Shown here: positions 1 through 64,000 of the stretch, in pieces
Layout of the letters: each line of letters opens with the position of its first letter
How positions within the stretch are numbered: position 1 is the stretch's first letter
Source of the DNA: a virus
Lineage: Duplodnaviria > Caudoviricetes
Strand: one strand, 5' to 3'
Virus record (IMG/VR): IMGVR_UViG_3300037837_000037
Span: 7,694-71,693 of that record
Length of the DNA stretch: 64,000 nucleotides
Translations under genes and position numbers: made by a program
The notes under the pieces: model-generated
Told to the model about the DNA's origin: nothing
The model's database searches: none
The model's input: only the letters and a program-made list of their open reading frames with translations

Positions 1-46
1 TGCAGTGCGATAAAAGACATAAAAAAGGTACTAGCTACCTTAATAT

Positions 47-84
47 AAAAAAGTCCTTATACTGCATATATAAGGGCTTTTTTT
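47..84. terminator. bidirectional intrinsic terminator-like hairpin
   Basis: AAAAAAGTCCTTATA-7 nt-TATAAGGGCTTTTTTT inverted repeat with A-tract and T-tract flanks. Confidence 0.7.
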
Positions 85-438
85 ATGCCTGGATCCTAAA
101 TACATACAAGGCGATTCAGGTGTTCAGCTTCCGCACATCATTAACAAAAAGGATAATAATAATCGTAACTAGTCGTAACAGACGGATTGTAGTAGAAGTT
201 AGAGGGTGCAATGCTTACCCAGCAACATCTGACTTGAAGTTAAAAAATTAAAGCTTCTACTATAATGACGAGTGCAAGAGCTGTAATGTCAAGGCCACCT
301 GAAAAAGGTAAAAAGGTACAAATGCTGGATAAGACTAAGTTCGGGGAGGATAAACTACTAAGTAAATCCCCAACAACACTAACTTGACTATTTCAAGGAA
401 GTAAAGGGGACCGCTTTGAGTTAACTGAAATAAATACT

Positions 439-633
439 ATGAAAAAAATAGAAGTAGGACAAAGAGTTGAAGATGATTACTTAGGGAGTGGAGTTGTAAC
501 AGAAGTGGTATATGGGCATATTAAGGACGTATTCGCTTATATGATTAAGTTTGATACAACACCTCCATTGGATTACAATAGAGGTTCTAATCCTTGTTTA
601 AGGTTTGCAGGTAGCTTAGAGGTTATTAAATAA
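439..633 (+). CDS. small hypothetical protein (SH3/KOW-like pattern)
   Basis: 64-aa ORF, EVGQRV...GSGVVTEV pattern, followed by a terminator. Confidence 0.6.
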   Translation: MKKIEVGQRVEDDYLGSGVVTEVVYGHIKDVFAYMIKFDTTPPLDYNRGSNPCLRFAGSLEVIK

Positions 634-664
634 AAAAACCCAGTAACAATTAAGCTACTGGGTT
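632..664. terminator. terminator between convergent genes
   Basis: AACCCAGTA (637-645) / TACTGGGTT (656-664) stem with A7 tract on the left (U-tract for minus-strand transcripts). Confidence 0.7.
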
Positions 665-684
665 ATCATTTTAACAATTACTAT

Positions 685-1110
685 TTACTTTCCACTACTA
701 CCAAATCCTTTACCTCCTCTAGAAGTCTCAGACAGCTCTCCTACCTCTTTCAATTCAATATTAGGTATTGGCATTATAACTAACTGACCAACTCTCTCTC
801 CAGCTTCGTATATGCCGTTCATGGTTCCATCTTGCTTAAACCTAAGTTTAATTGGTCCTCTATAATTAGAATCTACCACTCCTACACTATTTGCTAATGT
901 TAAAGCTTTTTTACTAATGGAACTCCTGGGGAATAACAATCCAACATGTCCTTCAGGTATTTCTACTGCAATGTATGTGTTGTATTCTATGTATGCGTTA
1001 CTCATTGACCTATCTACTGTTATTGCAGTTAGATCTAATCCAGCATCTCCCGATTTAGAATAATTGGGTGTAACAGCTTCTTTAATAAGTTTCTTAAATT
1101 TTACTTTCAT
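685..1110 (-). CDS. dut: trimeric dUTPase
   Basis: motifs AGLDL, RSS, GVVDSNYRG, QLVI, RGGKGFGSSG; the ATG at 1110 is preferred over the ORF-track start at 1119. Confidence 0.95.
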   Translation of the reverse strand: MKVKFKKLIKEAVTPNYSKSGDAGLDLTAITVDRSMSNAYIEYNTYIAVEIPEGHVGLLFPRSSISKKALTLANSVGVVDSNYRGPIKLRFKQDGTMNGIYEAGERVGQLVIMPIPNIELKEVGELSETSRGGKGFGSSGK

Positions 1111-1112
1111 AA

Positions 1113-1259
1113 TTACCAATCTCTTCTTTGTTCTAATTCTCTTTCTCTTTCCATTTTTACTCCTTTAATAAATCCTTCCCTGAGCAATCTATTCTTTGCT
1201 TCCTCAATGGGATCTTTATCTATTGGGTAAACTTGTTCTGCTATTTTATTTATGCTCAT
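1113..1259 (-). CDS. 48-aa hypothetical protein (not in ORF track)
   Basis: hand translation MSINKIAEQVYPIDKDPIEEAKNRLLREGFIKGVKWKRESRIRTKRDW fills the gap; GFIKGxxW also occurs in 5132..5449. Confidence 0.6.
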   Translation of the reverse strand: MSINKIAEQVYPIDKDPIEEAKNRLLREGFIKGVKMERERELEQRRDW

Positions 1260-1263
1260 TGTT

Positions 1264-1488
1264 TTAACAATTAAAATTCATAAATCTATAACTCTCCATA
1301 TTCTTTTTTTCTACTTCAGAAGTCCATAATACCTTACTCATATCATCTTTACCTAAGTAAGAATAACTTACATAATTACACCCTGACAAGTAAGTTTTAA
1401 TCACAAGCATACCTTCGGTTGTCATGTGACTTTTTTGATACACTCGGTAAACGAATGTGCGGAGGAACCATTTTTTTAGTTTTTTCAT
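1264..1488 (-). CDS. hypothetical protein
   Basis: 74-aa ORF in operon orientation, ATGA overlap with upstream gene. Confidence 0.6.
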   Translation of the reverse strand: MKKLKKWFLRTFVYRVYQKSHMTTEGMLVIKTYLSGCNYVSYSYLGKDDMSKVLWTSEVEKKNMESYRFMNFNC

Positions 1489-1736
1489 AATTTTATAATT
1501 CTAAAATACCATTTATTAAATCTATAACCTTTATTCCTTAGATCGCATAAAGTTTTGTTAATAATACTTAAATCCTTCATAACCATACCATAACCAAATA
1601 TCCTAAACCTATAAAACCCTGTTGTATAAGCGCATGTAAACGCTTCTAATGAGTAAAGGTATACACTATATCCTTTTATGCTTAAATAACTCTCGTTGCT
1701 TATCTTAATTGCTTTCATAGTGCTAAATAAATACAA
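1485..1736 (-). CDS. hypothetical protein
   Basis: 83-aa ORF in operon orientation. Confidence 0.55.
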   Translation of the reverse strand: MYLFSTMKAIKISNESYLSIKGYSVYLYSLEAFTCAYTTGFYRFRIFGYGMVMKDLSIINKTLCDLRNKGYRFNKWYFRIIKL

Positions 1737-1772
1737 TTAATGACCGATAAAAAGACTTTTAACACCTGTTAA

Positions 1773-2306
1773 CTATTCCTTACTCTTGATTAAAGCGTAA
1801 TAACCTGGATCTAGGATTGAAATTTTGTGCATGTTTTCTTCGTAGTCAGCCATTAACTTCCTTCCTTCAATGTCATGCTCGTAAGTGTGATGGCAATCTA
1901 CGCAGTGATAAGTGATGTTGCTAACTACCGCTTCAAGTTTCTTGTTTTGACCTGTAGGGACCAAGTGCGAGTGAGTTAAGTTACTCCCCACGCCACAACC
2001 AGTGCAAAAATGCGGGATGCTCTCAGCAAGTAAGTCGTATGCTTTGTGTTTATTCTTTATATTCCTACCTTCCCGTTTAGACACTTTATTAGGACCAGCA
2101 ATATTAACTTTGATCGGTTTTTTACTTGGTTTTAACGGGGTTCTTTTTAAAGTATGAACCTTTTTCTCTTTTACTGCATATTGCTTGAGATCCTTATGTT
2201 CTTTGCACAAAAAGTTCTTTCCTACCTCAGTACATTCTGTGATTTGCATACAGTGTCTACATATTGCTGTTTCCATAATTGCGAATATAGCATAAAAAAA
2301 GCTCAA
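1773..2306 (-). CDS. NinG/HNH-like zinc-binding nuclease
   Basis: CxxC..HSH...CxxCH pattern (CTGCG, THSHL, CVDCHH); true start may be the ATG at 2276. Confidence 0.6.
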   Translation of the reverse strand: MSFFYAIFAIMETAICRHCMQITECTEVGKNFLCKEHKDLKQYAVKEKKVHTLKRTPLKPSKKPIKVNIAGPNKVSKREGRNIKNKHKAYDLLAESIPHFCTGCGVGSNLTHSHLVPTGQNKKLEAVVSNITYHCVDCHHTYEHDIEGRKLMADYEENMHKISILDPGYYALIKSKE

Positions 2307-2377
2307 TACTTAGTACTGAGCTTCTAATCGGAATTTATCCTCTCCGACAATAAAATGCGGGAGAACAAAGATATAAT

Positions 2378-2674
2378 TTATCCCTCTATATAATCATACT
2401 TCTTTAATATTTTATGTATATCAATATTTGCATAATCATAAACCAACTCTTCATTGTAAATAAAACTAAACCTTATACACTTATCTCCTTGAACTATCAT
2501 GCAATCACTATTCATATAATCACCCAAGTCAGCTAACTCATCAAAGGTTAAACACTTCAACTCATCTAAAACATAAGCAACAGCTTCTTTATGAACACAC
2601 TCTATAGCTTCTCCAGCGAAATAAACAATGTCACAACTTAATACCTCTACTTCTGTTTGTTCTTCTGTACTCAT
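2378..2674 (-). CDS. acidic hypothetical protein
   Basis: 98-aa ORF; TAACTTTA -7-like box 4 nt upstream of ATG. Confidence 0.65.
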   Translation of the reverse strand: MSTEEQTEVEVLSCDIVYFAGEAIECVHKEAVAYVLDELKCLTFDELADLGDYMNSDCMIVQGDKCIRFSFIYNEELVYDYANIDIHKILKKYDYIEG

Positions 2675-2706
2675 GAAATAAAGTTAGGGAATATTATTTA
2701 AATAAA

Positions 2707-3141
2707 TTAACTCCAGTATTTTAATTCAGCTTCTTTACGAGCAGCTATCGCTTCTTCTTTGTTTTCAAAAGCCCCTAAATGGACACGTTTACCTCCGTAA
2801 CTTATCCTAGCAGTCCATTTAAGACCTCTAGACTCTCTAAAATGAACACCTCTACATCCAGAAGTATTGTCTTTCCTTATGTTTTGATTTCTACACTGTG
2901 TAGTTTGATCCGCCCACCTACAGTTAGAACTGCTATAACTCTTATTACTATCTATCCTGTCTAAAGTTTTCCCTTCAGGTCTCACCCCCATATCAGCCAA
3001 GAACGTTTCAAAAGAATTTACCCAGGTACTGCATACGCTTATTCCTTTTCCTCCGTAAATAGAATAATCTTTGTGATTTGGATTTGAACACCTTTCCTTC
3101 ATTCCTCTCCAGGAATCATAACCTTTAATATTACTTATCAT
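2707..3141 (-). CDS. HNH homing endonuclease with C-terminal AP2 domain
   Basis: W..MK.RC.NPN...Y..YGGKGI, TLDRID...Y..SNCRWA (HNH_3 type); GV...KWTARI...KRVHLGAF..KEEAIAARK (AP2). Confidence 0.9.
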   Translation of the reverse strand: MISNIKGYDSWRGMKERCSNPNHKDYSIYGGKGISVCSTWVNSFETFLADMGVRPEGKTLDRIDSNKSYSSSNCRWADQTTQCRNQNIRKDNTSGCRGVHFRESRGLKWTARISYGGKRVHLGAFENKEEAIAARKEAELKYWS

Positions 3142-3231
3142 AAAATAAAAAAACCATTAAGCTTTCGTGGTCGTGACACTACTCGCTTAATGGAATTATA
3201 ATGATTTTTAAATGTAGTCACGACTCTACAT
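3142..3231 (-). ncRNA. structured 5' leader (two kissing hairpins plus terminator) of the HNH-AP2 gene
   Basis: hairpin 3231-3212 with loop AGUCGUGA; hairpin 3193-3154 with GAGUA/GAAA internal loop and apical loop UCACGAC; U7 tract, then AUG. Confidence 0.7.
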
Positions 3232-3234
3232 CGG

Positions 3235-3264
3235 TAAATGTATTAAAAATTATGGGTTAAGCAA
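3235..3264 (-). promoter_or_regulatory. Bacteroidota-type housekeeping sigma promoter
   Basis: TTG (3264-3262)-N19-TACATTTA (3242-3235); predicted +1 at 3231. Confidence 0.65.
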
Positions 3265-4460
3265 CACACTTGACCTTCTTTTTTATGGTGTATAAACGCT
3301 TCTATAGCTTGTTTCGCATGTGTATAACCTGAATCAAAATGCCATAAGTCAGCGGGAGAAGGACTTCTCAAGTGTTGAACAGTAACCCCTTGGTAATCTT
3401 TTGCAGATTGAAACTTAACCTTTATTTGATGGTGAAAGTGATGTAAGTAAAAATATCTGTAGTATGTTTCACCCCATATCTTAGGAGCTTCATTAGCCAT
3501 TAAAAGAGGAGCGTCTGCTGCTTTAAACTTATCACCATGACTTAATCCAATCAAGTTATTACCCCATTTAAAATACTTCCTATGCCTGACGTTTAAATCA
3601 AAAGTGATATTTGCACTTTTTCTAAACCAACTAGAGATAGAATCAGCTAACATCCACCCTGACACGTAGTCATGGTTAGACATGACGTGAACAACTTCAA
3701 CATCAGCTACTGTAAGCAACGATTCTATAACATCTACATACATCTGCTTAGCAATCCTAAAACCCTCGTACCATCTATTAGAAACGTCCTGAGGAGTACC
3801 TCTAGTTGTGGTGTTTGTAACATTATCCACATTCAAAACATCATTCCCAATAATTAGTACGATTTTTTCCAGGGGGAAACCAGAAGCTTTCTGTAAAATA
3901 CCTTCTATAGCTTCTTTTACTCTTTTAACAGCTATTTCAGAATTATAAACACCTCCAGTCTCTTCTTCTGTTGCTTTTTTATTTACATGAATGTCCGCTG
4001 GATCTATAACAAGCAAATGCTTATCTGTTATAGGTTTTCTTTTGTAAGTTTTATAAGTCGGGGAGTATTTCCCCATCTCGTTAACGAAGTCAGCTCTCAT
4101 CTCATCAAAACTCACCACTTCACTTACATTCTTCACAAAGATACTAGCACCATTCTTATCTTTCAACCAAGCATGTTTCCATTTAGCACCACTTGCTTCA
4201 GTAAGGCCATTGTCAAGCATTTGCTTTTCAACTTTATCCATATACTCTTCTGGGATAAGAACCTTATCTTTTTTAGTAAATGGATCTTCAAATTTTCTGT
4301 GTGCTGTATAGTCAGGATGTTGGTTTAACGCTCTCCCTACCCTTGAATTATCAAAACTAACATTATACTTGCTAGTCATCATTTTGGCTATTTGCCGTTG
4401 TGTAAAACCTTTGTGATGTAATGCAATAAACTCGTCAATATTATCGTTATACTTTCCCAT
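3243..4460 (-). CDS. calcineurin-like metallophosphoesterase with N-terminal HTH-like region
   Basis: DPADIH, GNDVLNVD, SNHD, SHGD and HHFHH metal-binding motifs. Confidence 0.8.
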   Translation of the reverse strand: MGKYNDNIDEFIALHHKGFTQRQIAKMMTSKYNVSFDNSRVGRALNQHPDYTAHRKFEDPFTKKDKVLIPEEYMDKVEKQMLDNGLTEASGAKWKHAWLKDKNGASIFVKNVSEVVSFDEMRADFVNEMGKYSPTYKTYKRKPITDKHLLVIDPADIHVNKKATEEETGGVYNSEIAVKRVKEAIEGILQKASGFPLEKIVLIIGNDVLNVDNVTNTTTRGTPQDVSNRWYEGFRIAKQMYVDVIESLLTVADVEVVHVMSNHDYVSGWMLADSISSWFRKSANITFDLNVRHRKYFKWGNNLIGLSHGDKFKAADAPLLMANEAPKIWGETYYRYFYLHHFHHQIKVKFQSAKDYQGVTVQHLRSPSPADLWHFDSGYTHAKQAIEAFIHHKKEGQVCCLTHNF

Positions 4461-4467
4461 AGTGCTG

Positions 4468-4513
4468 TAAATGTACCAAAAAAAATAGTAACGTTAAATT
4501 TTAACGTTACTAT
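4468..4513 (-). promoter_or_regulatory. promoter overlapped by a 29-bp palindrome (terminator or operator)
   Basis: TTA-N19-TACATTTA (4475-4468); ATAGTAACGTTAAA-T-TTTAACGTTACTAT at 4485-4513 next to an A-tract. Confidence 0.55.
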
Positions 4514-4906
4514 AGAGTATTAAACATATTGAAAATAATATGAAAGTATTAGTGATTATTTCTCCAGTGGCTAAGTGCATTTTTTAATTATATGATTACT
4601 ATAATAGCGATATAAGCTCCATATCTTACATTTTGCTACTGGGGTAGCCGTTTCCCACAATCTAAACACTTTCGTTTAGTTATTTCTTCTTCATCTCTTT
4701 CTGCTATGGAGCAAGTGCATTGGTCGGTCATAATCTACTTTTTATTTGTTAGTTGTGGTGGGGGTTAATTGTCATAATCCCCTTTTAAATATCTAAAAAT
4801 AAACTTTCCTACTATCAGCCCTGAAACTATTATTACAAACTGTTTTAAAATCTCTATTGTTCCCATCCTCTTATTTTTAAAGTTAATTTTTCTGTTTATT
4901 CGGGGG

Positions 4907-5089
4907 TTAGTTTAAAACCCAGTAAATAATATTAGCTAATAACACGACCTTTAATAAAGGTACTTTATTAACAAAAACATCAAGTCCATAAATAACGTTA
5001 ATCCATTGTCTTAATCCTTTTGGATTTATTGTTAACTCAAGTAGTTTCCATCCTTTAGGGTAATACTCTGTTCTAAATTCCTTTTCCAT
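4907..5089 (-). CDS. small hypothetical protein, hydrophobic C-terminus
   Basis: 60-aa ORF in operon orientation. Confidence 0.5.
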   Translation of the reverse strand: MEKEFRTEYYPKGWKLLELTINPKGLRQWINVIYGLDVFVNKVPLLKVVLLANIIYWVLN

Positions 5090-5131
5090 ATCTCAATTTT
5101 TAAATTACTGTTATTATTTACTTGTTGGGGG

Positions 5132-5449
5132 TTACTTTTTTGTTAGTTGTTCAAATGCCCATTGTGCGCCTTTGATGAATCCTTGCATTTGTTGCCCTCT
5201 ATCATGTTCTATTCTATCAACTATACTTTCGGGATATAAAATTTGACTTTCCTTTATTGATTGTTTTATAAACTTTTTACGGTTTAGCTGCTCCTTTTCC
5301 GCTTTTGCTGTAAATTCTGATTGTTTCGTTTCGTTCATTGGTTTACTGGCAGGAAGTTGATAGCCTGCAGCCATTCCTACTGCAATTGCTGATTTTGACA
5401 TATCAGGAACTTTGTTTCCTATTGCTATTTTGTTTTCGTCGGTTTTCAT
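5132..5449 (-). CDS. hypothetical protein
   Basis: 105-aa ORF ending QGFIKGAQWAFEQL. Confidence 0.65.
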   Translation of the reverse strand: MKTDENKIAIGNKVPDMSKSAIAVGMAAGYQLPASKPMNETKQSEFTAKAEKEQLNRKKFIKQSIKESQILYPESIVDRIEHDRGQQMQGFIKGAQWAFEQLTKK

Positions 5450-5453
5450 AACT

Positions 5454-5783
5454 CTAATTTAATAATTCCTGATCTTGCAATAACTCTTGCAACTCTTTAG
5501 GCATTTCATCTTCCTCTTCTTCTGATTCAACTTCTGCTGAAGCAGTTTTTTCAAATCTCCAAGTAGCAAATGCTGGTTCCTGCCATCTATCAATTAATGC
5601 AATAGGAACCCTTGGATTAGTAATCTCTTCAAGCAATACTCCAACCACAATATCATTATTATCATGAAAACCCCTAATAGTATACTCATCCCCTTCTTTT
5701 ACCCAATTAGGAACAACTACAGGGTTTTGATCACTTGGACGTACATCATTTACACATTTCACCGTATCACCTATACCAAACAT
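5454..5783 (-). CDS. hypothetical protein with acidic tail
   Basis: 109 aa; GD.VKCVND...EGDEYTIR SH3-like pattern. Confidence 0.7.
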   Translation of the reverse strand: MFGIGDTVKCVNDVRPSDQNPVVVPNWVKEGDEYTIRGFHDNNDIVVGVLLEEITNPRVPIALIDRWQEPAFATWRFEKTASAEVESEEEEDEMPKELQELLQDQELLN

Positions 5784-5784
5784 C

Positions 5785-6015
5785 TCAATTTTTCTTTAAA
5801 TGATTAAACTCTTCATTTTCTATATTCGCGGGAGTACCAACCAAGTACCTTTCATGCACACAATCAACATCTCCTACACTTCCATCAATATAATCTTCTG
5901 TTACCTCTATATAAACTAAATCATTCTTCTTATACTTAAACACTCCCCTTACAACCCTTCCGTAAATATTAAACTCTAAAATACTACCTGGCTTAAACCC
6001 AAACTCATTTCTCAT
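5785..6015 (-). CDS. hypothetical protein
   Basis: 76-aa ORF tightly packed in the operon. Confidence 0.65.
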   Translation of the reverse strand: MRNEFGFKPGSILEFNIYGRVVRGVFKYKKNDLVYIEVTEDYIDGSVGDVDCVHERYLVGTPANIENEEFNHLKKN

Positions 6016-6163
6016 CTTGCATACTTTTAAATAATTTAACCTCCTCCTCTAACCTCTCAACTAAAGCAGTACTAGCAAACACCCTCCCTTGTTGTTGTTT
6101 TAACTTTACCTTAGCCTTTTTTAAAGCCATCTTAGCAATCCCTATCTTATCTTCTATAGTCAT
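6005..6163 (-). CDS. 52-aa basic coiled-coil protein (not in ORF track)
   Basis: hand translation MTIEDKIGIAKMALKKAKVKLKQQQGRVFASTALVERLEEEVKLFKSMQDEK; overlaps the next start. Confidence 0.6.
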   Translation of the reverse strand: MTIEDKIGIAKMALKKAKVKLKQQQGRVFASTALVERLEEEVKLFKSMQDEK

Positions 6164-6174
6164 AATACAATATC

Positions 6175-6471
6175 TTTTTAAAAAGGATTAGGAGCTATGT
6201 CAAACCCCTAATCCTTTACCCCATCTGCAAATCTTATCACTACAATAAGATCATGTAAGAACGACCTTTAATATTTTAAAAACTCTCCAACGTCCTCCAA
6301 GTGCGGAGTAAAGGTGGTTAATGATGCCTCCCTAACCTACGTCTTACCTACGAACCCTTACCTAATCTCAAAGCTAACACCTTGGAAGTGTTGTGAGTCA
6401 TAGTTTATTTTTTTCAAAGTGAGTTATTGCTCACGGAATCACATTGCTTATCCTTTAGCGTTGGAGAGTTT
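6175..6471 (-). ncRNA. candidate structured non-coding RNA
   Basis: 13-bp perfect inverted repeat (6280-6292 / 6459-6471) encloses several hairpins; further hairpins at 6231-6251 and 6182-6217; no ORF of 60 aa or more. Confidence 0.55.
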
Positions 6472-6474
6472 ATT

Positions 6475-6948
6475 TTACTTTATCTTAAAATACACCTCTA
6501 ATAAATCCTTGTGATGTTTTAGAAAGTGGTCACGCAATTTTTCGGTTGGAAAGGATAATTCAAAAAAAGTATTACAGAAATAATTTTTTTGAATTCTATT
6601 TTCAAATCTTTTTATGATGTATTTATAACTACCACCCTCCCAATCCGCGACCCAATCCCCCACATAAGCCTTTCGTAGTTGTAACAACTGGGATAAAGCT
6701 AAAGATGATTCAGCGTCTTGTTTGGTTGGGAATATTTTTTTATTAGAAGAACTTTCTGTAGTTGCATAGTATACTGTGTTATTATTTAACTCATTATCAA
6801 AATAATAACCACTAACACACTTTAACCCCTCCCAACTCGTCGGATACTCATCCTCCACCTTCTTAAATACTACATTACCATCTGCTAAAGACGATTTTTC
6901 TAAGTCAATTACGTGACCTTTTGGAATTTCAATGTTTACTGATTTCAT
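6475..6948 (-). CDS. hypothetical protein of a family I recall from Bacteroidota phages
   Basis: P.SWE...FPTKQDAESSLALSQLLQLRKAY..DW..DW...ELSFPTEKLRDHFL. Confidence 0.75.
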   Translation of the reverse strand: MKSVNIEIPKGHVIDLEKSSLADGNVVFKKVEDEYPTSWEGLKCVSGYYFDNELNNNTVYYATTESSSNKKIFPTKQDAESSLALSQLLQLRKAYVGDWVADWEGGSYKYIIKRFENRIQKNYFCNTFFELSFPTEKLRDHFLKHHKDLLEVYFKIK

Positions 6949-7000
6949 TTGATTTTGTTTTATTTTTTAATACTCAATTTTCTAATTTTGCGGGGAACCA

Positions 7001-7345
7001 CTATATAAACAACTCATTATCTTTTAACCACTTCCTCTCACTACACTCCTCAACCAATAACCCATCATATACCCCCATACCACTTATACTAAACATCTTT
7101 TCCCCCCTCACAGTAAAATCTAAACTAATACCCAACCTATCACTGTAATAAACACCCCCCTTCATCTGATAACAATCAACCCCTATCATAACATACTCAG
7201 GATATAAACCTAACCTAGCATCACTGTTCAAAAACATGCAAACATCTTTAGCCATACTGTAATCATCAATCCAAGCAACCTGCTTGCCATCACCATCAAC
7301 AATACCCTTACCGAACTTCCTTAATATACTATACCTTTTTTCCAT
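7001..7345 (-). CDS. hypothetical protein
   Basis: 114-aa ORF, strongly G/T-rich coding strand. Confidence 0.65.
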   Translation of the reverse strand: MEKRYSILRKFGKGIVDGDGKQVAWIDDYSMAKDVCMFLNSDARLGLYPEYVMIGVDCYQMKGGVYYSDRLGISLDFTVRGEKMFSISGMGVYDGLLVEECSERKWLKDNELFI

Positions 7346-7407
7346 ACCGCTAATCTATAAACTATTATCCATCTTGCAATAATATTAACATACCTTAACG
7401 TTGACTA

Positions 7408-8094
7408 TTAAAAGGTCTTTGTCCTACCTAGTTTTAAATTGTTTTTACGTACCATTTCCGCAATATCTCCTTTTGTAAACCCTTTAAAATCACTAGGATC
7501 TTTAGATGTATCTTTCTTTACAACCACTTGCATCTGCTCAACATAATTATCATTAAGACCCTCTCTAAGCTTTTCATCAAACTTCTTTGCGAAATCCTCT
7601 TCAATCTCCTTCTTGATTTTATTTTTCGGAGCAGGTATCCTTACCGACTCAGTCATCGGCTTGCTAAAAAAGAGAGTCTCATCCTTATCTATACACCCTA
7701 CAGCAGTTAAGTATTTGAGAACCCCGCTTCTTGACACTTTTAAAACACTAGATATGTAAGTTGCGTTTTTTCCATCTTCATACATCTTGACAATCCTACA
7801 TACCTGCCCCTTAGAAGCGAAAAAGATAAGGTTTTTAACCGCTACGTTTAAATTAACACCATCAAACCACTCACCTATACCTCTTCTATCATGAAATAAA
7901 TCATGCATCCACTTCTCAACATCAGCATAGTTATCTATAGGCTTAGTGTAGTGGTACAACCTCATCTTACATCCAGACTGAGTCATTATAGCTTGAAACC
8001 TTTTCTTCGGATTGCCAGAGTAGCCAATCTTAACCCTTTTATTTTCTTCATTTAGTATCAAATAAACACTACGGACATTCTTTCTTATCTTCAT
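7408..8094 (-). CDS. T5orf172/GIY-YIG-like domain protein with HTH-like C-terminal part
   Basis: VYLI...VKIGYS.NP.KR...I.TQSG...VEKWMH..F...R..GEWF; then a helix-turn-helix-like segment (ATYISSVLKVSRSGVLKYL). Confidence 0.75.
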   Translation of the reverse strand: MKIRKNVRSVYLILNEENKRVKIGYSGNPKKRFQAIMTQSGCKMRLYHYTKPIDNYADVEKWMHDLFHDRRGIGEWFDGVNLNVAVKNLIFFASKGQVCRIVKMYEDGKNATYISSVLKVSRSGVLKYLTAVGCIDKDETLFFSKPMTESVRIPAPKNKIKKEIEEDFAKKFDEKLREGLNDNYVEQMQVVVKKDTSKDPSDFKGFTKGDIAEMVRKNNLKLGRTKTF

Positions 8095-8098
8095 ATAT

Positions 8099-8125
8099 CA
8101 AATATAACACTTTTAAAAGTGTTAT
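8099..8125 (-). promoter_or_regulatory. -7 promoter box overlapped by a 22-bp perfect palindrome
   Basis: TATATTTG (8106-8099) 4 nt before ATG; ATAACACTTTTAAAAGTGTTAT at 8104-8125. Confidence 0.6.
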
Positions 8126-8154
8126 TTAGTGTAACTCCGTAATTTAACCCTCTT

Positions 8155-8171
8155 ATGCAACAATGTTGCAT
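8155..8171. repeat. 8-1-8 palindrome ATGCAACA-A-TGTTGCAT
   Basis: near-identical inverted copy at 9011-9027; related TTGTTGCAACAA at 8299-8310. Confidence 0.8.
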
Positions 8172-8333
8172 CTATCTGTCTGCGCACATATACCCTAGGT
8201 ACTTACTATACCCCACCCCTTCCTATTTACTCCTCAACAGTTTACGGTTTACTATTATACACCACGTCTTTGCTAGATCATAGGGTGTACCTTGTCATTT
8301 GTTGCAACAACTGTTACCATATTGGTTACTTCG

Positions 8334-8528
8334 TTTGCTGTGTGCTTAATACTAGGACCTAGTTTGCTGTGTTAAGGCCCCTGTAGTAGACGTTTGCTGT
8401 GTTCTTGATACTAGAGGCTATTTGCTGTGGTAAAAGTAGGGTATGTACTTGATTTGCTGTATTATAGTTTGCTGTGTTAGGCTTAGTGTGCACTTGCTGT
8501 GCTGTGTTCTAGTTTGCTGTGCTGTGTT
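8334..8528 (+). repeat. array of 8 TTTGCTGT(G) direct repeats
   Basis: copies start at 8334, 8363, 8393, 8421, 8453, 8468, 8493 (CTTGCTGTG) and 8513. Confidence 0.9.
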
Positions 8529-8904
8529 AGGCAACATTCTGTCTCTCAGGTAGTATACGTATTAAAGCATACCCCACCCATCGCAAAAGTAAAAACGCAA
8601 ATCAGGAAGGGGCAAACGGTCAAAAGCAATTCATATAACGGCAGGGTGTACCCCTTCGCTAGTGTTTAGGCTATTGTATTATTTTGTAGAGGCTAAGCAG
8701 TAGGGTAGGGGATAGCTATTTTTTAAACCCAATACCAGCAGCTTATTATATAGCCATAAATAGTCTATTTAACATAATAAAAGTTATGAGACAGAATCCA
8801 GAGCCTGAAAATGTACATTGTTTTACTGTCTAGATTTGCTCAGCTTGTGACGCTCAGGAGCTGCAAAAGTTTTGTTTTATCTCTCCCATAGAGAGAGAAT
8901 AAAC

Positions 8905-8999
8905 AACACAGCAAACACAGCAAATTAAACACCAAACAAGCACAGCAAACGAGCCACAGACCCTAATAACACAGCAAACTAAAAACAGACCACAGCAAA
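8905..8999 (-). repeat. array of 5 inverted copies (CACAGCAAA on +)
   Basis: copies at 8907, 8916, 8941, 8970 and 8991. Confidence 0.9.
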
Positions 9000-9161
9000 T
9001 AAGATGCTAAATGCAACATTGTTGCAACATCAAAAACTTTAAAAGATAATAGGATATTTTTTAAAAGCTCCAGGAACCGCACTACCAGTACATCACAGAG
9101 CATCTTAAAAAAGGCGATAGCTTAAAATGTTAGTATATAACGAACATTTTTACCAAAATAA

Positions 9162-9193
9162 TTAGGATATAAGGATAATCTAATATATCTTAG
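9162..9193 (+). promoter_or_regulatory. possible early promoter (variant Bacteroidota type)
   Basis: TTAG-N20-TATCTTAG, an imperfect match to TTTG...TAnnTTTG, upstream of the early operon. Confidence 0.35.
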
Positions 9194-9473
9194 CACTCAA
9201 GGAAGCGCAACACAGCACAACCGAAACACAATAAACCGCTATGCAGAACAATACAACAAGTAAAACAGTAACGGTTTACAAACTAGCTCAACTAGTATCG
9301 CAGTACAACGGTGAAAGGGGAACAGCTAAACAGTTAGCTAAGCTATGTAAAGCAATAAACAAAACGCCACAAGTATATATAAGCTTCGCACAGTTAAGAG
9401 GGCTTATTTAAGCTCTTTTAGTTGTTTGTTTCTTCCTTAGTAGTTGAAGACATTTAAAACTATTCTTTTAGTT

Positions 9474-9497
9474 CTCCCGCACTTTTGAAAACGGGAG
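9474..9497 (+). promoter_or_regulatory. conserved hairpin 1 upstream of the first early gene
   Basis: CTCCCG-CACTTTTGAAAA-CGGGAG. Confidence 0.55.
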
Positions 9498-9542
9498 CGA
9501 AAATATAAACACAGTAAACACAAAAACCAAAATTTAAACATT

Positions 9543-9893
9543 ATGAAAAATTTAAACAACTACGTAAAAAACTGGATTAGTAACACGCCAACAGACGAAC
9601 AAGAAGACAGCATCAAACACGCGCTGGAATATGGTTGCGTCAGTGGTTCGGTAACTGAATTAATTTATTATGCAGATACTTTAAAATTTTACGAAGACCA
9701 CAAAGAAGAAATTAATAACCTTTTGAGCAATACACTTATTGAATTAGGTTGCACCGCTCCCGTTGAGTTATTCGGTAATAAATGGGACGAAAAAGATACT
9801 TTAGTGCTTGACACTAATAATCAAAACCTTTTAACTTGGTTTGCTTTTGAGGAAACTTTAAGGCGAGTTGCTGAGGAGTTGGAAATAGTATAA
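9543..9893 (+). CDS. acidic early protein, Ocr-like anti-restriction candidate
   Basis: first gene of the arm; 22 D/E vs 9 K/R; GCxSG..ELIYYADT..FY..H motif; YYAD shared with T7 Ocr. Confidence 0.55.
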   Translation: MKNLNNYVKNWISNTPTDEQEDSIKHALEYGCVSGSVTELIYYADTLKFYEDHKEEINNLLSNTLIELGCTAPVELFGNKWDEKDTLVLDTNNQNLLTWFAFEETLRRVAEELEIV

Positions 9894-9905
9894 TAACTTC
9901 CTTTT

Positions 9906-9937
9906 GTTCATCCCGCACTTTTAAAAACGGGGTGAAC
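9906..9937 (+). promoter_or_regulatory. conserved hairpin 2 upstream of the second early gene
   Basis: GTTCATCCCG-CACTTTTAAAAA-CGGGGTGAAC, 10-bp stem with almost the same loop as hairpin 1. Confidence 0.55.
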
Positions 9938-9976
9938 TTTTAAAACCTAATATAAACACAATTAAAATATAATATT

Positions 9977-10192
9977 ATGACCAAAAGAGAATTTGACCAA
10001 GAATTTAAAATGAATGATTTAAAAATTATTGCTGAACAATATGAAAGCGACGGAATCCCAGATAAACCAGCAAGGAGAGAAGCGTATAATAACAAAGCAG
10101 ATTTTTATTGCAAAGATGGAATAATAACAGATAAACAGTATAACGATTTTTGTATCCCTGATAATTTAGAAACAACTTTATATTGGTTATAA
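9977..10192 (+). CDS. small early protein
   Basis: 71-aa ORF with A-rich leader. Confidence 0.7.
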   Translation: MTKREFDQEFKMNDLKIIAEQYESDGIPDKPARREAYNNKADFYCKDGIITDKQYNDFCIPDNLETTLYWL

Positions 10193-10222
10193 ACAAAACA
10201 AACCCTTTTAAACCTTCATAAA

Positions 10223-10687
10223 ATGAAACAATTAACAACAGATAGAAACGGTAAATTAATTACCGTTGACAGTTCAGGAAATTTACAAACGATACACATA
10301 AACCACACACACGAAACTTTGCAAGACATTAAAGAGGACAGTTTTAAACCTTTCGCAGTAGCGGAGGAGGTGAGCAACTTTGCAAGAATCCACTTAATAA
10401 CGGCACAAAGTGAAGACGAAGCACTCCAGGCGATTGATGAATATTTAAGAGAGAACGAAGCCCAGGAAGTAGAAGAGGAAGGAGGGACGCACTTAATCGG
10501 GGCTTTTGAACTTACTATAAAAGAAACAACACCCACAAAAGGCGACATTATAACCACGACAGACGGCAAAAAATACCGAGTTTTAAGCGTAGACAGTAAT
10601 AAAACTCTACAAGGTTTAGAGTATAGCGAAGAAGACCAAAACAGTTACCCAAGAATTAAAATGATATTAATTAAGGACATAATTTAA
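10223..10687 (+). CDS. acidic early protein
   Basis: 154-aa ORF in the early operon. Confidence 0.7.
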   Translation: MKQLTTDRNGKLITVDSSGNLQTIHINHTHETLQDIKEDSFKPFAVAEEVSNFARIHLITAQSEDEALQAIDEYLRENEAQEVEEEGGTHLIGAFELTIKETTPTKGDIITTTDGKKYRVLSVDSNKTLQGLEYSEEDQNSYPRIKMILIKDII

Positions 10688-10692
10688 ACCCA

Positions 10693-10902
10693 ATGAAAAC
10701 AACAGCAATTTTTTACAGTCACATTTTACAAGGACACGAAGCAACAGAAAAAAACGCAATTGAACACGCTAACGGGTACGACTTCACACAGGAGGAAGCG
10801 AAAGAAAATAGTTTTCCTTTTCTTAATTATATTAACACCATAAACGGAATAGAAATTTATTATAACTACGGTTCCGACTGCTTTTATTTTGCACAACCTT
10901 AA
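10693..10902 (+). CDS. small early protein
   Basis: 69-aa ORF, AAACCCA leader. Confidence 0.7.
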   Translation: MKTTAIFYSHILQGHEATEKNAIEHANGYDFTQEEAKENSFPFLNYINTINGIEIYYNYGSDCFYFAQP

Positions 10903-10913
10903 AAACCAACCCA

Positions 10914-11072
10914 ATGACAAAGAGAGAGGAATACAAAAAGTTTTGTTTTAATTATGGAACTCAACACGTAGAAAGGTTATTTGCTGGATTTAAAGGATAC
11001 CAGCGAGTAAGAAACGAACACAGCTATAAAATTGTAAAAGAAGAAACAGAAACCTATTTTAACACGTTTTAA
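10914..11072 (+). CDS. 52-aa early protein (not in ORF track)
   Basis: hand translation MTKREEYKKFCLNYGTQHVERLFAGFKGYQRVRNEHSYKIVKEETETYFNTF; AAAAACCAACCCA leader. Confidence 0.6.
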   Translation: MTKREEYKKFCFNYGTQHVERLFAGFKGYQRVRNEHSYKIVKEETETYFNTF

Positions 11073-11134
11073 GACACTTTTTTAAACACGAGTATACAAA
11101 TACACATAAACACAATAAAAAACCATTAGAAGCT

Positions 11135-11479
11135 ATGAAACACACAAAAGAAGCTATTAAAGCACTAAACAACGAATGGAGCGAAAATTGGGATCAAGTA
11201 ATTGATTTTTTCGGTCAGGAGTTAGCAGATAAATTTGATAAGGCAATAATAGAACCAGATACAACACAAGAGAGAGAGAAAGAAATATCTTTAATAGTTG
11301 CCGTAATAATTAGAGAGGATATTTTAAACGGATCAGTTTTTCAAACGTTTGATAAAGCTCATGAAATAGCAACAGAATTTATAAAAATACATCCAGCTAG
11401 TAAAACTTGGGAAGATGAAGATCTTGATTTTGATGAAACAATTATAGTTTTCACAAAAAACACAATAAAAAACCACTAA
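11135..11479 (+). CDS. acidic early protein
   Basis: 114-aa ORF. Confidence 0.7.
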   Translation: MKHTKEAIKALNNEWSENWDQVIDFFGQELADKFDKAIIEPDTTQEREKEISLIVAVIIREDILNGSVFQTFDKAHEIATEFIKIHPASKTWEDEDLDFDETIIVFTKNTIKNH

Positions 11480-11490
11480 AAAAAACCACT

Positions 11491-12018
11491 ATGAAAACAA
11501 TAGAAATAACACTTTACAAGTTCAACGAACTAAACGAAACAGCACAAGCACACGCAATAGAGAACAATAGACATTTTAATGTAGATTATGAGTGGTGGAA
11601 TTGCACGTATGATGACGCATTAAATGTAGGTTTAGAAATTAACGGTTTTGACCTTGATAGAAGTAAACATTGTACGGGTAAATTAATTTCTTCAGGTAGC
11701 GAAACATCTAATTTAATACTAGACAACCACGGAGAGAAAAGCGATACATATATACTAGCTAAGGAGTTTAAAAACAAATGGAGCAAATTAGTAACTAAAC
11801 ATTCAGACGGTGTAAAGCTAGATAAAGTAACGGAAGAGAGAGAGTATGAATTTGATAATCTTGCGGATGATATGGAATATAGATTTTTGAATGACTTGTT
11901 GGCCTTATATGCTGATATGCTAGAAAAAGAATATGAATGGCTTATAGGTGATGAATGTATCAAAGAGAGTTTAATAGCTAATGATTATGATTTTTTACAA
12001 TCAGGAGCAAGATATTAA
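11491..12018 (+). CDS. widespread phage early protein of unknown function
   Basis: MKTIEITLYKFNEL.E.AQ..AI...EYEWL...E.I.ESLIANDYDF family pattern. Confidence 0.75.
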   Translation: MKTIEITLYKFNELNETAQAHAIENNRHFNVDYEWWNCTYDDALNVGLEINGFDLDRSKHCTGKLISSGSETSNLILDNHGEKSDTYILAKEFKNKWSKLVTKHSDGVKLDKVTEEREYEFDNLADDMEYRFLNDLLALYADMLEKEYEWLIGDECIKESLIANDYDFLQSGARY

Positions 12019-12038
12019 TCCCCGCAAAATAAAAAACG

Positions 12039-12191
12039 ATGGAAAACGAAGTAAATATAAGTATATCAAAAAAAGACCTTCAATACATGCTAAGCAAAAC
12101 AGAAAACAAAGAACTGTTTTTGTTTACATGGATAGTTAAAACAGAAGGCGACCAGGAGATGAAAATTAATATTAGTACAAGCGAAAAATAA
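12039..12191 (+). CDS. 50-aa early protein (not in ORF track)
   Basis: hand translation MENEVNISISKKDLQYMLSKTENKELFLFTWIVKTEGDQEMKINISTSEK. Confidence 0.55.
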   Translation: MENEVNISISKKDLQYMLSKTENKELFLFTWIVKTEGDQEMKINISTSEK

Positions 12192-12212
12192 ACCCAATAA
12201 AAAACCAAAAAC

Positions 12213-12599
12213 ATGGAATTATTACAAACATTTGAATACGACAACATTAAAGTAGAAACATACTACCAAGGAACAGATAAGCTCCCTAATAAAGTATATT
12301 TGAACGGAGAATTAATAGAGCAAGATGATACTTTTAGACCGTCACCGCTGCACAGTATTGACGACACGGAAACAATAGTATCATTACTTGGGTTCATTAC
12401 ACTAAGGAGAGACGACGTAGAAGAAGATTATTTTGAAACAAGAAGTTCAGACAAACTTGTAAACTGGGCAGAAGATGATGAAAATGTACGCATGATGATA
12501 TACGATTATGAAAATAAAGATGATGAAGATTATTTGAAAGCTAATGAAATGAGTTATGATGATTGTATAAGGATTGAAAAATATATAACAACACATTAA
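12213..12599 (+). CDS. acidic early protein
   Basis: 128-aa ORF, very D/E-rich. Confidence 0.7.
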   Translation: MELLQTFEYDNIKVETYYQGTDKLPNKVYLNGELIEQDDTFRPSPLHSIDDTETIVSLLGFITLRRDDVEEDYFETRSSDKLVNWAEDDENVRMMIYDYENKDDEDYLKANEMSYDDCIRIEKYITTH

Positions 12600-12718
12600 C
12601 CCATGAAACAAGAAAACGACTTTTTTATGACGTGGCTAATAGTAGTTTTTATTATTGCCGTAGTTATTACAGTAGGTAAAATTTATTAATAGGGTAAACC
12701 CCGCAAATTTGAAATCCA

Positions 12719-12973
12719 ATGACTAAAAACACATACAAAACAATTACACCAGCAGACATAAAAGAGAGTCTAGCAAGGTTAAAAGTACAAGTGATAACAA
12801 AGTACAATGATAGATTTGAACAAGCCACAAAAGAACTCCAGGAGGTGACAAAAGAGAGAGAGGAAAGCAGAAATGTTATGCACGACATAGGACTGAAAAA
12901 TAAGATTGATATACTTAACGCTGAAAGACATTCTTTGGACTGGTGTATAAGAACTTTAAAAGAAACTAAATAA
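12719..12973 (+). CDS. coiled-coil hypothetical protein
   Basis: 84-aa ORF. Confidence 0.65.
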   Translation: MTKNTYKTITPADIKESLARLKVQVITKYNDRFEQATKELQEVTKEREESRNVMHDIGLKNKIDILNAERHSLDWCIRTLKETK

Positions 12974-13073
12974 TGATATACATACCACATATAGCAATGC
13001 TAATAGTACTATTTTTTGTAGTCAGAAATTTAGCAAAACAAATTAGAGATAAAAACGATTAAAAATAAACAAC

Positions 13074-13778
13074 ATGAAAACATTTACAATTAAAAAAGAA
13101 CATTTAGACAAAGACAACTTTTATACAGGAAGTGAAAATTTAGAAGATTTTAACGGAAATATTGAAAGTGAAGAAAATTTAGGTTACATAAGATTTAAAA
13201 AATCACTAATTTCTAAAGGTTACATTTATTTTAAAGCAGGAAGTGGAATTGAAGCAGGAAGTGGAATTGAAGCAGGAAGTGGAATTAAAGCAGGAAGTGG
13301 AATTGAAGCAGGAAGTGGAATTAAAGCAGGAGATGGAATTGAAGCAGGATGGGGAATTAAAGCAGGAATTGGAATTAAAGCAGGAAGTGGAATTAAAGCA
13401 GGAAGTGGAATTGAAGCAGGAAGTGGAATTAAAGCAGGAGATGGAATTGAAGCAGGATGGGGAATTGAAGCAGGAAGTGGAATTAAAGCAGGAGATGGAA
13501 TTAAAGCAGGAAGTGGAATTGAAGCAGGATGGGGAATTACATGTAAACTATCTTTAAATATTAATTTAAGAATATTTGCAGGCTTATGCTTATGGAGAGA
13601 ACCAACTAAAGAAGAAACTTTAATAACTTGCGGGGAACTTGAAAACGGAACTATTTGTTTTGGCGAACTCGTTGAAACTGGGGTTAAAGAAGAAAATAAA
13701 ACAATAGTTATAGACGGTAAAGAGATTAATATAAGTATTGAAAGTTTTAACGCTTTAAAAGAATCTTTAAACGAATGA
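13074..13778 (+). CDS. hexapeptide-repeat (AGxGI[EK]) protein, probable beta-helix
   Basis: 17 tandem AG(S/D/W/I)GI(E/K/T) units. Confidence 0.8.
   Translation: MKTFTIKKEHLDKDNFYTGSENLEDFNGNIESEENLGYIRFKKSLISKGYIYFKAGSGIEAGSGIEAGSGIKAGSGIEAGSGIKAGDGIEAGWGIKAGIGIKAGSGIKAGSGIEAGSGIKAGDGIEAGWGIEAGSGIKAGDGIKAGSGIEAGWGITCKLSLNINLRIFAGLCLWREPTKEETLITCGELENGTICFGELVETGVKEENKTIVIDGKEINISIESFNALKESLNE
13236..13541 (+). repeat. 17 x 18-bp coding tandem repeat
   Basis: unit GCAGGA(AGT/GAT/TGG/ATT)GGAATT(GAA/AAA/ACA). Confidence 0.95.
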
Positions 13779-14272
13779 TAACACTACTACACACAAAACA
13801 AAAAGCTGATAAGTACTTGTTTTACTTTTACCTAACCATACAAGGCCGAGGAGACGAACTATCTGTAATTAAGATCCAAGGAACTAAAGCAGAAGCAACA
13901 CACGAAATAAAATATCTTATCCTGACTGACTTAATCGGCAACTTTAGTACGTTTATTTGTGGCATACACAAAGACATAGATAGTATTGAACTACTAAGCG
14001 ACAAGGAAGTGACGATCAATTTATTTGATGTACTACAAAAAATGGTACACATGAAAGAGACTGTTGATTCTAAACACAAAATAGAGAGAGAGTATATGCA
14101 AGTTGCTAAAGGTATTTTAAAGTATCGTAAGGAGTTGTTTAGTATTGTTCATGTACTTGGTAAAGATTATAAGAGATATGCTCAATATGTTGCTCTAATG
14201 AAGTCTTGTAGTGATGTAGTGAGTAATGATATAAGTACTTTTTTTGAAACCCCGCAAAATATAAACGCATGA
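13775..14272 (+). CDS. hypothetical protein
   Basis: 165 aa, ATGA-coupled at both ends. Confidence 0.7.
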   Translation: MITLLHTKQKADKYLFYFYLTIQGRGDELSVIKIQGTKAEATHEIKYLILTDLIGNFSTFICGIHKDIDSIELLSDKEVTINLFDVLQKMVHMKETVDSKHKIEREYMQVAKGILKYRKELFSIVHVLGKDYKRYAQYVALMKSCSDVVSNDISTFFETPQNINA

Positions 14273-14706
14273 AAGAAATAAAAACAATCCAAGAAGCTAA
14301 AGACTTTTTAGCTGACAACTATGAAAAAGGAACTAAATGTCCTTGTTGTGACCAGACAGTAAAAATGTACAATTTTAAGTTATCCAAAGGAATGGCACTA
14401 GTTTTAGTTAAAATGTACAAGTTAAGACATGGAGACTGGTTACACCCCGTTAAAGACCTCAATACACCTAGTGGTGATTATGCTAAACTTAGACATTGGG
14501 GATTGATAACACGAAGCGTAGACCCTGACAAGAAAGGTTTGTGGAGGATAACAGAACAAGGAGAGTTCTTTATCGGTGGAGATATGAAAGTCCAGGAGAA
14601 GATAAGATTATACAACGGTAAGTTTTACGGATGTATAGGAGAATGGATAACAATAAAACAAGCACTTACAAATAAATTTAACTTAAACGAATTACTAAAT
14701 AATTAA
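14269..14706 (+). CDS. zinc-ribbon plus winged-helix-like protein
   Basis: KCPCCDQ then YAKLRHWGLI...GLWRITEQG. Confidence 0.65.
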   Translation: MKEIKTIQEAKDFLADNYEKGTKCPCCDQTVKMYNFKLSKGMALVLVKMYKLRHGDWLHPVKDLNTPSGDYAKLRHWGLITRSVDPDKKGLWRITEQGEFFIGGDMKVQEKIRLYNGKFYGCIGEWITIKQALTNKFNLNELLNN

Positions 14707-14710
14707 TATC

Positions 14711-15088
14711 ATGGCAAAACCAACTAAAAACAAAAACTTAGAAGACCTCACTGAGATAGAGTACAGAAATAGATTGATTGTAAAATCTATTGTAGATGCA
14801 GAGAATAAAGAGGATCGTAAAAGGATATTAGAAAGTATGCCTAAGCTACCAGCTAATAAAAAAGCACAGTTCTTTTACGAAAACAAATTACAACGTAAAG
14901 CTAGAGGAAGGATGCTAAAGTACTTGAGAGAGAATTTAGGAATAACTCAAACAGAATTTGCAATGTTAGTTGGAACTAATAGGTCGTATATTTCTCAAGC
15001 AGAAAGTGGATTGGTAGATATTAGTTGTGCTGCTATGGATTTTTGGTGTAGTAGAGCTGGAGGTAGAATGATAGTAGTGCCTTTTTAG
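14711..15088 (+). CDS. XRE-family HTH transcriptional regulator
   Basis: LKYLRENLGITQTEFAMLVGTNRSYISQAESG. Confidence 0.85.
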   Translation: MAKPTKNKNLEDLTEIEYRNRLIVKSIVDAENKEDRKRILESMPKLPANKKAQFFYENKLQRKARGRMLKYLRENLGITQTEFAMLVGTNRSYISQAESGLVDISCAAMDFWCSRAGGRMIVVPF

Positions 15089-15135
15089 TACACCCCGAAA
15101 AATTATAAATAAACTTAAAATAAAAATAGATTATT

Positions 15136-15648
15136 ATGGGAAGAGAAGTAAGAAGAGTACCGAAAGACTGGAAGCATCCAAGGAAAGACAATGGTAATTA
15201 CCAACCTTTATTTGAAGGCGGTTACATGCAAAAGTTAAAGGACTGGAATAAAGGCAAAAAGAAATGGGATGAAGGTTTAGTAGAGGATTGGGGAGGAGGA
15301 AAAGATGCTTGGAAAGATAAAAGTGAAGACTTAAAAAATATGACGTATTCAGAATGGAACAACCCAGCTCCTGAAAAAGAACATTATATGCCTGACTTTA
15401 AAGAGGAAGAGAAAACACATATTCAAATGTATGAAGATACTAGTGAAGGAACTCCTATTAGTCCAGTACTTGAAACTCCTGAAGAGTTAGCTCGTTGGTT
15501 AGCTGACAATAAAGCGAGTGCTTTTGCAGGTAGGTCAGCTACCTATGAGCAATGGTTAGCTACAATAGACAGGGGTTCAGCTCCAAGTGCTATTGTTTCA
15601 AATGGAGTAGTGAAAAGCGGAGTTGAAGCTAGTGAGAACTTAAAATAA
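15136..15648 (+). CDS. widespread phage protein of unknown function
   Basis: MGREVRRVPKDWKHP...QMYEDTSEGTPISPVLETPEELARWL family pattern. Confidence 0.75.
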   Translation: MGREVRRVPKDWKHPRKDNGNYQPLFEGGYMQKLKDWNKGKKKWDEGLVEDWGGGKDAWKDKSEDLKNMTYSEWNNPAPEKEHYMPDFKEEEKTHIQMYEDTSEGTPISPVLETPEELARWLADNKASAFAGRSATYEQWLATIDRGSAPSAIVSNGVVKSGVEASENLK

Positions 15649-15654
15649 AAACCA

Positions 15655-16140
15655 ATGGACAAAATAATAACATCAATAACATTTAAACGAGACTCTTCAT
15701 TAAAAGATATGCTCGTTAGATTGACAGATATTAGATCACTAACATCATTCCTTTTTTCAAAACGGGGAGAAGGACTAACAATAACTATTGAAGAGACAAT
15801 ATCAATAGAGAACAAAAGAAGGATGTACAACTACTTAAATGGAGTACTGATACCTTTCGTTATAAAAGTTAAAAGAGAACAAGGAGAGGTCCTGGATAAG
15901 GTTGAGTGCATGATAGCAATGAAGATGATGTTTGCTAAAGATATTATAGCTGATAATGATGGTAGCGATGTGTTTGTACTACTAAGCCAACGAGACATGA
16001 CAAAAGGTAGATTGATAGATTTTATCAACGATATTGCAAGTCATATTGAAATGGAATACGGAGTAGCAGTACCAGATGCAGATGAGTATAAACTGATGAA
16101 GTTAAATTTTCTTAATAAACGGGAGTTTAAAAAAGTATAA
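15655..16140 (+). CDS. hypothetical protein, weakly NinB-like
   Basis: 161 aa; S.ENKRRMYNYL.GV...SQRDMTKGRLIDFINDI..H pattern. Confidence 0.45.
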   Translation: MDKIITSITFKRDSSLKDMLVRLTDIRSLTSFLFSKRGEGLTITIEETISIENKRRMYNYLNGVLIPFVIKVKREQGEVLDKVECMIAMKMMFAKDIIADNDGSDVFVLLSQRDMTKGRLIDFINDIASHIEMEYGVAVPDADEYKLMKLNFLNKREFKKV

Positions 16141-16153
16141 AGTAAATTAGATT

Positions 16154-16447
16154 ATGGGAAGTACTATACATCAAACAACGTGCGACAACTGCGGTAGTAA
16201 TATGGGGTTTTATGACCACGACTACAAAGAGAAAAGATTAAGAATAGCTTGTGATAACTGTGACTATGAAAAGATAGATGAAAACTTTACAGGATCATTA
16301 GTTTTCAAGCCTAGGTCAATAGGATATTCAGGAACTATGATTGAGTTAACGAAAAAAAGCTGGGAAGAGAAACTATTCGGAGATAAAAAACCAAACTTTA
16401 AAACAAAAATAACACACAGAAAAGATGGGAATAAAATTAACAAATAA
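16154..16447 (+). CDS. zinc-ribbon protein
   Basis: CDNC...CDNC. Confidence 0.65.
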   Translation: MGSTIHQTTCDNCGSNMGFYDHDYKEKRLRIACDNCDYEKIDENFTGSLVFKPRSIGYSGTMIELTKKSWEEKLFGDKKPNFKTKITHRKDGNKINK

Positions 16448-17468
16448 ATACGGAGCACCTGAAGAACTAGTAAGAGCCGCTTCATACGATGATCACGTTA
16501 CAAAAGGTGATATATCGGTAACAACTTTAATAGGCTCTCCTAGAGTGCGTATGTTAAAGCAAAAGAACGAAGTGGAGGAAGACATTAACGACCATGTGTT
16601 TATGTTGTTAGGAACTGCGTTTCATAGTTTAATGGAGACAGGTACTTATACTCATAGAGATTATGAAACATGTAAGTTTGCATACCAAGCATTAAAGAGA
16701 ATGGGTATGGATGATCTAGCTAAGCAAGTAGCTAAAGCAGCTAAAGATAAGTTCCCTGATGAACAAGTAGGTAAAACTATATTCCCAGAAAGGACATTAA
16801 CATTAGATGTTACCCAAGTAAGTAGTGTTGATAATAAAGAGTACACTTATAAAGTGAGTGGAACACAAGATTATTATAATGCTCCCGCAAAATTATTACG
16901 TGACTACAAAGTATGTAACGTAAATAAGTACAAAGAAGATGAGCACATAGAATGGGAACGTCAACAAAACATATACGCTCACATGTTAAGAAACATTGGG
17001 TGCGAAGTAGAGAAGATTGAAATACTTGCAATGTTCAGGAATTGGGGAAAGATGAACTACATCATGAACGCTAAAAAATCAGGAGCAAGATACCCTAATT
17101 CAGTATTCAAAATTATACCGTTAAGAGTTTGGTCCCCTGAAGAATGTGAAGAGTACATTAGAGCAAGAGTAAAGGTACACTTTGAAGCTAGTCAACAAGA
17201 TAAAGTACCTTTGTGTTCGTTTTCAGAAAGGTGGGCTAATCCAGATGTATATGCTGTAATATCTGACAATAGAAAACATGCTGCAAAGAAATGTTATAGC
17301 AAAGCTGCTGCGGAGAAATGGATAGAAGAAAACAAATCAAAAGTTGTTAATCCTAAAATAGAATATAGAATAGAGGTAGGGTTTAAATGTAACTTCTATT
17401 GCAGTGTTGCTAAGTTTTGTAAGCAAAAGAAAGATAGAGAAACTTATATTGAAAATAGTAAAAAGTAA
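16425..17468 (+). CDS. PD-(D/E)XK exonuclease with C-terminal Cys cluster (Cas4/RecB-like)
   Basis: LLGTAFH, SGTQD, LRDYK, QQNIYAHML; C..CxxxCxxxxxC. Confidence 0.8.
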   Translation: MGIKLTNKYGAPEELVRAASYDDHVTKGDISVTTLIGSPRVRMLKQKNEVEEDINDHVFMLLGTAFHSLMETGTYTHRDYETCKFAYQALKRMGMDDLAKQVAKAAKDKFPDEQVGKTIFPERTLTLDVTQVSSVDNKEYTYKVSGTQDYYNAPAKLLRDYKVCNVNKYKEDEHIEWERQQNIYAHMLRNIGCEVEKIEILAMFRNWGKMNYIMNAKKSGARYPNSVFKIIPLRVWSPEECEEYIRARVKVHFEASQQDKVPLCSFSERWANPDVYAVISDNRKHAAKKCYSKAAAEKWIEENKSKVVNPKIEYRIEVGFKCNFYCSVAKFCKQKKDRETYIENSKK

Positions 17469-17472
17469 AATT

Positions 17473-17850
17473 ATGAAAAAATTTAAAGATTTATCAATAG
17501 GAGATATTATATATGTTATTAGAAAAAATAACATAAACCATTCAGAAGGCTTTTTTGTTGAGATTAAGGTAACAGATTTAAGTTTAAGTAGTGAAGGTAT
17601 CTTACTAGTTAATAGGAACGAGTATAGCGGGAAGTATATATTGACAATATCTAAAACAGTTCAAAAACAATCTACTTATAATTACGACGGTCTTCTTTAT
17701 ATAACTAACAAAGAAGAGCTGAAGCCTTTCGTTGTGAAACTTGTAATTGAAGAGATAAAACATCAAGAAGAGTCAGTGCCTAAGGCAATTGAAAGAGCAA
17801 AGAAAAATATAGAAGAGTTAAGAAAATGTTATTGGGAGTACTTAAATTAA
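17473..17850 (+). CDS. hypothetical protein
   Basis: start reassigned to the ATG at 17473 (MKKFKDLSIGD) just after the upstream stop. Confidence 0.7.
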   Translation: MKKFKDLSIGDIIYVIRKNNINHSEGFFVEIKVTDLSLSSEGILLVNRNEYSGKYILTISKTVQKQSTYNYDGLLYITNKEELKPFVVKLVIEEIKHQEESVPKAIERAKKNIEELRKCYWEYLN

Positions 17851-17855
17851 AGATT

Positions 17856-18041
17856 ATGGCAAACAATACGATTATAGACAATAGAGTGGTTTTAAAAACA
17901 AGATCTTTAGGTCCAACAGAATCTCCTAGCATAACACAAGACCTAAAAACAGTACTAGCTAATTTAGTAGCACTTACTACTACAGACCATAGCGGGTTAG
18001 CTAAAGAATCAGTTAAAATATTAAATAAGTATATAAAATGA
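17856..18041 (+). CDS. small hypothetical protein
   Basis: start reassigned to the ATG at 17856. Confidence 0.6.
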   Translation: MANNTIIDNRVVLKTRSLGPTESPSITQDLKTVLANLVALTTTDHSGLAKESVKILNKYIK

Positions 18042-18244
18042 CAGCTAAAGAAATAAATGAAGAGATAAATAAAACTCTCGCTAACCCCGCTTATTTCGCT
18101 GAGAAGTATTGCTGTGTTATAAACGGAAAAGGAGAAACCAAGAAGATGAATTTAACACAGTATCAAAAGAAGATACTTGAGGATTTATTTATAAAAGGAT
18201 CGACAGTTATAGGTTTTAAGAAAGGATTAGGTAAAAATGGATAA
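18038..18244 (+). CDS. 68-aa protein resembling the N-terminal ATPase segment of a T4-gp17-type terminase
   Basis: YFAEKYC, LTQYQKKIL and GLGK align by eye with the recalled T4 gp17 [16 protein letters not shown] and QLGK. Confidence 0.55.
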   Translation: MTAKEINEEINKTLANPAYFAEKYCCVINGKGETKKMNLTQYQKKILEDLFIKGSTVIGFKKGLGKNG

Positions 18245-19700
18245 TAAACAAAGAACAATGAGCGAGTTAAACAGAAAAGAGTCAGGAATGAAAATCATAT
18301 CCGCAGAATTAAACAACTTTCAATCACTATCTCACAAGGTAGTTGACATACAAGGAAAGAGTATTGTTGTAGTAGGAAAGAATGGAGGTAGTAAATCTAC
18401 TATCTTACGTGCAATCCAATCACCGATTAACAGTGTAGTAGTACCTACTAAAGCAATCAAAGATGGGGAGGAATCAGCACACATTAAACTAGTTATCAAA
18501 GGTGACTTAGATGGAGAAGATAAGACTTTCAAATACATGATGTCTTTTTCCGAAAGCAATCAAAAAGGTAGCGTATCAGTAATAGATGAAGAAGGTAATA
18601 AGATAACCAACAAATCTATGCAACGTGACATTATAGGAGATGTTAGCTTTGATGTAGATGAGTTTATCAGGTTAGGAGTTACAAGCAGTGGTAAGATCAG
18701 TCAAACGGGATTAAAAGAACAAGTAGAAGTACTTAGGCAATTTTTAACTGATGAAGAAAAACAAAACTTGCAAGACCTGGATAATGAATACAAGTCCAAG
18801 TTTGAAGAAAGAGCTGACACCAATAAGACTGTAAAGATTCTTAAAGCTAATTTAAGCGATGCTACGGACATTACAGAAGAAGAAGTTGTAAAGTATAAGG
18901 AGGATAAGAGTAAGGAGTTAGAGGAGGTGAGTGAGAAGCTTATGAATATGGCTGATAGTGTTGTTAAATATGAAAACAACAAAAGGAAATTCTTAGAGAA
19001 TAAAGAATGGTTAACTAAGTATTCTAACACCCCGCTTTGGTTACACGCTTGTGTTACATGTATAAAAGAATTGAGTGCTAATGGACACCCTGATGATGCT
19101 AACTTGAGGTCGTTAACAGAATACGCTGACTTCATGCAAAATGAAAGCACTATAGTAGAAATTAAAACTGATGAGCAAACAGAACTTAAAGCATGGTTTA
19201 AAGCAAACAAAGAACCTAAACAAGACGAATTAAAAGCTAAACAATCTGAACTTAGTGAGTATGTTAAAAAATATACTGCAATTAAAGAAGTAGTTGTTAA
19301 GCATAGTGAAATCACTAAACAAGAAGCTAAATCTAAAAAGTTTACCAAGAGATTAAAAGCTATTCAAGACGAGAAGAAGAAGTCTTTTGAAACTAGTAAG
19401 TTACCAGTAAAAGGATTATCGTTTGATGAAGAAGGAGTATACTACAAAGGTTTACCATTTAACGGGGATCATCATCCAAGTAGTACTATCATCGCAGTTG
19501 GTGTTCAATTAGCTATTGCAATGAATCCTAACCTAAAATGTATATTCATTAAAGATGGTAGTTTATTTGACAAAGAAACATTTGCAAGAGTACTTAAATT
19601 CGTAGAGAGGAACGGGTATCAATTGTTTATTGAAATGGTAGACTGGAACGCTGGTAGTGATGCTGAAGTGAAGTTTGCAGAACAGTTTATTAATAAGTAA
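18237..19700 (+). CDS. SMC/RecN/SbcC-like AAA ATPase with long coiled coil
   Basis: N-terminal GKNGGSKST P-loop, central coiled coil, C-terminal IFIKDGSLFD (Walker B-like). Confidence 0.8.
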   Translation: MDNKQRTMSELNRKESGMKIISAELNNFQSLSHKVVDIQGKSIVVVGKNGGSKSTILRAIQSPINSVVVPTKAIKDGEESAHIKLVIKGDLDGEDKTFKYMMSFSESNQKGSVSVIDEEGNKITNKSMQRDIIGDVSFDVDEFIRLGVTSSGKISQTGLKEQVEVLRQFLTDEEKQNLQDLDNEYKSKFEERADTNKTVKILKANLSDATDITEEEVVKYKEDKSKELEEVSEKLMNMADSVVKYENNKRKFLENKEWLTKYSNTPLWLHACVTCIKELSANGHPDDANLRSLTEYADFMQNESTIVEIKTDEQTELKAWFKANKEPKQDELKAKQSELSEYVKKYTAIKEVVVKHSEITKQEAKSKKFTKRLKAIQDEKKKSFETSKLPVKGLSFDEEGVYYKGLPFNGDHHPSSTIIAVGVQLAIAMNPNLKCIFIKDGSLFDKETFARVLKFVERNGYQLFIEMVDWNAGSDAEVKFAEQFINK

Positions 19701-19712
19701 ATTCACATCATT

Positions 19713-19931
19713 ATGACAGAAGAAATAAACCCTGACGCATGGTATTTAAGCCATGAATTTAGAAAAGGAAATAGTGGATTTAAAGTACGAACCTACACTG
19801 GTAAAGTAGGTCGTACTCACCACGATAAAGGATTGGTTGATAAAAGGATGCCAGTATACATTGAAGGGTTAAAACTCCCTATGTTATGTGATCCAGATAC
19901 CCTTACCTTGATTGAGGTCCTAGAAGATTAA
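19713..19931 (+). CDS. hypothetical protein
   Basis: 72-aa ORF. Confidence 0.65.
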   Translation: MTEEINPDAWYLSHEFRKGNSGFKVRTYTGKVGRTHHDKGLVDKRMPVYIEGLKLPMLCDPDTLTLIEVLED

Positions 19932-19954
19932 TAGAAGATAAAAGAAAAGCAGAA

Positions 19955-21763
19955 ATGAAGATAACGTTAAGTAAAGACGGCAAGAGACTATTGCTCCAAA
20001 AACACTTCTCCGATGAGGAACTGTTAACAGCAGAATGTCTTGATATGACTGTCAAAGACAAAGGAAAGGTAGTAGTAGATATTCGTATAACATGCAAAGC
20101 AGCTCTATTAAAGTTCGCTAAGTATGTTGACCGTAACTTAATGGATAATCCATATAACGAAGACAAGAAGAAAGTCTTTGTTGATACTATCAGGAACTTA
20201 TACATTACAGATGCTAAAGAGTTTGTAGCTAAGTATTCTCCCGCAACTTTATACAGTGACGTAGGTGATGGTAAAAAGAAACTTAAACCATATCAAGCAG
20301 AAGCTTTATGGGCGTTCAGGAATAGACAATTCAACCTTTGCGCTTTTGAACAAGGACTCGGTAAAACACTATTCGCAGCTTCATTAACTAAAATCTTTAA
20401 ACTTAAACGTACACTAATCATTTGCCCGTCACTTACTAAATGGAATTGGTATACTGATCTTACTGAAGACTGGGGATTTAACCCTTTGTTCTTTACACTG
20501 CTGGACCGAGATAAGTCCATGTTCAGTGTAATGAGCGAATCATTTGTAATAGTAAACTACGAAAGTATAGTAAAGTACTACGAACACATAGTTAAAGCAG
20601 ATGTTAATCATATTATTATTGACGAAGCGCATTATGTAAAAAATAGTTCTACAAATAAATATAAGAACGTAAGTAAATTAATAAAGAAGTTTCCTAAAGC
20701 AAGAGTTACGTTTTTAACTGGTACTCCGATTAAGAACAGAATAACAGATGTATTCGCTTTATTAAAACTTAGTGGACACCCAATGGGTAAGAACTTCGTA
20801 GAGTTCAAAAGAAGGTATGCTAGAGGTAATGGCCAAAAGATTACAGGTGTAAAGAACGTGCCTGACTTTAGATTAAAGTTATCTAATTGGATACTTAGAA
20901 AGAAAGCAGAAGAAGAATTAGATTTACCAGAACTTAGAATCAAAAGGTACTTCTTTGAAATGAATGACGAGAGTACTAAAAAGTATCAAGAGTTAGTCAG
21001 GGAAATGTATGAAGCTCAAAAAGAAGCTACTGAATTAGGTATTGAGTTAGAGCAATTGAAAGCTGACTTAGCTACTCCAGGAATGGAAGGGATGACTATG
21101 AAGAGGTCAAGGTTAGTATATGTAAGGAATGCTAAAAAGAAAGCTACAATGAAGAGTAGAGGGAACATAATGACCCTTAACAGAGTGTGTAGTGAATCTA
21201 AAATACCAAGTGTAATCAAGTTAGTCAAATCTTTAAACGATCAAGGAGAGAAGGTGATAGTGTTTAGTTTCTTTAAGACTGTGCTTAATCAATTAAAAGA
21301 TCAGTTAGGTAATAGCGCAGTATTGATAGATGGAAGTGTAAGCAGTATGAAGAGGAGGAATAGGATTGATAAATTTAAGAAGAAGACAGATGTAACGGTG
21401 TTCCTTGGTCAAGTAATAGCTGCTGGTATTGGTATTAACTTAGTTAATGCTAGGAAGGTAATATTTATGGATATGGGATTCACCCCCGATTTATTAGAAC
21501 AACCATACAAACGTGCTCATAGAATGGGGCAAACTAGAGATGTGGAGGTAATGTATACAATGATACCAGATAGTATTGACGAAAGGATATATAGACTTAT
21601 TGAAGGGAAGACGGATGATATTAATTCTGCTATTGATCACAAAAAAGCGGGAGTAGTACAATATGGTTCTTTAGAGAAGAAGTTGTTTAAGTCACTGATA
21701 TTAGATTACGAAAAGAAGAACAGTATTGCCAAAACTATCACCAATAGATTTGAAAAGGTATGA
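19955..21763 (+). CDS. SNF2-family helicase
   Basis: LKPYQ, FEQGLGKT, IIDEAH, LTGTPIKN, GIGINL, QPYKRAHRMGQ. Confidence 0.92.
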   Translation: MKITLSKDGKRLLLQKHFSDEELLTAECLDMTVKDKGKVVVDIRITCKAALLKFAKYVDRNLMDNPYNEDKKKVFVDTIRNLYITDAKEFVAKYSPATLYSDVGDGKKKLKPYQAEALWAFRNRQFNLCAFEQGLGKTLFAASLTKIFKLKRTLIICPSLTKWNWYTDLTEDWGFNPLFFTLLDRDKSMFSVMSESFVIVNYESIVKYYEHIVKADVNHIIIDEAHYVKNSSTNKYKNVSKLIKKFPKARVTFLTGTPIKNRITDVFALLKLSGHPMGKNFVEFKRRYARGNGQKITGVKNVPDFRLKLSNWILRKKAEEELDLPELRIKRYFFEMNDESTKKYQELVREMYEAQKEATELGIELEQLKADLATPGMEGMTMKRSRLVYVRNAKKKATMKSRGNIMTLNRVCSESKIPSVIKLVKSLNDQGEKVIVFSFFKTVLNQLKDQLGNSAVLIDGSVSSMKRRNRIDKFKKKTDVTVFLGQVIAAGIGINLVNARKVIFMDMGFTPDLLEQPYKRAHRMGQTRDVEVMYTMIPDSIDERIYRLIEGKTDDINSAIDHKKAGVVQYGSLEKKLFKSLILDYEKKNSIAKTITNRFEKV

Positions 21764-22206
21764 AAGGATTTAAAAGTAAAGTAGAAGCTATTGCTAAGAT
21801 TTTAAAGCATGATGGTAGTCCTAAAACTCCTTATGTGTTAAACGATGTTAATTTAGAAGAGTTTCAAATCAAAATGCACGAGTTTATTGAGAATTATACA
21901 TACTTTAACCAAGACAAAAATGTAGTTAAAGCTTCAGAGATATTAAGCGAGATGTTTATATATATTTTACTAACAGCAAAAAGACAAGGACTGACAGAGG
22001 TGTTTGATGAAGTGACTAACTTAGTGTGTGATGATGTAATAGGAGGTGAGATACAAGAAGATAGTGGGCATAGGATACCTGTTGTATCTCAAGGGAACCA
22101 AAGAATAATAAATTTAGATACTGAAGAACCAGAAACGTTTAGTGTTCATATTGATAAAGTGATATATGAAGCTATGGGAGGTGGTGATGTTGATTTAACG
22201 TTTTAA
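21760..22206 (+). CDS. hypothetical protein, possible degenerate MazG-like fold
   Basis: EFIEN..DKNVVKASEILSEMFIYILLTA...GL.EVFDEV resembles the helical pattern of MazG/PRA-PH proteins. Confidence 0.35.
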   Translation: MKGFKSKVEAIAKILKHDGSPKTPYVLNDVNLEEFQIKMHEFIENYTYFNQDKNVVKASEILSEMFIYILLTAKRQGLTEVFDEVTNLVCDDVIGGEIQEDSGHRIPVVSQGNQRIINLDTEEPETFSVHIDKVIYEAMGGGDVDLTF

Positions 22207-22208
22207 CA

Positions 22209-22436
22209 ATGAAAGAGCAATACGTATACTTATTAAAGTTCAATGACATATTCTTAGATGATCAAGTTTGGTGGGATATAGAAGAAATGTTAACCTCTCC
22301 TGATGTTCCTTATATAATCCCCCGAAAAAAGGTGATGGAGCAGTTAAATAAAAGTGATTGGTGTTTAGTTGAAATAAAAGAAGCTGGGTTAGGAGTTAAT
22401 CCATTAATAGTAATAATAAAAATAAAAGTGAAATGA
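22209..22436 (+). CDS. hypothetical protein
   Basis: 75-aa ORF. Confidence 0.65.
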   Translation: MKEQYVYLLKFNDIFLDDQVWWDIEEMLTSPDVPYIIPRKKVMEQLNKSDWCLVEIKEAGLGVNPLIVIIKIKVK

Positions 22437-22903
22437 CAAAGAAAAAAGCACCGTTGAAAGCGGTAAAAAAGGAAAAAGAAGAAGATCAAGATGCAATTAA
22501 CTTGTTTGATTTAAAGTTTAAAGACACTCCTGATGTAGTGCAAAGATTGTACAACAGTTTCATGAAGTTAGGTTCGTTTGATAAAGAAGCTTACAACGAA
22601 GTGAAAAAGAAACACAAAGAGTATATTACTCCCGATATTGAATTGGCTTACAAATACAATTCTGTTCCTGAAACTGTAAAAGCTGATTATGATTTAAAAT
22701 TAAAAGCAGCTAAGAGTAAAATATTTAAAGATGTAATCTTCCCAGCAGAAGGGAATGATGAATACTTAAAGAATCCAGAGAAGTATACTGATTTTGATAA
22801 AGCTAAAAAGGTTTGGGATACTAGGTCAAGAGCATTGTTCAATAAGACTTTTAAAGATTACAAAATTAGAATTAATAAACAAGGTGTAATAAAATCAGTA
22901 TGA
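22433..22903 (+). CDS. hypothetical protein
   Basis: 156 aa, ATGA-coupled. Confidence 0.7.
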   Translation: MTKKKAPLKAVKKEKEEDQDAINLFDLKFKDTPDVVQRLYNSFMKLGSFDKEAYNEVKKKHKEYITPDIELAYKYNSVPETVKADYDLKLKAAKSKIFKDVIFPAEGNDEYLKNPEKYTDFDKAKKVWDTRSRALFNKTFKDYKIRINKQGVIKSV

Positions 22904-23673
22904 GAACATTCAACCAAGGAGATAACACACTAGTATGGATTGATTTAGAAACTACTGGTGTAGATATATCAACAGATAAGATAGTGCAAGTAGCAGCTAT
23001 CAGAGTAAAGCCTAATGGCAAGATAGCTAAGAAAACATGGTTAGTTAATCCAGGTATTCCGATACCAGCAGAAGCAACAGCTATACATGGTATTACAGAT
23101 GAAATGGTAAAGGATCAACCTACATTTGATAGAATTGCACAAACAGTAGCTAGTGCTATTGGAGAACATGTAATATGCGGGTACAACATTGACAGGTTTG
23201 ATTTACCACTTCTAAGAAGAGAAATGTACGATGGAGGTGTTAGGTTCCATAAGGACCATGAAACAGTCACATTAGATGTAATGAAGTTAGTTGGTAAACT
23301 ATTCAGTAGGAAGTTAGGTGCTATGTACGAAAGATATGTAGGTGAAGAGTTAGTAGATAGTCATGATGCTTATGAAGATGCTAAAGCAACTATGATTCTA
23401 TTAGGAGAAATGATTAAGCAAGAAGAGGGTGTTCCCCAAGATTTGAAAGGTATCAAAGAGTTTTACTACGATGAAAAAAGGGATAAGAATAACCATTACG
23501 ATTCTGTAGGTAAACTTATTAAAGATGATCAAGGTAGGATATGCTTTAACTTTGGAGCGCATAAAGGTAAACCTGTAGATACAGAACCTAGTTACGCTAA
23601 ATGGATGATAGGTAAAGCTAAAGACTTCCCTGCTGATACAATTGAAATAGTAAAAACTGAAATAAAGTGGTAA
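22900..23673 (+). CDS. DEDDh 3'-5' exonuclease (DnaQ/ExoX-like)
   Basis: IDLETTG, IHGIT, GYNIDRFD, HDAYEDA; C-terminal FNFGAHKG..Y..W module. Confidence 0.92.
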   Translation: MRTFNQGDNTLVWIDLETTGVDISTDKIVQVAAIRVKPNGKIAKKTWLVNPGIPIPAEATAIHGITDEMVKDQPTFDRIAQTVASAIGEHVICGYNIDRFDLPLLRREMYDGGVRFHKDHETVTLDVMKLVGKLFSRKLGAMYERYVGEELVDSHDAYEDAKATMILLGEMIKQEEGVPQDLKGIKEFYYDEKRDKNNHYDSVGKLIKDDQGRICFNFGAHKGKPVDTEPSYAKWMIGKAKDFPADTIEIVKTEIKW

Positions 23674-24851
23674 ACATGAAAATAACAGTAAACAGAATAG
23701 CAGTACTAAAAGCACTAATACCATGCAGTACAATTGTAGCAAAGAAGTCTACACTACCAATCATTGACAACGTGCTAATTGAAGGAGTTGGTAATAAACT
23801 AAACTTCAGAACCACATCACTTAGTACAGAGGTAATGTCGTATGCTAAAACAGAAGATTCAGTAGAAGGATTTAGATGCCTTATGCCGTGTGCTTTACTC
23901 CTTAATGCAATAAAGTCTATCAGGACTGAAGATGTTACTTTAAGAGTGAAAGAAAAGGAAGCTGGAGGTAGTACATTGCATATCAAAACTAAAAAAGGGA
24001 ACATGAAGATTGAAGGAGTTCCAGAAGAAGGATTCCCAGTCACTAAGTTTAAAAAGATTGATCACTATGCTACAATATCTAATAATAAGATATTTGATAG
24101 TATCAAAGATAGTCTTTCGTTCATCCAAGCAAATGATACTAGACCCGCACTTACATGTTTGTCACTAAAACTTTTGAAAGATGCTTTAACGATTACAGCA
24201 ATGAGTTCAACTCATGGAGGTAAAATAGAAATGAAAAACATATCTAACTCCGATGAAGTAGAATTTGATATAGTAGTGCAAAAACAACTAATCGCTAGTT
24301 TCTTTAACATTGAATTAGAAGGTCCATTTAAGATATTCGTAAACGAAGATATACTGATTATTAAAAACAGTACAGTAATGTTTATTTGTGACTTATTCAC
24401 AGAGTTAAAGTTCCCTAATGTTGATCCTATATATGCTCAAAAAGAAGCTGGTTCGTTCGTTGTTAACCCTAAAGAGTTAATTGATAGTGTGAATAGAGTT
24501 TGTAATTTAAGTGCAGTAGAAGAGAAGGGAGGACGTACATTAACATTCAGTATCAAAGAAGGTATGTCAGGTGTTGAAGTTTCTTCAGAAAGTTATTTAG
24601 GATCTAGTGATGAAATGAATGATATTATCAGTGATGATACTAAAGGAGGTAATTTAACTCAAGATATTAATATCAGATTAAACGCTATTTATTTACAAAG
24701 TATTTTACAGTGTTGTGATACCGAACTGTTAAATTGTCATGCACAAAGAATAGAAGGAGTATACAACAAACCAATATTTTTTACTTATGATGTAAAAAGT
24801 AATGGAGATACTACTGAAGAAAAAGAATTTGTACTAATGCCAATGATGTAA
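23667..24851 (+). CDS. dnaN: DNA polymerase III beta sliding clamp
   Basis: KSTLPIIDNVLIE, TTSLS, EGFP, DTRPALT, KFPNVD..., LNAIYL..IL, FVLMPM; probable start at ATG 23676. Confidence 0.88.
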   Translation: MVNMKITVNRIAVLKALIPCSTIVAKKSTLPIIDNVLIEGVGNKLNFRTTSLSTEVMSYAKTEDSVEGFRCLMPCALLLNAIKSIRTEDVTLRVKEKEAGGSTLHIKTKKGNMKIEGVPEEGFPVTKFKKIDHYATISNNKIFDSIKDSLSFIQANDTRPALTCLSLKLLKDALTITAMSSTHGGKIEMKNISNSDEVEFDIVVQKQLIASFFNIELEGPFKIFVNEDILIIKNSTVMFICDLFTELKFPNVDPIYAQKEAGSFVVNPKELIDSVNRVCNLSAVEEKGGRTLTFSIKEGMSGVEVSSESYLGSSDEMNDIISDDTKGGNLTQDINIRLNAIYLQSILQCCDTELLNCHAQRIEGVYNKPIFFTYDVKSNGDTTEEKEFVLMPMM

Positions 24852-25066
24852 TGAAAAACGTAATCAAAGGTTTCGCAAACTTAGCTGTAGGGAACCAGGA
24901 AGAGTTAAGTAAGGAAAGAATAGATATTTGCAAGACTTGTGATATAAGTAAAGGTGCTGGTCAAATATTTAATAATTGGTGCAATGGTGATAACGGAGGT
25001 TGCGGATGTTACCTTCCTGCTAAAACTAGAGTGCCTAATGAAAAATGTCCTAAAGGAAAATGGTAA
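24851..25066 (+). CDS. small Cys-rich protein
   Basis: CKTC...C..CGCYLPAKTR...CPKGKW. Confidence 0.7.
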   Translation: MKNVIKGFANLAVGNQEELSKERIDICKTCDISKGAGQIFNNWCNGDNGGCGCYLPAKTRVPNEKCPKGKW

Positions 25067-25077
25067 AAAGATAAATT

Positions 25078-25533
25078 ATGGAAAAATATTATACACCAAA
25101 AATAGAAGAGTTTCATGTTGGGTTTGAGTATCAATATAACAACGCTTCAACAAGACCAAAAGAAGAGCAAGAGTGGTCTGACACGAAAACAGCTTCTGGC
25201 ATGGCTATAGAATCTGCTGAATACGATATGTCAGACCAGCCTCCAGAAAACGAAAGAGAGGCTAGGAGAAACGGATTTAGAGTCAAACACCTAGACCGTG
25301 AGGATATTGAGAGTTTTGGGTTTTTCGCTGCAACAAGTAGCGGTATGGCTAATAGTTATGGAAAGCGAGATTCTAAAAACGAATTAAGGTTTGTGCTTCA
25401 TGAACAACATCAAGATAAAACTATTAAAATAGAGTGTGTGTTGTATTACGATGCAGGGAAAAGAACAATATTTGAAGGCACTATTAAAAACAAATCAGAA
25501 CTTAAACGATTACTAAAACAATTAGGGATATGA
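25078..25533 (+). CDS. hypothetical protein of a family I recall from Bacteroidota phages
   Basis: KYYTPKIEEFHVGFEY...RVKHLDREDIESFGF...FEGTIKNKSELKRLLKQLGI. Confidence 0.75.
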   Translation: MEKYYTPKIEEFHVGFEYQYNNASTRPKEEQEWSDTKTASGMAIESAEYDMSDQPPENEREARRNGFRVKHLDREDIESFGFFAATSSGMANSYGKRDSKNELRFVLHEQHQDKTIKIECVLYYDAGKRTIFEGTIKNKSELKRLLKQLGI

Positions 25534-25700
25534 ACGCAATGATGATTATAATATTTGGACTAGCAACAATTAGAACGCTAGTACCTTTAGCTAAAAAAGA
25601 AAACTTTACTTTTGGAAGTATCGCATTAGCCACAACTATGTGCTGGGCTTACTATCACCTATTGGTAAACTGTGCTACCATAACTTTTAGTGTAGGATAA
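25530..25700 (+). CDS. 56-aa membrane protein (not in ORF track)
   Basis: hand translation gives two hydrophobic segments; ATGA overlap with the upstream gene. Confidence 0.55.
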   Translation: MNAMMIIIFGLATIRTLVPLAKKENFTFGSIALATTMCWAYYHLLVNCATITFSVG

Positions 25701-25701
25701 T

Positions 25702-26664
25702 ATGAACTGCTCAATGTATAAAAATAGTTTTGATAATAAGTCTACAGAATATGTAAACATCAAAGCTGTACTTAACAACATAAAATCTGGTAAATGGAAA
25801 ACTCCAATAGATGAGATTAGAAGCAGTAAAACTAAAGTCAGGAGGGATGAACTCAAAAAACACTTACCCGCTGTCACGTGGTCTGGAACGTTTGAATTAA
25901 AGAAGGAATGGGTTAAGAAGAAAAAGTGTTTTGAACTAGTTAGTAAACGTGACAATCATTTATTAGACTATACAGGACTTATTGTAATTGATATTGATAA
26001 CATATCTGAAAAAGATGTAGCTAACATTAAAAAACAATGCAGTGAGGACCCTTTCTTATACTGTTGCTTTATTAGTCCTTCAGGAGGTATTAAACTTCTA
26101 TATGAGGTTGATGCTCCCCCGAAATATCATAAATCAGCTTCCTTTGCTCAACTTAAAGAATACGTTGAATCTTTATACGATCAAGAAGTTGATAAGAGTG
26201 GTAAGAATGTCAGTAGACTATGTTACATATCTTACGATGAAGATATTTATGTTAACGATGATTACGTTTGCTTTGGTGTAGATATTGAAGCTTATGAAGC
26301 AGAGTTGAATAAACGGGTAATGCCAACTCAAAACTACAACCAAGAAGGTGAAGTGTCTTATGATTTAAACTTCATTTGGAAAGTAGCTAAAGGGTGGTTA
26401 GATACTAAAGGAGAACATTACGCAGTAAACAATAGGAATAACTACATTCATAAAATGGCATGTATTCTTAATAGGGCGGGAGTGTACCAAGATCAAATAA
26501 CACAATTGATAACTAAGAACCACAGCATATCACAAGACATGTACGGGGAAATGTTAACTACAATTGAAGGAGTATCTAAAAGATACCAAAGTGAGTTCGG
26601 TGCTAAACCGATATATGATAAACGAAATAAAAACAAACCAAGTATTTTTGATTATGGAAGCTAA
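25702..26664 (+). CDS. BT4734/VirE-N-type primase-like protein with PriCT-like C-terminus
   Basis: K..LPAVTWSG, YTGLIVIDID, FISPSGGIK, DKSGKNVSRLCYISYD; RNNYIHKMAC. Confidence 0.75.
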   Translation: MNCSMYKNSFDNKSTEYVNIKAVLNNIKSGKWKTPIDEIRSSKTKVRRDELKKHLPAVTWSGTFELKKEWVKKKKCFELVSKRDNHLLDYTGLIVIDIDNISEKDVANIKKQCSEDPFLYCCFISPSGGIKLLYEVDAPPKYHKSASFAQLKEYVESLYDQEVDKSGKNVSRLCYISYDEDIYVNDDYVCFGVDIEAYEAELNKRVMPTQNYNQEGEVSYDLNFIWKVAKGWLDTKGEHYAVNNRNNYIHKMACILNRAGVYQDQITQLITKNHSISQDMYGEMLTTIEGVSKRYQSEFGAKPIYDKRNKNKPSIFDYGS

Positions 26665-27004
26665 AGAATTAAGAATAGGAAACCTTATTTACGACACAAG
26701 AGGTAAAGTGAACGAAGTTAATCTAAACGCTCTTGACTATATGTTTGAAGAGTCGCTACATCAATGCAAACCAATCTATCTCAATAGAGAATGGTTAATA
26801 AAGTTCGGATTCAAAGAACTGCCTCAAAAAGCAGTAAGAAGAGGTGTTTTAACAGAATTTGTAAATCACGGAGTAAGGATAGAAGTTAGTAACTCAAATA
26901 ATTTTTACTATAAAAACAGGAAGTCTTTAATGATAGTTAACGTACACACATTACAAAACCTTTACTTTGCATTAACAAGAGAGGAACTAACAATTAAAGA
27001 ATAA
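26654..27004 (+). CDS. hypothetical protein (MEAKELRIGN family)
   Basis: start reassigned to ATG 26654; ends VHTLQNLYFALTREEL. Confidence 0.7.
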   Translation: MEAKELRIGNLIYDTRGKVNEVNLNALDYMFEESLHQCKPIYLNREWLIKFGFKELPQKAVRRGVLTEFVNHGVRIEVSNSNNFYYKNRKSLMIVNVHTLQNLYFALTREELTIKE

Positions 27005-27008
27005 CAAC

Positions 27009-27671
27009 ATGGAACATGAAATTTATAGAAGTGACGAAGAGATATATATGTCATGGTGGTTAGATGAATTAGTAGAAGCTGGATATGTAAAACATTACAA
27101 GTACGAAGAAAGGACACTTATACTAATGAACGAAGTAAAGATGCCTTGGACTGAACAAATGAAGACAGGCACTAAGAAACGTGAACATCACTTGTTCGCT
27201 CAATCTACTTATACTCCCGATTTTGAAATAACATGGAATACTAAAGCTTTTGGCATATTCATACCAGGATTCGCTACGGCTCACCGACCTTACTTTATGG
27301 GTGCTGAATACGTTGATGATTGTGCAGATTGCTTAATAGACGTTAAAGGGGATCATGCAATGGGTGCTAGTAGAGGTAACTTCTCCCAATTCTCATTCCC
27401 GTACAAACAGAAAATGGCATGGCAGAACTTAAAGATATACGTACAGAAAGTAGTACCTATTAAATTATTCAGGGAAACATTCGTACCGCAAAGGTATTTA
27501 TTAACTGACGGAGGTGGTCAAAAGCGTAAATTAACTAGTTTAACTAACCCAAAACCTAAAGGTAAAAAGAAGAAAGGTGCTAAACCTGTAAAAACTAGAA
27601 CTTATAAGGTTAGAACACTTGCTGAATTTATTAATGAAGTAGGTCCTATACAACAAAATTTACTACCTTAG
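27009..27671 (+). CDS. PD-(D/E)XK endonuclease (T7 endonuclease I/resolvase-like)
   Basis: YTPDFEI...LIDVKG. Confidence 0.6.
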   Translation: MEHEIYRSDEEIYMSWWLDELVEAGYVKHYKYEERTLILMNEVKMPWTEQMKTGTKKREHHLFAQSTYTPDFEITWNTKAFGIFIPGFATAHRPYFMGAEYVDDCADCLIDVKGDHAMGASRGNFSQFSFPYKQKMAWQNLKIYVQKVVPIKLFRETFVPQRYLLTDGGGQKRKLTSLTNPKPKGKKKKGAKPVKTRTYKVRTLAEFINEVGPIQQNLLP

Positions 27672-27695
27672 TAGCACATAAAAGATGATAACGAC

Positions 27696-27989
27696 ATGGA
27701 ATTAAACTTCATAGCAGTACACAAGGTAATTAAGAACAGAGAAGGTGCATTAGTTGCTGAACCTGAAATGATAAGACTAGACGAGATTAAATCGTTTAGA
27801 GTATGGCATAAGAACCCAGCGGAGAAGATAGCGTTTAGAGAAGATCTAACTATCATCTACATGAGGGATAAAAACGAAGAGGGTAAAACCGAAGTTAAAG
27901 CTATCAAAATCCTTGAACCATGTGATGTATTCTCAGAAAGAATAGGTACTGTTAAGTTTGGGTTTAAAGGCGAAGTTAAAACCCATTAA
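27696..27989 (+). CDS. hypothetical protein
   Basis: 97-aa ORF. Confidence 0.65.
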   Translation: MELNFIAVHKVIKNREGALVAEPEMIRLDEIKSFRVWHKNPAEKIAFREDLTIIYMRDKNEEGKTEVKAIKILEPCDVFSERIGTVKFGFKGEVKTH

Positions 27990-28017
27990 TTTCAATTGTT
28001 AAAATATTATAATTTTA

Positions 28018-28047
28018 TTGCAGTATAGCATGTAATTTATATATTTG
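28018..28047 (+). promoter_or_regulatory. consensus Bacteroidota promoter
   Basis: TTG (28018-28020)-N19-TATATTTG (28040-28047). Confidence 0.8.
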
Positions 28048-28064
28048 AACAGAGGTTATTAATT

Positions 28065-28841
28065 ATGATTGAAGAAAAGGAACAAGCAGAAAAGGTAGTG
28101 GATGTAGTCTATATCATGGACAACAAAAGCAAGCAATACAACCTAGAGTTGTTATTCTCTTTAAGATCAATCAAAAAACATTTAAAGAACTACAACAAGA
28201 TTCACATCTTCGGTGCTGACATGACTGGTGTTATTAAAAGAACATCAAATGTCAAACATCATCATGTAGATATTGACTACTCCTACGGTGTGAATAGTCA
28301 AATTAAAAAATACAAGATAATTGAAATCGTGTGCAAAGAAGAAAGTGTATCAGATGACTTCTTATTAGTAAGTGATGATTGCTTCCTATTAAAGGACCAA
28401 GATGCTAAGAACTTCCCTTACTACTATTCTGGTAACTTATCAGAAAGGATAGAAGGTTTTAGGTGGCAGTTATCAGCGTCAGTAAGAGGAATGACAGATA
28501 CGCTTCAGTTGCTTAAAACCAATAATAGGAAACAAAGGTATTTTAATACTCATGCACCTATTACAATTAATAAAAAGAAGTTCTTATCATTAAGAGATAT
28601 ATTTTATATTGAAGAGTTTGAAGACGGGTTAGTTTACAAAACACTATACTGCAACTACTTTAAAGTAAAAGGAGAATACACGTTAATGAAGTTGATATAT
28701 AAAGCAAGTACTAGAAGGAAAGAGTTAGAAACTAAGTTGATAAACGCTCCATTCTTTTCAGTGAATAACAATTCAATAACACAAGTGGTAATAAAGAAAT
28801 TAGCAACACTATTTCCAAATATGTTATCATGGGAGAAGTAA
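28065..28841 (+). CDS. Stealth-like (CR1/CR2) sugar-phosphotransferase/glycosyltransferase
   Basis: VDVVYI, ELLFSLRSIKKH..KIHI, DDFLLVSDD. Confidence 0.6.
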   Translation: MIEEKEQAEKVVDVVYIMDNKSKQYNLELLFSLRSIKKHLKNYNKIHIFGADMTGVIKRTSNVKHHHVDIDYSYGVNSQIKKYKIIEIVCKEESVSDDFLLVSDDCFLLKDQDAKNFPYYYSGNLSERIEGFRWQLSASVRGMTDTLQLLKTNNRKQRYFNTHAPITINKKKFLSLRDIFYIEEFEDGLVYKTLYCNYFKVKGEYTLMKLIYKASTRRKELETKLINAPFFSVNNNSITQVVIKKLATLFPNMLSWEK

Positions 28842-29095
28842 AGAAAAGAGAATTATTCTCAAGGGATATTATAGAGTTTAGAGATAAACCATTAAATGAA
28901 GAAACCGCATGTTTAAGTGATATTGTAAGTGTGTTAGGTCAGTTGTCAGAATACTGTTCAACATTAGAGTATCAGAATAACGGTAACGAGTCTAGGAGGG
29001 CATTTAAGACATGTTTAGAGCTAGAGAAGAATGTAAGTCTATTCAAGAGGAGGATAAGAGATGTAAGAGCAGATATTACAGTTAAGAAAAAGTAA
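28829..29095 (+). CDS. coiled-coil hypothetical protein
   Basis: 88-aa ORF. Confidence 0.65.
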   Translation: MGEVKKRELFSRDIIEFRDKPLNEETACLSDIVSVLGQLSEYCSTLEYQNNGNESRRAFKTCLELEKNVSLFKRRIRDVRADITVKKK

Positions 29096-29125
29096 TCTAT
29101 TAATTAATTTAAACTATAAGTAAAA

Positions 29126-29530
29126 ATGAGCAGACAATTTGAAAGTGTAAAGCAGTCAGGCGAAATCAATGTTAAATTTGAAAAAGCAGGTGACGCAGTA
29201 GAAGGAACATTTACAGGTTTCTTAGAAGATCAAGGTAAAGACAAGAACTCTTGTGTTTATACATTAAAATCAGATGACGGTGAAGAACATAGATTCTGGG
29301 GAACCAAAGTATTGGATGACCAAATGAGTAAAATCAATATTGGTACATACACTAAAGTAGAGTTCAAAGGTAAAGTTAAATCTAAAGCTGGTAGAGAATA
29401 CAATGATTTTGAAGTGTTTCAAGATACTTCCACTGAAGGTGTAGCTCAAGCAGCAGCAGTTCAAAAAGAATCAGCTCCAGCAGCTAAAGAAGATGATGCT
29501 TTTGATGATGAAGAAGAAGACATATTTTAA
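29126..29530 (+). CDS. single-stranded DNA-binding protein (phage OB-fold type)
   Basis: beta-rich body plus acidic tail ending DDAFDDEEEDIF. Confidence 0.75.
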   Translation: MSRQFESVKQSGEINVKFEKAGDAVEGTFTGFLEDQGKDKNSCVYTLKSDDGEEHRFWGTKVLDDQMSKINIGTYTKVEFKGKVKSKAGREYNDFEVFQDTSTEGVAQAAAVQKESAPAAKEDDAFDDEEEDIF

Positions 29531-29540
29531 TCTATAAACC

Positions 29541-29831
29541 ATGAAAGATATATCAGGGAATATAAAAGAGGATGAGCAAGCAGCGTTTGAGTTGATATGC
29601 GAAAGAACTGACACCGATCAAGCGAAAGCTAAAGGTGTTGGTTACTTCAATAGACTACTTAAACTATGCTCTATCGCTAAACTACCAATTACAATTGATT
29701 ACAGTGAAGATAGATTTACCGTATCTAATGTGCCAGGTATTAAAGCAGAAGCTCCAGTAAAAGAAGAGAAGAAGGTTAATGTTAAAATTAGTGAAAAAGA
29801 GGAAGACGAAGACGACCCTTTTGCATTATAA
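29541..29831 (+). CDS. hypothetical protein with acidic tail
   Basis: 96 aa ending EEDEDDPFAL. Confidence 0.65.
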   Translation: MKDISGNIKEDEQAAFELICERTDTDQAKAKGVGYFNRLLKLCSIAKLPITIDYSEDRFTVSNVPGIKAEAPVKEEKKVNVKISEKEEDEDDPFAL

Positions 29832-29912
29832 GAATAAAAGAGTTAACTTAGAACTCTCAAATGGTTCCCAGTGTTTCTATACACTATTAGTGAATTGTTT
29901 ATTGTGTTTATA

Positions 29913-29940
29913 AAAAGAGAAGGGTGGTTCCTTCTCTTTT
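29913..29940. terminator. bidirectional terminator between the converging early and late units
   Basis: AAAAGAGAAGG-GTGGTT-CCTTCTCTTTT. Confidence 0.85.
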
Positions 29941-29945
29941 GCTTT

Positions 29946-30191
29946 TTAAGAGTATTTCATAATGCAATCAGCAATCTCTTTATACTTAGCTAAAGCTTTT
30001 TTCAACTCCTTAGCATTAAATACAAACTCTTTGTGATTCATCTCTACATGCTCAAAACCTCCTCTAGAAGGTCCTTTTTCATAGTAAGTAACCTTATGAC
30101 CATTATCAGCAGGTGATAACTTTAAGTTCTCATAAGGACACTTATCTTTTACTGACTCCATTGGTCCAGTCATTGCTTTCATTCCATCCAT
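29946..30191 (-). CDS. small hypothetical protein
   Basis: 81-aa ORF, last of the late unit. Confidence 0.65.
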   Translation of the reverse strand: MDGMKAMTGPMESVKDKCPYENLKLSPADNGHKVTYYEKGPSRGGFEHVEMNHKEFVFNAKELKKALAKYKEIADCIMKYS

Positions 30192-30195
30192 AATA

Positions 30196-30834
30196 TTATT
30201 TTTTAAAGGGATTCTTAATTACAGTAAATATACCGAAATTATACGTTTTATCAATAAGACCATAACCAGCAGAGAATTGTAATCCCTTATTGGTTTTAAG
30301 AAGTATTGAAGGTTGTATGCTAAACTTCGTTTCGTTCCCCCCGATTATTGCTCCAGCATATAATCCCCACTTACTTTTAGTAACAGTAGTTGTGCTATCA
30401 ATACGAAAAGTATCTACACTTGTAATGTACTTAGGGAATTTAGGAACGTAAATAAGGTCCGTAGACAACACTTTACCAGTTGACCGAGTAGTAATGCTAC
30501 CTTCTATCAAACTATCCTTGTAAGGTGTTTTAAATACGTTTACACTATCCATATATATAGTGTCATATTCTGTGATGTATTCTTTTTCAGGTTTTAACCA
30601 TTTGATTGAATAAGAAATACTATCCAGGTAAACAGTGTCAGGTTTAGAATCTTTAATATAAGTACTGTCTACTTTAATTACCACTTCTGGATCTACAGCT
30701 AAAGAACCTTTATTGCATTGCCTTAAATACAGTATTGCAAATAATGCTGCTACAATGTAAATCAATATACCTTTATAAGAGTCCATTAGGTTCATCTTCT
30801 TCTTTATGTTCATAAGAAAGGAAACAGTTTTCAA
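30196..30834 (-). CDS. spanin-like membrane-anchored protein
   Basis: N-terminal TM helix, DT(V/I) repeats, beta-rich C-terminus; downstream of the endolysin. Confidence 0.55.
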   Translation of the reverse strand: MKTVSFLMNIKKKMNLMDSYKGILIYIVAALFAILYLRQCNKGSLAVDPEVVIKVDSTYIKDSKPDTVYLDSISYSIKWLKPEKEYITEYDTIYMDSVNVFKTPYKDSLIEGSITTRSTGKVLSTDLIYVPKFPKYITSVDTFRIDSTTTVTKSKWGLYAGAIIGGNETKFSIQPSILLKTNKGLQFSAGYGLIDKTYNFGIFTVIKNPFKK

Positions 30835-31258
30835 TAGTTAACCATATTTCTCCGTCAGGATTCTTTTTCTCAAAATACTGCAAATCCCTAGTTAACTCCC
30901 TTTCAGCAGAACCCCATATTTTAACCTTATCAGTATTAAAAGCTATTAAAGGACAACCATGTGAGTTTTCAGCAGTATTACCACCGTGTAATCTAACACC
31001 TGAAAAGTTAGGTACATCTAACAGTAGTGGCATGATACGTTTAAACCTATTAGACCAGTTTAAAACAACTCTATACCTACCGTCAGGAATAGCTGTCTTA
31101 CCATAAACTTTTTTATCTGAATATCTTATTTGATCTTCTAATGAATAACAGAAGAACTTACCGTTGATAAAGAAGTCACCAATATTATTAGCTTCTCCTC
31201 CTGTGGTGTCTGAATCGTTAAATATATAACGCTTAATGTTTAGCTCCAGTTTCGTCAT
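30773..31258 (-). CDS. DUF5675-type putative endolysin
   Basis: FCYSLED..R...K.YG.TAIPDGRY...LLLDVPNFSGVRLHGGNT.ENSHGCPL. Confidence 0.75.
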   Translation of the reverse strand: MTKLELNIKRYIFNDSDTTGGEANNIGDFFINGKFFCYSLEDQIRYSDKKVYGKTAIPDGRYRVVLNWSNRFKRIMPLLLDVPNFSGVRLHGGNTAENSHGCPLIAFNTDKVKIWGSAERELTRDLQYFEKKNPDGEIWLTIENCFLSYEHKEEDEPNGLL

Positions 31259-31541
31259 GCCTTTTATCTTTATCGTTGTTCTTATTACTTCCTTTTAACT
31301 TAATTAACTCAGCTACTGTAACAATACCTAATAATAAAGATACGAAACTAGAATCTATTATTAATACCTCAATCATGTACTCATACTTCTCCCGCAAAAA
31401 AGCGTGTTTCAACCATGAAACGTGAACAATTACAAAGCAAGCCATTACCACAATAGCAGTTAACTTCCTTGCAGAAAAACCGTTGTTCTTTTTATTATCT
31501 AAAGAATTAAGTAATCTCTCTATGAATAGTTTAATTTTCAC
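31233..31541 (-). CDS. holin-like protein
   Basis: two TM segments, charged C-terminus, directly upstream of the endolysin. Confidence 0.65.
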   Translation of the reverse strand: MKIKLFIERLLNSLDNKKNNGFSARKLTAIVVMACFVIVHVSWLKHAFLREKYEYMIEVLIIDSSFVSLLLGIVTVAELIKLKGSNKNNDKDKRHDETGAKH

Positions 31542-31750
31542 TTTGCCTCTCTATTTTTCAAAACCTTCGCTTTGCAATACATAAATAAAGATTTCGTCAA
31601 TGTTTTACCTAGCCAACCCAAACCACCACCGATCATTGCTAAACTTAATGCTTTGATTATTTCACCATTTGATGAATAATAACTTGCTCCAGCAATCGCT
31701 GCTGCTAATAAAGGTTCAAATGTTCCAGTTAATTGTTTGAGTGGCATCAT
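31538..31750 (-). CDS. second holin/antiholin-like membrane protein
   Basis: two hydrophobic segments, basic tail. Confidence 0.5.
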   Translation of the reverse strand: MMPLKQLTGTFEPLLAAAIAGASYYSSNGEIIKALSLAMIGGGLGWLGKTLTKSLFMYCKAKVLKNREAK

Positions 31751-31772
31751 GGTTTGTTTTATTAATCGTTTA

Positions 31773-31919
31773 TTATTCTTTTAAGATTTGCTCAAGCACT
31801 TCAATAGCACCTGAACATTTAACAAATACTTCTTTAGCTTGTTCTTGTTGCGCTTTCAATTGCTCAATTCTTTGCTCAATTGTTAAAACCTCCTTTACTT
31901 CTTCTTTTACTTCTTTCAT
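31773..31919 (-). CDS. 48-aa coiled-coil protein (not in ORF track)
   Basis: hand translation MKEVKEEVKEVLTIEQRIEQLKAQQEQAKEVFVKCSGAIEVLEQILKE. Confidence 0.65.
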   Translation of the reverse strand: MKEVKEEVKEVLTIEQRIEQLKAQQEQAKEVFVKCSGAIEVLEQILKE

Positions 31920-31951
31920 AACTTGATTTTTATTAATGAACTGCTAATATA

Positions 31952-32287
31952 CTAAATTCCTGAAATTACCGCAGTAAATCCTAAACCTTCTAAGTATGCT
32001 TTAACCTCGTCATGTGCTACAGAAATAGTTTGTTCTTTATAGGTTAATGGGTCGTCATCATTTGACAAATCATAAGTTTTTGCACTTGAATCAAAACCTT
32101 CTACCTTCATTAGGTTGTTCGGGTTAGCTTTAAAAGCTGCTAAGTTTTCATAAATATACAAAGCCGCTTGTAATGTTTTTCCGCTTGAAGGTGCTGTGAA
32201 CTCTAAACGAGCTAGAACGTCCGTAATTTCAATGCTAGTACCTTTAAAATAAATCTTTGCGCTTTCTGTTGATGTAATTGTTATCAT
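31952..32287 (-). CDS. fibre-associated/chaperone-like protein
   Basis: 111 aa, immediately downstream of a fibre gene. Confidence 0.5.
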   Translation of the reverse strand: MITITSTESAKIYFKGTSIEITDVLARLEFTAPSSGKTLQAALYIYENLAAFKANPNNLMKVEGFDSSAKTYDLSNDDDPLTYKEQTISVAHDEVKAYLEGLGFTAVISGI

Positions 32288-32315
32288 TTTGTTTTTGTTT
32301 TAAATTGTTATTGTT

Positions 32316-33773
32316 TTATACTAATGTAAATGTTTTTGTAACACCTCCTACTCTCATTTTTAAGTCTGTTCCATCAAACCATATCTCACCATCGTTTGGT
32401 GTAGTTGGCGCAACTCCCGTTCTTAATCTTAATTGCCCTTCACTTGCTGTGTTAGCTGCAATATCAAGTTTCGCTGTTGGTGTTGTTAATCCAAATCCGA
32501 AATTTGCACTTGTATTAATCCAAGAATCAGCACTTTTAGCAAGTCTAATCGTGCTTGTAGCTTCATTAAAATTAAATTCTACACTGTTAGTTGTTGCGTT
32601 TGTTTTTGCCGCTGTAGAACCTCCAAACATTAAAGCGTAGTCTGCTGTTGATTTCATGTTAAAACCAAAACTAATACCTTTAGTAGCTGAACTGTTAGCT
32701 AAAGTTCCTATTGAGATGCCATCTGACGCTGATTGTGCTTGCCCTCCAATACCTATACCGTTAGCTCCTCCGATTGATTGATTTCCAATAGCAATACCAT
32801 TGCCTCCGCTAGAAACAGAAGAAAAACCTAAAGCTACTCCATAAGTCGCTGAGGCTACTACGTTTGAATTTCTACCTAAAGCAACGCCTTCTAGTGCTGC
32901 GCAAGAAGAACCAGTTCCTATTGCTACGCTTTGTGCGCCAGAGCTTGAAGCGAGTGCGCCAATACCTATACCGTTAGCTCCTCCGATTGATTGATTTCCA
33001 ATAGCAATACCATTACCTCCACTAGCACTAGCACTAAAACCTAAAGCAATCGCATACAAAGCACTTGCGTTAGAACCTACCCCGTTAGTTTGAAAGGAAT
33101 CAGTACCACTTCCAGCACCTACGGGAAAAGCACCTAATATTGTTCCATCATCCTTAACCTCTAATAAGTCAGTGCCTAAACTGTTTTGAACTAATAAAGC
33201 TGTTGTTCCACTTGTTGAGCCTGAGCCTTTTAGCGTTGTCAAACCTCCATCAACATAATGCCTCCCGTTAACATAAAGACCTGCTGAATTTATAATAGCT
33301 TTAATTGACGCTGTACTATCTTTATCTCCTACACCAAAGTAAACACCGCTTCCAGGAGCAACAGTACCCAAAACAAGAGCACCATTTGTACCGTTAAAAT
33401 CATTCGTTTCATTGTATATTGCCGTAGCTCTACCAGTAACCCTAAAAGGTGTTGCTGTACTCCAGTCAGTAGCTTGAAACCTTAAATTTTGGAATAATGA
33501 TGATGAGTAATTCGCTGAGCGAACGTTAACGTGTTTGCTTAACCCACCTGTTGTAGTAGTAGATTTAAAAGTTAAAGATGTATTAGCTGTAACCTCTCTC
33601 GCACCCGTTAAAGTTCCATCGGCTGTGTAGATACTATCACCACCAGCACCACTAGCAGGTATCATTGTCTCTGAAGCAGAATCATAAGACCAACCCTCAC
33701 CATCAGCAAGAGTACCTACTAATTTTATATTCTTTAACCTATTAGCATTTTTGCTATCTACGCTACTACCCAT
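32316..33773 (-). CDS. tail fibre/adhesin with YadA-like head repeats
   Basis: 14-residue A/S-x-A-I-A-(L/I)-G repeats; C-terminal GEIWFDGTDLKMRVGG fibre motif. Confidence 0.75.
   Translation of the reverse strand: MGSSVDSKNANRLKNIKLVGTLADGEGWSYDSASETMIPASGAGGDSIYTADGTLTGAREVTANTSLTFKSTTTTGGLSKHVNVRSANYSSSLFQNLRFQATDWSTATPFRVTGRATAIYNETNDFNGTNGALVLGTVAPGSGVYFGVGDKDSTASIKAIINSAGLYVNGRHYVDGGLTTLKGSGSTSGTTALLVQNSLGTDLLEVKDDGTILGAFPVGAGSGTDSFQTNGVGSNASALYAIALGFSASASGGNGIAIGNQSIGGANGIGIGALASSSGAQSVAIGTGSSCAALEGVALGRNSNVVASATYGVALGFSSVSSGGNGIAIGNQSIGGANGIGIGGQAQSASDGISIGTLANSSATKGISFGFNMKSTADYALMFGGSTAAKTNATTNSVEFNFNEATSTIRLAKSADSWINTSANFGFGLTTPTAKLDIAANTASEGQLRLRTGVAPTTPNDGEIWFDGTDLKMRVGGVTKTFTLV
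32746..33014. repeat. exact 56-bp direct repeat inside the fibre gene
   Basis: 32746-32801 = 32959-33014, encoding NGIAIGNQSIGGANGIGIG. Confidence 0.9.
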
Positions 33774-33779
33774 AATATC

Positions 33780-34439
33780 TTAGTTATAATAGTTAAAACT
33801 AACTCCTTCTCCACTTACTACAGAATCAATATAAATCTTATTAAGATCATCCAAAACAATAGTAACAGTATCACCAGCACCTAAAGGAGTTCCTGTCCTA
33901 GAAGCAAGTAATGCAACTACTGAAGAATCTCCAACAACAACTATATCAGTGTTAGATCCTAACGCTGTTATATCTACCTTAACCATTGGAGTAGCAACCG
34001 CCACTAAAGGTTCCGATGTTGCAGCTACTGCTACTAACTTACTTCCTGAAACAGGAGTTGTAGGAACTGTAGCTCCACCACCTCCACCACCGATACCAGC
34101 AGTTACTCCCGCTTGAATATCAGCAATTGCTTGAGCTAAACCAGCTCTATCAGCAGTCCATCCTGGTTGATTAGTTACGTTTTGAATGTCAAATTGAATC
34201 TTAACTAAGTCAGTTGGATTCTCTTCAATATCTAAAAGGACCGAATATTCTTTATTAAACTCATACCTTCCACTTCCTGGCTGATAAGCATTTAATGCTG
34301 TGTAATCTTGGTAGTACTCATTTAAACTAGTAGTAGCACCTAAATTGTAAGTTTCTATTGATGCGTTAGGATTACTAACGTTTTTAATAGTAAGAAAGCC
34401 ACCAGTGATAGTTACTTCTATATTGTTGTAAATACTCAT
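33780..34439 (-). CDS. putative structural/fibre-associated protein
   Basis: Gly linker plus beta-sandwich-like C-terminus (GTPLGAGDTVTI). Confidence 0.55.
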   Translation of the reverse strand: MSIYNNIEVTITGGFLTIKNVSNPNASIETYNLGATTSLNEYYQDYTALNAYQPGSGRYEFNKEYSVLLDIEENPTDLVKIQFDIQNVTNQPGWTADRAGLAQAIADIQAGVTAGIGGGGGGATVPTTPVSGSKLVAVAATSEPLVAVATPMVKVDITALGSNTDIVVVGDSSVVALLASRTGTPLGAGDTVTIVLDDLNKIYIDSVVSGEGVSFNYYN

Positions 34440-34456
34440 AATGATAATGTTTAATG

Positions 34457-34486
34457 TAAATATAAAGAAAATTTAACTTTCGTTAA
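34457..34486 (-). promoter_or_regulatory. Bacteroidota-like promoter
   Basis: TTA-N19-TATATTTA (34464-34457); same TTAACG upstream box as the promoter at 4468-4497. Confidence 0.5.
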
Positions 34487-34509
34487 CAGTTTAATTTTGG
34501 TAATAATTA

Positions 34510-34944
34510 TTAAGTAGTTTTCATACCGTACTTGTAAGTGTACCAACCAAACGCTCTAACCCCATAATACCTTACATGATTATCTAATCTGTTATACCAC
34601 TTTTTACCATTAGTCTTTTTTGATATATAAAGCATCTCTTTATCAGCGAACAACCTAGCACCGTAAGTACCTAACACATCTTTTCTGTAATGAGTTCTGT
34701 ACATCCAGTCATGCACTAAAGGAGCTAATAAGAAGTCTCCAAATGGCTTTAATATACTCCATAGAAATTCAGGAATACTACTAAAATCAGTTTGAAACCC
34801 CTTTGGTAAAACAATAAGGTCCCCATTAGATAATGATACACTCAAGTTTCTACTAAGCTCCCAAGAGAAGTCTCCCATTTGCTTATTTGTTCTACGACCT
34901 CTTACGTATGTTAAAGAGATTCTTTTAATGCTTTGTGGCTTCAT
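34510..34944 (-). CDS. DUF1353-family protein
   Basis: LPKGFQTDFSSIP...APLVHDWMY...FADKEM...YYGVRAFG. Confidence 0.85.
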   Translation of the reverse strand: MKPQSIKRISLTYVRGRRTNKQMGDFSWELSRNLSVSLSNGDLIVLPKGFQTDFSSIPEFLWSILKPFGDFLLAPLVHDWMYRTHYRKDVLGTYGARLFADKEMLYISKKTNGKKWYNRLDNHVRYYGVRAFGWYTYKYGMKTT

Positions 34945-34945
34945 G

Positions 34946-35620
34946 TTAATAGTCGTTTGCGTAGTAAGTAGCTATAAGTAAAGCTTCAAGACCTGAAATG
35001 TAATAATCTTTTGATTTGAATCCAGTTGTTTCATCATGAACACCAGTTGATGTGATAAAATCCCTGAACTCAAAATCATTTGAACCAATGAATAATTCTT
35101 TCATCACAAATACATCTCTAAATAGATTTTGTGCATGGGTTAAATTTGCATAATAATCACCATAAACCCACGCTTCACATCTGACAAATTCCGAAACTGC
35201 CAAACGCATATTTTCATAAATCAATGCCCTTCCTTCAAGCAAATCATAAGGAACACCTTCTGTTCTTTTTACTAAAATATCCCAGTTTTCAAAATCACCA
35301 CTTTCACCATGAAACATGATTCTGTAATAATGTGGCATCAATATGAATTGACAAACAATAGATTGTTCTGCCGTGGTTAGTTCAGGAAATGCACCTGCTT
35401 CACTAGGGTTAACTTGGTCAGGGTCTTTTGCTAAAAACAAAACCTTTAGCCAGTTCCTTTGGGCATCGTATTCTAATGTTTCAGATACAAATTCATTACT
35501 TCCAACTGTTATAATATCAGTTGAATCTTCAAAACCTTCAGGAATTGAAAGTGCTGAATCCTGAATAATAGGTTCAGCAGGAATTCCATCTGTGATTTCT
35601 ATGTAGATTTTTTTAGCCAT
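34946..35620 (-). CDS. tail-fibre-associated hypothetical protein
   Basis: 224 aa, TAATG-coupled to the upstream gene. Confidence 0.55.
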   Translation of the reverse strand: MAKKIYIEITDGIPAEPIIQDSALSIPEGFEDSTDIITVGSNEFVSETLEYDAQRNWLKVLFLAKDPDQVNPSEAGAFPELTTAEQSIVCQFILMPHYYRIMFHGESGDFENWDILVKRTEGVPYDLLEGRALIYENMRLAVSEFVRCEAWVYGDYYANLTHAQNLFRDVFVMKELFIGSNDFEFRDFITSTGVHDETTGFKSKDYYISGLEALLIATYYANDY

Positions 35621-36213
35621 TATGTTTTCAATCTATTCCATCTGCTTGTGCTGTCCTCCCATATAAAATAGGTAAAACTTTTCTTCTTTGACTTGAAATC
35701 ACCATCAAAATCAAACCTAAAATCCGCAGGTGAAGCACCTTGATTCTTTTTGTATTTATGCTCAAAATTGCTGATGTTATGAATTGCAATTGTAAAACCT
35801 GCCTGAACATTAGTTGATGTCAATCCTTTTATATCAACTGCTTTTGTTGAATTAACTTTAATAATATTAAAATCAGCAATTGTTGGTATATCTAAATAAT
35901 TAGAATTTCCAGTTAAAGTCAAAGAATAAACCCTATCCAATGTTATTGCTCCACCTTCAAGTGAAGCATCACTGTTGGGCTCTGGTTGTATAAACTTTAA
36001 ATCATTACTATTTAATACCGTATCTCCATTATTAGTAATGGTTATCTCTCCCGAATTTAAAGCAACCCCTAAATCAACACTCTCTCTTATCTCTGAATAA
36101 GTAAACTCATCAGACAAAATCTCATTAACTATAGGGTGAGTAAAAACCCTGCCACCAAAATCATTTATGGTGACAGAGCCTACAATACCCGTTGTTGTTA
36201 ATAATACACCCAT
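35620..36213 (-). CDS. fibre/structural protein; N-terminal domain paralogous to 36217..37290
   Basis: VTINDFGGRVFTHP...SEIRESVDL vs VVIDDLGARGFLHP...EEIRDSEDL. Confidence 0.65.
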   Translation of the reverse strand: MGVLLTTTGIVGSVTINDFGGRVFTHPIVNEILSDEFTYSEIRESVDLGVALNSGEITITNNGDTVLNSNDLKFIQPEPNSDASLEGGAITLDRVYSLTLTGNSNYLDIPTIADFNIIKVNSTKAVDIKGLTSTNVQAGFTIAIHNISNFEHKYKKNQGASPADFRFDFDGDFKSKKKSFTYFIWEDSTSRWNRLKT

Positions 36214-36216
36214 TTA

Positions 36217-37290
36217 CTATGCTTCTATTCCGTATATTTCAACACCTAAATCAGAAATATTAGCAGCTAACTTAGTAAATCTAATTCTTACTTCATCTCC
36301 AGCAGTTACAGCTAAAGCTAATGCGTTATCAAAGCTCTTATCAGCAGCTACTACATTTTCAGTATGAACACTAGATCCGTTAACGTATATCTCAACATTG
36401 TAAGTTAAGTTAACACCTTGCTTAGACGCTACTGTAATACCCCATATAGTACCTGTAATCGGAACAATGAAAGGAGTGATGTTTGTAGTAATAGAACCTG
36501 TTCTTCTTAAATCTCTTGATCCATTCAAGTTTCCATCATCACCAGCACTATAAGTATAAGTCTTTTTAGCAGGAGAAGTAACATTTTCTAAATCTTCAAT
36601 TCTACTAGCAGCTTCATCTAAAGCTCCTTTTACTTCCGTAGGAACAACATCCCAATCAGTAGGTGTTCCAGGCGTATAAGGTACTTGTACAGCGGTTTGA
36701 TTAAACGCTCCTGTTCTCGCTTCCCACGCTGGAGATCCATCATCTACAAATACTCTATCTTGTGATTCACCTATTACATAAGCAACGTTACCGCTAACTA
36801 CAGCTTTAACAACCCAGACAGCTCCATCAAACTCAACTAAGCTAAGTGCTGCTGCACCATCCCAAGCTGCGTTAGAAGCTCCCGTATCATCAATAATATA
36901 TCTATCTCCTAATACTTCCGTTGGAGGAACTGCTGTGTTATCTACATAATCCAACACCTCACCTAATCTTCCTCCACCATCTTGAAGTAATGCAATAGCT
37001 GCTGCGTTGGTAGAAATATCTCCAGTGTTAGTAATTGTTTGAACTCTATCAAAATCTATTAAGTAGTTATCAAAAGTCGTAGCGTCTGTAATAGCAGCTC
37101 CGTCAAAGTCACCAGTTAAATCTCCAGCTACAATAGCAGCTTTTAAATCTTCTGAGTCACGAATCTCTTCTAAAGTATATTCAGAAGTTAAATCAAAATT
37201 TGTTGTTGGATGTAAGAAGCCTCTCGCCCCTAAATCATCTATAACTACCGTACCAGCAGCTACCGTTGAAATTAAAAATGTTTTTGCCAT
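36217..37290 (-). CDS. fibre/structural protein, two-domain mosaic
   Basis: PPTEVLGDRYII...AWDG fibre motif; C-terminal beta domain. Confidence 0.65.
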   Translation of the reverse strand: MAKTFLISTVAAGTVVIDDLGARGFLHPTTNFDLTSEYTLEEIRDSEDLKAAIVAGDLTGDFDGAAITDATTFDNYLIDFDRVQTITNTGDISTNAAAIALLQDGGGRLGEVLDYVDNTAVPPTEVLGDRYIIDDTGASNAAWDGAAALSLVEFDGAVWVVKAVVSGNVAYVIGESQDRVFVDDGSPAWEARTGAFNQTAVQVPYTPGTPTDWDVVPTEVKGALDEAASRIEDLENVTSPAKKTYTYSAGDDGNLNGSRDLRRTGSITTNITPFIVPITGTIWGITVASKQGVNLTYNVEIYVNGSSVHTENVVAADKSFDNALALAVTAGDEVRIRFTKLAANISDLGVEIYGIEA

Positions 37291-37294
37291 AATT

Positions 37295-37837
37295 CTAAGC
37301 TTTAATTAATTCTATTATTATTTTAGGTCTCTTGACTCCATTCCCGTTAACGTAAAACGATAAACACGATCCCGCAGGTATGCTTATGTTTAAATCTTCC
37401 GAAACCTTCTTATCCTCAGCACTTAAACTTAACACCGCATCAGGTATTAAAGATAAGTTATTGTGTATCTCAGCACTCCATGTGTCAGTATAACTACTGG
37501 ACGCTGTTATTCTCTTTAATATCAAATCCTCACTAGTTACTATCGGAGTTAGATTAGTGAAAACACCATCATCCTCTAAGTAAATCATACTACACAACCT
37601 ATTCCTACCAGCAGAATAAGTAACTCCAATACCAGATGTAGCATCTTCTAAGTCGCTTAAATAAGCTACCGTCTTTACTTCTGTATCGTCATAAACTTGT
37701 ATTCTACCAAGCCTATACCAGTACAAAGACTCTACCAACGGTAAAGGAACTTCTGACAATAAATGGAACCTAGCGTTTTTCAGCTCAAGTCCATGCAAGT
37801 CTAGTTCTCGTAAAAACGGAACCCCTGGTTGCTCCAT
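37295..37837 (-). CDS. fibre/structural protein; C-terminal domain paralogous to 36217..37290
   Basis: TYSAG...TNLTPIV...ITASS...EI..N vs TYSAG...TNITPFIV...ITVAS...EIYVN. Confidence 0.6.
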   Translation of the reverse strand: MEQPGVPFLRELDLHGLELKNARFHLLSEVPLPLVESLYWYRLGRIQVYDDTEVKTVAYLSDLEDATSGIGVTYSAGRNRLCSMIYLEDDGVFTNLTPIVTSEDLILKRITASSSYTDTWSAEIHNNLSLIPDAVLSLSAEDKKVSEDLNISIPAGSCLSFYVNGNGVKRPKIIIELIKA

Positions 37838-37841
37838 AATA

Positions 37842-39545
37842 CTACTTTATGTTATATGTCAAATAAGCTACTCCAGCTACAGGAATACTAAATAATATTG
37901 TAACCGTATTCTTATCAACGTAAGTTTCTAATCCAGTAATTTTATTACCTTGACTATCCACAGCTATAATTACTGGGAATGTTTTAAGGTTATGATTGAT
38001 AGTCCAAAGAACACTAGGAGTTGCTTGTGTGAACGTATATAGTCCAGTACACGGATTAACAACGTTAATAGAGCTAGAACTAACACCTGAGTATTTCTTA
38101 GGTGCTTTCATAGCAGTAAGCTTGTTAACCATGAAGTTAACCTCCTCCTTTGTAAGTTCAACGCACTTAGGTTTAATCCTCACTAAGTCAGCTATCTTAT
38201 AATCTAAAAAGTAAGATCCATCACCCCCAACTCCATTCCTATGATTAGGAAGTAAAAGTATAGATGTTTCAGCAGGATTTATATTGTTGTTCGTCCAATT
38301 AGGAACAAATTTCTCTGATTGTAAACCAAAGTTATCTCCCGCAGTTGCTGGAAGTTGCTTAGTGTATTTTAATACAAAATCTTTATTAAACACACTTAAA
38401 GAAGTGACTGAACCAGATAATGTTCCCGATACATAAGTAACGTAAATATTACCATCCTTATCTTCAGCTAAAGTAAGTATATTGTCAAAATCAGCAGTTA
38501 AAGCACCCATAAAGATGCCAGTATCAATAGATTCAACCAACACTCCATCACAACAAGCTGTCCATTTTTGAAACTGAATAGTATTGCCTGGAGGAATTTG
38601 ACTAGTCGTTAGAACTAACAAGTGGCCATCATTCATAACCACACTAGTGTTATTACTAAGAGCTGGATCCGTAAGCTTATTTGTTACAGTTCCAGCATTT
38701 ACATCTACATAATGTATTAAAGCACTACCGTTGTTGTTACCCGTTAATATAAGGTTACATTCACCGCTATGCCAAGTCATCTTCTGATAAGGGAAACCTG
38801 TTGTTGTAATCGTTTTAAAAGATAATAAATCAACTAAACTCACAGCCTCAATAGTGTTAGCATCAACCCTAATAAACAATAAGTTTAAAGAATCAGCAAC
38901 TTCCATTATAGCGTCAGTAGGTAAGTTACTTTTAGCACCTATAGCTAAAGCTAAAGTAGGTCCATTAAACGCTCCTGGTACTTTAAATACCGCAGGAAGC
39001 ATTGTGTCTCCAGTGCTAGTCCCAGCTTTTAAATAATAAGAATCATGTAATTCAGAATAGTAAAAACTAACATAAGAACCTTGGAATATATCTAATACAT
39101 TATCTTCCTCATAAATCAAAGTAGGTACGTTCTTTTCCCAAGAGTAAATCTTAATACCCGTATGAGTAAAACTAAGTCCGTCACTAAAGGTTACTAAAGA
39201 AACATTCTTTCCTAATTTAGAATTGTAAGTAACACCTTTCCATAAGTTAGAAAAAATAGGAGCATTAGGATTACTTAATACATCATCAAGAAGCTCCTCA
39301 CCTTCTACATTCCAATCAGAAGCTGCTCCACTGCATAAACAAGAACTTGGATTGCAATTACAAGCAGAATACTCATGCTTCTTTAACAACCAAGAAATAC
39401 TCTTTATATCTTGCAAGTTCTTTTCGTACTTCGCAGCTTTTTCAGTATTACCAAATTGTAACTCCTTATACATAGCATAAGATATATCAGCTTTAAAGCT
39501 TTGAGCTTTACTGAAAAAAGAATTTATTTTACCATCACAACTCAT
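37842..39545 (-). CDS. tail fibre/hub-associated protein with beta-propeller-like middle
   Basis: Cys-rich N-terminal part; C-terminal YTFTQATPSVLWTINHNL fibre-adaptor motif. Confidence 0.6.
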   Translation of the reverse strand: MSCDGKINSFFSKAQSFKADISYAMYKELQFGNTEKAAKYEKNLQDIKSISWLLKKHEYSACNCNPSSCLCSGAASDWNVEGEELLDDVLSNPNAPIFSNLWKGVTYNSKLGKNVSLVTFSDGLSFTHTGIKIYSWEKNVPTLIYEEDNVLDIFQGSYVSFYYSELHDSYYLKAGTSTGDTMLPAVFKVPGAFNGPTLALAIGAKSNLPTDAIMEVADSLNLLFIRVDANTIEAVSLVDLLSFKTITTTGFPYQKMTWHSGECNLILTGNNNGSALIHYVDVNAGTVTNKLTDPALSNNTSVVMNDGHLLVLTTSQIPPGNTIQFQKWTACCDGVLVESIDTGIFMGALTADFDNILTLAEDKDGNIYVTYVSGTLSGSVTSLSVFNKDFVLKYTKQLPATAGDNFGLQSEKFVPNWTNNNINPAETSILLLPNHRNGVGGDGSYFLDYKIADLVRIKPKCVELTKEEVNFMVNKLTAMKAPKKYSGVSSSSINVVNPCTGLYTFTQATPSVLWTINHNLKTFPVIIAVDSQGNKITGLETYVDKNTVTILFSIPVAGVAYLTYNIK

Positions 39546-39551
39546 ACGTTT

Positions 39552-40856
39552 CTATATTGAATCAAATGCGTTTCTTATATCGTTTTCGTCATAAGCTAAA
39601 TCTACAGGGTATATCAAATCTAAATGAAAGAAGTAACCTCCTAACATAGTTTGATCCTCACCATTCACATCAGAAGGGTAAGTTGAAGTAGGATGAGCTG
39701 TAACTACTCTATTGTCAGTTCCTGGACCAGTACCAGTAAAAGAAGTCTTATATGCTGCGTAATCTAAAACATACTCTCCACTACTAGCTTTAGTAATGAA
39801 AGAATGATAAGCACTATTAGGTATAGCTGTTCCCGCACCTGTGAAATCATCTATATCTGCATGAGTTACCATAAGTAACTTCCCGTCAGTCAACATGATT
39901 GCATTATTAAAAATAGCATCGTATACCACACTCTTAACACCAGCAGTATCTCTTACCACCCTTGTACCTGTGATATTCCTACCAAAAGCATTAGTTATTG
40001 ACGGAGCAAGAACTGAAGGTATAATAGGACTATTACTTAATATTGATCCCGCTGAAGCTGTTGAAAAACCTCCGTCAGAACCAGTGTAAGTTTCCGTATC
40101 TACATTGTAAGGAATTTGATACTCAGATGCTACAGTCCTAAGATTTGTAGATACCCCATTTTCCGCAAGAGGTATAAGGAACGTTCCATTAATATAAACA
40201 TTCCTACCTATAACTCTAATCTGAGGTTTAGGCCATCCAGTTACAGGAGCAATCCCAAAACCTTGACCTAATGTATAATCATTCAACTCCTTCCAATCAC
40301 TATCATATAAATCAATTCCACTAGCACCAGTAGCACCAGTGTTACCTATAGGTCCTTGAATACCTTGAGTACCAGCAGGTCCTTGAATACCTTGAGCACC
40401 TGTTGCGCCAGCTACTCCTTTTTCTCCCGTTAAATTTACATTCCAAGAAGAATAAGTACCACTACCGTTTTTTAAATCAATAGAAGCTACAGTAATAGCT
40501 CCACTACCAGTGTCGTAAGCTGTTACAATCCCTTCAAAATAATTAACCGTAGGATTAAAAGAATCAGAAACCCTAGCTCTCGCTCCTGAAGAATAAGCTT
40601 TTTCAGGTTCAACCGTAAAATTGACAGTTTGAGCAGCAGTATCTAATACGTTAATAGAGTTAGAACTACTAGTTCTATAACCTCTACCACTAACTCCGTT
40701 AGCTCCAGCAGCTCCAGTTAAACCAGTCGCTCCTGTATTTCCTTGAGGACCAGTTACACCAGTTAAACCTTGAGGCCCAGTTGCTCCAGCAGGTCCAGCA
40801 GGACCTTGAATACCAGGACAACAACTACTACAACTACAATTACTTCCGCAACTCAT
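39552..40856 (-). CDS. collagen-like repeat fibre protein
   Basis: Cys-rich N-terminus and two G-X-Y tracts flanking a beta domain. Confidence 0.75.
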   Translation of the reverse strand: MSCGSNCSCSSCCPGIQGPAGPAGATGPQGLTGVTGPQGNTGATGLTGAAGANGVSGRGYRTSSSNSINVLDTAAQTVNFTVEPEKAYSSGARARVSDSFNPTVNYFEGIVTAYDTGSGAITVASIDLKNGSGTYSSWNVNLTGEKGVAGATGAQGIQGPAGTQGIQGPIGNTGATGASGIDLYDSDWKELNDYTLGQGFGIAPVTGWPKPQIRVIGRNVYINGTFLIPLAENGVSTNLRTVASEYQIPYNVDTETYTGSDGGFSTASAGSILSNSPIIPSVLAPSITNAFGRNITGTRVVRDTAGVKSVVYDAIFNNAIMLTDGKLLMVTHADIDDFTGAGTAIPNSAYHSFITKASSGEYVLDYAAYKTSFTGTGPGTDNRVVTAHPTSTYPSDVNGEDQTMLGGYFFHLDLIYPVDLAYDENDIRNAFDSI

Positions 40857-41983
40857 TATATGTATACTTTAATTGAATAATACCCAGTAGATGACTCACC
40901 AGCACCACCGCTAATAGTAATAGAACCACCTACAACATCAAGGTCAGAATCATTTAATATCTTAAAGAAGTAATGACCTGCTGAACCAGCTCCACTAGTA
41001 GGATGTCTTTCAAATCTCTGATCAACACCCCTCATCATTATAGTTCCTGTATTTTCAGATAACGTCTTAGTGCTTAACGTATGAAAAGTACTAGCGTCTT
41101 GAAAAGCTTGAGAACCATAATCAGGCATATCTTGTTGCCTTACTATACTCATAGAAGCTGGTCTATAATAATCAGTACCAGCTATATTTACTGGAGTAAC
41201 CCAATCCCTAACTAAAACACCTTTAGGAACGTGTAAACCTATCTCTACAGCTCTAACCTGTATACCATTAAACATACCATTAACAGGATCTACATGCTCA
41301 AAATGAGAACTTTTAAGGTCAGTCAATATAGTTACGTCTGGATCGGCAGGATCAAAAATCAATCTATTTTCAGTTATACCACCAGCAATACTTAAATCAT
41401 CATCTGTAGTAGGTATATACGTAGTCGCTCCATTAGAAAACGCTCTCTTCGCAGAGAAAACAAGTTTATAATGATTATCTATGTTAATGTTCTTCTGGTC
41501 CATTAACTGTATATGCCAAGAACTATAACTACCTTGACCTACCACTTTTCTTACAGGAACACCACTGTTAACAGCGGATATATCTGTACCTGCACTAACC
41601 ACTAATGCGCCAGTCAAACTATCATAAGAAGTTACTTGACCTTCAAAGAAAGCTGTTGAAGATTTTAAATCATAAGCATTTGACACCCTTACTGTATCAG
41701 CAGGTCTGAAAGCTAGATTTAATCCAACCGTGAAATTGTAATCACCAGGAGCAGTATAAAGATCACTTACATTTACCGTAGAAGAAGATGTAGTGTAATA
41801 ACCATACCTATCATTAGCATTAGCTGGACCTGCTGGACCTTGAGGACCTGTAGCACCAGTAAGACCTTGTTTCGTAATTATACTTACTGGACCTCCACAT
41901 GGATTACAGTCATCAGTACAGCTACCACAGCTTGAACCTGAACTACTTCCACAACTTGAACTTCCACAACTTGTACAACTCAT
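40856..41983 (-). CDS. collagen-like repeat fibre protein (paralog of 39552..40856)
   Basis: Ser/Cys-rich N-terminus, short G-X-Y tract, shared FEG(I/Q)VT(A/S)YD..(S/T)GA domain. Confidence 0.7.
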   Translation of the reverse strand: MSCTSCGSSSCGSSSGSSCGSCTDDCNPCGGPVSIITKQGLTGATGPQGPAGPANANDRYGYYTTSSSTVNVSDLYTAPGDYNFTVGLNLAFRPADTVRVSNAYDLKSSTAFFEGQVTSYDSLTGALVVSAGTDISAVNSGVPVRKVVGQGSYSSWHIQLMDQKNINIDNHYKLVFSAKRAFSNGATTYIPTTDDDLSIAGGITENRLIFDPADPDVTILTDLKSSHFEHVDPVNGMFNGIQVRAVEIGLHVPKGVLVRDWVTPVNIAGTDYYRPASMSIVRQQDMPDYGSQAFQDASTFHTLSTKTLSENTGTIMMRGVDQRFERHPTSGAGSAGHYFFKILNDSDLDVVGGSITISGGAGESSTGYYSIKVYI

Positions 41984-42003
41984 AATATATGTATTTTATA
42001 AAA

Positions 42004-42543
42004 TTAACAACCGCACTTACATCTATTATAGACGTTCAGTGCTAATTTATGTGCCTTATCATAATCGCAAGCTCTATGACTAGCTACAGCTCCTTCCAAT
42101 AAGGAAATAAGCATAAATGTTTCAGCATCGTATTCTCCTCCACATTTAATATCAATCTTCTTAACTCTATCAGCTAAGCAACAATCAATAGGACATGTAT
42201 TTAAGAACCAATTTTCTACTTCATTAACACTACTATCACTAAATGTAATAGTGTATTTCATTTTCCACTCACCTGGAGCTATAGTACTAACCTTTAAGTC
42301 ATCATAGAAAATTTCAAAACCAGTACCATTAGAATTAGGTAAGTAAGGAAAAAGATCTATTGTAACAGGAACAGTTTCTCCTGGAATGTATACATCCACA
42401 GTAGCAGAAACCGCTTGGCTTACTGATTTGTTAGGAGTTCCATAACCCGTTTCATTTGAACAAGAATCATAAACGCAAGTAGTATCGTATATTACAAACG
42501 ATGATTTTCCAAACTCTATATTAAATCTAGGGGATAAACTCAT
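42004..42543 (-). CDS. tail hub/fibre-attachment-like protein
   Basis: Ig-like N-terminus, Cys-rich helical C-terminus ending CKCGC; lies between cargo and fibre genes. Confidence 0.5.
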   Translation of the reverse strand: MSLSPRFNIEFGKSSFVIYDTTCVYDSCSNETGYGTPNKSVSQAVSATVDVYIPGETVPVTIDLFPYLPNSNGTGFEIFYDDLKVSTIAPGEWKMKYTITFSDSSVNEVENWFLNTCPIDCCLADRVKKIDIKCGGEYDAETFMLISLLEGAVASHRACDYDKAHKLALNVYNRCKCGC

Positions 42544-42590
42544 AATAGTTAAATATTGTTAAAGTTATTAAATTTTTTGGTATAATGAGG

Positions 42591-45500
42591 TCACTTATAT
42601 GTTATTTTCCTCCACTTACTCTTTTCTCCATACAGCATTTCGTCTTTAACAGACTTTCTTAACTTCTGTAAATACACTTTATATTTAGCATCGTCTTTTT
42701 TCAAATCTTTCATAAGAGTCTTACCTTCATCACCCTTAAACTCTTTTATGTATTCAGCTAAAACTCTAGAATCATACTCCTCTTTAAAGCTATCCCTCAC
42801 CTCTGTAGGTATCTCTTTCTTATCGTTACTTACATAAACAAACTTCTTACCTTTTGTGAAGTCAGGAACTATATCATTCTTCTTTAAGTTAGTACCACTC
42901 ATTAAGTAATTCCAAGAATTGGACTTATCAGAATCTATACCTACAATATCTTGAAAGCTTTTTAATATATCATCAGAAGTTAAAGGTATCTTATTGCTAA
43001 CCCTTACTTTTTGACCTAAGTTATCTTTGTAATCTTCTTTTAAGTGATCTAAGAAAGGAACGTTAGTTGAAATCTTATCAGCCATGTAAGATAAAGCCCA
43101 ATCAGAATCTTTAATATCTACATTAGCTTTCTTAAACTCATTAAATAAACTTGTCTTCCAACTATAAGCTTGACTGTAGAAACTAGGCATTGCTACCCCC
43201 TTAGCTCCTCTTACAATCTGATCAGCTATATACTTCTTAGTTTTATTACCAGCAGTCTCTTCATTGTTTATAATCTTAAACACATCACCAACAGCTTGTA
43301 AGAAGTTTTGTTCTTTAAAGAAAAATAAAGCGTTCATCTTAGCTACATCTACCGCATCCCACATTTCTTCATTAGTAACTACAGTGTTATAATCTTCTCT
43401 ATCATACTTTAACTTATCTGACATTCCTCCCGCAAACGCTAAAGTAGGTCCTAAAGGGGAATCTCTATAATCAATCCAACCACTCCACTGATTTGTTCCT
43501 GGATACTTAAATCTAAAATGGAATTGCTTTAAACCTTTTTCATCCTCTAACTTTTGATTATCTTCAAAACTACCCTTTCCTTTATAAGTAATTTCAATTC
43601 TCTTATCCTCATCATCGTCAGGTAAGTCAAACGTTGAAGTCACAGCATATATTAAAGCTCCAGCAGCAGCAGTTCCGATACCTTGTTTAACTAAGTAATC
43701 CATTCTGTTTTCAGCAATAAACTCCTTGCCAGCTACACTCTTTTTTACTAACTCATCAGAAACGTAAGTGCTTCCAAAGCTAGTTTTATTCATAGCTTTC
43801 ATAACATTACCTCTGCCGAATAAAGCTTTTTTCAAACCTAAAACAGGAACGTAATCTGTAGCTGCATCAGCTAAGTTCAATGGTATTTTTAAGAAAGGTA
43901 TAACAAACATAGCTAAAGGTACATTACTTAAAAACGTAGACAACTTATCATAAACAAACCCAAAACTACCCTTTGGATGATGACCTAGCCTCATCTCCAT
44001 AGACTTCTGTTCTGCTTGAACTTTTATATCATCTTCTAGTAAGTCAAATATAACTTCTTGAACACGTTGCTTCTTTCTAAAGTTTTTAGTATCAACCCCA
44101 GCAGCTTTTAACTTAGCTAATTCCAAATCAACTTGCAATTCAGCAGTCTTTCTAGCAGCATCCGTATTACCAGTTCTACGATCCAACTCTTCCCAAAACT
44201 CTTTAGTTTTAGTGCTAGAGTAGTTACCTTCTCTTAAAATCTTATTATAAGCACCTATCACTACATGCCCTTGTCTTACAGAATAATGAGCTACAGCATC
44301 AGAAGCGAACAACAATCTTAACATTTTTGATCCTGGAGTCTCGTATAGTTTAGCTATTTTTTTAGCCGTACTTAAATCTTTCCATTCAGCGTTAGCTAAC
44401 TGATCAAGAACACCTAAACTAGTATTAGCTTCTTTAGCACCCTCTAAAGCACTCTCGTAAGGAATGTAACCCTCTTTCCAAGCATCTTTTATTATATCAG
44501 GACCTAAGTTTTTAAATCCTTTTAAAATAGAACTCATAACCCTGAAATTCTGAAACGTTTTACCATGAAGATTACCCTCTTTAGTAAACATCGCTCTCAA
44601 ACCTTTCGTGAACAACTTCGGATTCTTAAGGAACTCAGTTAATAATTGTAGTCCACCACCCCATGTAAGCCCGTATACACTCCTTAAAGTAGTAGATGCT
44701 GTTCCTAATATGTGTTGGTAGAAATAAGACGTTATAACGCCATGATAGTACCTCTCTAGCCAGTTCTTATTGTCAGCTTCAAGACTATTCATGTAAGTCC
44801 TGAAGTTTATAAAAGCTTTATCTCTAGCTACACTTCTTTCAGGTAAGTGCGAAATGTCATATATAAAAGCGTTTAACTTTTGAGCATCAGTTCCAGTAAG
44901 ACTAGCAAACCCGAATCTAGTAGCGAAAGCATCCAAGAAAGCATCTTCAGTTAAAGCACCCATATTGATTGCTTTAATAATATTTTCAACAGTAACCTTG
45001 TCAGATTTCAATACTTCATTTAAAGCTTCGTCAGTTAAATCAGGAACACCCAATACTTTAGCTAAAGCTTTTCTAGCATAAGGTTCTATCAATTTACCAA
45101 ACTGCTTCTCTAAAGAAGCTGCTAGTTCGTCTGCTTGAGTTGGTGTTAAATCAGTATCAGCTACTATCTTCTCAGCTAATGATCTAGCTTTCTCTTTTAC
45201 AGTGTCAATACCTTTACCATTCTTTTTAACTGCTGAGTAATGTTCTGCTACTATATCGTTAATCTTCTCCCCGTCACTTTTGATTTGCTCCTTTAAAGAA
45301 CTATCTAGTAAAGATTTACTAAAAGGCATACCTACTTCGTCACCGAAAAGAGATTCTAAGTCTTTTAATATCTTTCCTTTCTCCCCGCCACTAATAATTC
45401 CATTAGCTTCTTTATTATTAAGAATATCAACTATAGTATTTCTAGAACTATCCCAAACCTCCTTAGCGAAAGTTTGCTCTTGCATAGCTTTTATAAGCTT

Positions 45501-48500
45501 ATTCCTATAATCAGTATCACTTTCTAATTCACCTTGAGTAGGTAAACTATCTTTAGCTTTTGCAAACAAGTTCCTTATAAGAACATCTACAGCATCTCCC
45601 GTTTTCTTATTCTTCTTCTGAGAAACGTAATCTATTATTTTATCAGCTAGTTTTTTAGAAGAATCATCTTTATTATCTTGAATCTCCTTTTCTACATCAA
45701 CATTATTAAGAACCTTTAAAATATCACTATCAGACAAGTCTCTACCATGCTCCTTTTTAAAATACTCTTTCAATGCAGAAGCAACCTGAGATACTTTTAG
45801 CATACCTGACTGAACATAAGTCTTAGCTATATCACCAGCATACTCTATTCCTTCAGGAGTTAACATAGGGATTACAGATGAGAAGAATATGTTCTTTCCC
45901 CCCTCTTTAAAATCCTTTTTAATTTGCTTCCTTTTAGCTTTTAATTCAGCTCTCTTAGTACTAAAACTATTCTTTTTATCAGTTTTCTCTTGAGCTGTTT
46001 TTTTAGCTGCTTTTTCTTTCTTAATATGTTCTTCAATAGCCTTATCTACAGCGTCCTTAAATTGAGGATGAGAAGATATATCACCAACTTCATCAGTAAG
46101 CTCAGTCCTAGCTTCATCTAACGTTTCCTTAGAAGCAACCTCGTCTTTACCTTGCTTGTCAGCGATTAAAGAATCTCTATGAGACTTAACCCTGTCTTGA
46201 ATCATTACAGTCTCAGTAAACGCAGTATATACCATAGCGTCCATTATATTATCTGGAGCCGTAATACCTAAAGCTTGAAAAGACCTACCTAAAATTTCAG
46301 CAATCTTTGTTTTTCTTATATTAACATCTGTAGCGTCATTTACACGACCTTCACTTTGATAAAGCAAAGCTGCTCCGTCCATAATCCAAACACCTACCTG
46401 ACCATACTTTAAGAAGTTACCCTCTACATCAGCTAACAACAACTCTAAACCACCTTCTATTTGAGAGAAAGCTTGAACTAATTGTATAGCTTGATCTTGT
46501 GACCATTTATTACTAATAGCAGTATATCTAATACTGTCATTTATCTTTAACTTATTCTTAACGTCGGCACTAATATTAGGGCTAGTTAATAAGGTTTCTA
46601 TATGCTTATTCAGCTTCTTTGTATCAGAAGGTTTGCCTTGTGATAAATCATCTCTAACCTCATGTAAAGCATCGTAAGCTTCATCTAATTCGTCTTTTAT
46701 TCCTTTTTTCTCTTTTTTACGCTCTTTCTTTTTAGCTTCTCTCGCTTCTTTTTTAGTTCCCTCAACTTTAGCTTTCTCAATCTTAGCTAACTCGTTAATA
46801 TCTTCAGAAGCTTTGATTAAAGCAGGGTTTATTTTCTCTTTTATCTTCTTTCTCTCCGCAGGCAGTTTCTTCTTATACCAATCAGACTTTTTGATATGAG
46901 CTAAACCTTCAGCTACAGCAGCAGCCGTTGAACCTCCAGCATAAATAGACTTAGCCATAATCTCTACAGCAGCATTCCAAACAAGGTCAACTCCTATTGT
47001 CGCTTTCATGTCTCCTGGAAGCTTGATTTTAAGCTTCCTAACAGCTTCAACGAAAGAATCTGTATTATCTTTTATCTTTTGCGCTTGACTTTGCTCCTCA
47101 GCTTTAGCTTCCATTTCAGCGTTCATCTCCTCTTCAGATAACACCTCTTCTTCAGTAAGCTCTCTTGTACTAACCTCGTTAATAAGAAGTGCAGTTAACC
47201 CACCTTTACCGTCTGAAATTTCAAACACTCCTTTTTTTCTAGCATCAGCCAAGCCAGCTATTACTCTTCTAGCACTTACAGATGTTAGATTACCTTTCTT
47301 AATTTGCTTCACCCCAGCTTTTATATCTCCAGCACTTAATCCAGTACTCCTTAAACCAGCAAGATGTATTCTACCTGTAGTAGCATCACCATCCAATAAA
47401 CCGTTATTAACCTCTCTCTCAGCCCAAGTCTCATCTGTACTAGACACTTCTTGAGAAACCCATTCGTTAACATCTTTCGGTGAAAACTCATTAGATTCTT
47501 TTATCTTCTTACCATCAGAATCAGTAACTTTTATCTTCTTACCGTCTTGACTAATAGTTCTTTTTTGCTCTCCAGACATTTTCTGGATTTTAGCTAATAA
47601 CGCTTGACCTTCTTTGCTTTTCTTTTTAGCATCAGTCATTTCGTTATAATTAACAACCTCCCTGACAAGTGAGTTATTTCTACTCTCAGCTTTTTTAGCA
47701 GCTTCTAACTTAGCGTCAGCTTTTGCTTGTTTTGCTTCTGCCTTTAATTTCTTAGCTTCAGCTTTAGTTTCTTGTTCTGTTTTAACCTCTTCTTTGGTTT
47801 CTCCCGCAGTTTCGGTTTCGGCAACCGTTTCAGTAACTTCAGGTGTTGTTTCTGTCGTTTCAACTTCAGATTCAACCGCTTCAGGAACAACCTCTTCCAC
47901 AACCTCCTCAGTAACACCCGCTGCTTTATCTAAATTCGCTTGAACCGCTGCGTTAGGATTCTTGATAACCATATTAGATAACTGCTCTGGAGTCATCTTA
48001 GCTACCTCTTCTTTAAGATAGAACTTACCTTCTTTATTAGTATATTTTGACTCTCCAGAATCATCAATAGTTACTTCAGCAGGTTCAATAACAACTTCAG
48101 CAGTTGGTTCTGTTACCGCATCTTCAGTAACACCACCTTTAGTATCTTTAGCCTCTACCGATTCGTCAGTAGACCTATCAGTAACTACTTCAACAGGAGC
48201 CTTAGACTCTCTAAATAATTCAAAACTTTGATTCTTTCTTAATTCAGAAAACTCCTCTTTAGTTAACACCCTTTCATCACGACTCAGCGTAGTATGTACT
48301 TTATCTTCACCGTTTAAATTAACGGTTTTTTCCTGATCACTATCTACGGTAACATGAACGTTAAAATCCTTATCAATCTTATTTATTTTATAAGACTCAT
48401 TCACCACCTCTCTACCGTCAGAACTAGTTACAGATACGTTAAATGTATCACCCCCTTTTACAGGACTCTTCTTATCAGTTACTTTAGTAAAAGTACCTTC

Positions 48501-51032
48501 TTCAGTTTTAACCCCTTTATCAACTTCACCAGCAGCTTTTCTGTACTCTTTAGCTACCTTGTCCATTATGCCATCAGCTTTCTCCATGTCATAACCACCC
48601 TCTACCAACTTCTTCCTTACATCACTGTAAGCACCTTGAATACCAAAGATACCCCCTGATAAACCAGTCAATATAGCAAACTCAGTAACAGCATCCATAT
48701 CAGGAAACTGTTTCTTTAACTCCTCAGACATTCCTTTTAAAGAATCTGAAGAGTTGTAAGCTCCGACAATAGACTGTATACTTTCCTCTGTAATCTCAGC
48801 AGCAGATCTTGTTGCAATCTTAGTAGCAAAATCTAAAGCTGCTTTTGAAGTAAGCCCCATACCCTTAATAAACATAGGTACATACTTCATCCCTCCCGCT
48901 TTTAATAAATTCTCAAAAGCTTTAGAACCTATTTCACCTACAGCAAATTGCTTAAACTCTAATTCCTCTCTATCGTTAAATATCCTACCAGAAACATCAG
49001 CGTTAACACCAGCTTGTAAACCTGAAAAAAGAAGCTTACCAGCTTTGCTTTTATTTAACACTTTCTCAACCTTAGTTAATGCTTTAGCTATTTTACCAAC
49101 TTTCATTGATTTTAAAACTCCAGTACCACCCATAAGGTGAACCATCATAGCAAAAGAACCACCTGTAGTACCAGCGAACTTCTGCCACGTTACACCTTTC
49201 TCAGGAGTAGCAACTAAATCAGTCCAAGCTTCTAAATTCTCTTTTAAAACACCTTCACCTTCAGCTATTCCGTACTCACCTAATGTACCAACAAGTTCAG
49301 CGGATTTAGTTGTGTCAGATTGCTTACCTGAAGCTCTAGCCATATTAGGAACTAAATGTCCAGCAAAACTATTCATAAGTTCATCCCAATAATTAGGACT
49401 AGCATAAGCTGTGTTATTCAAAAAGATGTTAGTTAAATCATCCATGTCACCCTTCATCTGCATAGCATCAATCTCCATAGGAGTTAAGCTACCCAATATC
49501 TCTCCAGAAAAATCAACACCTAACACGCTTTCAATACCTAAGAAATCTCTAAAGGTATTTTCTATAGTAGCATCGTATTCTCCCGTTTCAGCATCCAATA
49601 AATCAGCAGCTAAAAGACTATTCATAGTAGCCTCTTTTAACGCAAGATAAAACACATCAAACTTCTCTTTAGAAGAAAGGTTTTCAGGTATATCTTTAAG
49701 TATCTCTCTATAAAGATTATATTTTTCAGTACCCTCTTTTACATCATCAAAAACTAAGTCAGCAGTTTTAGCACCATCCTCTTCAAAGAAAGCTCCTACT
49801 GACCGTTCTCTTTTATCAATAAGGTCAGTTATAACCTTTTTCTCAGCAACCGTCAAGCTCTCGTTCTCTTTAACAAGTTTAGCTTTTAAATCACTTATTT
49901 CTTCATTAACGCTGTCATGCTTCTTATCTAAGAAAACTTGCTTCTCAGCTTGAAGACTATTCACTTCATTCATCTTCTCAGATAATGAACCTGCAATAGC
50001 AGCCACTTCTTCAACACTCCTCATAGCAAAACGCTTCAAGTCAGTATCAGTAAGCCTATTTCCTAAAACTTTATTATCCTTAGCTATTTGATCTAATAAA
50101 TCCTTCTTGTACGCAGCTATTTCTTCTGCCTTGTTTTCAGATTTATTTATAGCAGCTAGTTTTACATACGCATTGTTCGGAGTTGTAGTAGTTGCTAATG
50201 CACCCAATATAGACTCCTTACTCGTAGCTTTAGCTAGTTTTTTATTAAAACCATATTCCTCCTTAGCTTCTTTGCTAACAAAAGAACCTTTAGCTACCTC
50301 ATTCTTACTATTAGTTATATAACTCTCGTAATCACCCCTAGCATCTCTCTCAATAGCAGATACATGTCCTTTTAAGACGTTCTCAAGACCTTTTTGCTTC
50401 TCAGCTTCGTAGTTATCTAATAAATCTTGTTTGCCCTGTAAGGCTATCTCTCTAGCAGCTTCTTTTTCTTGCTCAGAAATATTAACATCATCCTCAATTT
50501 CTTTAAGGGTAGCTTCAATATCTTTCTCTGTAGATAACTTAGGTTTTAAAGCTTCTTGCAATTGATTATAAACTTCCTCACCCTTTTTTATACCCATAGG
50601 GTCCTCAGCCTTTTTAGCTTCAGTTTCAGAAAGCTCTTTTTGTAAAGCTACTCTCTCGTCCTTAATATTATTAAAATGAGTAGGGTTTAAGTACCTTGAA
50701 AAGTCCTCACCAGAAACGCCTAGGTCATCTTCTTTTAATTGAGAATCCAATCCAGATTCTTGAGAAGGTAATACCGATTGAAAAGATTGTGCCTCCTGAC
50801 TTTCTTCTTCTATTGGTGCTTGGTTTTGCGCCACTACCGCTGGTTCTTCTGTTACCTTTTCTGCTATCGGTGTGACTGCCTCCTTTTTTGGCTGTGCTGG
50901 TTCTACTACAGGTCCAAAATCAAAACCTATTTCCTCTTCTACTTCTTTTGATGTTGAGATACTTGGTTCAACCCCTTTTGAAGGTCCAAAATCAAAACCA
51001 ATATCATCGCTATACTCTTCGTCTTTTGCCAT
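42591..51032 (-). CDS. giant (2813 aa) internal virion/ejection protein
   Basis: helical and charged; follows two smaller cargo-like genes; no RNA polymerase motif recognised. Confidence 0.65.
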   Translation of the reverse strand: MAKDEEYSDDIGFDFGPSKGVEPSISTSKEVEEEIGFDFGPVVEPAQPKKEAVTPIAEKVTEEPAVVAQNQAPIEEESQEAQSFQSVLPSQESGLDSQLKEDDLGVSGEDFSRYLNPTHFNNIKDERVALQKELSETEAKKAEDPMGIKKGEEVYNQLQEALKPKLSTEKDIEATLKEIEDDVNISEQEKEAAREIALQGKQDLLDNYEAEKQKGLENVLKGHVSAIERDARGDYESYITNSKNEVAKGSFVSKEAKEEYGFNKKLAKATSKESILGALATTTTPNNAYVKLAAINKSENKAEEIAAYKKDLLDQIAKDNKVLGNRLTDTDLKRFAMRSVEEVAAIAGSLSEKMNEVNSLQAEKQVFLDKKHDSVNEEISDLKAKLVKENESLTVAEKKVITDLIDKRERSVGAFFEEDGAKTADLVFDDVKEGTEKYNLYREILKDIPENLSSKEKFDVFYLALKEATMNSLLAADLLDAETGEYDATIENTFRDFLGIESVLGVDFSGEILGSLTPMEIDAMQMKGDMDDLTNIFLNNTAYASPNYWDELMNSFAGHLVPNMARASGKQSDTTKSAELVGTLGEYGIAEGEGVLKENLEAWTDLVATPEKGVTWQKFAGTTGGSFAMMVHLMGGTGVLKSMKVGKIAKALTKVEKVLNKSKAGKLLFSGLQAGVNADVSGRIFNDREELEFKQFAVGEIGSKAFENLLKAGGMKYVPMFIKGMGLTSKAALDFATKIATRSAAEITEESIQSIVGAYNSSDSLKGMSEELKKQFPDMDAVTEFAILTGLSGGIFGIQGAYSDVRKKLVEGGYDMEKADGIMDKVAKEYRKAAGEVDKGVKTEEGTFTKVTDKKSPVKGGDTFNVSVTSSDGREVVNESYKINKIDKDFNVHVTVDSDQEKTVNLNGEDKVHTTLSRDERVLTKEEFSELRKNQSFELFRESKAPVEVVTDRSTDESVEAKDTKGGVTEDAVTEPTAEVVIEPAEVTIDDSGESKYTNKEGKFYLKEEVAKMTPEQLSNMVIKNPNAAVQANLDKAAGVTEEVVEEVVPEAVESEVETTETTPEVTETVAETETAGETKEEVKTEQETKAEAKKLKAEAKQAKADAKLEAAKKAESRNNSLVREVVNYNEMTDAKKKSKEGQALLAKIQKMSGEQKRTISQDGKKIKVTDSDGKKIKESNEFSPKDVNEWVSQEVSSTDETWAEREVNNGLLDGDATTGRIHLAGLRSTGLSAGDIKAGVKQIKKGNLTSVSARRVIAGLADARKKGVFEISDGKGGLTALLINEVSTRELTEEEVLSEEEMNAEMEAKAEEQSQAQKIKDNTDSFVEAVRKLKIKLPGDMKATIGVDLVWNAAVEIMAKSIYAGGSTAAAVAEGLAHIKKSDWYKKKLPAERKKIKEKINPALIKASEDINELAKIEKAKVEGTKKEAREAKKKERKKEKKGIKDELDEAYDALHEVRDDLSQGKPSDTKKLNKHIETLLTSPNISADVKNKLKINDSIRYTAISNKWSQDQAIQLVQAFSQIEGGLELLLADVEGNFLKYGQVGVWIMDGAALLYQSEGRVNDATDVNIRKTKIAEILGRSFQALGITAPDNIMDAMVYTAFTETVMIQDRVKSHRDSLIADKQGKDEVASKETLDEARTELTDEVGDISSHPQFKDAVDKAIEEHIKKEKAAKKTAQEKTDKKNSFSTKRAELKAKRKQIKKDFKEGGKNIFFSSVIPMLTPEGIEYAGDIAKTYVQSGMLKVSQVASALKEYFKKEHGRDLSDSDILKVLNNVDVEKEIQDNKDDSSKKLADKIIDYVSQKKNKKTGDAVDVLIRNLFAKAKDSLPTQGELESDTDYRNKLIKAMQEQTFAKEVWDSSRNTIVDILNNKEANGIISGGEKGKILKDLESLFGDEVGMPFSKSLLDSSLKEQIKSDGEKINDIVAEHYSAVKKNGKGIDTVKEKARSLAEKIVADTDLTPTQADELAASLEKQFGKLIEPYARKALAKVLGVPDLTDEALNEVLKSDKVTVENIIKAINMGALTEDAFLDAFATRFGFASLTGTDAQKLNAFIYDISHLPERSVARDKAFINFRTYMNSLEADNKNWLERYYHGVITSYFYQHILGTASTTLRSVYGLTWGGGLQLLTEFLKNPKLFTKGLRAMFTKEGNLHGKTFQNFRVMSSILKGFKNLGPDIIKDAWKEGYIPYESALEGAKEANTSLGVLDQLANAEWKDLSTAKKIAKLYETPGSKMLRLLFASDAVAHYSVRQGHVVIGAYNKILREGNYSSTKTKEFWEELDRRTGNTDAARKTAELQVDLELAKLKAAGVDTKNFRKKQRVQEVIFDLLEDDIKVQAEQKSMEMRLGHHPKGSFGFVYDKLSTFLSNVPLAMFVIPFLKIPLNLADAATDYVPVLGLKKALFGRGNVMKAMNKTSFGSTYVSDELVKKSVAGKEFIAENRMDYLVKQGIGTAAAGALIYAVTSTFDLPDDDEDKRIEITYKGKGSFEDNQKLEDEKGLKQFHFRFKYPGTNQWSGWIDYRDSPLGPTLAFAGGMSDKLKYDREDYNTVVTNEEMWDAVDVAKMNALFFFKEQNFLQAVGDVFKIINNEETAGNKTKKYIADQIVRGAKGVAMPSFYSQAYSWKTSLFNEFKKANVDIKDSDWALSYMADKISTNVPFLDHLKEDYKDNLGQKVRVSNKIPLTSDDILKSFQDIVGIDSDKSNSWNYLMSGTNLKKNDIVPDFTKGKKFVYVSNDKKEIPTEVRDSFKEEYDSRVLAEYIKEFKGDEGKTLMKDLKKDDAKYKVYLQKLRKSVKDEMLYGEKSKWRKITYK

Positions 51033-51039
51033 TATACTT

Positions 51040-52962
51040 CTATTTCTTATTGTTATAGTGATTCGCTATCATCTTTTCCGCTTCTTCATTAGATACATTC
51101 TGTTGTTTAGCTGTTTTCGCTACTGAAGCAGCATAAACCTTAGGGTCTTTCTTTAAATCTTCTAAAGTAGCTGGACGACTAACCTTCTTAGCTTCCGCTG
51201 CTTTTCTCTCAGCTTCTTTTTTTGCTTTTATAGCAGCGTCTTTATCAATTCTACCTTGGTTTTTTATAAGCTTTGATTTCTTCTTCCCTTCCCATTGATC
51301 AATCTCAGCGTCATACATTTCATTAATAACCTCTTGGTCAACTTTTAAATCTTCACCAATAGTACTATTAAGAATAGTGTTATACTCTCTAAAACTAGCA
51401 CGTTTGTTTAAATCTAAATAAGCAGTTTTTGTTCTCCCGCCTTTTTCATAAGTCAATTTTACAGCATTAGTATCTTTGTACTTAGCTGCATCTCCTAAAT
51501 AAAAATTCTCAATAGCGTCCTCTTTTGACATATCAATAGTCTCTTTAAGGCCAGTAGGACCAACTACATGAATTAAGTTAGTGTTGTTCTTATCAATTGA
51601 CACAGATTGTAAATCACCTTCAAGACCAGCGTTTGATAACTCACTATTAAACTTATTCAAAAGCTCTTCTTTAAACTCGGAAGTTTCAATCCTCTTAGTA
51701 TCCCATATCTTACCTTTATTAACAGCGTCTTTATTTTGATCGTAAAAATCAGTTAAATTAGTAGATGCTGACCTTATCTCTGTGTAATCATCAGGACTAG
51801 ACATGCTTGACTTAGTAACAATACCTCCAGCATACTTACTTCCAGCAAGACTTTCAGCTAAAGCTATAGCTTCAGGACTACTAGGATCTAAAGAACCTCT
51901 CTTTATAGTCTTGTACCTTTGTTGCGCCCTTTCCGCTGCCGTCTTTCCTTTACCAGCAGCAGCACTTACTTGAGGTTTGTACTTATGCTTTTTAGTCTTC
52001 TCAATCCCCAACATACTGCTTAACCTATCTATAATATCTTGTTCCTTTATAATATTATCGTCATGGTATCTCCCCGCAGCAGTTGCTGTTTCAGATTTAG
52101 CATACGCTTTAATTCTCTCTGTCCAATCGTGAGTTTCTTCAACCGTTAAACCTCCATGCTCAGGAGTAAGTAAAGCTGTTATATCAGCTTTCATTTGACT
52201 AACAACTTTGTTCTTAGCTAAATGAGCATCTAAATCATAACTACCGTTAAACTTATCTACAAAAGGTCTTAAATCCCCAAGCTTACCAGAAACAGCATCA
52301 GTTGTTCTGTTCTGAACTTCATAAGCTAATTTTTGAGTTTCAGGAGAATGAATAACGTCACCACCTACCTCTTTATTCTTAATTACATTAGCAGCTTTAT
52401 CAAAAATAACATTAGACTCAGTTGCTAAAACTTCAAAGTTTGACTTTTGTTGAGCATATAATTTCCCTATTTCACTACCAGGATCATTAAGCATCACATC
52501 CCAATTATCAGGACTAATAGTTTGAGCAGTTTTAATAAACTCACTATTCATCTTATTAAAGTCATCGTTAAGACCTCTTTGATATAATTGATTAGTTAAT
52601 TTACCAGCTTTTCCTGGATCAAATTTAGCTTGTCTAGCAGCTCGTTTCTTAGACGCTTCAGCTATAGCCTCCTCTTTCTTGTTTAAGATGTTGTAAGGCA
52701 CGTATTGACCTGCTGCAACGAATATAGGTTGAGTTCCTAAAGTCTGACTAGTAGAAGAACCAACGTTAATCTTCTGGTCCATACCAGGAAACATATCATC
52801 GTTAGTTATGTTCGCTTGTGCAGCTTCTTGTTGTCTCTGTGCAGAATCTATATCAGCTTGTGCCGATTGACTAGCTAAAGCAGTCTCTGCTACTCCAACA
52901 TTTGCTATGCTGTTATCCGCACTCGGGCTTGGAGTTATTATATTTTTATCTGGTACTGCCAT
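51040..52962 (-). CDS. internal virion (cargo) protein
   Basis: 640 aa, Q/A-rich helical N-terminus, position after the muzzle gene. Confidence 0.55.
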   Translation of the reverse strand: MAVPDKNIITPSPSADNSIANVGVAETALASQSAQADIDSAQRQQEAAQANITNDDMFPGMDQKINVGSSTSQTLGTQPIFVAAGQYVPYNILNKKEEAIAEASKKRAARQAKFDPGKAGKLTNQLYQRGLNDDFNKMNSEFIKTAQTISPDNWDVMLNDPGSEIGKLYAQQKSNFEVLATESNVIFDKAANVIKNKEVGGDVIHSPETQKLAYEVQNRTTDAVSGKLGDLRPFVDKFNGSYDLDAHLAKNKVVSQMKADITALLTPEHGGLTVEETHDWTERIKAYAKSETATAAGRYHDDNIIKEQDIIDRLSSMLGIEKTKKHKYKPQVSAAAGKGKTAAERAQQRYKTIKRGSLDPSSPEAIALAESLAGSKYAGGIVTKSSMSSPDDYTEIRSASTNLTDFYDQNKDAVNKGKIWDTKRIETSEFKEELLNKFNSELSNAGLEGDLQSVSIDKNNTNLIHVVGPTGLKETIDMSKEDAIENFYLGDAAKYKDTNAVKLTYEKGGRTKTAYLDLNKRASFREYNTILNSTIGEDLKVDQEVINEMYDAEIDQWEGKKKSKLIKNQGRIDKDAAIKAKKEAERKAAEAKKVSRPATLEDLKKDPKVYAASVAKTAKQQNVSNEEAEKMIANHYNNKK

Positions 52963-52965
52963 GAT

Positions 52966-53589
52966 TTAAACTATTGTTTTTTTCTCCCCAAGCTTTTTAA
53001 GCACTTCAATTAACGATTTAGCTAACTCAGGAGTTGCTCCTTCTGCTCCTCCTCCGTCAGTAGGTGTTAACGAACCTATTCCAGCCATCATATTACCCAT
53101 TCCAGTCTGAACAGCGTTAGCACCTTCCCCTCTACGCTGAACACTTTTAAACTGCTTTAAATCTATAATCTTTTGATTAATCTCTTTACTAATCGCATTA
53201 GCTGTATTACTCATTGCTAATCCTCTCTCTCCCGCTTGAGCAAAAGCTTTATTCTTAATATTCCCACCTTGCGTCTGAGCTTGTAACAACGCAGAAACAG
53301 TTCCAGGAACATTACCTCCAGTTACGGTAGCTAATTGTTTTTGAGTAGCTGTTGTAGATTGGTCAGCTGATTTTATAGCTTCTTGAGTAGTAGTGTCTGT
53401 ACCAGAAGCTAATTGCTTAGTTTTTCTTTTAGCATCTTCTAAAGCTACATTTCTTGAGGTTAAGTCTTCAAGTCCAGGAGCCATTTTGTCAGCTTCCTTC
53501 ATTTTCTTTTTACCAATCGCAGCCTGTATCCCTCCGAACACAGCACCTCCAGCTTTTAGTGCTGTTGAAATCGTTAATGGATCTATCAT
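52966..53589 (-). CDS. small internal virion/ejection (pilot-like) protein
   Basis: MIDPLTI..A..AGGAVFGGI amphipathic N-terminus, A/Q/G-rich. Confidence 0.6.
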   Translation of the reverse strand: MIDPLTISTALKAGGAVFGGIQAAIGKKKMKEADKMAPGLEDLTSRNVALEDAKRKTKQLASGTDTTTQEAIKSADQSTTATQKQLATVTGGNVPGTVSALLQAQTQGGNIKNKAFAQAGERGLAMSNTANAISKEINQKIIDLKQFKSVQRRGEGANAVQTGMGNMMAGIGSLTPTDGGGAEGATPELAKSLIEVLKKLGEKKTIV

Positions 53590-56500
53590 TATTTTATCGC
53601 TTTAAAAGTGATTACTACGTTCTTGACCACAAAATCCTCCTCTAAATTATGGAATATTTTGTAAATCAACAACCTATCTTGTAGCCTATCTTGTGTTGGT
53701 GACACTGCTAGATCTTTTCTAGGTATCTGTTGCGTGTATCCGTCATACTTCTTTAAGTAGTACTGACCTTGGATAGCAGGGTCTAATGCACACAATGTAT
53801 TACTGCTAATATCCTTAAATTCCACCCTAGTAGGCTTATTGTCAGAATTAACATTTATTTTGATATACTCCTTTTCTTTTTGAGGAGATACCGATGTTAC
53901 TTGTTCAACTTCAAAGTTTATTGGAAGCGCATCTATCTTAGTTCCTTTATTAAGTTCGTAAGTCTGCGCATCCTTCATTCCGTACATCTTATCTTTTATT
54001 GATAAGTATTTATCAAAACGGAAATCAAAGTTAGAAACCCAAGCAGATGAATTAAAAGAATAAACAAACGAATCTTCAATTAAAGACACTTGGTTAGTTA
54101 CATTAGGGTCCTGATATTCTAATTGAACCAAAAACTCATTATAGTCCTCATCGTAATATGCAGTCACTCTACTCTTTTGGTCTGATTCAACTCCCTTTAA
54201 AGCTTTCCTAATCTCAGTGTAATAAGCATCTCTTCCAATATCTTTTATCTCATTGTTAACTAACCTATAAACAGACATGTCATTAGAAAATATCAAACCT
54301 TCAATCCTCTCTTGCTCCCCATCTTCTTTACCAGTAGCTGAAGTCTTTTTAATAGAAATAGACCCTTCTGCTGCTCCCCGCCACATATTGTCATTGCTAC
54401 CAATGTTTCTATCTAACCAATATTGGCCTTGAACAAAACTATTACCAGTAAACAATCCTATTTCAGCACCCGTAGTATCGCTAAGAATAGATTTCTTATG
54501 TAACAGCAAGCATACCCCTCTTTCCAAAACAGCGTATAAATTACTTCCTTTACCCGTTTGAGCATCATAAGCTAAGTTTATTTGACCTTGAGCATCTTCT
54601 AATACAACCGCATTTAACGATTGGAAAGATTTTAACCCTGGAGAATCTTGTTGAGTTATTGATCTAGGTAAAGACCATGCGACACCCGTACAAAACTCAT
54701 TCTCTTCTTTAAAACCAAAATCAGGTTTACTTACAAAATCAGTAGGACTTTGCTGTGAATAGTCAAGGTTAAAGTTTTGCTTAAATCTAAAACCTCCATA
54801 ATTCCAATTCAAATACTCATCACCATAATCTTTCTGATATTGAGGATGTATGTTATTTTTCTCATACCCATTCTCTACACTTATATCAAATTCGTCAGCA
54901 TCAAAAAGATTAGGACGCATTACATAGTGAGTATTAGGAAAGAACTCATTAGGATAGTTTTCATTATATGCAAAGTGAGTAGCTATCTTACTCTCTACAG
55001 TAAACGTCACGCAAAGCTGTCTTAGAAACTGTATTGATGCTTCATTATCGTTCTGAACATAGTTAAACGAAGCAGACTTTGTATCTCTAATAATGTAATG
55101 CCTAGGGTTTACAGCGTAACCTAAATAAGGGAATCCAATATTAAAAGGAAAACCTTTATTTACAACATTTCCATTAATACCATCCACAAAAGAGTTTGAA
55201 GACCAAAAACCCCACTTATCAATATCAACCTGTCTATCTATTGGAGAAAATATCGTTTCACCAACAGTAGTGTCACCACCAAAAACCTTAATAGGAGCGT
55301 TTTCATCATACTTAGTAAGTAAAACACTTCCCGTTGGAATTTGATTAAAACCAGGAACGTTTAGCAATAAATAAATCTCATTTGCAGATACTACATTATG
55401 ATTATAAACTCCATATACGTTTATAGCAGAAGGTAACGTGTGAAAACCATTAGTTAATATATCATTAACAATAACCGTTTGCTGAGCTGCCGATTCATAA
55501 GTGTAGTTATACCAAGGCAAATCATTACCCGCAGCATCTCTCACATAGATAAATCTTTCTTCTCCCGCAGTTGGATCACCCGCAGCTAATGCAGGAATAC
55601 AATCTTCCCACCTCTCATCTATCAACTCAATACTAGGATTAAGACCAGCAGAAGGGTCAGCAATAATACTCTCCATTTTAACATAAGCACCAGTGTCTCT
55701 ATACTGATCAATGTTCTGATCTATAACATTAGCACCCTTTTGAATTATATTAACAATATAAAAAGGCTCCGTGAAATCTTTCATTCCAACATTCTGAAAG
55801 TCATTACCACCACCAGTACTAGGATGATTATAAATCGTTTCTTGAGTAGTCATGCTAAAATAAGAACCCCTACCTTCTATAACTTGCTCAAATCCAGTAA
55901 GAGTAGCTAATCTATTACCCCCATCAGGTGTACTAAAGAAACCTCCATTTACAGGGTCTGAATTTCTATATTTATTATAAGCAGTGTAGCCACCATTTCC
56001 AATAATAGTCTCTAAAGGATTAATCGTTTTACCCACTATAGGTCCATCTTTTAAAACCCTAGCGTAAGTCATAAGATCACATTGCCTATCCTCACCGCCA
56101 GTACCTTCATCAAAAGAATACAGTTCAGATGCAAAACCTAAAGGAGATACAAACTCTAAACTGTAATTCTGAGGGAAATTTTGAATGTCATCAATAAGAC
56201 TTTGATTTACAACTCCCTCATCTATATCTGGAGAATAAAACCAAAACTTCTCTTGGTCCTTCCTTGCTAATTTGCTAAATCCAGTCGCTGTAGTTTCAGC
56301 AGGCAACATAGAATACATTCCTAACCCTTGACAAACGACCCTATTAGCTCTTTCAGTCCTAACTACAGTAAAAGACTTAACCCAATCAGGAATAGTATTC
56401 TTATCAACACCGTTCAAAGCAATTCCTTTACTAAAATAGTTTAACCCAAACATGTCAGGTTCGTATTTTATACCAGCATTGCCATCATGAACTGAAGTTG

Positions 56501-58136
56501 TTGGATTATAATTATGCCCCTCAGTACGAGGATCATTCTGATTCCTAGGGTAATACACAGAATAAGGAGCAGAAACCCTTCCAGCACCTACTTTTGCACC
56601 TACTAATTCAGGATCATTCTTACAAGAAGCAGTAACATCACTTAATTTTTTAGTACCTATAGGAATACCACTAGTATCACTATTCAATATGTTCTTAAAC
56701 GTACATATATCACTCTTAGTCTTAGTATCTTCTAAATCAAATACTTCATACGTCTTAGTTACTAAACCAAACGCACCAGTATTAGCTGCCGTAACAGCTC
56801 CATCTGAATACTTTTCACTATTGGAACCAACAGGCATTTCATCTCTCCTATTAGGAAACTGATAATTACCAAAATCATCTATAGGTACAGCAAATGCTTT
56901 TGCAGATACACCGTCATAAGCATTGATCGCAAAACCAAACTTCTCACCACTAGGGTAAGACTTCTTATAAGTGTGATTATGAGCATCTTTATGGCCTTGT
57001 TGACCCATAGCTGTCATAATAGGAAACATCGCTTCATTGTTCCTTTTAGTGAACGTAGGATTAAACTCCCTTTCAGCTAATGAGTAATTCATTAAAACTA
57101 ATCTCTTATCAAAGTAACGAATCGCTTTCGCTCTCTCAATAAACATTAATTGATTAGTAAATTCATCCTCAGGAACAGTTTCTTGAATATTAGAATCTCT
57201 AGGATCAGCAAATGTTTCAACACCTATAGTTGTTCCTGAAATATCTAACCTCCCAACAATCATTGGGTTAGGACTAAAATCTAATTGAGTACCAGCGTTC
57301 CAAGCATATCTTATAACCTCAATAGAATCATACTCCAAAGTATTAGTAACCCTAAATTTAAGCTCTATCCCGAAAGCAGATGCTGAAGATACGTTAGGTT
57401 CAGACCCTCTTGTTTTAGTTCCTGGATATTCAGCACTAGCTAAACCATCAGCTTGAACTACAGGAATTAAAGGAGTGCTAGGACTTAAATTAGTTCTATC
57501 ACCATCAGTATTAACATATCTTATTGCATAACTATATTGACCTACTGGTAATCCACCACCCCCACCTATAGGAACTAACTTAGTAAATACAGGTTTATCT
57601 ACTGGAGTAGAAAGATTAATCTCATACAAAGCTCTATTGAAGTCTGCAAAGTATTTAGCAGTGTTTGTCGGAACAGTGATATTAGCAACCATGTCCCCGA
57701 TATTCAATATCAATGGAACCGTAAAGTTATCAGTAATAAACACTTCACCACCTTCACACTTATCATTAGTGTCTAATTGAAGGTTTTGATCTACCTCAAA
57801 TAATAATCCGTCAGTATAAGCTACAACAGTTCCATTAACCCTTACAGTATCAAGTTCAGCGACATTGGCACTAGTCCAAAACTCTATCACATCATCTTTT
57901 ATTTTAGTAACCCCGATACAAACATATCCAGCACCAAGTCCAGACCTAGGGTAAAGCAATTGCTCTCCTTTTATTTTCTCTAAAGCATCTGTGTTACCAT
58001 CAACAGAATAGTTTCTGGCGTTCCTAGATTTAATATACTCTCCAGTATCTTTTGCACCAAGAAGCTCCTTCTCTTTATCCGAGTTAGCACCTTTGGAAAA
58101 CGTTCTAATATCTTCAGCTCCATGTTCCGTGTTCAT
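53589..58136 (-). CDS. tail muzzle/nozzle (stabilisation) protein
   Basis: 1515 aa, beta-rich; starts with RTFSKGANSD..KELLG..GEYIKSRNAR pattern; Ig-like inserts; follows the ring-like genes. Confidence 0.7.
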   Translation of the reverse strand: MNTEHGAEDIRTFSKGANSDKEKELLGAKDTGEYIKSRNARNYSVDGNTDALEKIKGEQLLYPRSGLGAGYVCIGVTKIKDDVIEFWTSANVAELDTVRVNGTVVAYTDGLLFEVDQNLQLDTNDKCEGGEVFITDNFTVPLILNIGDMVANITVPTNTAKYFADFNRALYEINLSTPVDKPVFTKLVPIGGGGGLPVGQYSYAIRYVNTDGDRTNLSPSTPLIPVVQADGLASAEYPGTKTRGSEPNVSSASAFGIELKFRVTNTLEYDSIEVIRYAWNAGTQLDFSPNPMIVGRLDISGTTIGVETFADPRDSNIQETVPEDEFTNQLMFIERAKAIRYFDKRLVLMNYSLAEREFNPTFTKRNNEAMFPIMTAMGQQGHKDAHNHTYKKSYPSGEKFGFAINAYDGVSAKAFAVPIDDFGNYQFPNRRDEMPVGSNSEKYSDGAVTAANTGAFGLVTKTYEVFDLEDTKTKSDICTFKNILNSDTSGIPIGTKKLSDVTASCKNDPELVGAKVGAGRVSAPYSVYYPRNQNDPRTEGHNYNPTTSVHDGNAGIKYEPDMFGLNYFSKGIALNGVDKNTIPDWVKSFTVVRTERANRVVCQGLGMYSMLPAETTATGFSKLARKDQEKFWFYSPDIDEGVVNQSLIDDIQNFPQNYSLEFVSPLGFASELYSFDEGTGGEDRQCDLMTYARVLKDGPIVGKTINPLETIIGNGGYTAYNKYRNSDPVNGGFFSTPDGGNRLATLTGFEQVIEGRGSYFSMTTQETIYNHPSTGGGNDFQNVGMKDFTEPFYIVNIIQKGANVIDQNIDQYRDTGAYVKMESIIADPSAGLNPSIELIDERWEDCIPALAAGDPTAGEERFIYVRDAAGNDLPWYNYTYESAAQQTVIVNDILTNGFHTLPSAINVYGVYNHNVVSANEIYLLLNVPGFNQIPTGSVLLTKYDENAPIKVFGGDTTVGETIFSPIDRQVDIDKWGFWSSNSFVDGINGNVVNKGFPFNIGFPYLGYAVNPRHYIIRDTKSASFNYVQNDNEASIQFLRQLCVTFTVESKIATHFAYNENYPNEFFPNTHYVMRPNLFDADEFDISVENGYEKNNIHPQYQKDYGDEYLNWNYGGFRFKQNFNLDYSQQSPTDFVSKPDFGFKEENEFCTGVAWSLPRSITQQDSPGLKSFQSLNAVVLEDAQGQINLAYDAQTGKGSNLYAVLERGVCLLLHKKSILSDTTGAEIGLFTGNSFVQGQYWLDRNIGSNDNMWRGAAEGSISIKKTSATGKEDGEQERIEGLIFSNDMSVYRLVNNEIKDIGRDAYYTEIRKALKGVESDQKSRVTAYYDEDYNEFLVQLEYQDPNVTNQVSLIEDSFVYSFNSSAWVSNFDFRFDKYLSIKDKMYGMKDAQTYELNKGTKIDALPINFEVEQVTSVSPQKEKEYIKINVNSDNKPTRVEFKDISSNTLCALDPAIQGQYYLKKYDGYTQQIPRKDLAVSPTQDRLQDRLLIYKIFHNLEEDFVVKNVVITFKAIK

Positions 58137-58137
58137 A

Positions 58138-58950
58138 CTAACTATTTAATCGTGATAAATATTCTTTTAAATCTTCTTTTTTCTTATCCCCCATACTAGT
58201 CACTCTCCTCTTTGCTTTGTACCAACTACCATCATAAGTTTCAGGTTTGTAACCCAATCTAAACGTAGCGTCAGAGTGCATAGCTCTCCATCTATTAGTA
58301 TCTACCGCTGTCTTCACCCTAAGCACAGCTTCAGTACACCAATCAACTAATACTTCTTGAAAGAACTCAGGAATAGTATTCTTCTCAGCATCTACCTCCC
58401 AAACCCCATTAAACTTAATTAAAAGTTTAGAATATGGACCAGTATTTTCACTAAGAGTTATTTGACCGTTATTTTCACCGTAATAATATAAAGTACTAGG
58501 TAAGCTTGTGCCTGGAGTATTCACCCCTGAACCAAACCTATTCTCAGGTGTTGAAGGGATATTACCACTGTAAAAAGGGTCTTGACCATTATTGCCATTG
58601 TTACCTTTGTTTCTAGCAGCATAGCCACTACCACCTCCAGTAAACATGTTTCTCTTCCAATAAACATTAGCTGTGTTTGAACCTATATTACAGTTGTCAC
58701 CATTATATAAATACATCTCTTTAATATTGAATACTCCCGCAGGAATATCAATCGTCTTATTCGCAGGTATTAAGAATGATTTATGACTCTCGTTAAAAAA
58801 AGTATCATAAGATAAAGCTCTCATGCACTTATTCATTTGAGATATAATAAAACCTCTAGTCACATTCTTATAACCCATCTCCTGAGTGTATATCAACACT
58901 TCAGATAAAACATCTTTTGGACTTAATAAATCTTTCGGTGAAAACTCCAT
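58138..58950 (-). CDS. tail ring/adaptor-like protein
   Basis: 270 aa, helical ends with a beta middle; IPEFFQEVLVDW motif shared loosely with neighbours. Confidence 0.6.
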   Translation of the reverse strand: MEFSPKDLLSPKDVLSEVLIYTQEMGYKNVTRGFIISQMNKCMRALSYDTFFNESHKSFLIPANKTIDIPAGVFNIKEMYLYNGDNCNIGSNTANVYWKRNMFTGGGSGYAARNKGNNGNNGQDPFYSGNIPSTPENRFGSGVNTPGTSLPSTLYYYGENNGQITLSENTGPYSKLLIKFNGVWEVDAEKNTIPEFFQEVLVDWCTEAVLRVKTAVDTNRWRAMHSDATFRLGYKPETYDGSWYKAKRRVTSMGDKKKEDLKEYLSRLNS

Positions 58951-59705
58951 TATTGTTGAACTTGTTGTTGTTGATTAATCGGATCATTAACACTTACCAG
59001 CTTTTGCTCACTTACAGAACTTACATCAGTAGTGTCCTCCCCGTCATTTTTCCTATCCTCAGGAATCTTTAATGCAAATCTACCCAAGTCTAATACTTGC
59101 CTCTTTAAAATTAACAATAATTCTTCAGGAAACTCAAACTCAGCATCTAAATCTATTACCGTTAAAGGATCAAAAGTAGAATATATTCCAATCTCAACAG
59201 TTAAAACATCTACACATTCAATCCCTAAAAAGTAAATATACTTACCTTGTCTGTAAAAATAAGGATTCTTAGGAGAAGGACGCTCATACTTGTCCATATA
59301 CAGCCTTTCTGTAAAAATAGGTCTAGTACGTTGAAAAGTCCTATTAGTAAACTCAGGAGGATCTATACAGTCTATACTGACAGCATCCTGATCCCAATAA
59401 GATATGTATTCTATACCTCCATCTTTATCGTAGTCATATATAGCTTCTGGTAATAAAATCCTTTTTCTACCAGCAATATCATTAGGGTTGTTCCCCGTTG
59501 CTGCGATTTGAACAGGAATATTAGCAAAAGCATGTACGTAAGCACCAGAGTTAATCTTTCCAATATGCTGTGACTTCAACCTATTACCTACCAACAAAAC
59601 CCAATAAGCTATTTGAGATCGCTCAATAACCCTATCATCAAAGACTTGTTTTAAATCTTTCGCAATATCATCTACTACGTATCGTAATTTAGTGTGTGAA
59701 ACCAT
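58950..59705 (-). CDS. tail ring/adaptor-like protein
   Basis: 251 aa; FEFPEELLLIL; TAATG-coupled. Confidence 0.6.
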   Translation of the reverse strand: MVSHTKLRYVVDDIAKDLKQVFDDRVIERSQIAYWVLLVGNRLKSQHIGKINSGAYVHAFANIPVQIAATGNNPNDIAGRKRILLPEAIYDYDKDGGIEYISYWDQDAVSIDCIDPPEFTNRTFQRTRPIFTERLYMDKYERPSPKNPYFYRQGKYIYFLGIECVDVLTVEIGIYSTFDPLTVIDLDAEFEFPEELLLILKRQVLDLGRFALKIPEDRKNDGEDTTDVSSVSEQKLVSVNDPINQQQQVQQ

Positions 59706-60460
59706 TAGCTTATTGTTTTAATCAATCTAGCAACATCCATCTCCGTAATAGTGAATAATGTCGTTTGATCTCCTTGTTTAATTGATATGAAATTTAAAGC
59801 TTTCTGAACAAACAATGTCGTCATTGAAGAAGGAAACTCTATATCGTCAGTAATAACATTTATATTACTAGGATTTTTCAAATAAGTCATAGCAACAAAC
59901 TGACCCGAAACATCAGGCCTTATCTCAATCTCTTTATCTTGCAAATAGCTACCAGAAGAATAATCAGCCTCAGTTAAGTAAGCATAAGTTTTTAAGTCGC
60001 CCGTCAAAACAGTATTTCCTGGTTCAAAAATATTTTCAGCAGCTTCGTTCCATTTCTCTACAGTAAGCTTGTTAGCACTATACTTAGAACTAACATAACT
60101 AATGTTAGGTTGAAATACCGAAGTGTAATCATTAGGAAGCGCAGGAGGTATACTACCTACTGGATAAACAGAAGGTTCAGGCATAACTGCCAAATAACTC
60201 CAAAGCTCATCGTTAGTAGCTACATTATCAAACTTAATTCTTGAGAAATTATTAGCTACCCAAACTCTAGTTCTTACTAAATCTCTAAGGTTTTCTCCAC
60301 TGAATTTATTTTCTTCAAAAGCTCTATTGAAAACAAAAGCCAACCATTTAATCGCTGAATTAATGGCTGGCTTAAAGTCTAAATCAAATAGATACCTATC
60401 AGAACCTTCAGAATCCAACTCAAATTTCATTAAGTCAACTACTTCCTGTACTGGGATCAT
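59705..60460 (-). CDS. tail ring/adaptor-like protein
   Basis: 251 aa; IEFPSSMTTLFVQKAL; TAATG-coupled. Confidence 0.6.
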   Translation of the reverse strand: MIPVQEVVDLMKFELDSEGSDRYLFDLDFKPAINSAIKWLAFVFNRAFEENKFSGENLRDLVRTRVWVANNFSRIKFDNVATNDELWSYLAVMPEPSVYPVGSIPPALPNDYTSVFQPNISYVSSKYSANKLTVEKWNEAAENIFEPGNTVLTGDLKTYAYLTEADYSSGSYLQDKEIEIRPDVSGQFVAMTYLKNPSNINVITDDIEFPSSMTTLFVQKALNFISIKQGDQTTLFTITEMDVARLIKTIS

Positions 60461-60475
60461 TTTTATGTTGTTTTA

Positions 60476-61297
60476 TTAATTAACCAAACTCGCTGCTCCT
60501 TTTACCAGTTGTCCTTCTATCGCTGCATTTCTTGAGTTCAATAAAGATTTTTGCTCCTGCACCTTCTTCTCTCCCTCAGCTCTTTCCGTAGCATATAACA
60601 ATCTCATATTAGCTAAATCTGTTGATTGAGATATTCCCAATGCTTTACACTCTGTAATTAGAGTTCCAGTTGTCATAGACTTAGCTGCCGTCAAGTTTCT
60701 ACTAATCGCTTCAGCTAATTTAGCATGAGCAGAAGTAGCTATCTTTATATCATCAAATATCTTCCATCCGTAAAAAGAAGAAGCTCTTAACCATTCCACT
60801 TCTTTTTTACTGTGAGAAACATATCTAGAAACTGTATTCGTAGTAGTATCTCTACCAGTACCAGTTTTAGTTGTCTTAAAAACAGTAAACATTAACACAT
60901 TCCTAAAAGGAGTTGCTACATATCTACCGTCTTTCTTATCATCAACAATCAAGTAACCACCTGAATGACAATAAAAAGACACACCCTCCTCTAATCTATC
61001 TTCAGGATCCATGTCATCCTGAGCAATGTAATTTTGACCAGTATCACCGTACTTGTCTTGATCACTTTTCTTATTGATAGCATTGATTACCTGAGTAATC
61101 GCATCTGCACTATCTAACGAACCATTGGAAGCTCCTGTTGGTTGCGTTTTTAATTTTATCAAATCACTAAGTTGCGATTGCAGTTTAGCAATTTCTTTTT
61201 GCTGTTCTTCGTATTGAGTATTACTAATACCAGTGTCAACTACTGTCTTCTTTTCTTCAGGAGTATTTGTACCCCCTGCCGTTTCTTCTAAAGCCAT
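60476..61297 (-). CDS. conserved protein downstream of the capsid gene
   Basis: 273 aa, coiled-coil N-terminus. Confidence 0.6.
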   Translation of the reverse strand: MALEETAGGTNTPEEKKTVVDTGISNTQYEEQQKEIAKLQSQLSDLIKLKTQPTGASNGSLDSADAITQVINAINKKSDQDKYGDTGQNYIAQDDMDPEDRLEEGVSFYCHSGGYLIVDDKKDGRYVATPFRNVLMFTVFKTTKTGTGRDTTTNTVSRYVSHSKKEVEWLRASSFYGWKIFDDIKIATSAHAKLAEAISRNLTAAKSMTTGTLITECKALGISQSTDLANMRLLYATERAEGEKKVQEQKSLLNSRNAAIEGQLVKGAASLVN

Positions 61298-61316
61298 CTT
61301 TTCTGTTTATTTAATT

Positions 61317-61351
61317 AAAAAATGTGTAGTACCCCGAAGGATACTACACAT
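61317..61351 (-). terminator. intrinsic terminator after the major capsid gene
   Basis: minus strand AUGUGUAGUAUCC-UUCG-GGGUACUACACAU followed by a U-tract. Confidence 0.85.
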
Positions 61352-61364
61352 GTTTGTTTAGTTA

Positions 61365-62645
61365 TTATTGAACATCAATTGAAAAACATCCAAGAGGATT
61401 GTTGAACTCCAATGAGAATTGCGCTCCGCAATACCAATCTTGGTAGTTCTCTCTTGTTCCGTTGTTTCTTCTGTCTAATGTAGCTCCCATCTCGTAAGTT
61501 GGTAAACCTTTCATTTTAACAGGACGGATAGTCTCAACATCTAAGAACAACAATTTGTTTTTCCAAGAATCAGGGAATACAGAGTTTTCTCTGAAAAGCT
61601 CACAAGGAACTAATACCCAGTTTTGAGTACCTAACTCAATTCTCTTCAACTTCAAGTTAGCCGTTTCGTTGTTAGGCTCATACCTAAGTCCTGGCTGCTT
61701 GTAAATTTTAGAGAACTCATACAACATCTCGTCAGATCCGTAAATGAATCTAGTTCCACCTTCTGCTTTGAAGTTAGTAGCAAATGCTAATTTTTCAAAA
61801 GCTGATTGCAAACCTGCTAATGTTGGATTAGCACTAAGAGAACCTGCTTCTTGCATAGAAGGGAAAATACCTCCCATTGACTTAGCAATGATACCGTTAG
61901 CAATTTGGTATTCACCTCTATGACCGTTGAAGTAAGATGCGAACAAATCAACTCTAAGTTGCTTCATTTTTTGCTTCTTATCTACATCAATATAGTTAGT
62001 AGTACCTTGGTTGATGAATTTTTGTAATTCAATCTTCGCCCATCTCTTAGCTCTCATGAAGAACTGTACATAGTTGTAACGAGTGATTGTTTCAGTTCTT
62101 TGGTAAACAGAGAACGTATCCATACCGTCACCTTCAATTGTAGATCTGATAGCTAAAGTTTCACCTACTGCTACAGCAGATAATCCAGCATTAGTTCTAG
62201 AACCAATTGTTAAAACCAAACCAGCAATGCTTTGAATAACACCTTCTGTTCCATCAGGGTAAGTTACTAACAAATCTGGAGATACGTACTCAGCAGAAGC
62301 AGCATCAATTGTAACAGCTTGTGTTACTTGAGTACCAGGTACAGCAGGAACAACAGCAGTAATAGCATCAATTGTCAATGCGTTTCTTCCGAATCCTGTT
62401 TCCAAGTATTCAAATTCATCAGACCCCTTTTCAAGTGGAGCTTGAGAAAAAGCAAGTTTCAAAGCATCAAATTGCTTCGGAGCTGCATCAAAGATTGCCT
62501 CTTTAATCGCTTTCTCAATTAAGTTAGATTCTACTACCGTACCGATTGAATCAGCTTGGTAATTTGACCCCTCAGGGTTTGTGTTTCTCAATCCAAAAGG
62601 TGCATTCTGCGCTCCTGGAGTGTAGAGTTTTTGACTATTAGCCAT
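61365..62645 (-). CDS. major capsid protein (HK97 fold, crAss-related type)
   Basis: 426 aa, high-expression codon bias, RYNYVQFF, beta insertion after EYLE, IAKSMGGI, strong terminator downstream. Confidence 0.85.
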   Translation of the reverse strand: MANSQKLYTPGAQNAPFGLRNTNPEGSNYQADSIGTVVESNLIEKAIKEAIFDAAPKQFDALKLAFSQAPLEKGSDEFEYLETGFGRNALTIDAITAVVPAVPGTQVTQAVTIDAASAEYVSPDLLVTYPDGTEGVIQSIAGLVLTIGSRTNAGLSAVAVGETLAIRSTIEGDGMDTFSVYQRTETITRYNYVQFFMRAKRWAKIELQKFINQGTTNYIDVDKKQKMKQLRVDLFASYFNGHRGEYQIANGIIAKSMGGIFPSMQEAGSLSANPTLAGLQSAFEKLAFATNFKAEGGTRFIYGSDEMLYEFSKIYKQPGLRYEPNNETANLKLKRIELGTQNWVLVPCELFRENSVFPDSWKNKLLFLDVETIRPVKMKGLPTYEMGATLDRRNNGTRENYQDWYCGAQFSLEFNNPLGCFSIDVQ

Positions 62646-62672
62646 AATTTAAAAAATTTTAAATAAAAATAA

Positions 62673-63938
62673 TTAATACCTAGAAGGTGTGTTGATCCCG
62701 CCAATTACGTTCTCAATAAAGTCCCTCGCCTTTTCACCAATTTCATTTTGTCTCATTTCTCTTCCTCCTTGCTCAGGAGCCGTTCGTTGACCTCTTGTCA
62801 AAACGTCCATGTTCGCTTCCGTTTTAGCTTGATTGTAGGCAATAGTCTGCAACTGGGAAACTAAATTTTTTCCATCGTCAGATGCCCTTACGTATCTTGC
62901 TGCCGCATCAGGTAATAATTGACCCTTATCGTCAAAGAACAAAGATTTAATACCGTCATTCAATAATTTATCCTCTACAGACTTCACATAAGTTGGTGTA
63001 GCATCTGGAAAGAACTCTTTAACACTATTTAAAGATTTCCCTACAGACTCCTTGAACAACTCCTCTTGTGCAGTCTTTTCAGACAAATATCTATCAACCT
63101 TATTAACGTGTCCAGCTTTAGCCTCCTTAAACTTAGCTACAGCGTTTTCATACACTGTATCTACAAACCTTGACGTATTAGGGTCAAAATCATCGCTTTC
63201 ACTATCAGCAGCTTCAAAATCTTCATCTGAAACCTTGTCTGGATAATAAGCTTTGATTAATGCTTTCTTATCAATATCTTCTACCTTACTGTCATAATTA
63301 ACATTAGGTCTTGAAGAAATGTATTCTCTAAAATCTTCACCCTGCTCATTAAGCCTAATAGCTTCAATTAAGTCAGGATGCAAACTTTGTAATCCGTTCA
63401 TCAAATTGTCATTAGCAGTTTTAATTTCTAACAACTCTTGATTTTGAGTAGTCATAGATTCATAAGAATCCATCAACCCATTAAAATCTTTTACATCAGG
63501 ATGCTTCTCAGCAATAAAGCTATTCACACCTTCAATCCCTTCAATACTTGATAATACATCAGAGTCCGCTGAAGGAGCTACTGGCATATTAAATAAAGGA
63601 CTATCTATAATACTCTCTCCAGTAGGTTCAGCAGGTGCTTCGGCTGCTGGAGGTTGATTTCCTAAATCCTGTTCCTGTGCATCTGACAAAACTTCCGTAG
63701 AGTCTTGCTGCTGTGCTGGAGGATTATCATTGGAATTTAATTCATTATTCAACAACGAAGGTTCCACTTGAGTATTATCCTCTACAATTGGAGCTTGCTC
63801 CTGTGATGAATACGCACTCTGTAAATCACCTAAAGCTTCGCTAGGGCCGTCATTGACACCCTGTAACGCAAACAATGTTTGTTGCTGTTCGTGACTCATT
63901 TGTTCTTGCTGTTCTTGTACTTGCTGCTCTTCTGTCAT
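62673..63938 (-). CDS. scaffolding-like acidic protein
   Basis: 421 aa, very acidic Q/E/P-rich N-terminus, directly upstream of the capsid gene. Confidence 0.6.
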   Translation of the reverse strand: MTEEQQVQEQQEQMSHEQQQTLFALQGVNDGPSEALGDLQSAYSSQEQAPIVEDNTQVEPSLLNNELNSNDNPPAQQQDSTEVLSDAQEQDLGNQPPAAEAPAEPTGESIIDSPLFNMPVAPSADSDVLSSIEGIEGVNSFIAEKHPDVKDFNGLMDSYESMTTQNQELLEIKTANDNLMNGLQSLHPDLIEAIRLNEQGEDFREYISSRPNVNYDSKVEDIDKKALIKAYYPDKVSDEDFEAADSESDDFDPNTSRFVDTVYENAVAKFKEAKAGHVNKVDRYLSEKTAQEELFKESVGKSLNSVKEFFPDATPTYVKSVEDKLLNDGIKSLFFDDKGQLLPDAAARYVRASDDGKNLVSQLQTIAYNQAKTEANMDVLTRGQRTAPEQGGREMRQNEIGEKARDFIENVIGGINTPSRY

Positions 63939-63961
63939 GACCTTTTCTCTTTTATATATTC

Positions 63962-63991
63962 CAAATATAGTTATAAATAATGTTAAAATAA
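63962..63991 (-). promoter_or_regulatory. Bacteroidota-type promoter for the head genes
   Basis: TTA-N19-TATATTTG (63969-63962). Confidence 0.6.
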
Positions 63992-64000
63992 AACATTATT

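What the first reader, a model, noticed from the sequence alone, without database searches (positions are those of the whole stretch)
3142..3264. Kissing-loop, loop-E attenuator leader controlling an HNH-AP2 homing endonuclease
Seen on the minus strand: promoter TTG-N19-TACATTTA whose predicted +1 (3231) is the first base of hairpin 1, AUGUAG-[AGUCGUGA]-CUACAU. Hairpin 2 follows: CCAUUAAGC-GAGUA-GUG-[UCACGAC]-CAC-GAAA-GCUUAAUGG, then UUUUUUUAUUUU-AUG. The two apical loops are perfectly complementary over 7 bp (GUCGUGA/UCACGAC). Established: AGUA/GAA is the sarcin-ricin/loop-E motif, and a stem plus U-tract is an intrinsic terminator. Inference: a ~90-nt cis-regulatory RNA in which loop-loop pairing, or a protein or antisense RNA that blocks it, decides termination versus read-through into a toxic nuclease. 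It is conceptually similar to P1 c4 / P4 CI control. I do not recognise it as a named Rfam family.
Basis: partly seen in the sequence, partly recalled or inferred. Interest (0 to 1): 0.8.

Follow-up and report, generated by a model that had tools for sequence, protein, structure and literature searches.

The report
Kissing-loop leader RNA of phage cassettes
In front of a mobile nuclease-like gene of this marine phage lies a ~90-base RNA leader (promoter box, two hairpins whose tips base-pair with each other, the second ending in a stop signal); matched mutations in a dozen related copies show that the fold is real, it is in no RNA catalogue, and it probably throttles the gene behind it.

Summary
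On the minus strand, 3242-3142 holds a TAnnTTTA box, hairpin 1, an A/U linker, a 40-nt interrupted hairpin 2, a U-tract and then the ATG.

By itself the fold is only modest (z -2.2). Comparison settles it. I found 12 further distinct copies in metagenomic phages.
- All nine that were found without reference to their loop sequences keep a perfect 7-8 bp Watson-Crick match between the two apical loops, each with a different sequence.
- In the formal count, 42 of 42 cells pair, 5 of 7 positions show compensatory changes, and 0 of 500 shuffles do as well.
- Both stems covary and contain G-U pairs on the sense strand only.

The leader is portable. It arrives with the HNH/AP2-like gene as a roughly 590-bp insertion and is absent from relatives that lack the gene. 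It also occurs at another insertion site, and in front of KilA-N, replication-initiator-like and unknown genes.

The promoter box is conserved (perfect TAnnTTTG in most non-nuclease copies). The -33 TTG and the loop-E motif are not.

The most likely function is a promoter-proximal, kissing-assisted terminator that keeps expression low. This is untested.

There is no Rfam match and I found no paper. Earlier notes of this scan describe similar leaders on other genomes.

The parts
3243..4460 (-). Upstream gene: 405-aa exonuclease-like protein. Its stop codon lies immediately before the promoter box.
   Evidence: ORF list. phrog_704 'DNA repair exonuclease', E 9e-71. 45% identical to Flavobacterium phage proteins.
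3262..3264 (-). It lies inside the exonuclease coding sequence.
   Evidence: Sequence. The spacing is not conserved in the other copies, so it is doubtful as a functional element.
3235..3242 (-). Promoter-like -7 box TACATTTA (TAnnTTTG type, last base A).
   Evidence: All 10 copies tested have a TAnnTT box ending 1-5 nt before hairpin 1. The box is a perfect TAnnTTTG in L214, L249, L250, L251 and L257. It is also perfect, but 13-14 nt upstream, in L127 and L058, and 4 nt upstream in L255.
3212..3231 (-). Hairpin 1: 6-bp stem (3231-3226 with 3217-3212) and 8-nt loop (3225-3218).
   Evidence: Minimum-energy fold. RNAalifold consensus. Covarying stem with G-U pairs.
3218..3224 (-). Loop 1 heptamer GUCGUGA, the 5' partner of the kissing helix.
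   Evidence: Exact complement of 3176-3170. In alignment A8, 42 of 42 cells are Watson-Crick and 5 of 7 positions are compensatory.
3194..3211 (-). A/U-rich, unstructured 18-nt linker.
   Evidence: Unpaired in the minimum-energy fold. Linkers are 15-21 nt in most copies and longer in L257, L255, L127 and L058.
3154..3193 (-). Hairpin 2: lower stem 3193-3185 with 3162-3154; internal loop 3184-3180 and 3166-3163; upper stem 3179-3177 with 3169-3167; loop 3176-3170.
   Evidence: In the lower stem, 7 of 9 pairs show compensatory changes. The RNAalifold consensus agrees.
3170..3176 (-). Loop 2 heptamer UCACGAC, the 3' partner of the kissing helix.
3142..3153 (-). U-tract (seven U, one A, four U) between hairpin 2 and the start codon. 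It is the terminator tail and also the A/U-rich translation-initiation region.
   Evidence: Sequence. At least four U follow hairpin 2 directly in every copy.
2707..3141 (-). Downstream gene: 144-aa protein with a PacI-like (HNH-type) N-terminal domain and a C-terminal AP2 DNA-binding domain. It behaves as a free-standing homing-endonuclease-like mobile gene.
   Evidence: phrog_374, E 1e-51. AP2 domain. N-terminal domain against PacI 3m7k_A: Z 5.8, 72 residues aligned, 26% identity. Model pLDDT 92.6. Presence/absence polymorphism in relatives.

Best explanation
The spacer is a portable, cis-acting leader RNA, in four parts.
1. A host-type -7 promoter box starts transcription at or just before hairpin 1.
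2. After a 15-20 nt A/U linker, the long interrupted hairpin 2 is made.
3. The apical loop of hairpin 2 pairs over 7-8 bp with the loop of hairpin 1, an intramolecular kissing complex. This probably stacks the two hairpins into one rod spanned by the linker.
4. Hairpin 2 followed by the U-tract then acts as an intrinsic terminator.

Most transcripts, whether from the leader's own promoter or reading through from the upstream gene, would therefore end just before the ATG. Only a small read-through fraction would express the DNA-binding or DNA-cutting accessory gene behind it.

The kiss is selected because the apical part of hairpin 2 is too weak alone: a 3-4 bp stem closing a 7-13 nt loop, above an internal loop. 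Docking on hairpin 1 would lock it and let the lower stem zip up in time.

Shown here: the fold, the loop-loop pairing, its portability, and the conserved box and U-tract.
Inferred: the transcription start, termination, the assisting role of the kiss, and low expression as the purpose.
For: 1. Structure. Hairpin 1 plus hairpin 2 is the minimum-energy fold in all five copies tested and the RNAalifold consensus. In alignment A8, 93% of cells pair, 19 of 25 pairs show double changes, and 0 of 500 shuffles reach this. Slid controls drop to 35-50% paired.

2. Kiss. 42 of 42 cells are Watson-Crick and 5 of 7 positions are compensatory. Ten copies give 73 of 73 Watson-Crick pairs. Loops from different copies match over only 2-5 nt. 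Nine of these copies were found by protein homology, by a covariance model that leaves the loops unpaired, or by a pattern with N in the loops, so their loop match is an independent test.

3. RNA on the sense strand. 20 of 197 stem pairs are G-U. The U-tract and the box have one orientation.

4. Stable state, not a switch. The nested alternative that uses the 7-mers is 3-13 kcal/mol worse. The loop duplex adds -9 to -10.5 kcal/mol.

5. Terminator.
- At least four U follow hairpin 2 in every copy.
- The distance to the ATG varies from 8 to about 29 nt, and is about 350 nt in L058. This argues against occlusion of the start codon.
- An A-tract that can pair with the U-tract is common.
- In relatives without the insertion, the exonuclease gene has no terminator. 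Hairpin 2 is therefore brought by the cassette.

6. Portability.
- L038 compared with L045 shows leader plus gene as one insertion at the exonuclease stop codon.
- L208 has the leader at another site.
- It also precedes KilA-N genes and other genes.

7. Precedent. Terminators and leader hairpins that limit free-standing homing endonucleases in T4-type phages (PMC2988022).
Against: - No transcript data.
- Hairpin 2 is not a textbook terminator. The simple scan did not flag it, while this phage's ordinary terminators are compact 11-13 bp hairpins.
- The window's own box ends in A rather than G, and the promoter pattern is not enriched in the window.
- A promoter placed directly upstream of its own terminator is wasteful unless the short RNA has a use or an antitermination factor exists.
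- The kissing helix has no G-U pair in 73, against about 10% in the stems. This fits a strict kissing geometry, but it is also what DNA-level symmetry would give.
- Intramolecular rather than intermolecular pairing is not shown.
Confidence: 0.45

Rival explanations
1. The leader is an mRNA 5' structure that controls stability or translation, not termination. A 5'-terminal hairpin locked to hairpin 2 protects the message from 5'-end-dependent RNases. Alternatively it limits 30S loading on the A/U-rich start region of a host without Shine-Dalgarno sequences. The U-tract serves only as the ribosome landing site.
For: Hairpin 1 sits at the predicted 5' end. In the nuclease-gene copies the ATG is only 8-12 nt after hairpin 2, and no Shine-Dalgarno sequence is present. 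Aeromonas phage 25 seg43(25) has a stable hairpin just upstream of its ribosome site (PMC2988022).
Against: The distance from hairpin 2 to the ATG is not conserved: 8 to about 29 nt, and far more in L058. A run of at least four U directly after the stem is kept in all copies, which a landing site would not require.
Confidence: 0.2
2. The promoter-to-terminator unit is a small RNA gene in its own right (about 85 nt). This would give cassette-specific dosage sensing or exclusion between related phages, as c4 does in P1/P7. The downstream gene merely rides on read-through.
For: The unit is complete: box, structured body, terminator. Every copy has a different loop pair, and loops from different copies match over only 2-5 nt. 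L038 and L208 have identical hairpin 2 stems (24 of 24 positions) but differ at 5 of the 16 loop positions (8-nt loop columns), including two compensatory pairs of substitutions in the kissing heptamers, while their genes are only 66% identical.
Against: Loops do not evolve consistently faster than stems. L035 and L036 differ less in the loops than elsewhere. No second target for the loop 7-mer occurs in the window beyond chance. The linker length suits an intramolecular fold, which would outcompete pairing in trans.
Confidence: 0.15
3. The leader is a factor-dependent antitermination switch. It terminates by default, like lambda PR'-6S RNA-tR'. A phage or host factor that recognises the rod-shaped kissing complex, or melts it, lets RNA polymerase read through at a set time in infection.
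For: The order promoter, short structured RNA, terminator, gene matches lambdoid late control (established knowledge, not tested here). The shape is conserved while the sequence varies.
Against: No candidate factor was identified. No conserved sequence element for a protein to read, apart from the box. The downstream units are single accessory genes rather than operons.
Confidence: 0.12
4. The complementary 7-mers act in DNA. They would be an inverted repeat bound by a dimeric protein (for example the AP2 or KilA-N protein encoded downstream) or forming a cruciform, and the RNA fold is incidental.
For: The kissing helix has no G-U pair in 73, unlike the stems. The downstream proteins are DNA binders.
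Against: The 7-mers lie exactly in the apical loops of two hairpins that themselves covary, with G-U pairs on one strand only. Thirteen different half-site sequences would need thirteen specificities across unrelated protein families. Their spacing varies from 48 to over 65 bp.
Confidence: 0.04
5. Chance: an ordinary terminator for the upstream gene plus an unrelated small hairpin.
For: The single-sequence z-score is only -2.16. The 7-mer count is near expectation.
Against: Nine of nine independently found copies keep full loop complementarity with different sequences. The element is absent wherever the inserted gene is absent.
Confidence: 0.01

Closest known systems
Regulatory leaders of T4-family homing-endonuclease genes: RBS-sequestering hairpins with embedded late promoters (I-TevI/II/III, segB, Aeh1 mobE); terminators in T4 mobE and segF; the seg43(25) hairpin. 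Source: Edgell, Gibb and Belfort 2010, PMC2988022.
   Same: RNA structure immediately upstream of, or at the start of, a free-standing mobile nuclease gene. A promoter is close by. Termination or hairpins limit expression, and the element travels with the gene.
   Different: There is no Shine-Dalgarno sequence to sequester. The promoter lies upstream of the whole structure rather than inside it. Two hairpins are joined by a covarying loop-loop helix. The host is of Bacteroidota type. The same leader also precedes genes that are not nucleases.
P1/P7 c4 antisense RNA and P4 CI RNA (immunity RNAs whose loops pair with nearby sites on the same transcript and cause premature termination). From established knowledge, not checked in a paper here.
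   Same: A short phage RNA whose loop sequence has its complement encoded close by on the same strand. The complementary pair differs between relatives. The proposed outcome is termination.
   Different: c4 and CI are processed, trans-acting RNAs with several targets that lie farther away. Here both partners are apical loops of one ~85-nt leader, with geometry fit for an intramolecular kiss. There is no evidence of processing or of immunity.
Antisense kissing complexes of plasmids (ColE1 RNA I/RNA II, R1 CopA/CopT). From established knowledge.
   Same: Fully paired 7-nt loop-loop helices. The loop sequence acts as a specificity determinant.
   Different: Those are intermolecular and transcribed from opposite strands. 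This one is encoded in tandem on one strand.
Guanidine-II (mini-ykkC) riboswitch. From established knowledge.
   Same: Two small hairpins, separated by a variable linker and lying upstream of a gene, interact through their loops.
   Different: Its loops are a conserved ACGR that binds a ligand. Here the loops are variable and fully Watson-Crick paired, and no conserved pocket exists. cmscan finds no match to any Rfam family.
Lambda PR'-6S RNA-tR' late control. From established knowledge.
   Same: A promoter is followed at once by a terminator, so a short RNA is the default product and downstream expression needs read-through.
   Different: No qut-like site or Q-like factor is known here. Single accessory genes lie downstream. 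A kissing loop is present.

Membership tests
Intrinsic (Rho-independent) terminator | Stable stem-loop followed directly by a U-tract | tested here: met
   A 9-bp lower stem is followed by seven U, one A and four U. At least four U follow hairpin 2 in all 13 copies.
Intrinsic (Rho-independent) terminator | Compact G+C-rich hairpin with a short loop | tested here: not met
   Hairpin 2 is 40 nt, A/U-rich and interrupted by an internal loop. It was not flagged by the consensus scan, which did flag this phage's compact terminators.
Intrinsic (Rho-independent) terminator | Transcripts end in the U-tract | not testable with these tools
Sarcin-ricin / loop-E motif | AGUA opposite GAA in an internal loop, conserved in homologues | tested here: not met
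   Present in the window only. Other copies have UGAU/UGAU, UGAU/UAAU, UGAC/UGAU, GGA/GAA or a single U-U mismatch.
Bacteroidota housekeeping promoter | -7 element TAnnTTTG | tested here: inconclusive
   The window has TACATTTA, with the last base differing. Eight copies have a perfect box (L214, L249, L250, L251, L257, L127, L255, L058). All 10 copies tested keep TAnnTT 1-5 nt before hairpin 1. The pattern is not enriched in the window.
Bacteroidota housekeeping promoter | -33 TTTG about 19-21 nt upstream | tested here: not met
   Only the window (19 nt) and L036 (20 nt) fit. The other copies have no TTG at that spacing.
HNH-AP2 homing endonuclease (downstream gene) | AP2 DNA-binding domain | tested here: met
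   Pfam AP2 is weak in 6 of 7 members. The profile matches WRI1 AP2 at E 7e-7. Fold matches ERF1 and WRI1 at Z 6.6-6.7.
HNH-AP2 homing endonuclease (downstream gene) | HNH beta-beta-alpha-metal nuclease core with a catalytic histidine | tested here: inconclusive
   The N-terminal domain resembles PacI (Z 5.8, 72 residues, 26% identity). There is no Pfam HNH hit. The usual His position is an invariant Arg.
HNH-AP2 homing endonuclease (downstream gene) | Sporadic presence at a conserved site (mobility) | tested here: met
   L038 has the insertion at the exonuclease stop codon. L045 and about 10 close relatives lack it. L208 has it at another site.
Any Rfam 15 family | cmscan match | tested here: not met
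   Nothing overlaps the leader at E up to 10 in the window region. Nothing at E up to 1 in four relatives.
c4/CI-type phage antisense immunity RNA | Processed, trans-acting RNA that represses a target and defines immunity | not testable with these tools
   Only the complementarity and its variation between relatives can be seen.

The most novel reading that the evidence does not exclude
The loop pair is an address code. The short terminated leader RNA accumulates and pairs only with cognate copies, either nascent leaders or each other in reciprocal dimers. Each cassette would thereby sense its own copy number, or exclude the matching cassette of a co-infecting relative. This would be an RNA specificity system carried by selfish phage genes, comparable to P1/P7 c4 heteroimmunity or plasmid incompatibility.
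Probability: 0.12. Interest if true: 0.85.

Novelty: new variant of a known kind. Interest (0 to 1): 0.62.

Why it matters
How free-standing homing endonucleases and other selfish phage genes are kept harmless is understood only for a few T4-type cases. It is not understood at all for phages of Bacteroidota, whose hosts lack Shine-Dalgarno-based initiation.

This element is compact, portable and backed by covariation: a promoter plus an RNA fold that moves with such genes. If it is a kissing-assisted terminator, three things follow.
- It adds a new design to the known set of attenuators.
- It gives a ready-made, orthogonal set of 7-8 nt loop pairs for engineering.
- It offers a searchable signature for mobile cassettes in metagenomic phage genomes.

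It would also justify a new RNA family entry.

Tried and rejected
- **Rfam scans.** The region and four relatives gave nothing relevant.
- **DNA similarity to cultured phages.** Only an unrelated 147-bp Staphylococcus phage match.
- **Exact-motif scan of viral contigs with the window's loop-E plus loop pattern.** It returned 14 hits, all unrelated coding sequence.
- **L035/L036-type pattern in viral contigs.** No hits.
- **L038-type pattern in bacterial genomes.** No hits.
- **Relatives of the nuclease-like gene in bacterial genomes.** Ten loci, none with a leader.
- **About 110 loci with more distant relatives of the nuclease-like gene.** No leader by covariance model R1 (19 loci and 80). The 32 loci were searched with model R2, also without a leader. 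The element is therefore not a general feature of that protein family.
- **Closer relatives of that gene.** P0123, L117, L118, L119 and L211 have short or different spacers.
- **Nested alternative helix (a switch model).** It is 3-13 kcal/mol worse than hairpin 1 plus hairpin 2 in all five copies tested.
- **Antisense sigma-70-like promoter on the + strand, 3173-3202.** Not conserved, and of the wrong type for the likely host.
- **AUG-UAG start-stop at the base of hairpin 1.** Window only.
- **Faster evolution of loops than stems.** True for L038 against L208 but not for L035 against L036, so not claimed.
- **Automatic covariance-model alignment of all ten copies (A9).** It misaligned hairpin 1 of the longer-loop subtype. 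Counts for those copies therefore come from my script, not from the count of structure pairs.

Full report
**1. The observation**

All coordinates below are on the minus strand.

The exonuclease-like ORF (4460-3243) ends at the TAA at 3245-3243. These elements follow:
- the box TACATTTA (3242-3235);
- hairpin 1 (3231-3212), with a 6-bp stem and an 8-nt loop;
- an 18-nt A/U linker;
- hairpin 2 (3193-3154), with a 9-bp lower stem, a 5x4 internal loop, a 3-bp upper stem and a 7-nt loop;
- a 12-nt U-tract;
- the ATG at 3141.

The heptamers at 3224-3218 and 3176-3170 are exact complements. The 40-nt hairpin 2 is unique in the window.

ViennaRNA returns hairpin 1 plus hairpin 2 as the minimum-energy fold, at -20.1 kcal/mol and z -2.16, with 7 of 200 shuffles folding as well. 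That is suggestive only. The simple terminator scan did not flag hairpin 2, because its apical stem is short. It did flag this phage's ordinary, compact terminators. Rfam gives nothing on the leader.

**2. Context**

The window lies in a 71.7-kb virus record with direct terminal repeats.

The upstream protein is phrog_704, 'DNA repair exonuclease'. Its nearest cultured relatives are Flavobacterium phage proteins, at 45% identity. Genes in this region lack Shine-Dalgarno sequences. A Bacteroidota-type host is therefore a reasonable inference.

The downstream 144-aa protein hits PHROG families named HNH endonuclease.
- Its C-terminal half is an AP2 domain.
- In a confident model (pLDDT 92.6), the N-terminal 87 residues resemble the minimal HNH enzyme PacI best: Z 5.8, 72 residues, 26% identity.
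- There is no Pfam HNH hit. The usual catalytic His position is an invariant Arg.
- 'HNH-AP2-like' is fair. 'Toxic nuclease' is unproven.

**3. Relatives keep the fold and vary the loops**

Two metagenome contigs, L035 and L036, have an exonuclease about 70% identical to the window's. They carry the same gene order and a 97-nt spacer with the same architecture. Their loop pairs differ from the window's and from each other, yet are again perfect 7-mers.

Further copies:

| Locus | Where it lies |
|---|---|
| L038 | same site, more distant phage |
| L208 (identical leaders in L209, L210, L212, L213) | before the same kind of gene but at a different site, next to a RusA gene |
| L214 | in a 35.7-kb phage; found with a pattern that left the loops as N; precedes a KilA-N protein (Pfam E 1.4e-13) |
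| L249, L250, L251, L257 | before KilA-N homologues; three have 8-bp kisses between 10-nt and 13-nt loops |
| L127 | before a replication-initiator-like gene |
| L255 | before a 117-aa unknown gene |
| L058 | about 350 nt before a Pfam HNH gene |

The last three came from a descriptor scan of all 948 kb held. It gave 21 hits in 13 distinct loci, of which 10 are distinct leader copies (L250 and L257 were missed), against 3 hits in block-shuffled controls.

*Formal counts on the six-sequence alignment A8*
- 93.3% of cells pair, against 70% in shuffles.
- 19 of 25 pairs show changes on both sides.
- 0 of 500 shuffles reach the observed covariation score.
- Slid controls give only 35-50% paired.
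- The kissing helix is paired in 42 of 42 cells, with compensatory changes at 5 of 7 positions.

RNAalifold independently predicts hairpin 1 and hairpin 2.

*Across ten copies*
- Cognate loops match over 7-8 nt. Loops from different copies match over only 2-5 nt.
- Stems contain 20 G-U pairs out of 197, so the structure is read on the sense strand.
- The kissing helix has none out of 73.

**4. A portable cassette**

L045 and about ten other relatives have the exonuclease stop codon followed within 17-50 nt by the next backbone gene. They have no leader.

In L038 the leader and the HNH/AP2-like gene sit exactly between those two points. The backbone sequence resumes after the inserted gene's stop codon. 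The closest relative lacking the gene, L121 (66% identical exonuclease), also lacks the leader.

Hairpin 2 is therefore not the exonuclease gene's own terminator. It arrives with the insertion.

L127 carries a different endonuclease-like gene at the same site with a 4-nt spacer and no leader. Several close homologues of the HNH/AP2-like protein have no leader either.

The leader is thus a separable module. It is shared among accessory genes in these phages and is not an attribute of one protein family.

**5. Promoter**

All ten copies tested have a TAnnTT box ending 1-5 nt before hairpin 1. Eight copies have a perfect TAnnTTTG.

The five copies in front of the HNH/AP2-like gene all deviate in the last two positions. 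This may mean weaker promoters.

The -33 TTG is not conserved. The full pattern is not enriched in the window.

The box is therefore supported by conservation and position. The exact start site is an inference.

**6. How it probably works**

- Hairpin 1 plus hairpin 2 is the lowest-energy state in every copy tested.
- Using the 7-mers as an ordinary nested helix costs 3-13 kcal/mol.
- The loop duplex would add about -9 to -10.5 kcal/mol.

This points to a stable tertiary kissing complex rather than a bistable switch.

The apical part of hairpin 2 is weak by itself. Docking on hairpin 1 would pre-organise it, so that the lower stem can close in front of the U-tract.

The U-tract is invariant in position. 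The distance to the ATG is not: 8 to about 29 nt, and more in L058. Many copies have an A-tract that pairs with the U-tract.

I therefore favour a promoter-proximal, kissing-assisted terminator that keeps expression of the downstream gene low (confidence 0.45).

Rivals:
- control of mRNA stability or translation (0.20);
- a small RNA with a function in trans (0.15);
- factor-dependent antitermination (0.12);
- a DNA-level inverted repeat (0.04).

**7. Comparison with the known, and novelty**

T4-family homing-endonuclease genes are limited by terminators and leader hairpins (PMC2988022). None of these has a loop-loop helix.

P1/P7 c4, P4 CI, plasmid antisense kissing complexes, guanidine-II and lambda 6S/tR' each share one feature (see Closest known systems). 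None shares the whole design.

Five literature searches found no description.

Earlier AI notes of this scan report similar kissing-loop leaders on other genomes. They agree with my reading, but they are not independent evidence, and I could not compare their sequences with mine.

Noticed in passing
window 2297-2325 (-) and 1773-2306 (-): A second HNH-like ORF carries Cys pairs and an H...N...H pattern, judged by eye. A compact terminator-like hairpin plus T-run sits directly in front of it, about 20 nt before its likely ATG. The pattern 'terminator directly before a nuclease gene' therefore recurs, here without a kissing partner.
   Followed up: partly
window 7408-8094 (-): A 228-aa protein with T5orf172/MUG113 and HTH_7 matches; PHROG calls it a homing endonuclease. 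This is a third selfish-gene candidate within 6 kb, and neither the covariance models nor the descriptor scan found a leader for it.
   Followed up: partly
L127 2666-2740 (+): In this relative a different endonuclease-like ORF starts 4 nt after the exonuclease stop codon. Its N-terminus looks NUMOD4-like by eye. The exonuclease 3' end therefore looks like an insertion hot spot for unrelated mobile genes.
   Followed up: no
L058 4790-5136 (+): About 350 nt of G+C-richer sequence without a convincing ORF lies between a leader copy and a Pfam HNH gene. The only Rfam match is sub-threshold: Betaproteobacteria-1, 29.3 bits against a gathering score of 49.4. It may be another structured RNA or an intron remnant.
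   Followed up: partly
window 2707-3141 (-) and alignments A4, A7: In this widespread 'HNH endonuclease' family, the position of the first HNH histidine is an invariant arginine (LDRID) in all 50 aligned members. The fold is closest to PacI. Whether these proteins cut DNA is open.
   Followed up: partly
window 3173-3202 (+): An 11-of-12 match to the E. coli sigma-70 consensus lies antisense to the leader. It is not conserved in relatives and is probably a by-product of the loop and linker sequences.
   Followed up: yes
L255 1890-1916 (+): An ordinary compact terminator for the KilA-N gene sits immediately before the promoter box of the next leader copy. The order is terminator, promoter box, kissing leader, gene.
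   Followed up: no
L038 2204-2246 and L037/L040 downstream of the exonuclease gene: The backbone gene after the insertion keeps its own TAnnTTTA-type box only about 5 nt before its ATG. This suggests a leaderless or very short-leader mRNA, and would explain why the insertion need not be polar.
   Followed up: no

Follow-up and report, generated by a model that had tools for sequence, protein, structure and literature searches.

A 68-residue homolog of the large-terminase ATPase lead-in, probably maintained as a stand-alone gene in the replication block of a putative crAss-like phage

We describe a short phage gene (positions 18038–18244, plus strand) whose 68-aa product is a stand-alone homolog of the lead-in of the ATPase domain of T4-class large terminases (TerL), corresponding to residues ~102–167 of T4 gp17. 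This gene, which we call mini-TerL or mini, is very probably a real, maintained and functional gene of TerL origin. Our account as a whole, to which we assign a probability of about one half, is that mini is a maintained, non-catalytic TerL derivative acting by binding or mimicry, a mode of action that we infer. Unless a record or locus is named, positions refer to the window, that is, the whole stretch of 64,000 nucleotides that was analysed, which represents bases 7694–71693 of a complete virus record of 71,693 bp with direct terminal repeats. The source phage is uncultured and, to judge from its sequence, crAss-like: an ORF of 1,515 aa (53589–58136, minus strand) matches the crAss muzzle protein PF25731 in Pfam (E=1.8e-16). 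This match places the phage close to Crassvirales, although its genome has 71.7 kb. The minus strand also carries an ORF of 2,813 aa (42591–51032) for which no Pfam match was obtained.

The mini gene is located in the replication block and not in the packaging or head module. The surrounding features are:

16425–17468, plus strand: PD-(D/E)XK-type exonuclease, 347 aa (phrog_2139, E=4e-31), 79% identical in the ~71-kb relative L007 and 33% identical in the distant relative L004
17473–18041, plus strand: two small ORFs, one of 125 aa (17473–17850) and one of 61–71 aa (17826/17856–18041)
18038–18244, plus strand: mini-TerL gene, 68 aa
18258–19700, plus strand: AAA_23/SbcC-like ATPase (PF13476, phrog_1499), 480 aa, or 487 aa if counted from 18237
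19955–21763, plus strand: SNF2-family helicase (Pfam SNF2-rel_dom and Helicase_C) with its own YQ...GLGKT

Thus, mini is flanked by the exonuclease and the SbcC-like ATPase, and the SNF2 helicase, an RNase T-like exonuclease and a sliding clamp are encoded downstream. Together with the two small ORFs, it fills a hypervariable slot between exonuclease and ATPase. The 71-aa ORF of this slot had no match in Pfam or PHROG, and the 125-aa ORF had only non-significant ones (E>=0.009); neither has a counterpart at this position in L007 or L006, the small ORFs found there being unrelated. Scans of composition and for promoters or terminators around mini gave nothing informative. An earlier note on this DNA had described the gene as lying far from the head genes, which agrees with its place in the replication block and with the resident TerL being encoded ~20 kb away on the other strand. 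The same note had proposed translational coupling on both sides. Upstream this is supported, as an ATGA stop/start overlap joins mini to the preceding gene and recurs in four lineages. Downstream, an 8-nt overlap with the ATPase gene would need the ATG at 18237, which is not conserved, whereas the ATPase start common to the window, L007 and L004 is at 18258 (MSEL...), 13 nt past the mini stop. This conserved start makes the overlap doubtful, and on the aligned sequences the ATPase most likely starts at 18258 rather than at 18237.

The relationship to TerL was found by several independent comparisons. Using HMMER, residues 4–67 of mini aligned without gaps to chain positions 104–167 of T4 gp17 in 3EZK, reproducing the match to the same gp17 string that had previously been drawn by eye. 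When the PDB was searched with the single mini sequence, gp17 was the sole match (E=0.005). Among the PHROG families, mini matched phrog_5989, 'terminase large subunit' (E=4.3e-6), and this family was matched by all six mini family members tested, with a best E-value of 4e-11. A tblastn search of 50,697 phage genomes returned 1,472 records with 35–38% identity over residues 4–66, and the annotated features among the 40 matches listed were all large terminases. With a profile built from the mini family, gp17 was retrieved at E=2.2e-8 as the only PDB sequence with E<0.1, and comparison of this profile with T4-class TerLs by hhalign gave 98.8% (E=1.4e-16), residues 102–166 of gp17 corresponding to residues 1–66 of mini. 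In agreement with the initial reading of the sequence, the protein contains the YQ motif and stops within Walker A, its C-terminus being GLGK-NG-stop where gp17 reads QLGKT. A complete Walker A (G-K-[ST]) is absent from the 68 residues, as are Walker B, the catalytic glutamate, motif III and the C-terminal nuclease domain.

Structure prediction divided the protein into two parts:

18038–18196, plus strand: predicted folded module, residues 1–53 (helix 3–15, helix 17–24, beta-hairpin 26–36, helix 41–53)
18197–18241, plus strand: basic tail, residues 54–68, equivalent to TerL strand beta1 plus the truncated Walker A, predicted to be disordered and poorly conserved

The AF2 model reached a pLDDT of 80.6 overall and of ~88 over residues 1–50; values in the tail were 50–67, falling below 50 for residues 65–68. 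Foldseek searches with this model gave T4 gp17 as the top four PDB matches (probability 0.96–0.99, rmsd 2.2–2.7 A) and TerLs as the matches in a viral library, although the AF2 input alignment contained real TerL N-termini and the TerL conformation may therefore have been imposed on the model. Profile and Foldseek comparisons with terminases had been suggested in the earlier note, and both the hhalign score and these fold matches, like the matches to phrog_5989 and gp17, support its description of mini as a terminase ATPase N-terminal fragment.

Conservation within the mini family is uneven along the protein. Mean pairwise identity is 53% for residues 1–26, 29% for residues 27–53 and 23% for residues 54–68, and only the two N-terminal helices (DPVYFAEKY) are well conserved, with the signature E-[LIV]-x-K-C-x-x-D-P-V-Y-F-A-E-K-Y within residues 1–26. 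In contrast, the YQ motif is lost in six of the nine members and the P-loop stub varies, with tails ending in NTGKQ, NKN, RRK or TRN besides the GLGK-NG of the window. Since the YQ motif and the Walker A stub are not conserved and the tail is predicted to be disordered, nucleotide binding does not seem to be the selected function. The selected part, as judged from the alignment and the model, is the helical module. On the same grounds (a stop inside Walker A, a YQ motif mostly lost and a tail predicted to be disordered), minis are predicted to be non-catalytic.

The family to which mini belongs is rare. When 1.84 billion representatives were searched exhaustively with phmmer, five stand-alone homologs of 57–67 aa (33–56% identical) were retrieved; a search with a profile brought three more, P0009 (63 aa), P0011 (67 aa) and P0019 (75 aa). 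In total, there are at least eight other stand-alone proteins of 57–75 aa, which are 33–55% identical, so that nine distinct sequences are available, each from a few metagenome contigs. Word-indexed searches with the single sequence, covering near and longer lengths, returned nothing but mini itself, and when IMG/VR was scanned with the alignment of the family, full TerLs, an interrupted TerL and a 199-aa paralog were returned but no new minis. Two long phmmer matches, P0004 and P0006, were discarded as spurious because they are cadherin-like/DUF4369 repeat proteins, and other matches of 75–117 aa turned out to be N-terminal pieces of genuine TerLs at contig ends. Two loci, L002 and L003, carry an identical mini gene on essentially identical DNA and thus hold no divergence information. 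The ESM Atlas contains unnamed clusters of 70–88-aa viral proteins, which we regard as leads and not as evidence.

When aligned with real TerLs, minis showed several derived traits. They begin at a conserved T-E/P-E motif, have an aliphatic residue before K-C where TerLs have Y/W, carry 'KG' instead of NRF/HRY, and end in a basic tail at the place of RQxGKS. A tree based on 57 homologous columns united minis and a 199-aa protein in one group apart from all full-length TerLs (support 94/98), suggesting a single origin; a strictly monophyletic mini clade without the 199-aa protein was neither shown nor rejected (p-AU 0.096). This protein is encoded as follows:

L023:5010–5609, plus strand: 199-aa stand-alone TerL-ATPase paralog, directly upstream of a 532-aa T4-class TerL (5618–7216, plus strand)

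Like minis, the L023 paralog has the same start (…DPVYFAEKY), and it was matched by hhalign at 96.8% (E=2.5e-10). Unlike minis, it has a Walker A (RQWGKT) followed by ~140 further residues of the ATPase core, and it adjoins the terminase gene. It may be an evolutionary intermediate between TerL and minis, and a series leading from full TerL through a stand-alone ATPase paralog to a lead-in module of ~60 aa is plausible.

Several observations indicate that the gene is under selection. Within the family, pN was well below pS, and dN/dS was ~0.16–0.3 (0.16 for P0005/P0009 and 0.17 for window/P0002) compared with 0.08–0.43 for neighbouring genes, values that are rough because synonymous sites are near saturation. 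The chance of an open 68-codon frame at this composition is ~0.008, and frames are open in nine diverged lineages. In L007, flanking genes are 67–79% identical, whereas mini is 43% identical and occupies the same position before the ATPase; its dN is 0.51 versus 0.13–0.33 in flanking genes, that is, it diverges 2–4 times faster. The earlier impression that the gene looks maintained is thus substantiated by the existence of a family, the shared truncation, purifying selection and the conserved position in L007. Likewise, the survey of homologs that had been proposed along with it revealed a common truncation and not random ones.

The genomic surroundings of minis differ considerably. In L004, the exonuclease directly adjoins the ATPase, without mini or small ORFs in between. 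The gene downstream of mini is an 84-aa ORF in L006, and in L012 and L013 the downstream ORFs match no window protein. In L009 and L018, mini closes a series of small genes on the plus strand, and the genes that follow are convergent, on the opposite strand. In L016 it follows rIIB-like, Thy1 and UDG genes and precedes a gene for an HTH protein, and in L017 it follows a DnaA_C-like gene; on the downstream side, L015 and L017 stop at the contig end. The window also encodes a 151-aa protein without a family (25078–25533, plus strand), homologs of which recur beside minis in other phages: in L012 and L013 the homolog immediately precedes mini, and in L009 it lies three genes upstream of it. All minis lie in early/replication gene blocks of several contexts, 'early' being defined by gene neighbourhood alone, and none lies in a packaging module. 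These varied contexts, together with the patchy distribution and fast divergence, point to an accessory gene.

The phage has a terminase of its own, which is encoded outside the window:

Record ~3068–5554 (L001:49–2535), minus strand: resident TerL-type protein, 828 aa, identified with the T4-class TerL profile

A profile of four full-length T4-class TerLs aligned to this protein at 97.1% (E=7e-11) over 214 columns spanning the whole ATPase domain, including its own lead-in motif, a deviant P-loop, Walker B (VFVDEAG) and motif III. The P-loop reads GKPRQIAATTT, in which the canonical GK[ST] position lacks a lysine but one occurs five residues upstream; Walker B is intact, and the protein has a long N-terminal extension. 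No nuclease domain was detectable by sequence. The resident TerL had no match at E<=1e-5 in the 50,697 phage genomes and no relatives in a pattern scan. At the other mini-carrying loci, the flanks examined contain no resident TerL. When gp17 of phage VR20 was searched against the whole genome, mini was the best match (E=2.8e-6, 38% identity), followed by the resident TerL (E=6e-5), and no counterparts of gp17 residues 167–611 were found. Mini and the resident TerL share only a motif of 17–28 residues. Pfam Terminase_6N and 6C had no matches in the genome, and a weak gp17-like match at 6383–6451 (E=0.066) was dismissed as a chance hit, as it is non-coding and lies between minus-strand genes.

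Among known proteins, T4 gp17-class TerLs (PDB 2O0H, 3CPE, 3EZK; phrog_5989) are homologous to the whole of mini in sequence and predicted fold, sharing the KC..D..YFAE.Y helix, the hairpin, the YQ helix and the start of the P-loop. Mini differs from them in comprising ~65 of ~600 residues, in its family-specific substitutions and in the lack of conservation of the YQ/P-loop stub. T4 vs.8 resembles mini in being a TerL-derived stand-alone protein that is encoded away from the packaging genes; it is reported to keep Walker A/B and the ATPase fold and activates EcAvs2 (PMC13601566). However, vs.8 has 219 aa with an ATPase core, whereas mini lacks the core and complete Walker motifs, and hhalign of the mini-family profile against vs.8 gave 0.2%. 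Short N-terminal ORFs of split TerLs, such as those among BFVD matches and in L020 and L021, are like mini in being short, in consisting of the TerL N-terminus and in ending near the P-loop. In contrast to mini, which is trimmed at both ends and followed by nothing, they keep an N-terminal extension of ~50–100 residues and the rest of the gene follows. In L020 (2953–3462) and L021 (4851–5360), the frame of a T4-class TerL leaves TerL sequence after the P-loop GK (…RQTGK followed by CNYF…) and ends at 169 aa; from its sequence, this departure looks like the start of an intein.

In the account that we favour, mini originated from the N-terminal lead-in of a T4-class TerL ATPase domain, of which it retains the two helices, the beta-hairpin, the helix of the 'Q-motif' and, in degenerate form, a stub of strand beta1 and the P-loop; the family has spread between early/replication blocks of uncultured crAss-like or related phages. 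As the determinants of nucleotide binding are lost or unconserved but the helical module is kept, we infer that the protein is most likely a stand-alone binding module. It would mimic the TerL lead-in and engage, early in infection, a factor that recognises this surface. Three candidate targets can be named, each of them tentatively: a host terminase sensor; packaging, either through the machinery of T4-class phages that infect the same cell or through the timing of this step in the phage itself; and an unrelated partner gained after exaptation. Equally, a function other than mimicry would be compatible with three helices and a basic tail.

Some explanations do not involve mimicry. The harmless relic offered as an alternative in the earlier note would be the leftover of a foreign terminase with a frame that is open by chance. 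It would fit a gene that is short, rare and devoid of catalytic motifs, and the window mini and P0002 stop 1–2 residues past the P-loop GK, which is the site interrupted in the TerL of L020 and L021; truncation at such an apparent intein site suggests a way in which a fragment could arise. We nevertheless consider a relic very improbable and effectively rejected, as intact frames of similar length in nine lineages, a pN well below pS, the sharing of N-terminal boundary, derived residues and ATGA junction, and the retention of mini at its position in L007 despite the replacement of the small ORFs beside it all argue against it. Even less credit, amounting to near exclusion, is given to mini being the first exon or N-extein of a split TerL, or an N-terminal fragment of an SF2/SNF2 helicase. 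Short N-terminal TerL ORFs do occur in Campylobacter and Agrobacterium phages (BFVD matches), and in the SNF2 helicase of the window YQ and GLGKT have the same 19-residue spacing, but the complete genome holds no remainder of a T4-type TerL, the phage owns a complete TerL-type ATPase, and the gene downstream of mini encodes an unrelated ATPase. A search of Rfam detected neither a group I intron nor any other family. The SNF2 helicase was rejected as the source of mini (BLASTP E=0.11; 0.3% with the family profile, against 98.8% for TerLs), and mini had no match to Pfam SNF2/ResIII at E<=1. It had also been suggested that mini regulates the adjacent ATPase, and it could be a cofactor or regulator of the recombination module formed by the SbcC/Rad50-like ATPase and the exonuclease, since in both the window and the diverged L007 the ATPase gene is the next one downstream. 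This adjacency was seen only in the window/L007 lineage, however; exonuclease and ATPase adjoin without mini in L004, the downstream gene is not an ATPase in L006, L009, L016 and L018, and the recurrent link in L009, L012 and L013 is to the homolog of 25078–25533. The proposal is thereby weakened, and we regard it as improbable.

Large terminase is a main 'pattern' protein by which Avs1–3 and Upx detect tailed phages. To our knowledge, phage answers to terminase sensing are hardly known, and no phage-encoded terminase decoy was found in the literature searched. An early-made mini could bind an Avs1–3- or Upx-like TerL sensor without activating it and thus blunt abortive infection once late TerL appears. 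This decoy function, put forward for Avs sensors in the earlier note, has some arguments in its favour, as mini imitates a protein that is detected by at least four sensor families (PMC13601566) and as its variable slot, fast evolution and patchy distribution are hallmarks of accessory genes; the latter are suggestive only, because any accessory gene has them. Most Avs families form broad shape-complementary pockets round the core of the target, and in the case of Avs2 and Avs3 it is the folded, ATP-bound ATPase core that is enveloped, whereas in the Upx model the unfolded ATPase core strands beta1 and beta4–6 are bound, perhaps co-translationally (PMC13601566, PMC13581612). Of the surfaces required by these sensors, mini has only the lead-in and a degenerate beta1 stub, and the folded core enveloped by Avs2/Avs3 is missing. 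The Upx model leaves room for an N-terminal mimic, since the lead-in and beta1 are the first parts of the ATPase domain to leave the ribosome, and Upx is present in Bacteroidota (HpUpx); yet the beta1/P-loop stub is the least conserved part of minis and is predicted to be disordered, and the conserved helical lead-in has not been reported as a sensed epitope. Moreover, T4 vs.8 triggers EcAvs2 instead of blocking it. A decoy function is therefore doubtful, and its narrower form, in which minis are an early mimic of the first-translated TerL segment and occupy, without activating it, either an Upx-like host sensor of nascent or partly unfolded terminase or another, as yet undescribed TerL sensor of Bacteroidota, appears rather unlikely. 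Interference with packaging, by a dominant-negative fragment acting on T4-class terminases (e.g. those of co-infecting competitors) or on the timing of the phage's own packaging, is about as doubtful. In its support, mini resembles T4-class TerLs far more than it resembles the resident TerL, and as the latter is very divergent, foreign motors could be targeted and the phage's own spared. A precedent exists in PLE Gpi, a small satellite-encoded packaging inhibitor that binds ICP1 TerL (PMC11417361). Gpi is similar to the proposed mini as a small accessory protein acting on the packaging motor through protein binding, but it is satellite-encoded, unrelated to TerL and not reported to be derived from it. 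In the literature searched, gp17 residues 104–155 were not described as taking part in contacts of TerL with TerL, TerS or portal, and the only known roles of this segment were the adenine-binding motif and a nearby mobile loop.

Irrespective of the target, minis constitute a concrete, conserved and very small TerL-derived family that appears to be kept among phage early genes. They provide a documented case, with evidence of selection, of a phage accessory gene that is a trimmed copy of a core packaging protein, and they are easily synthesised candidates for sensor antagonism, interference with T4-type motors or another exapted role. If the decoy function were true, mini would be the first terminase-derived immune decoy.
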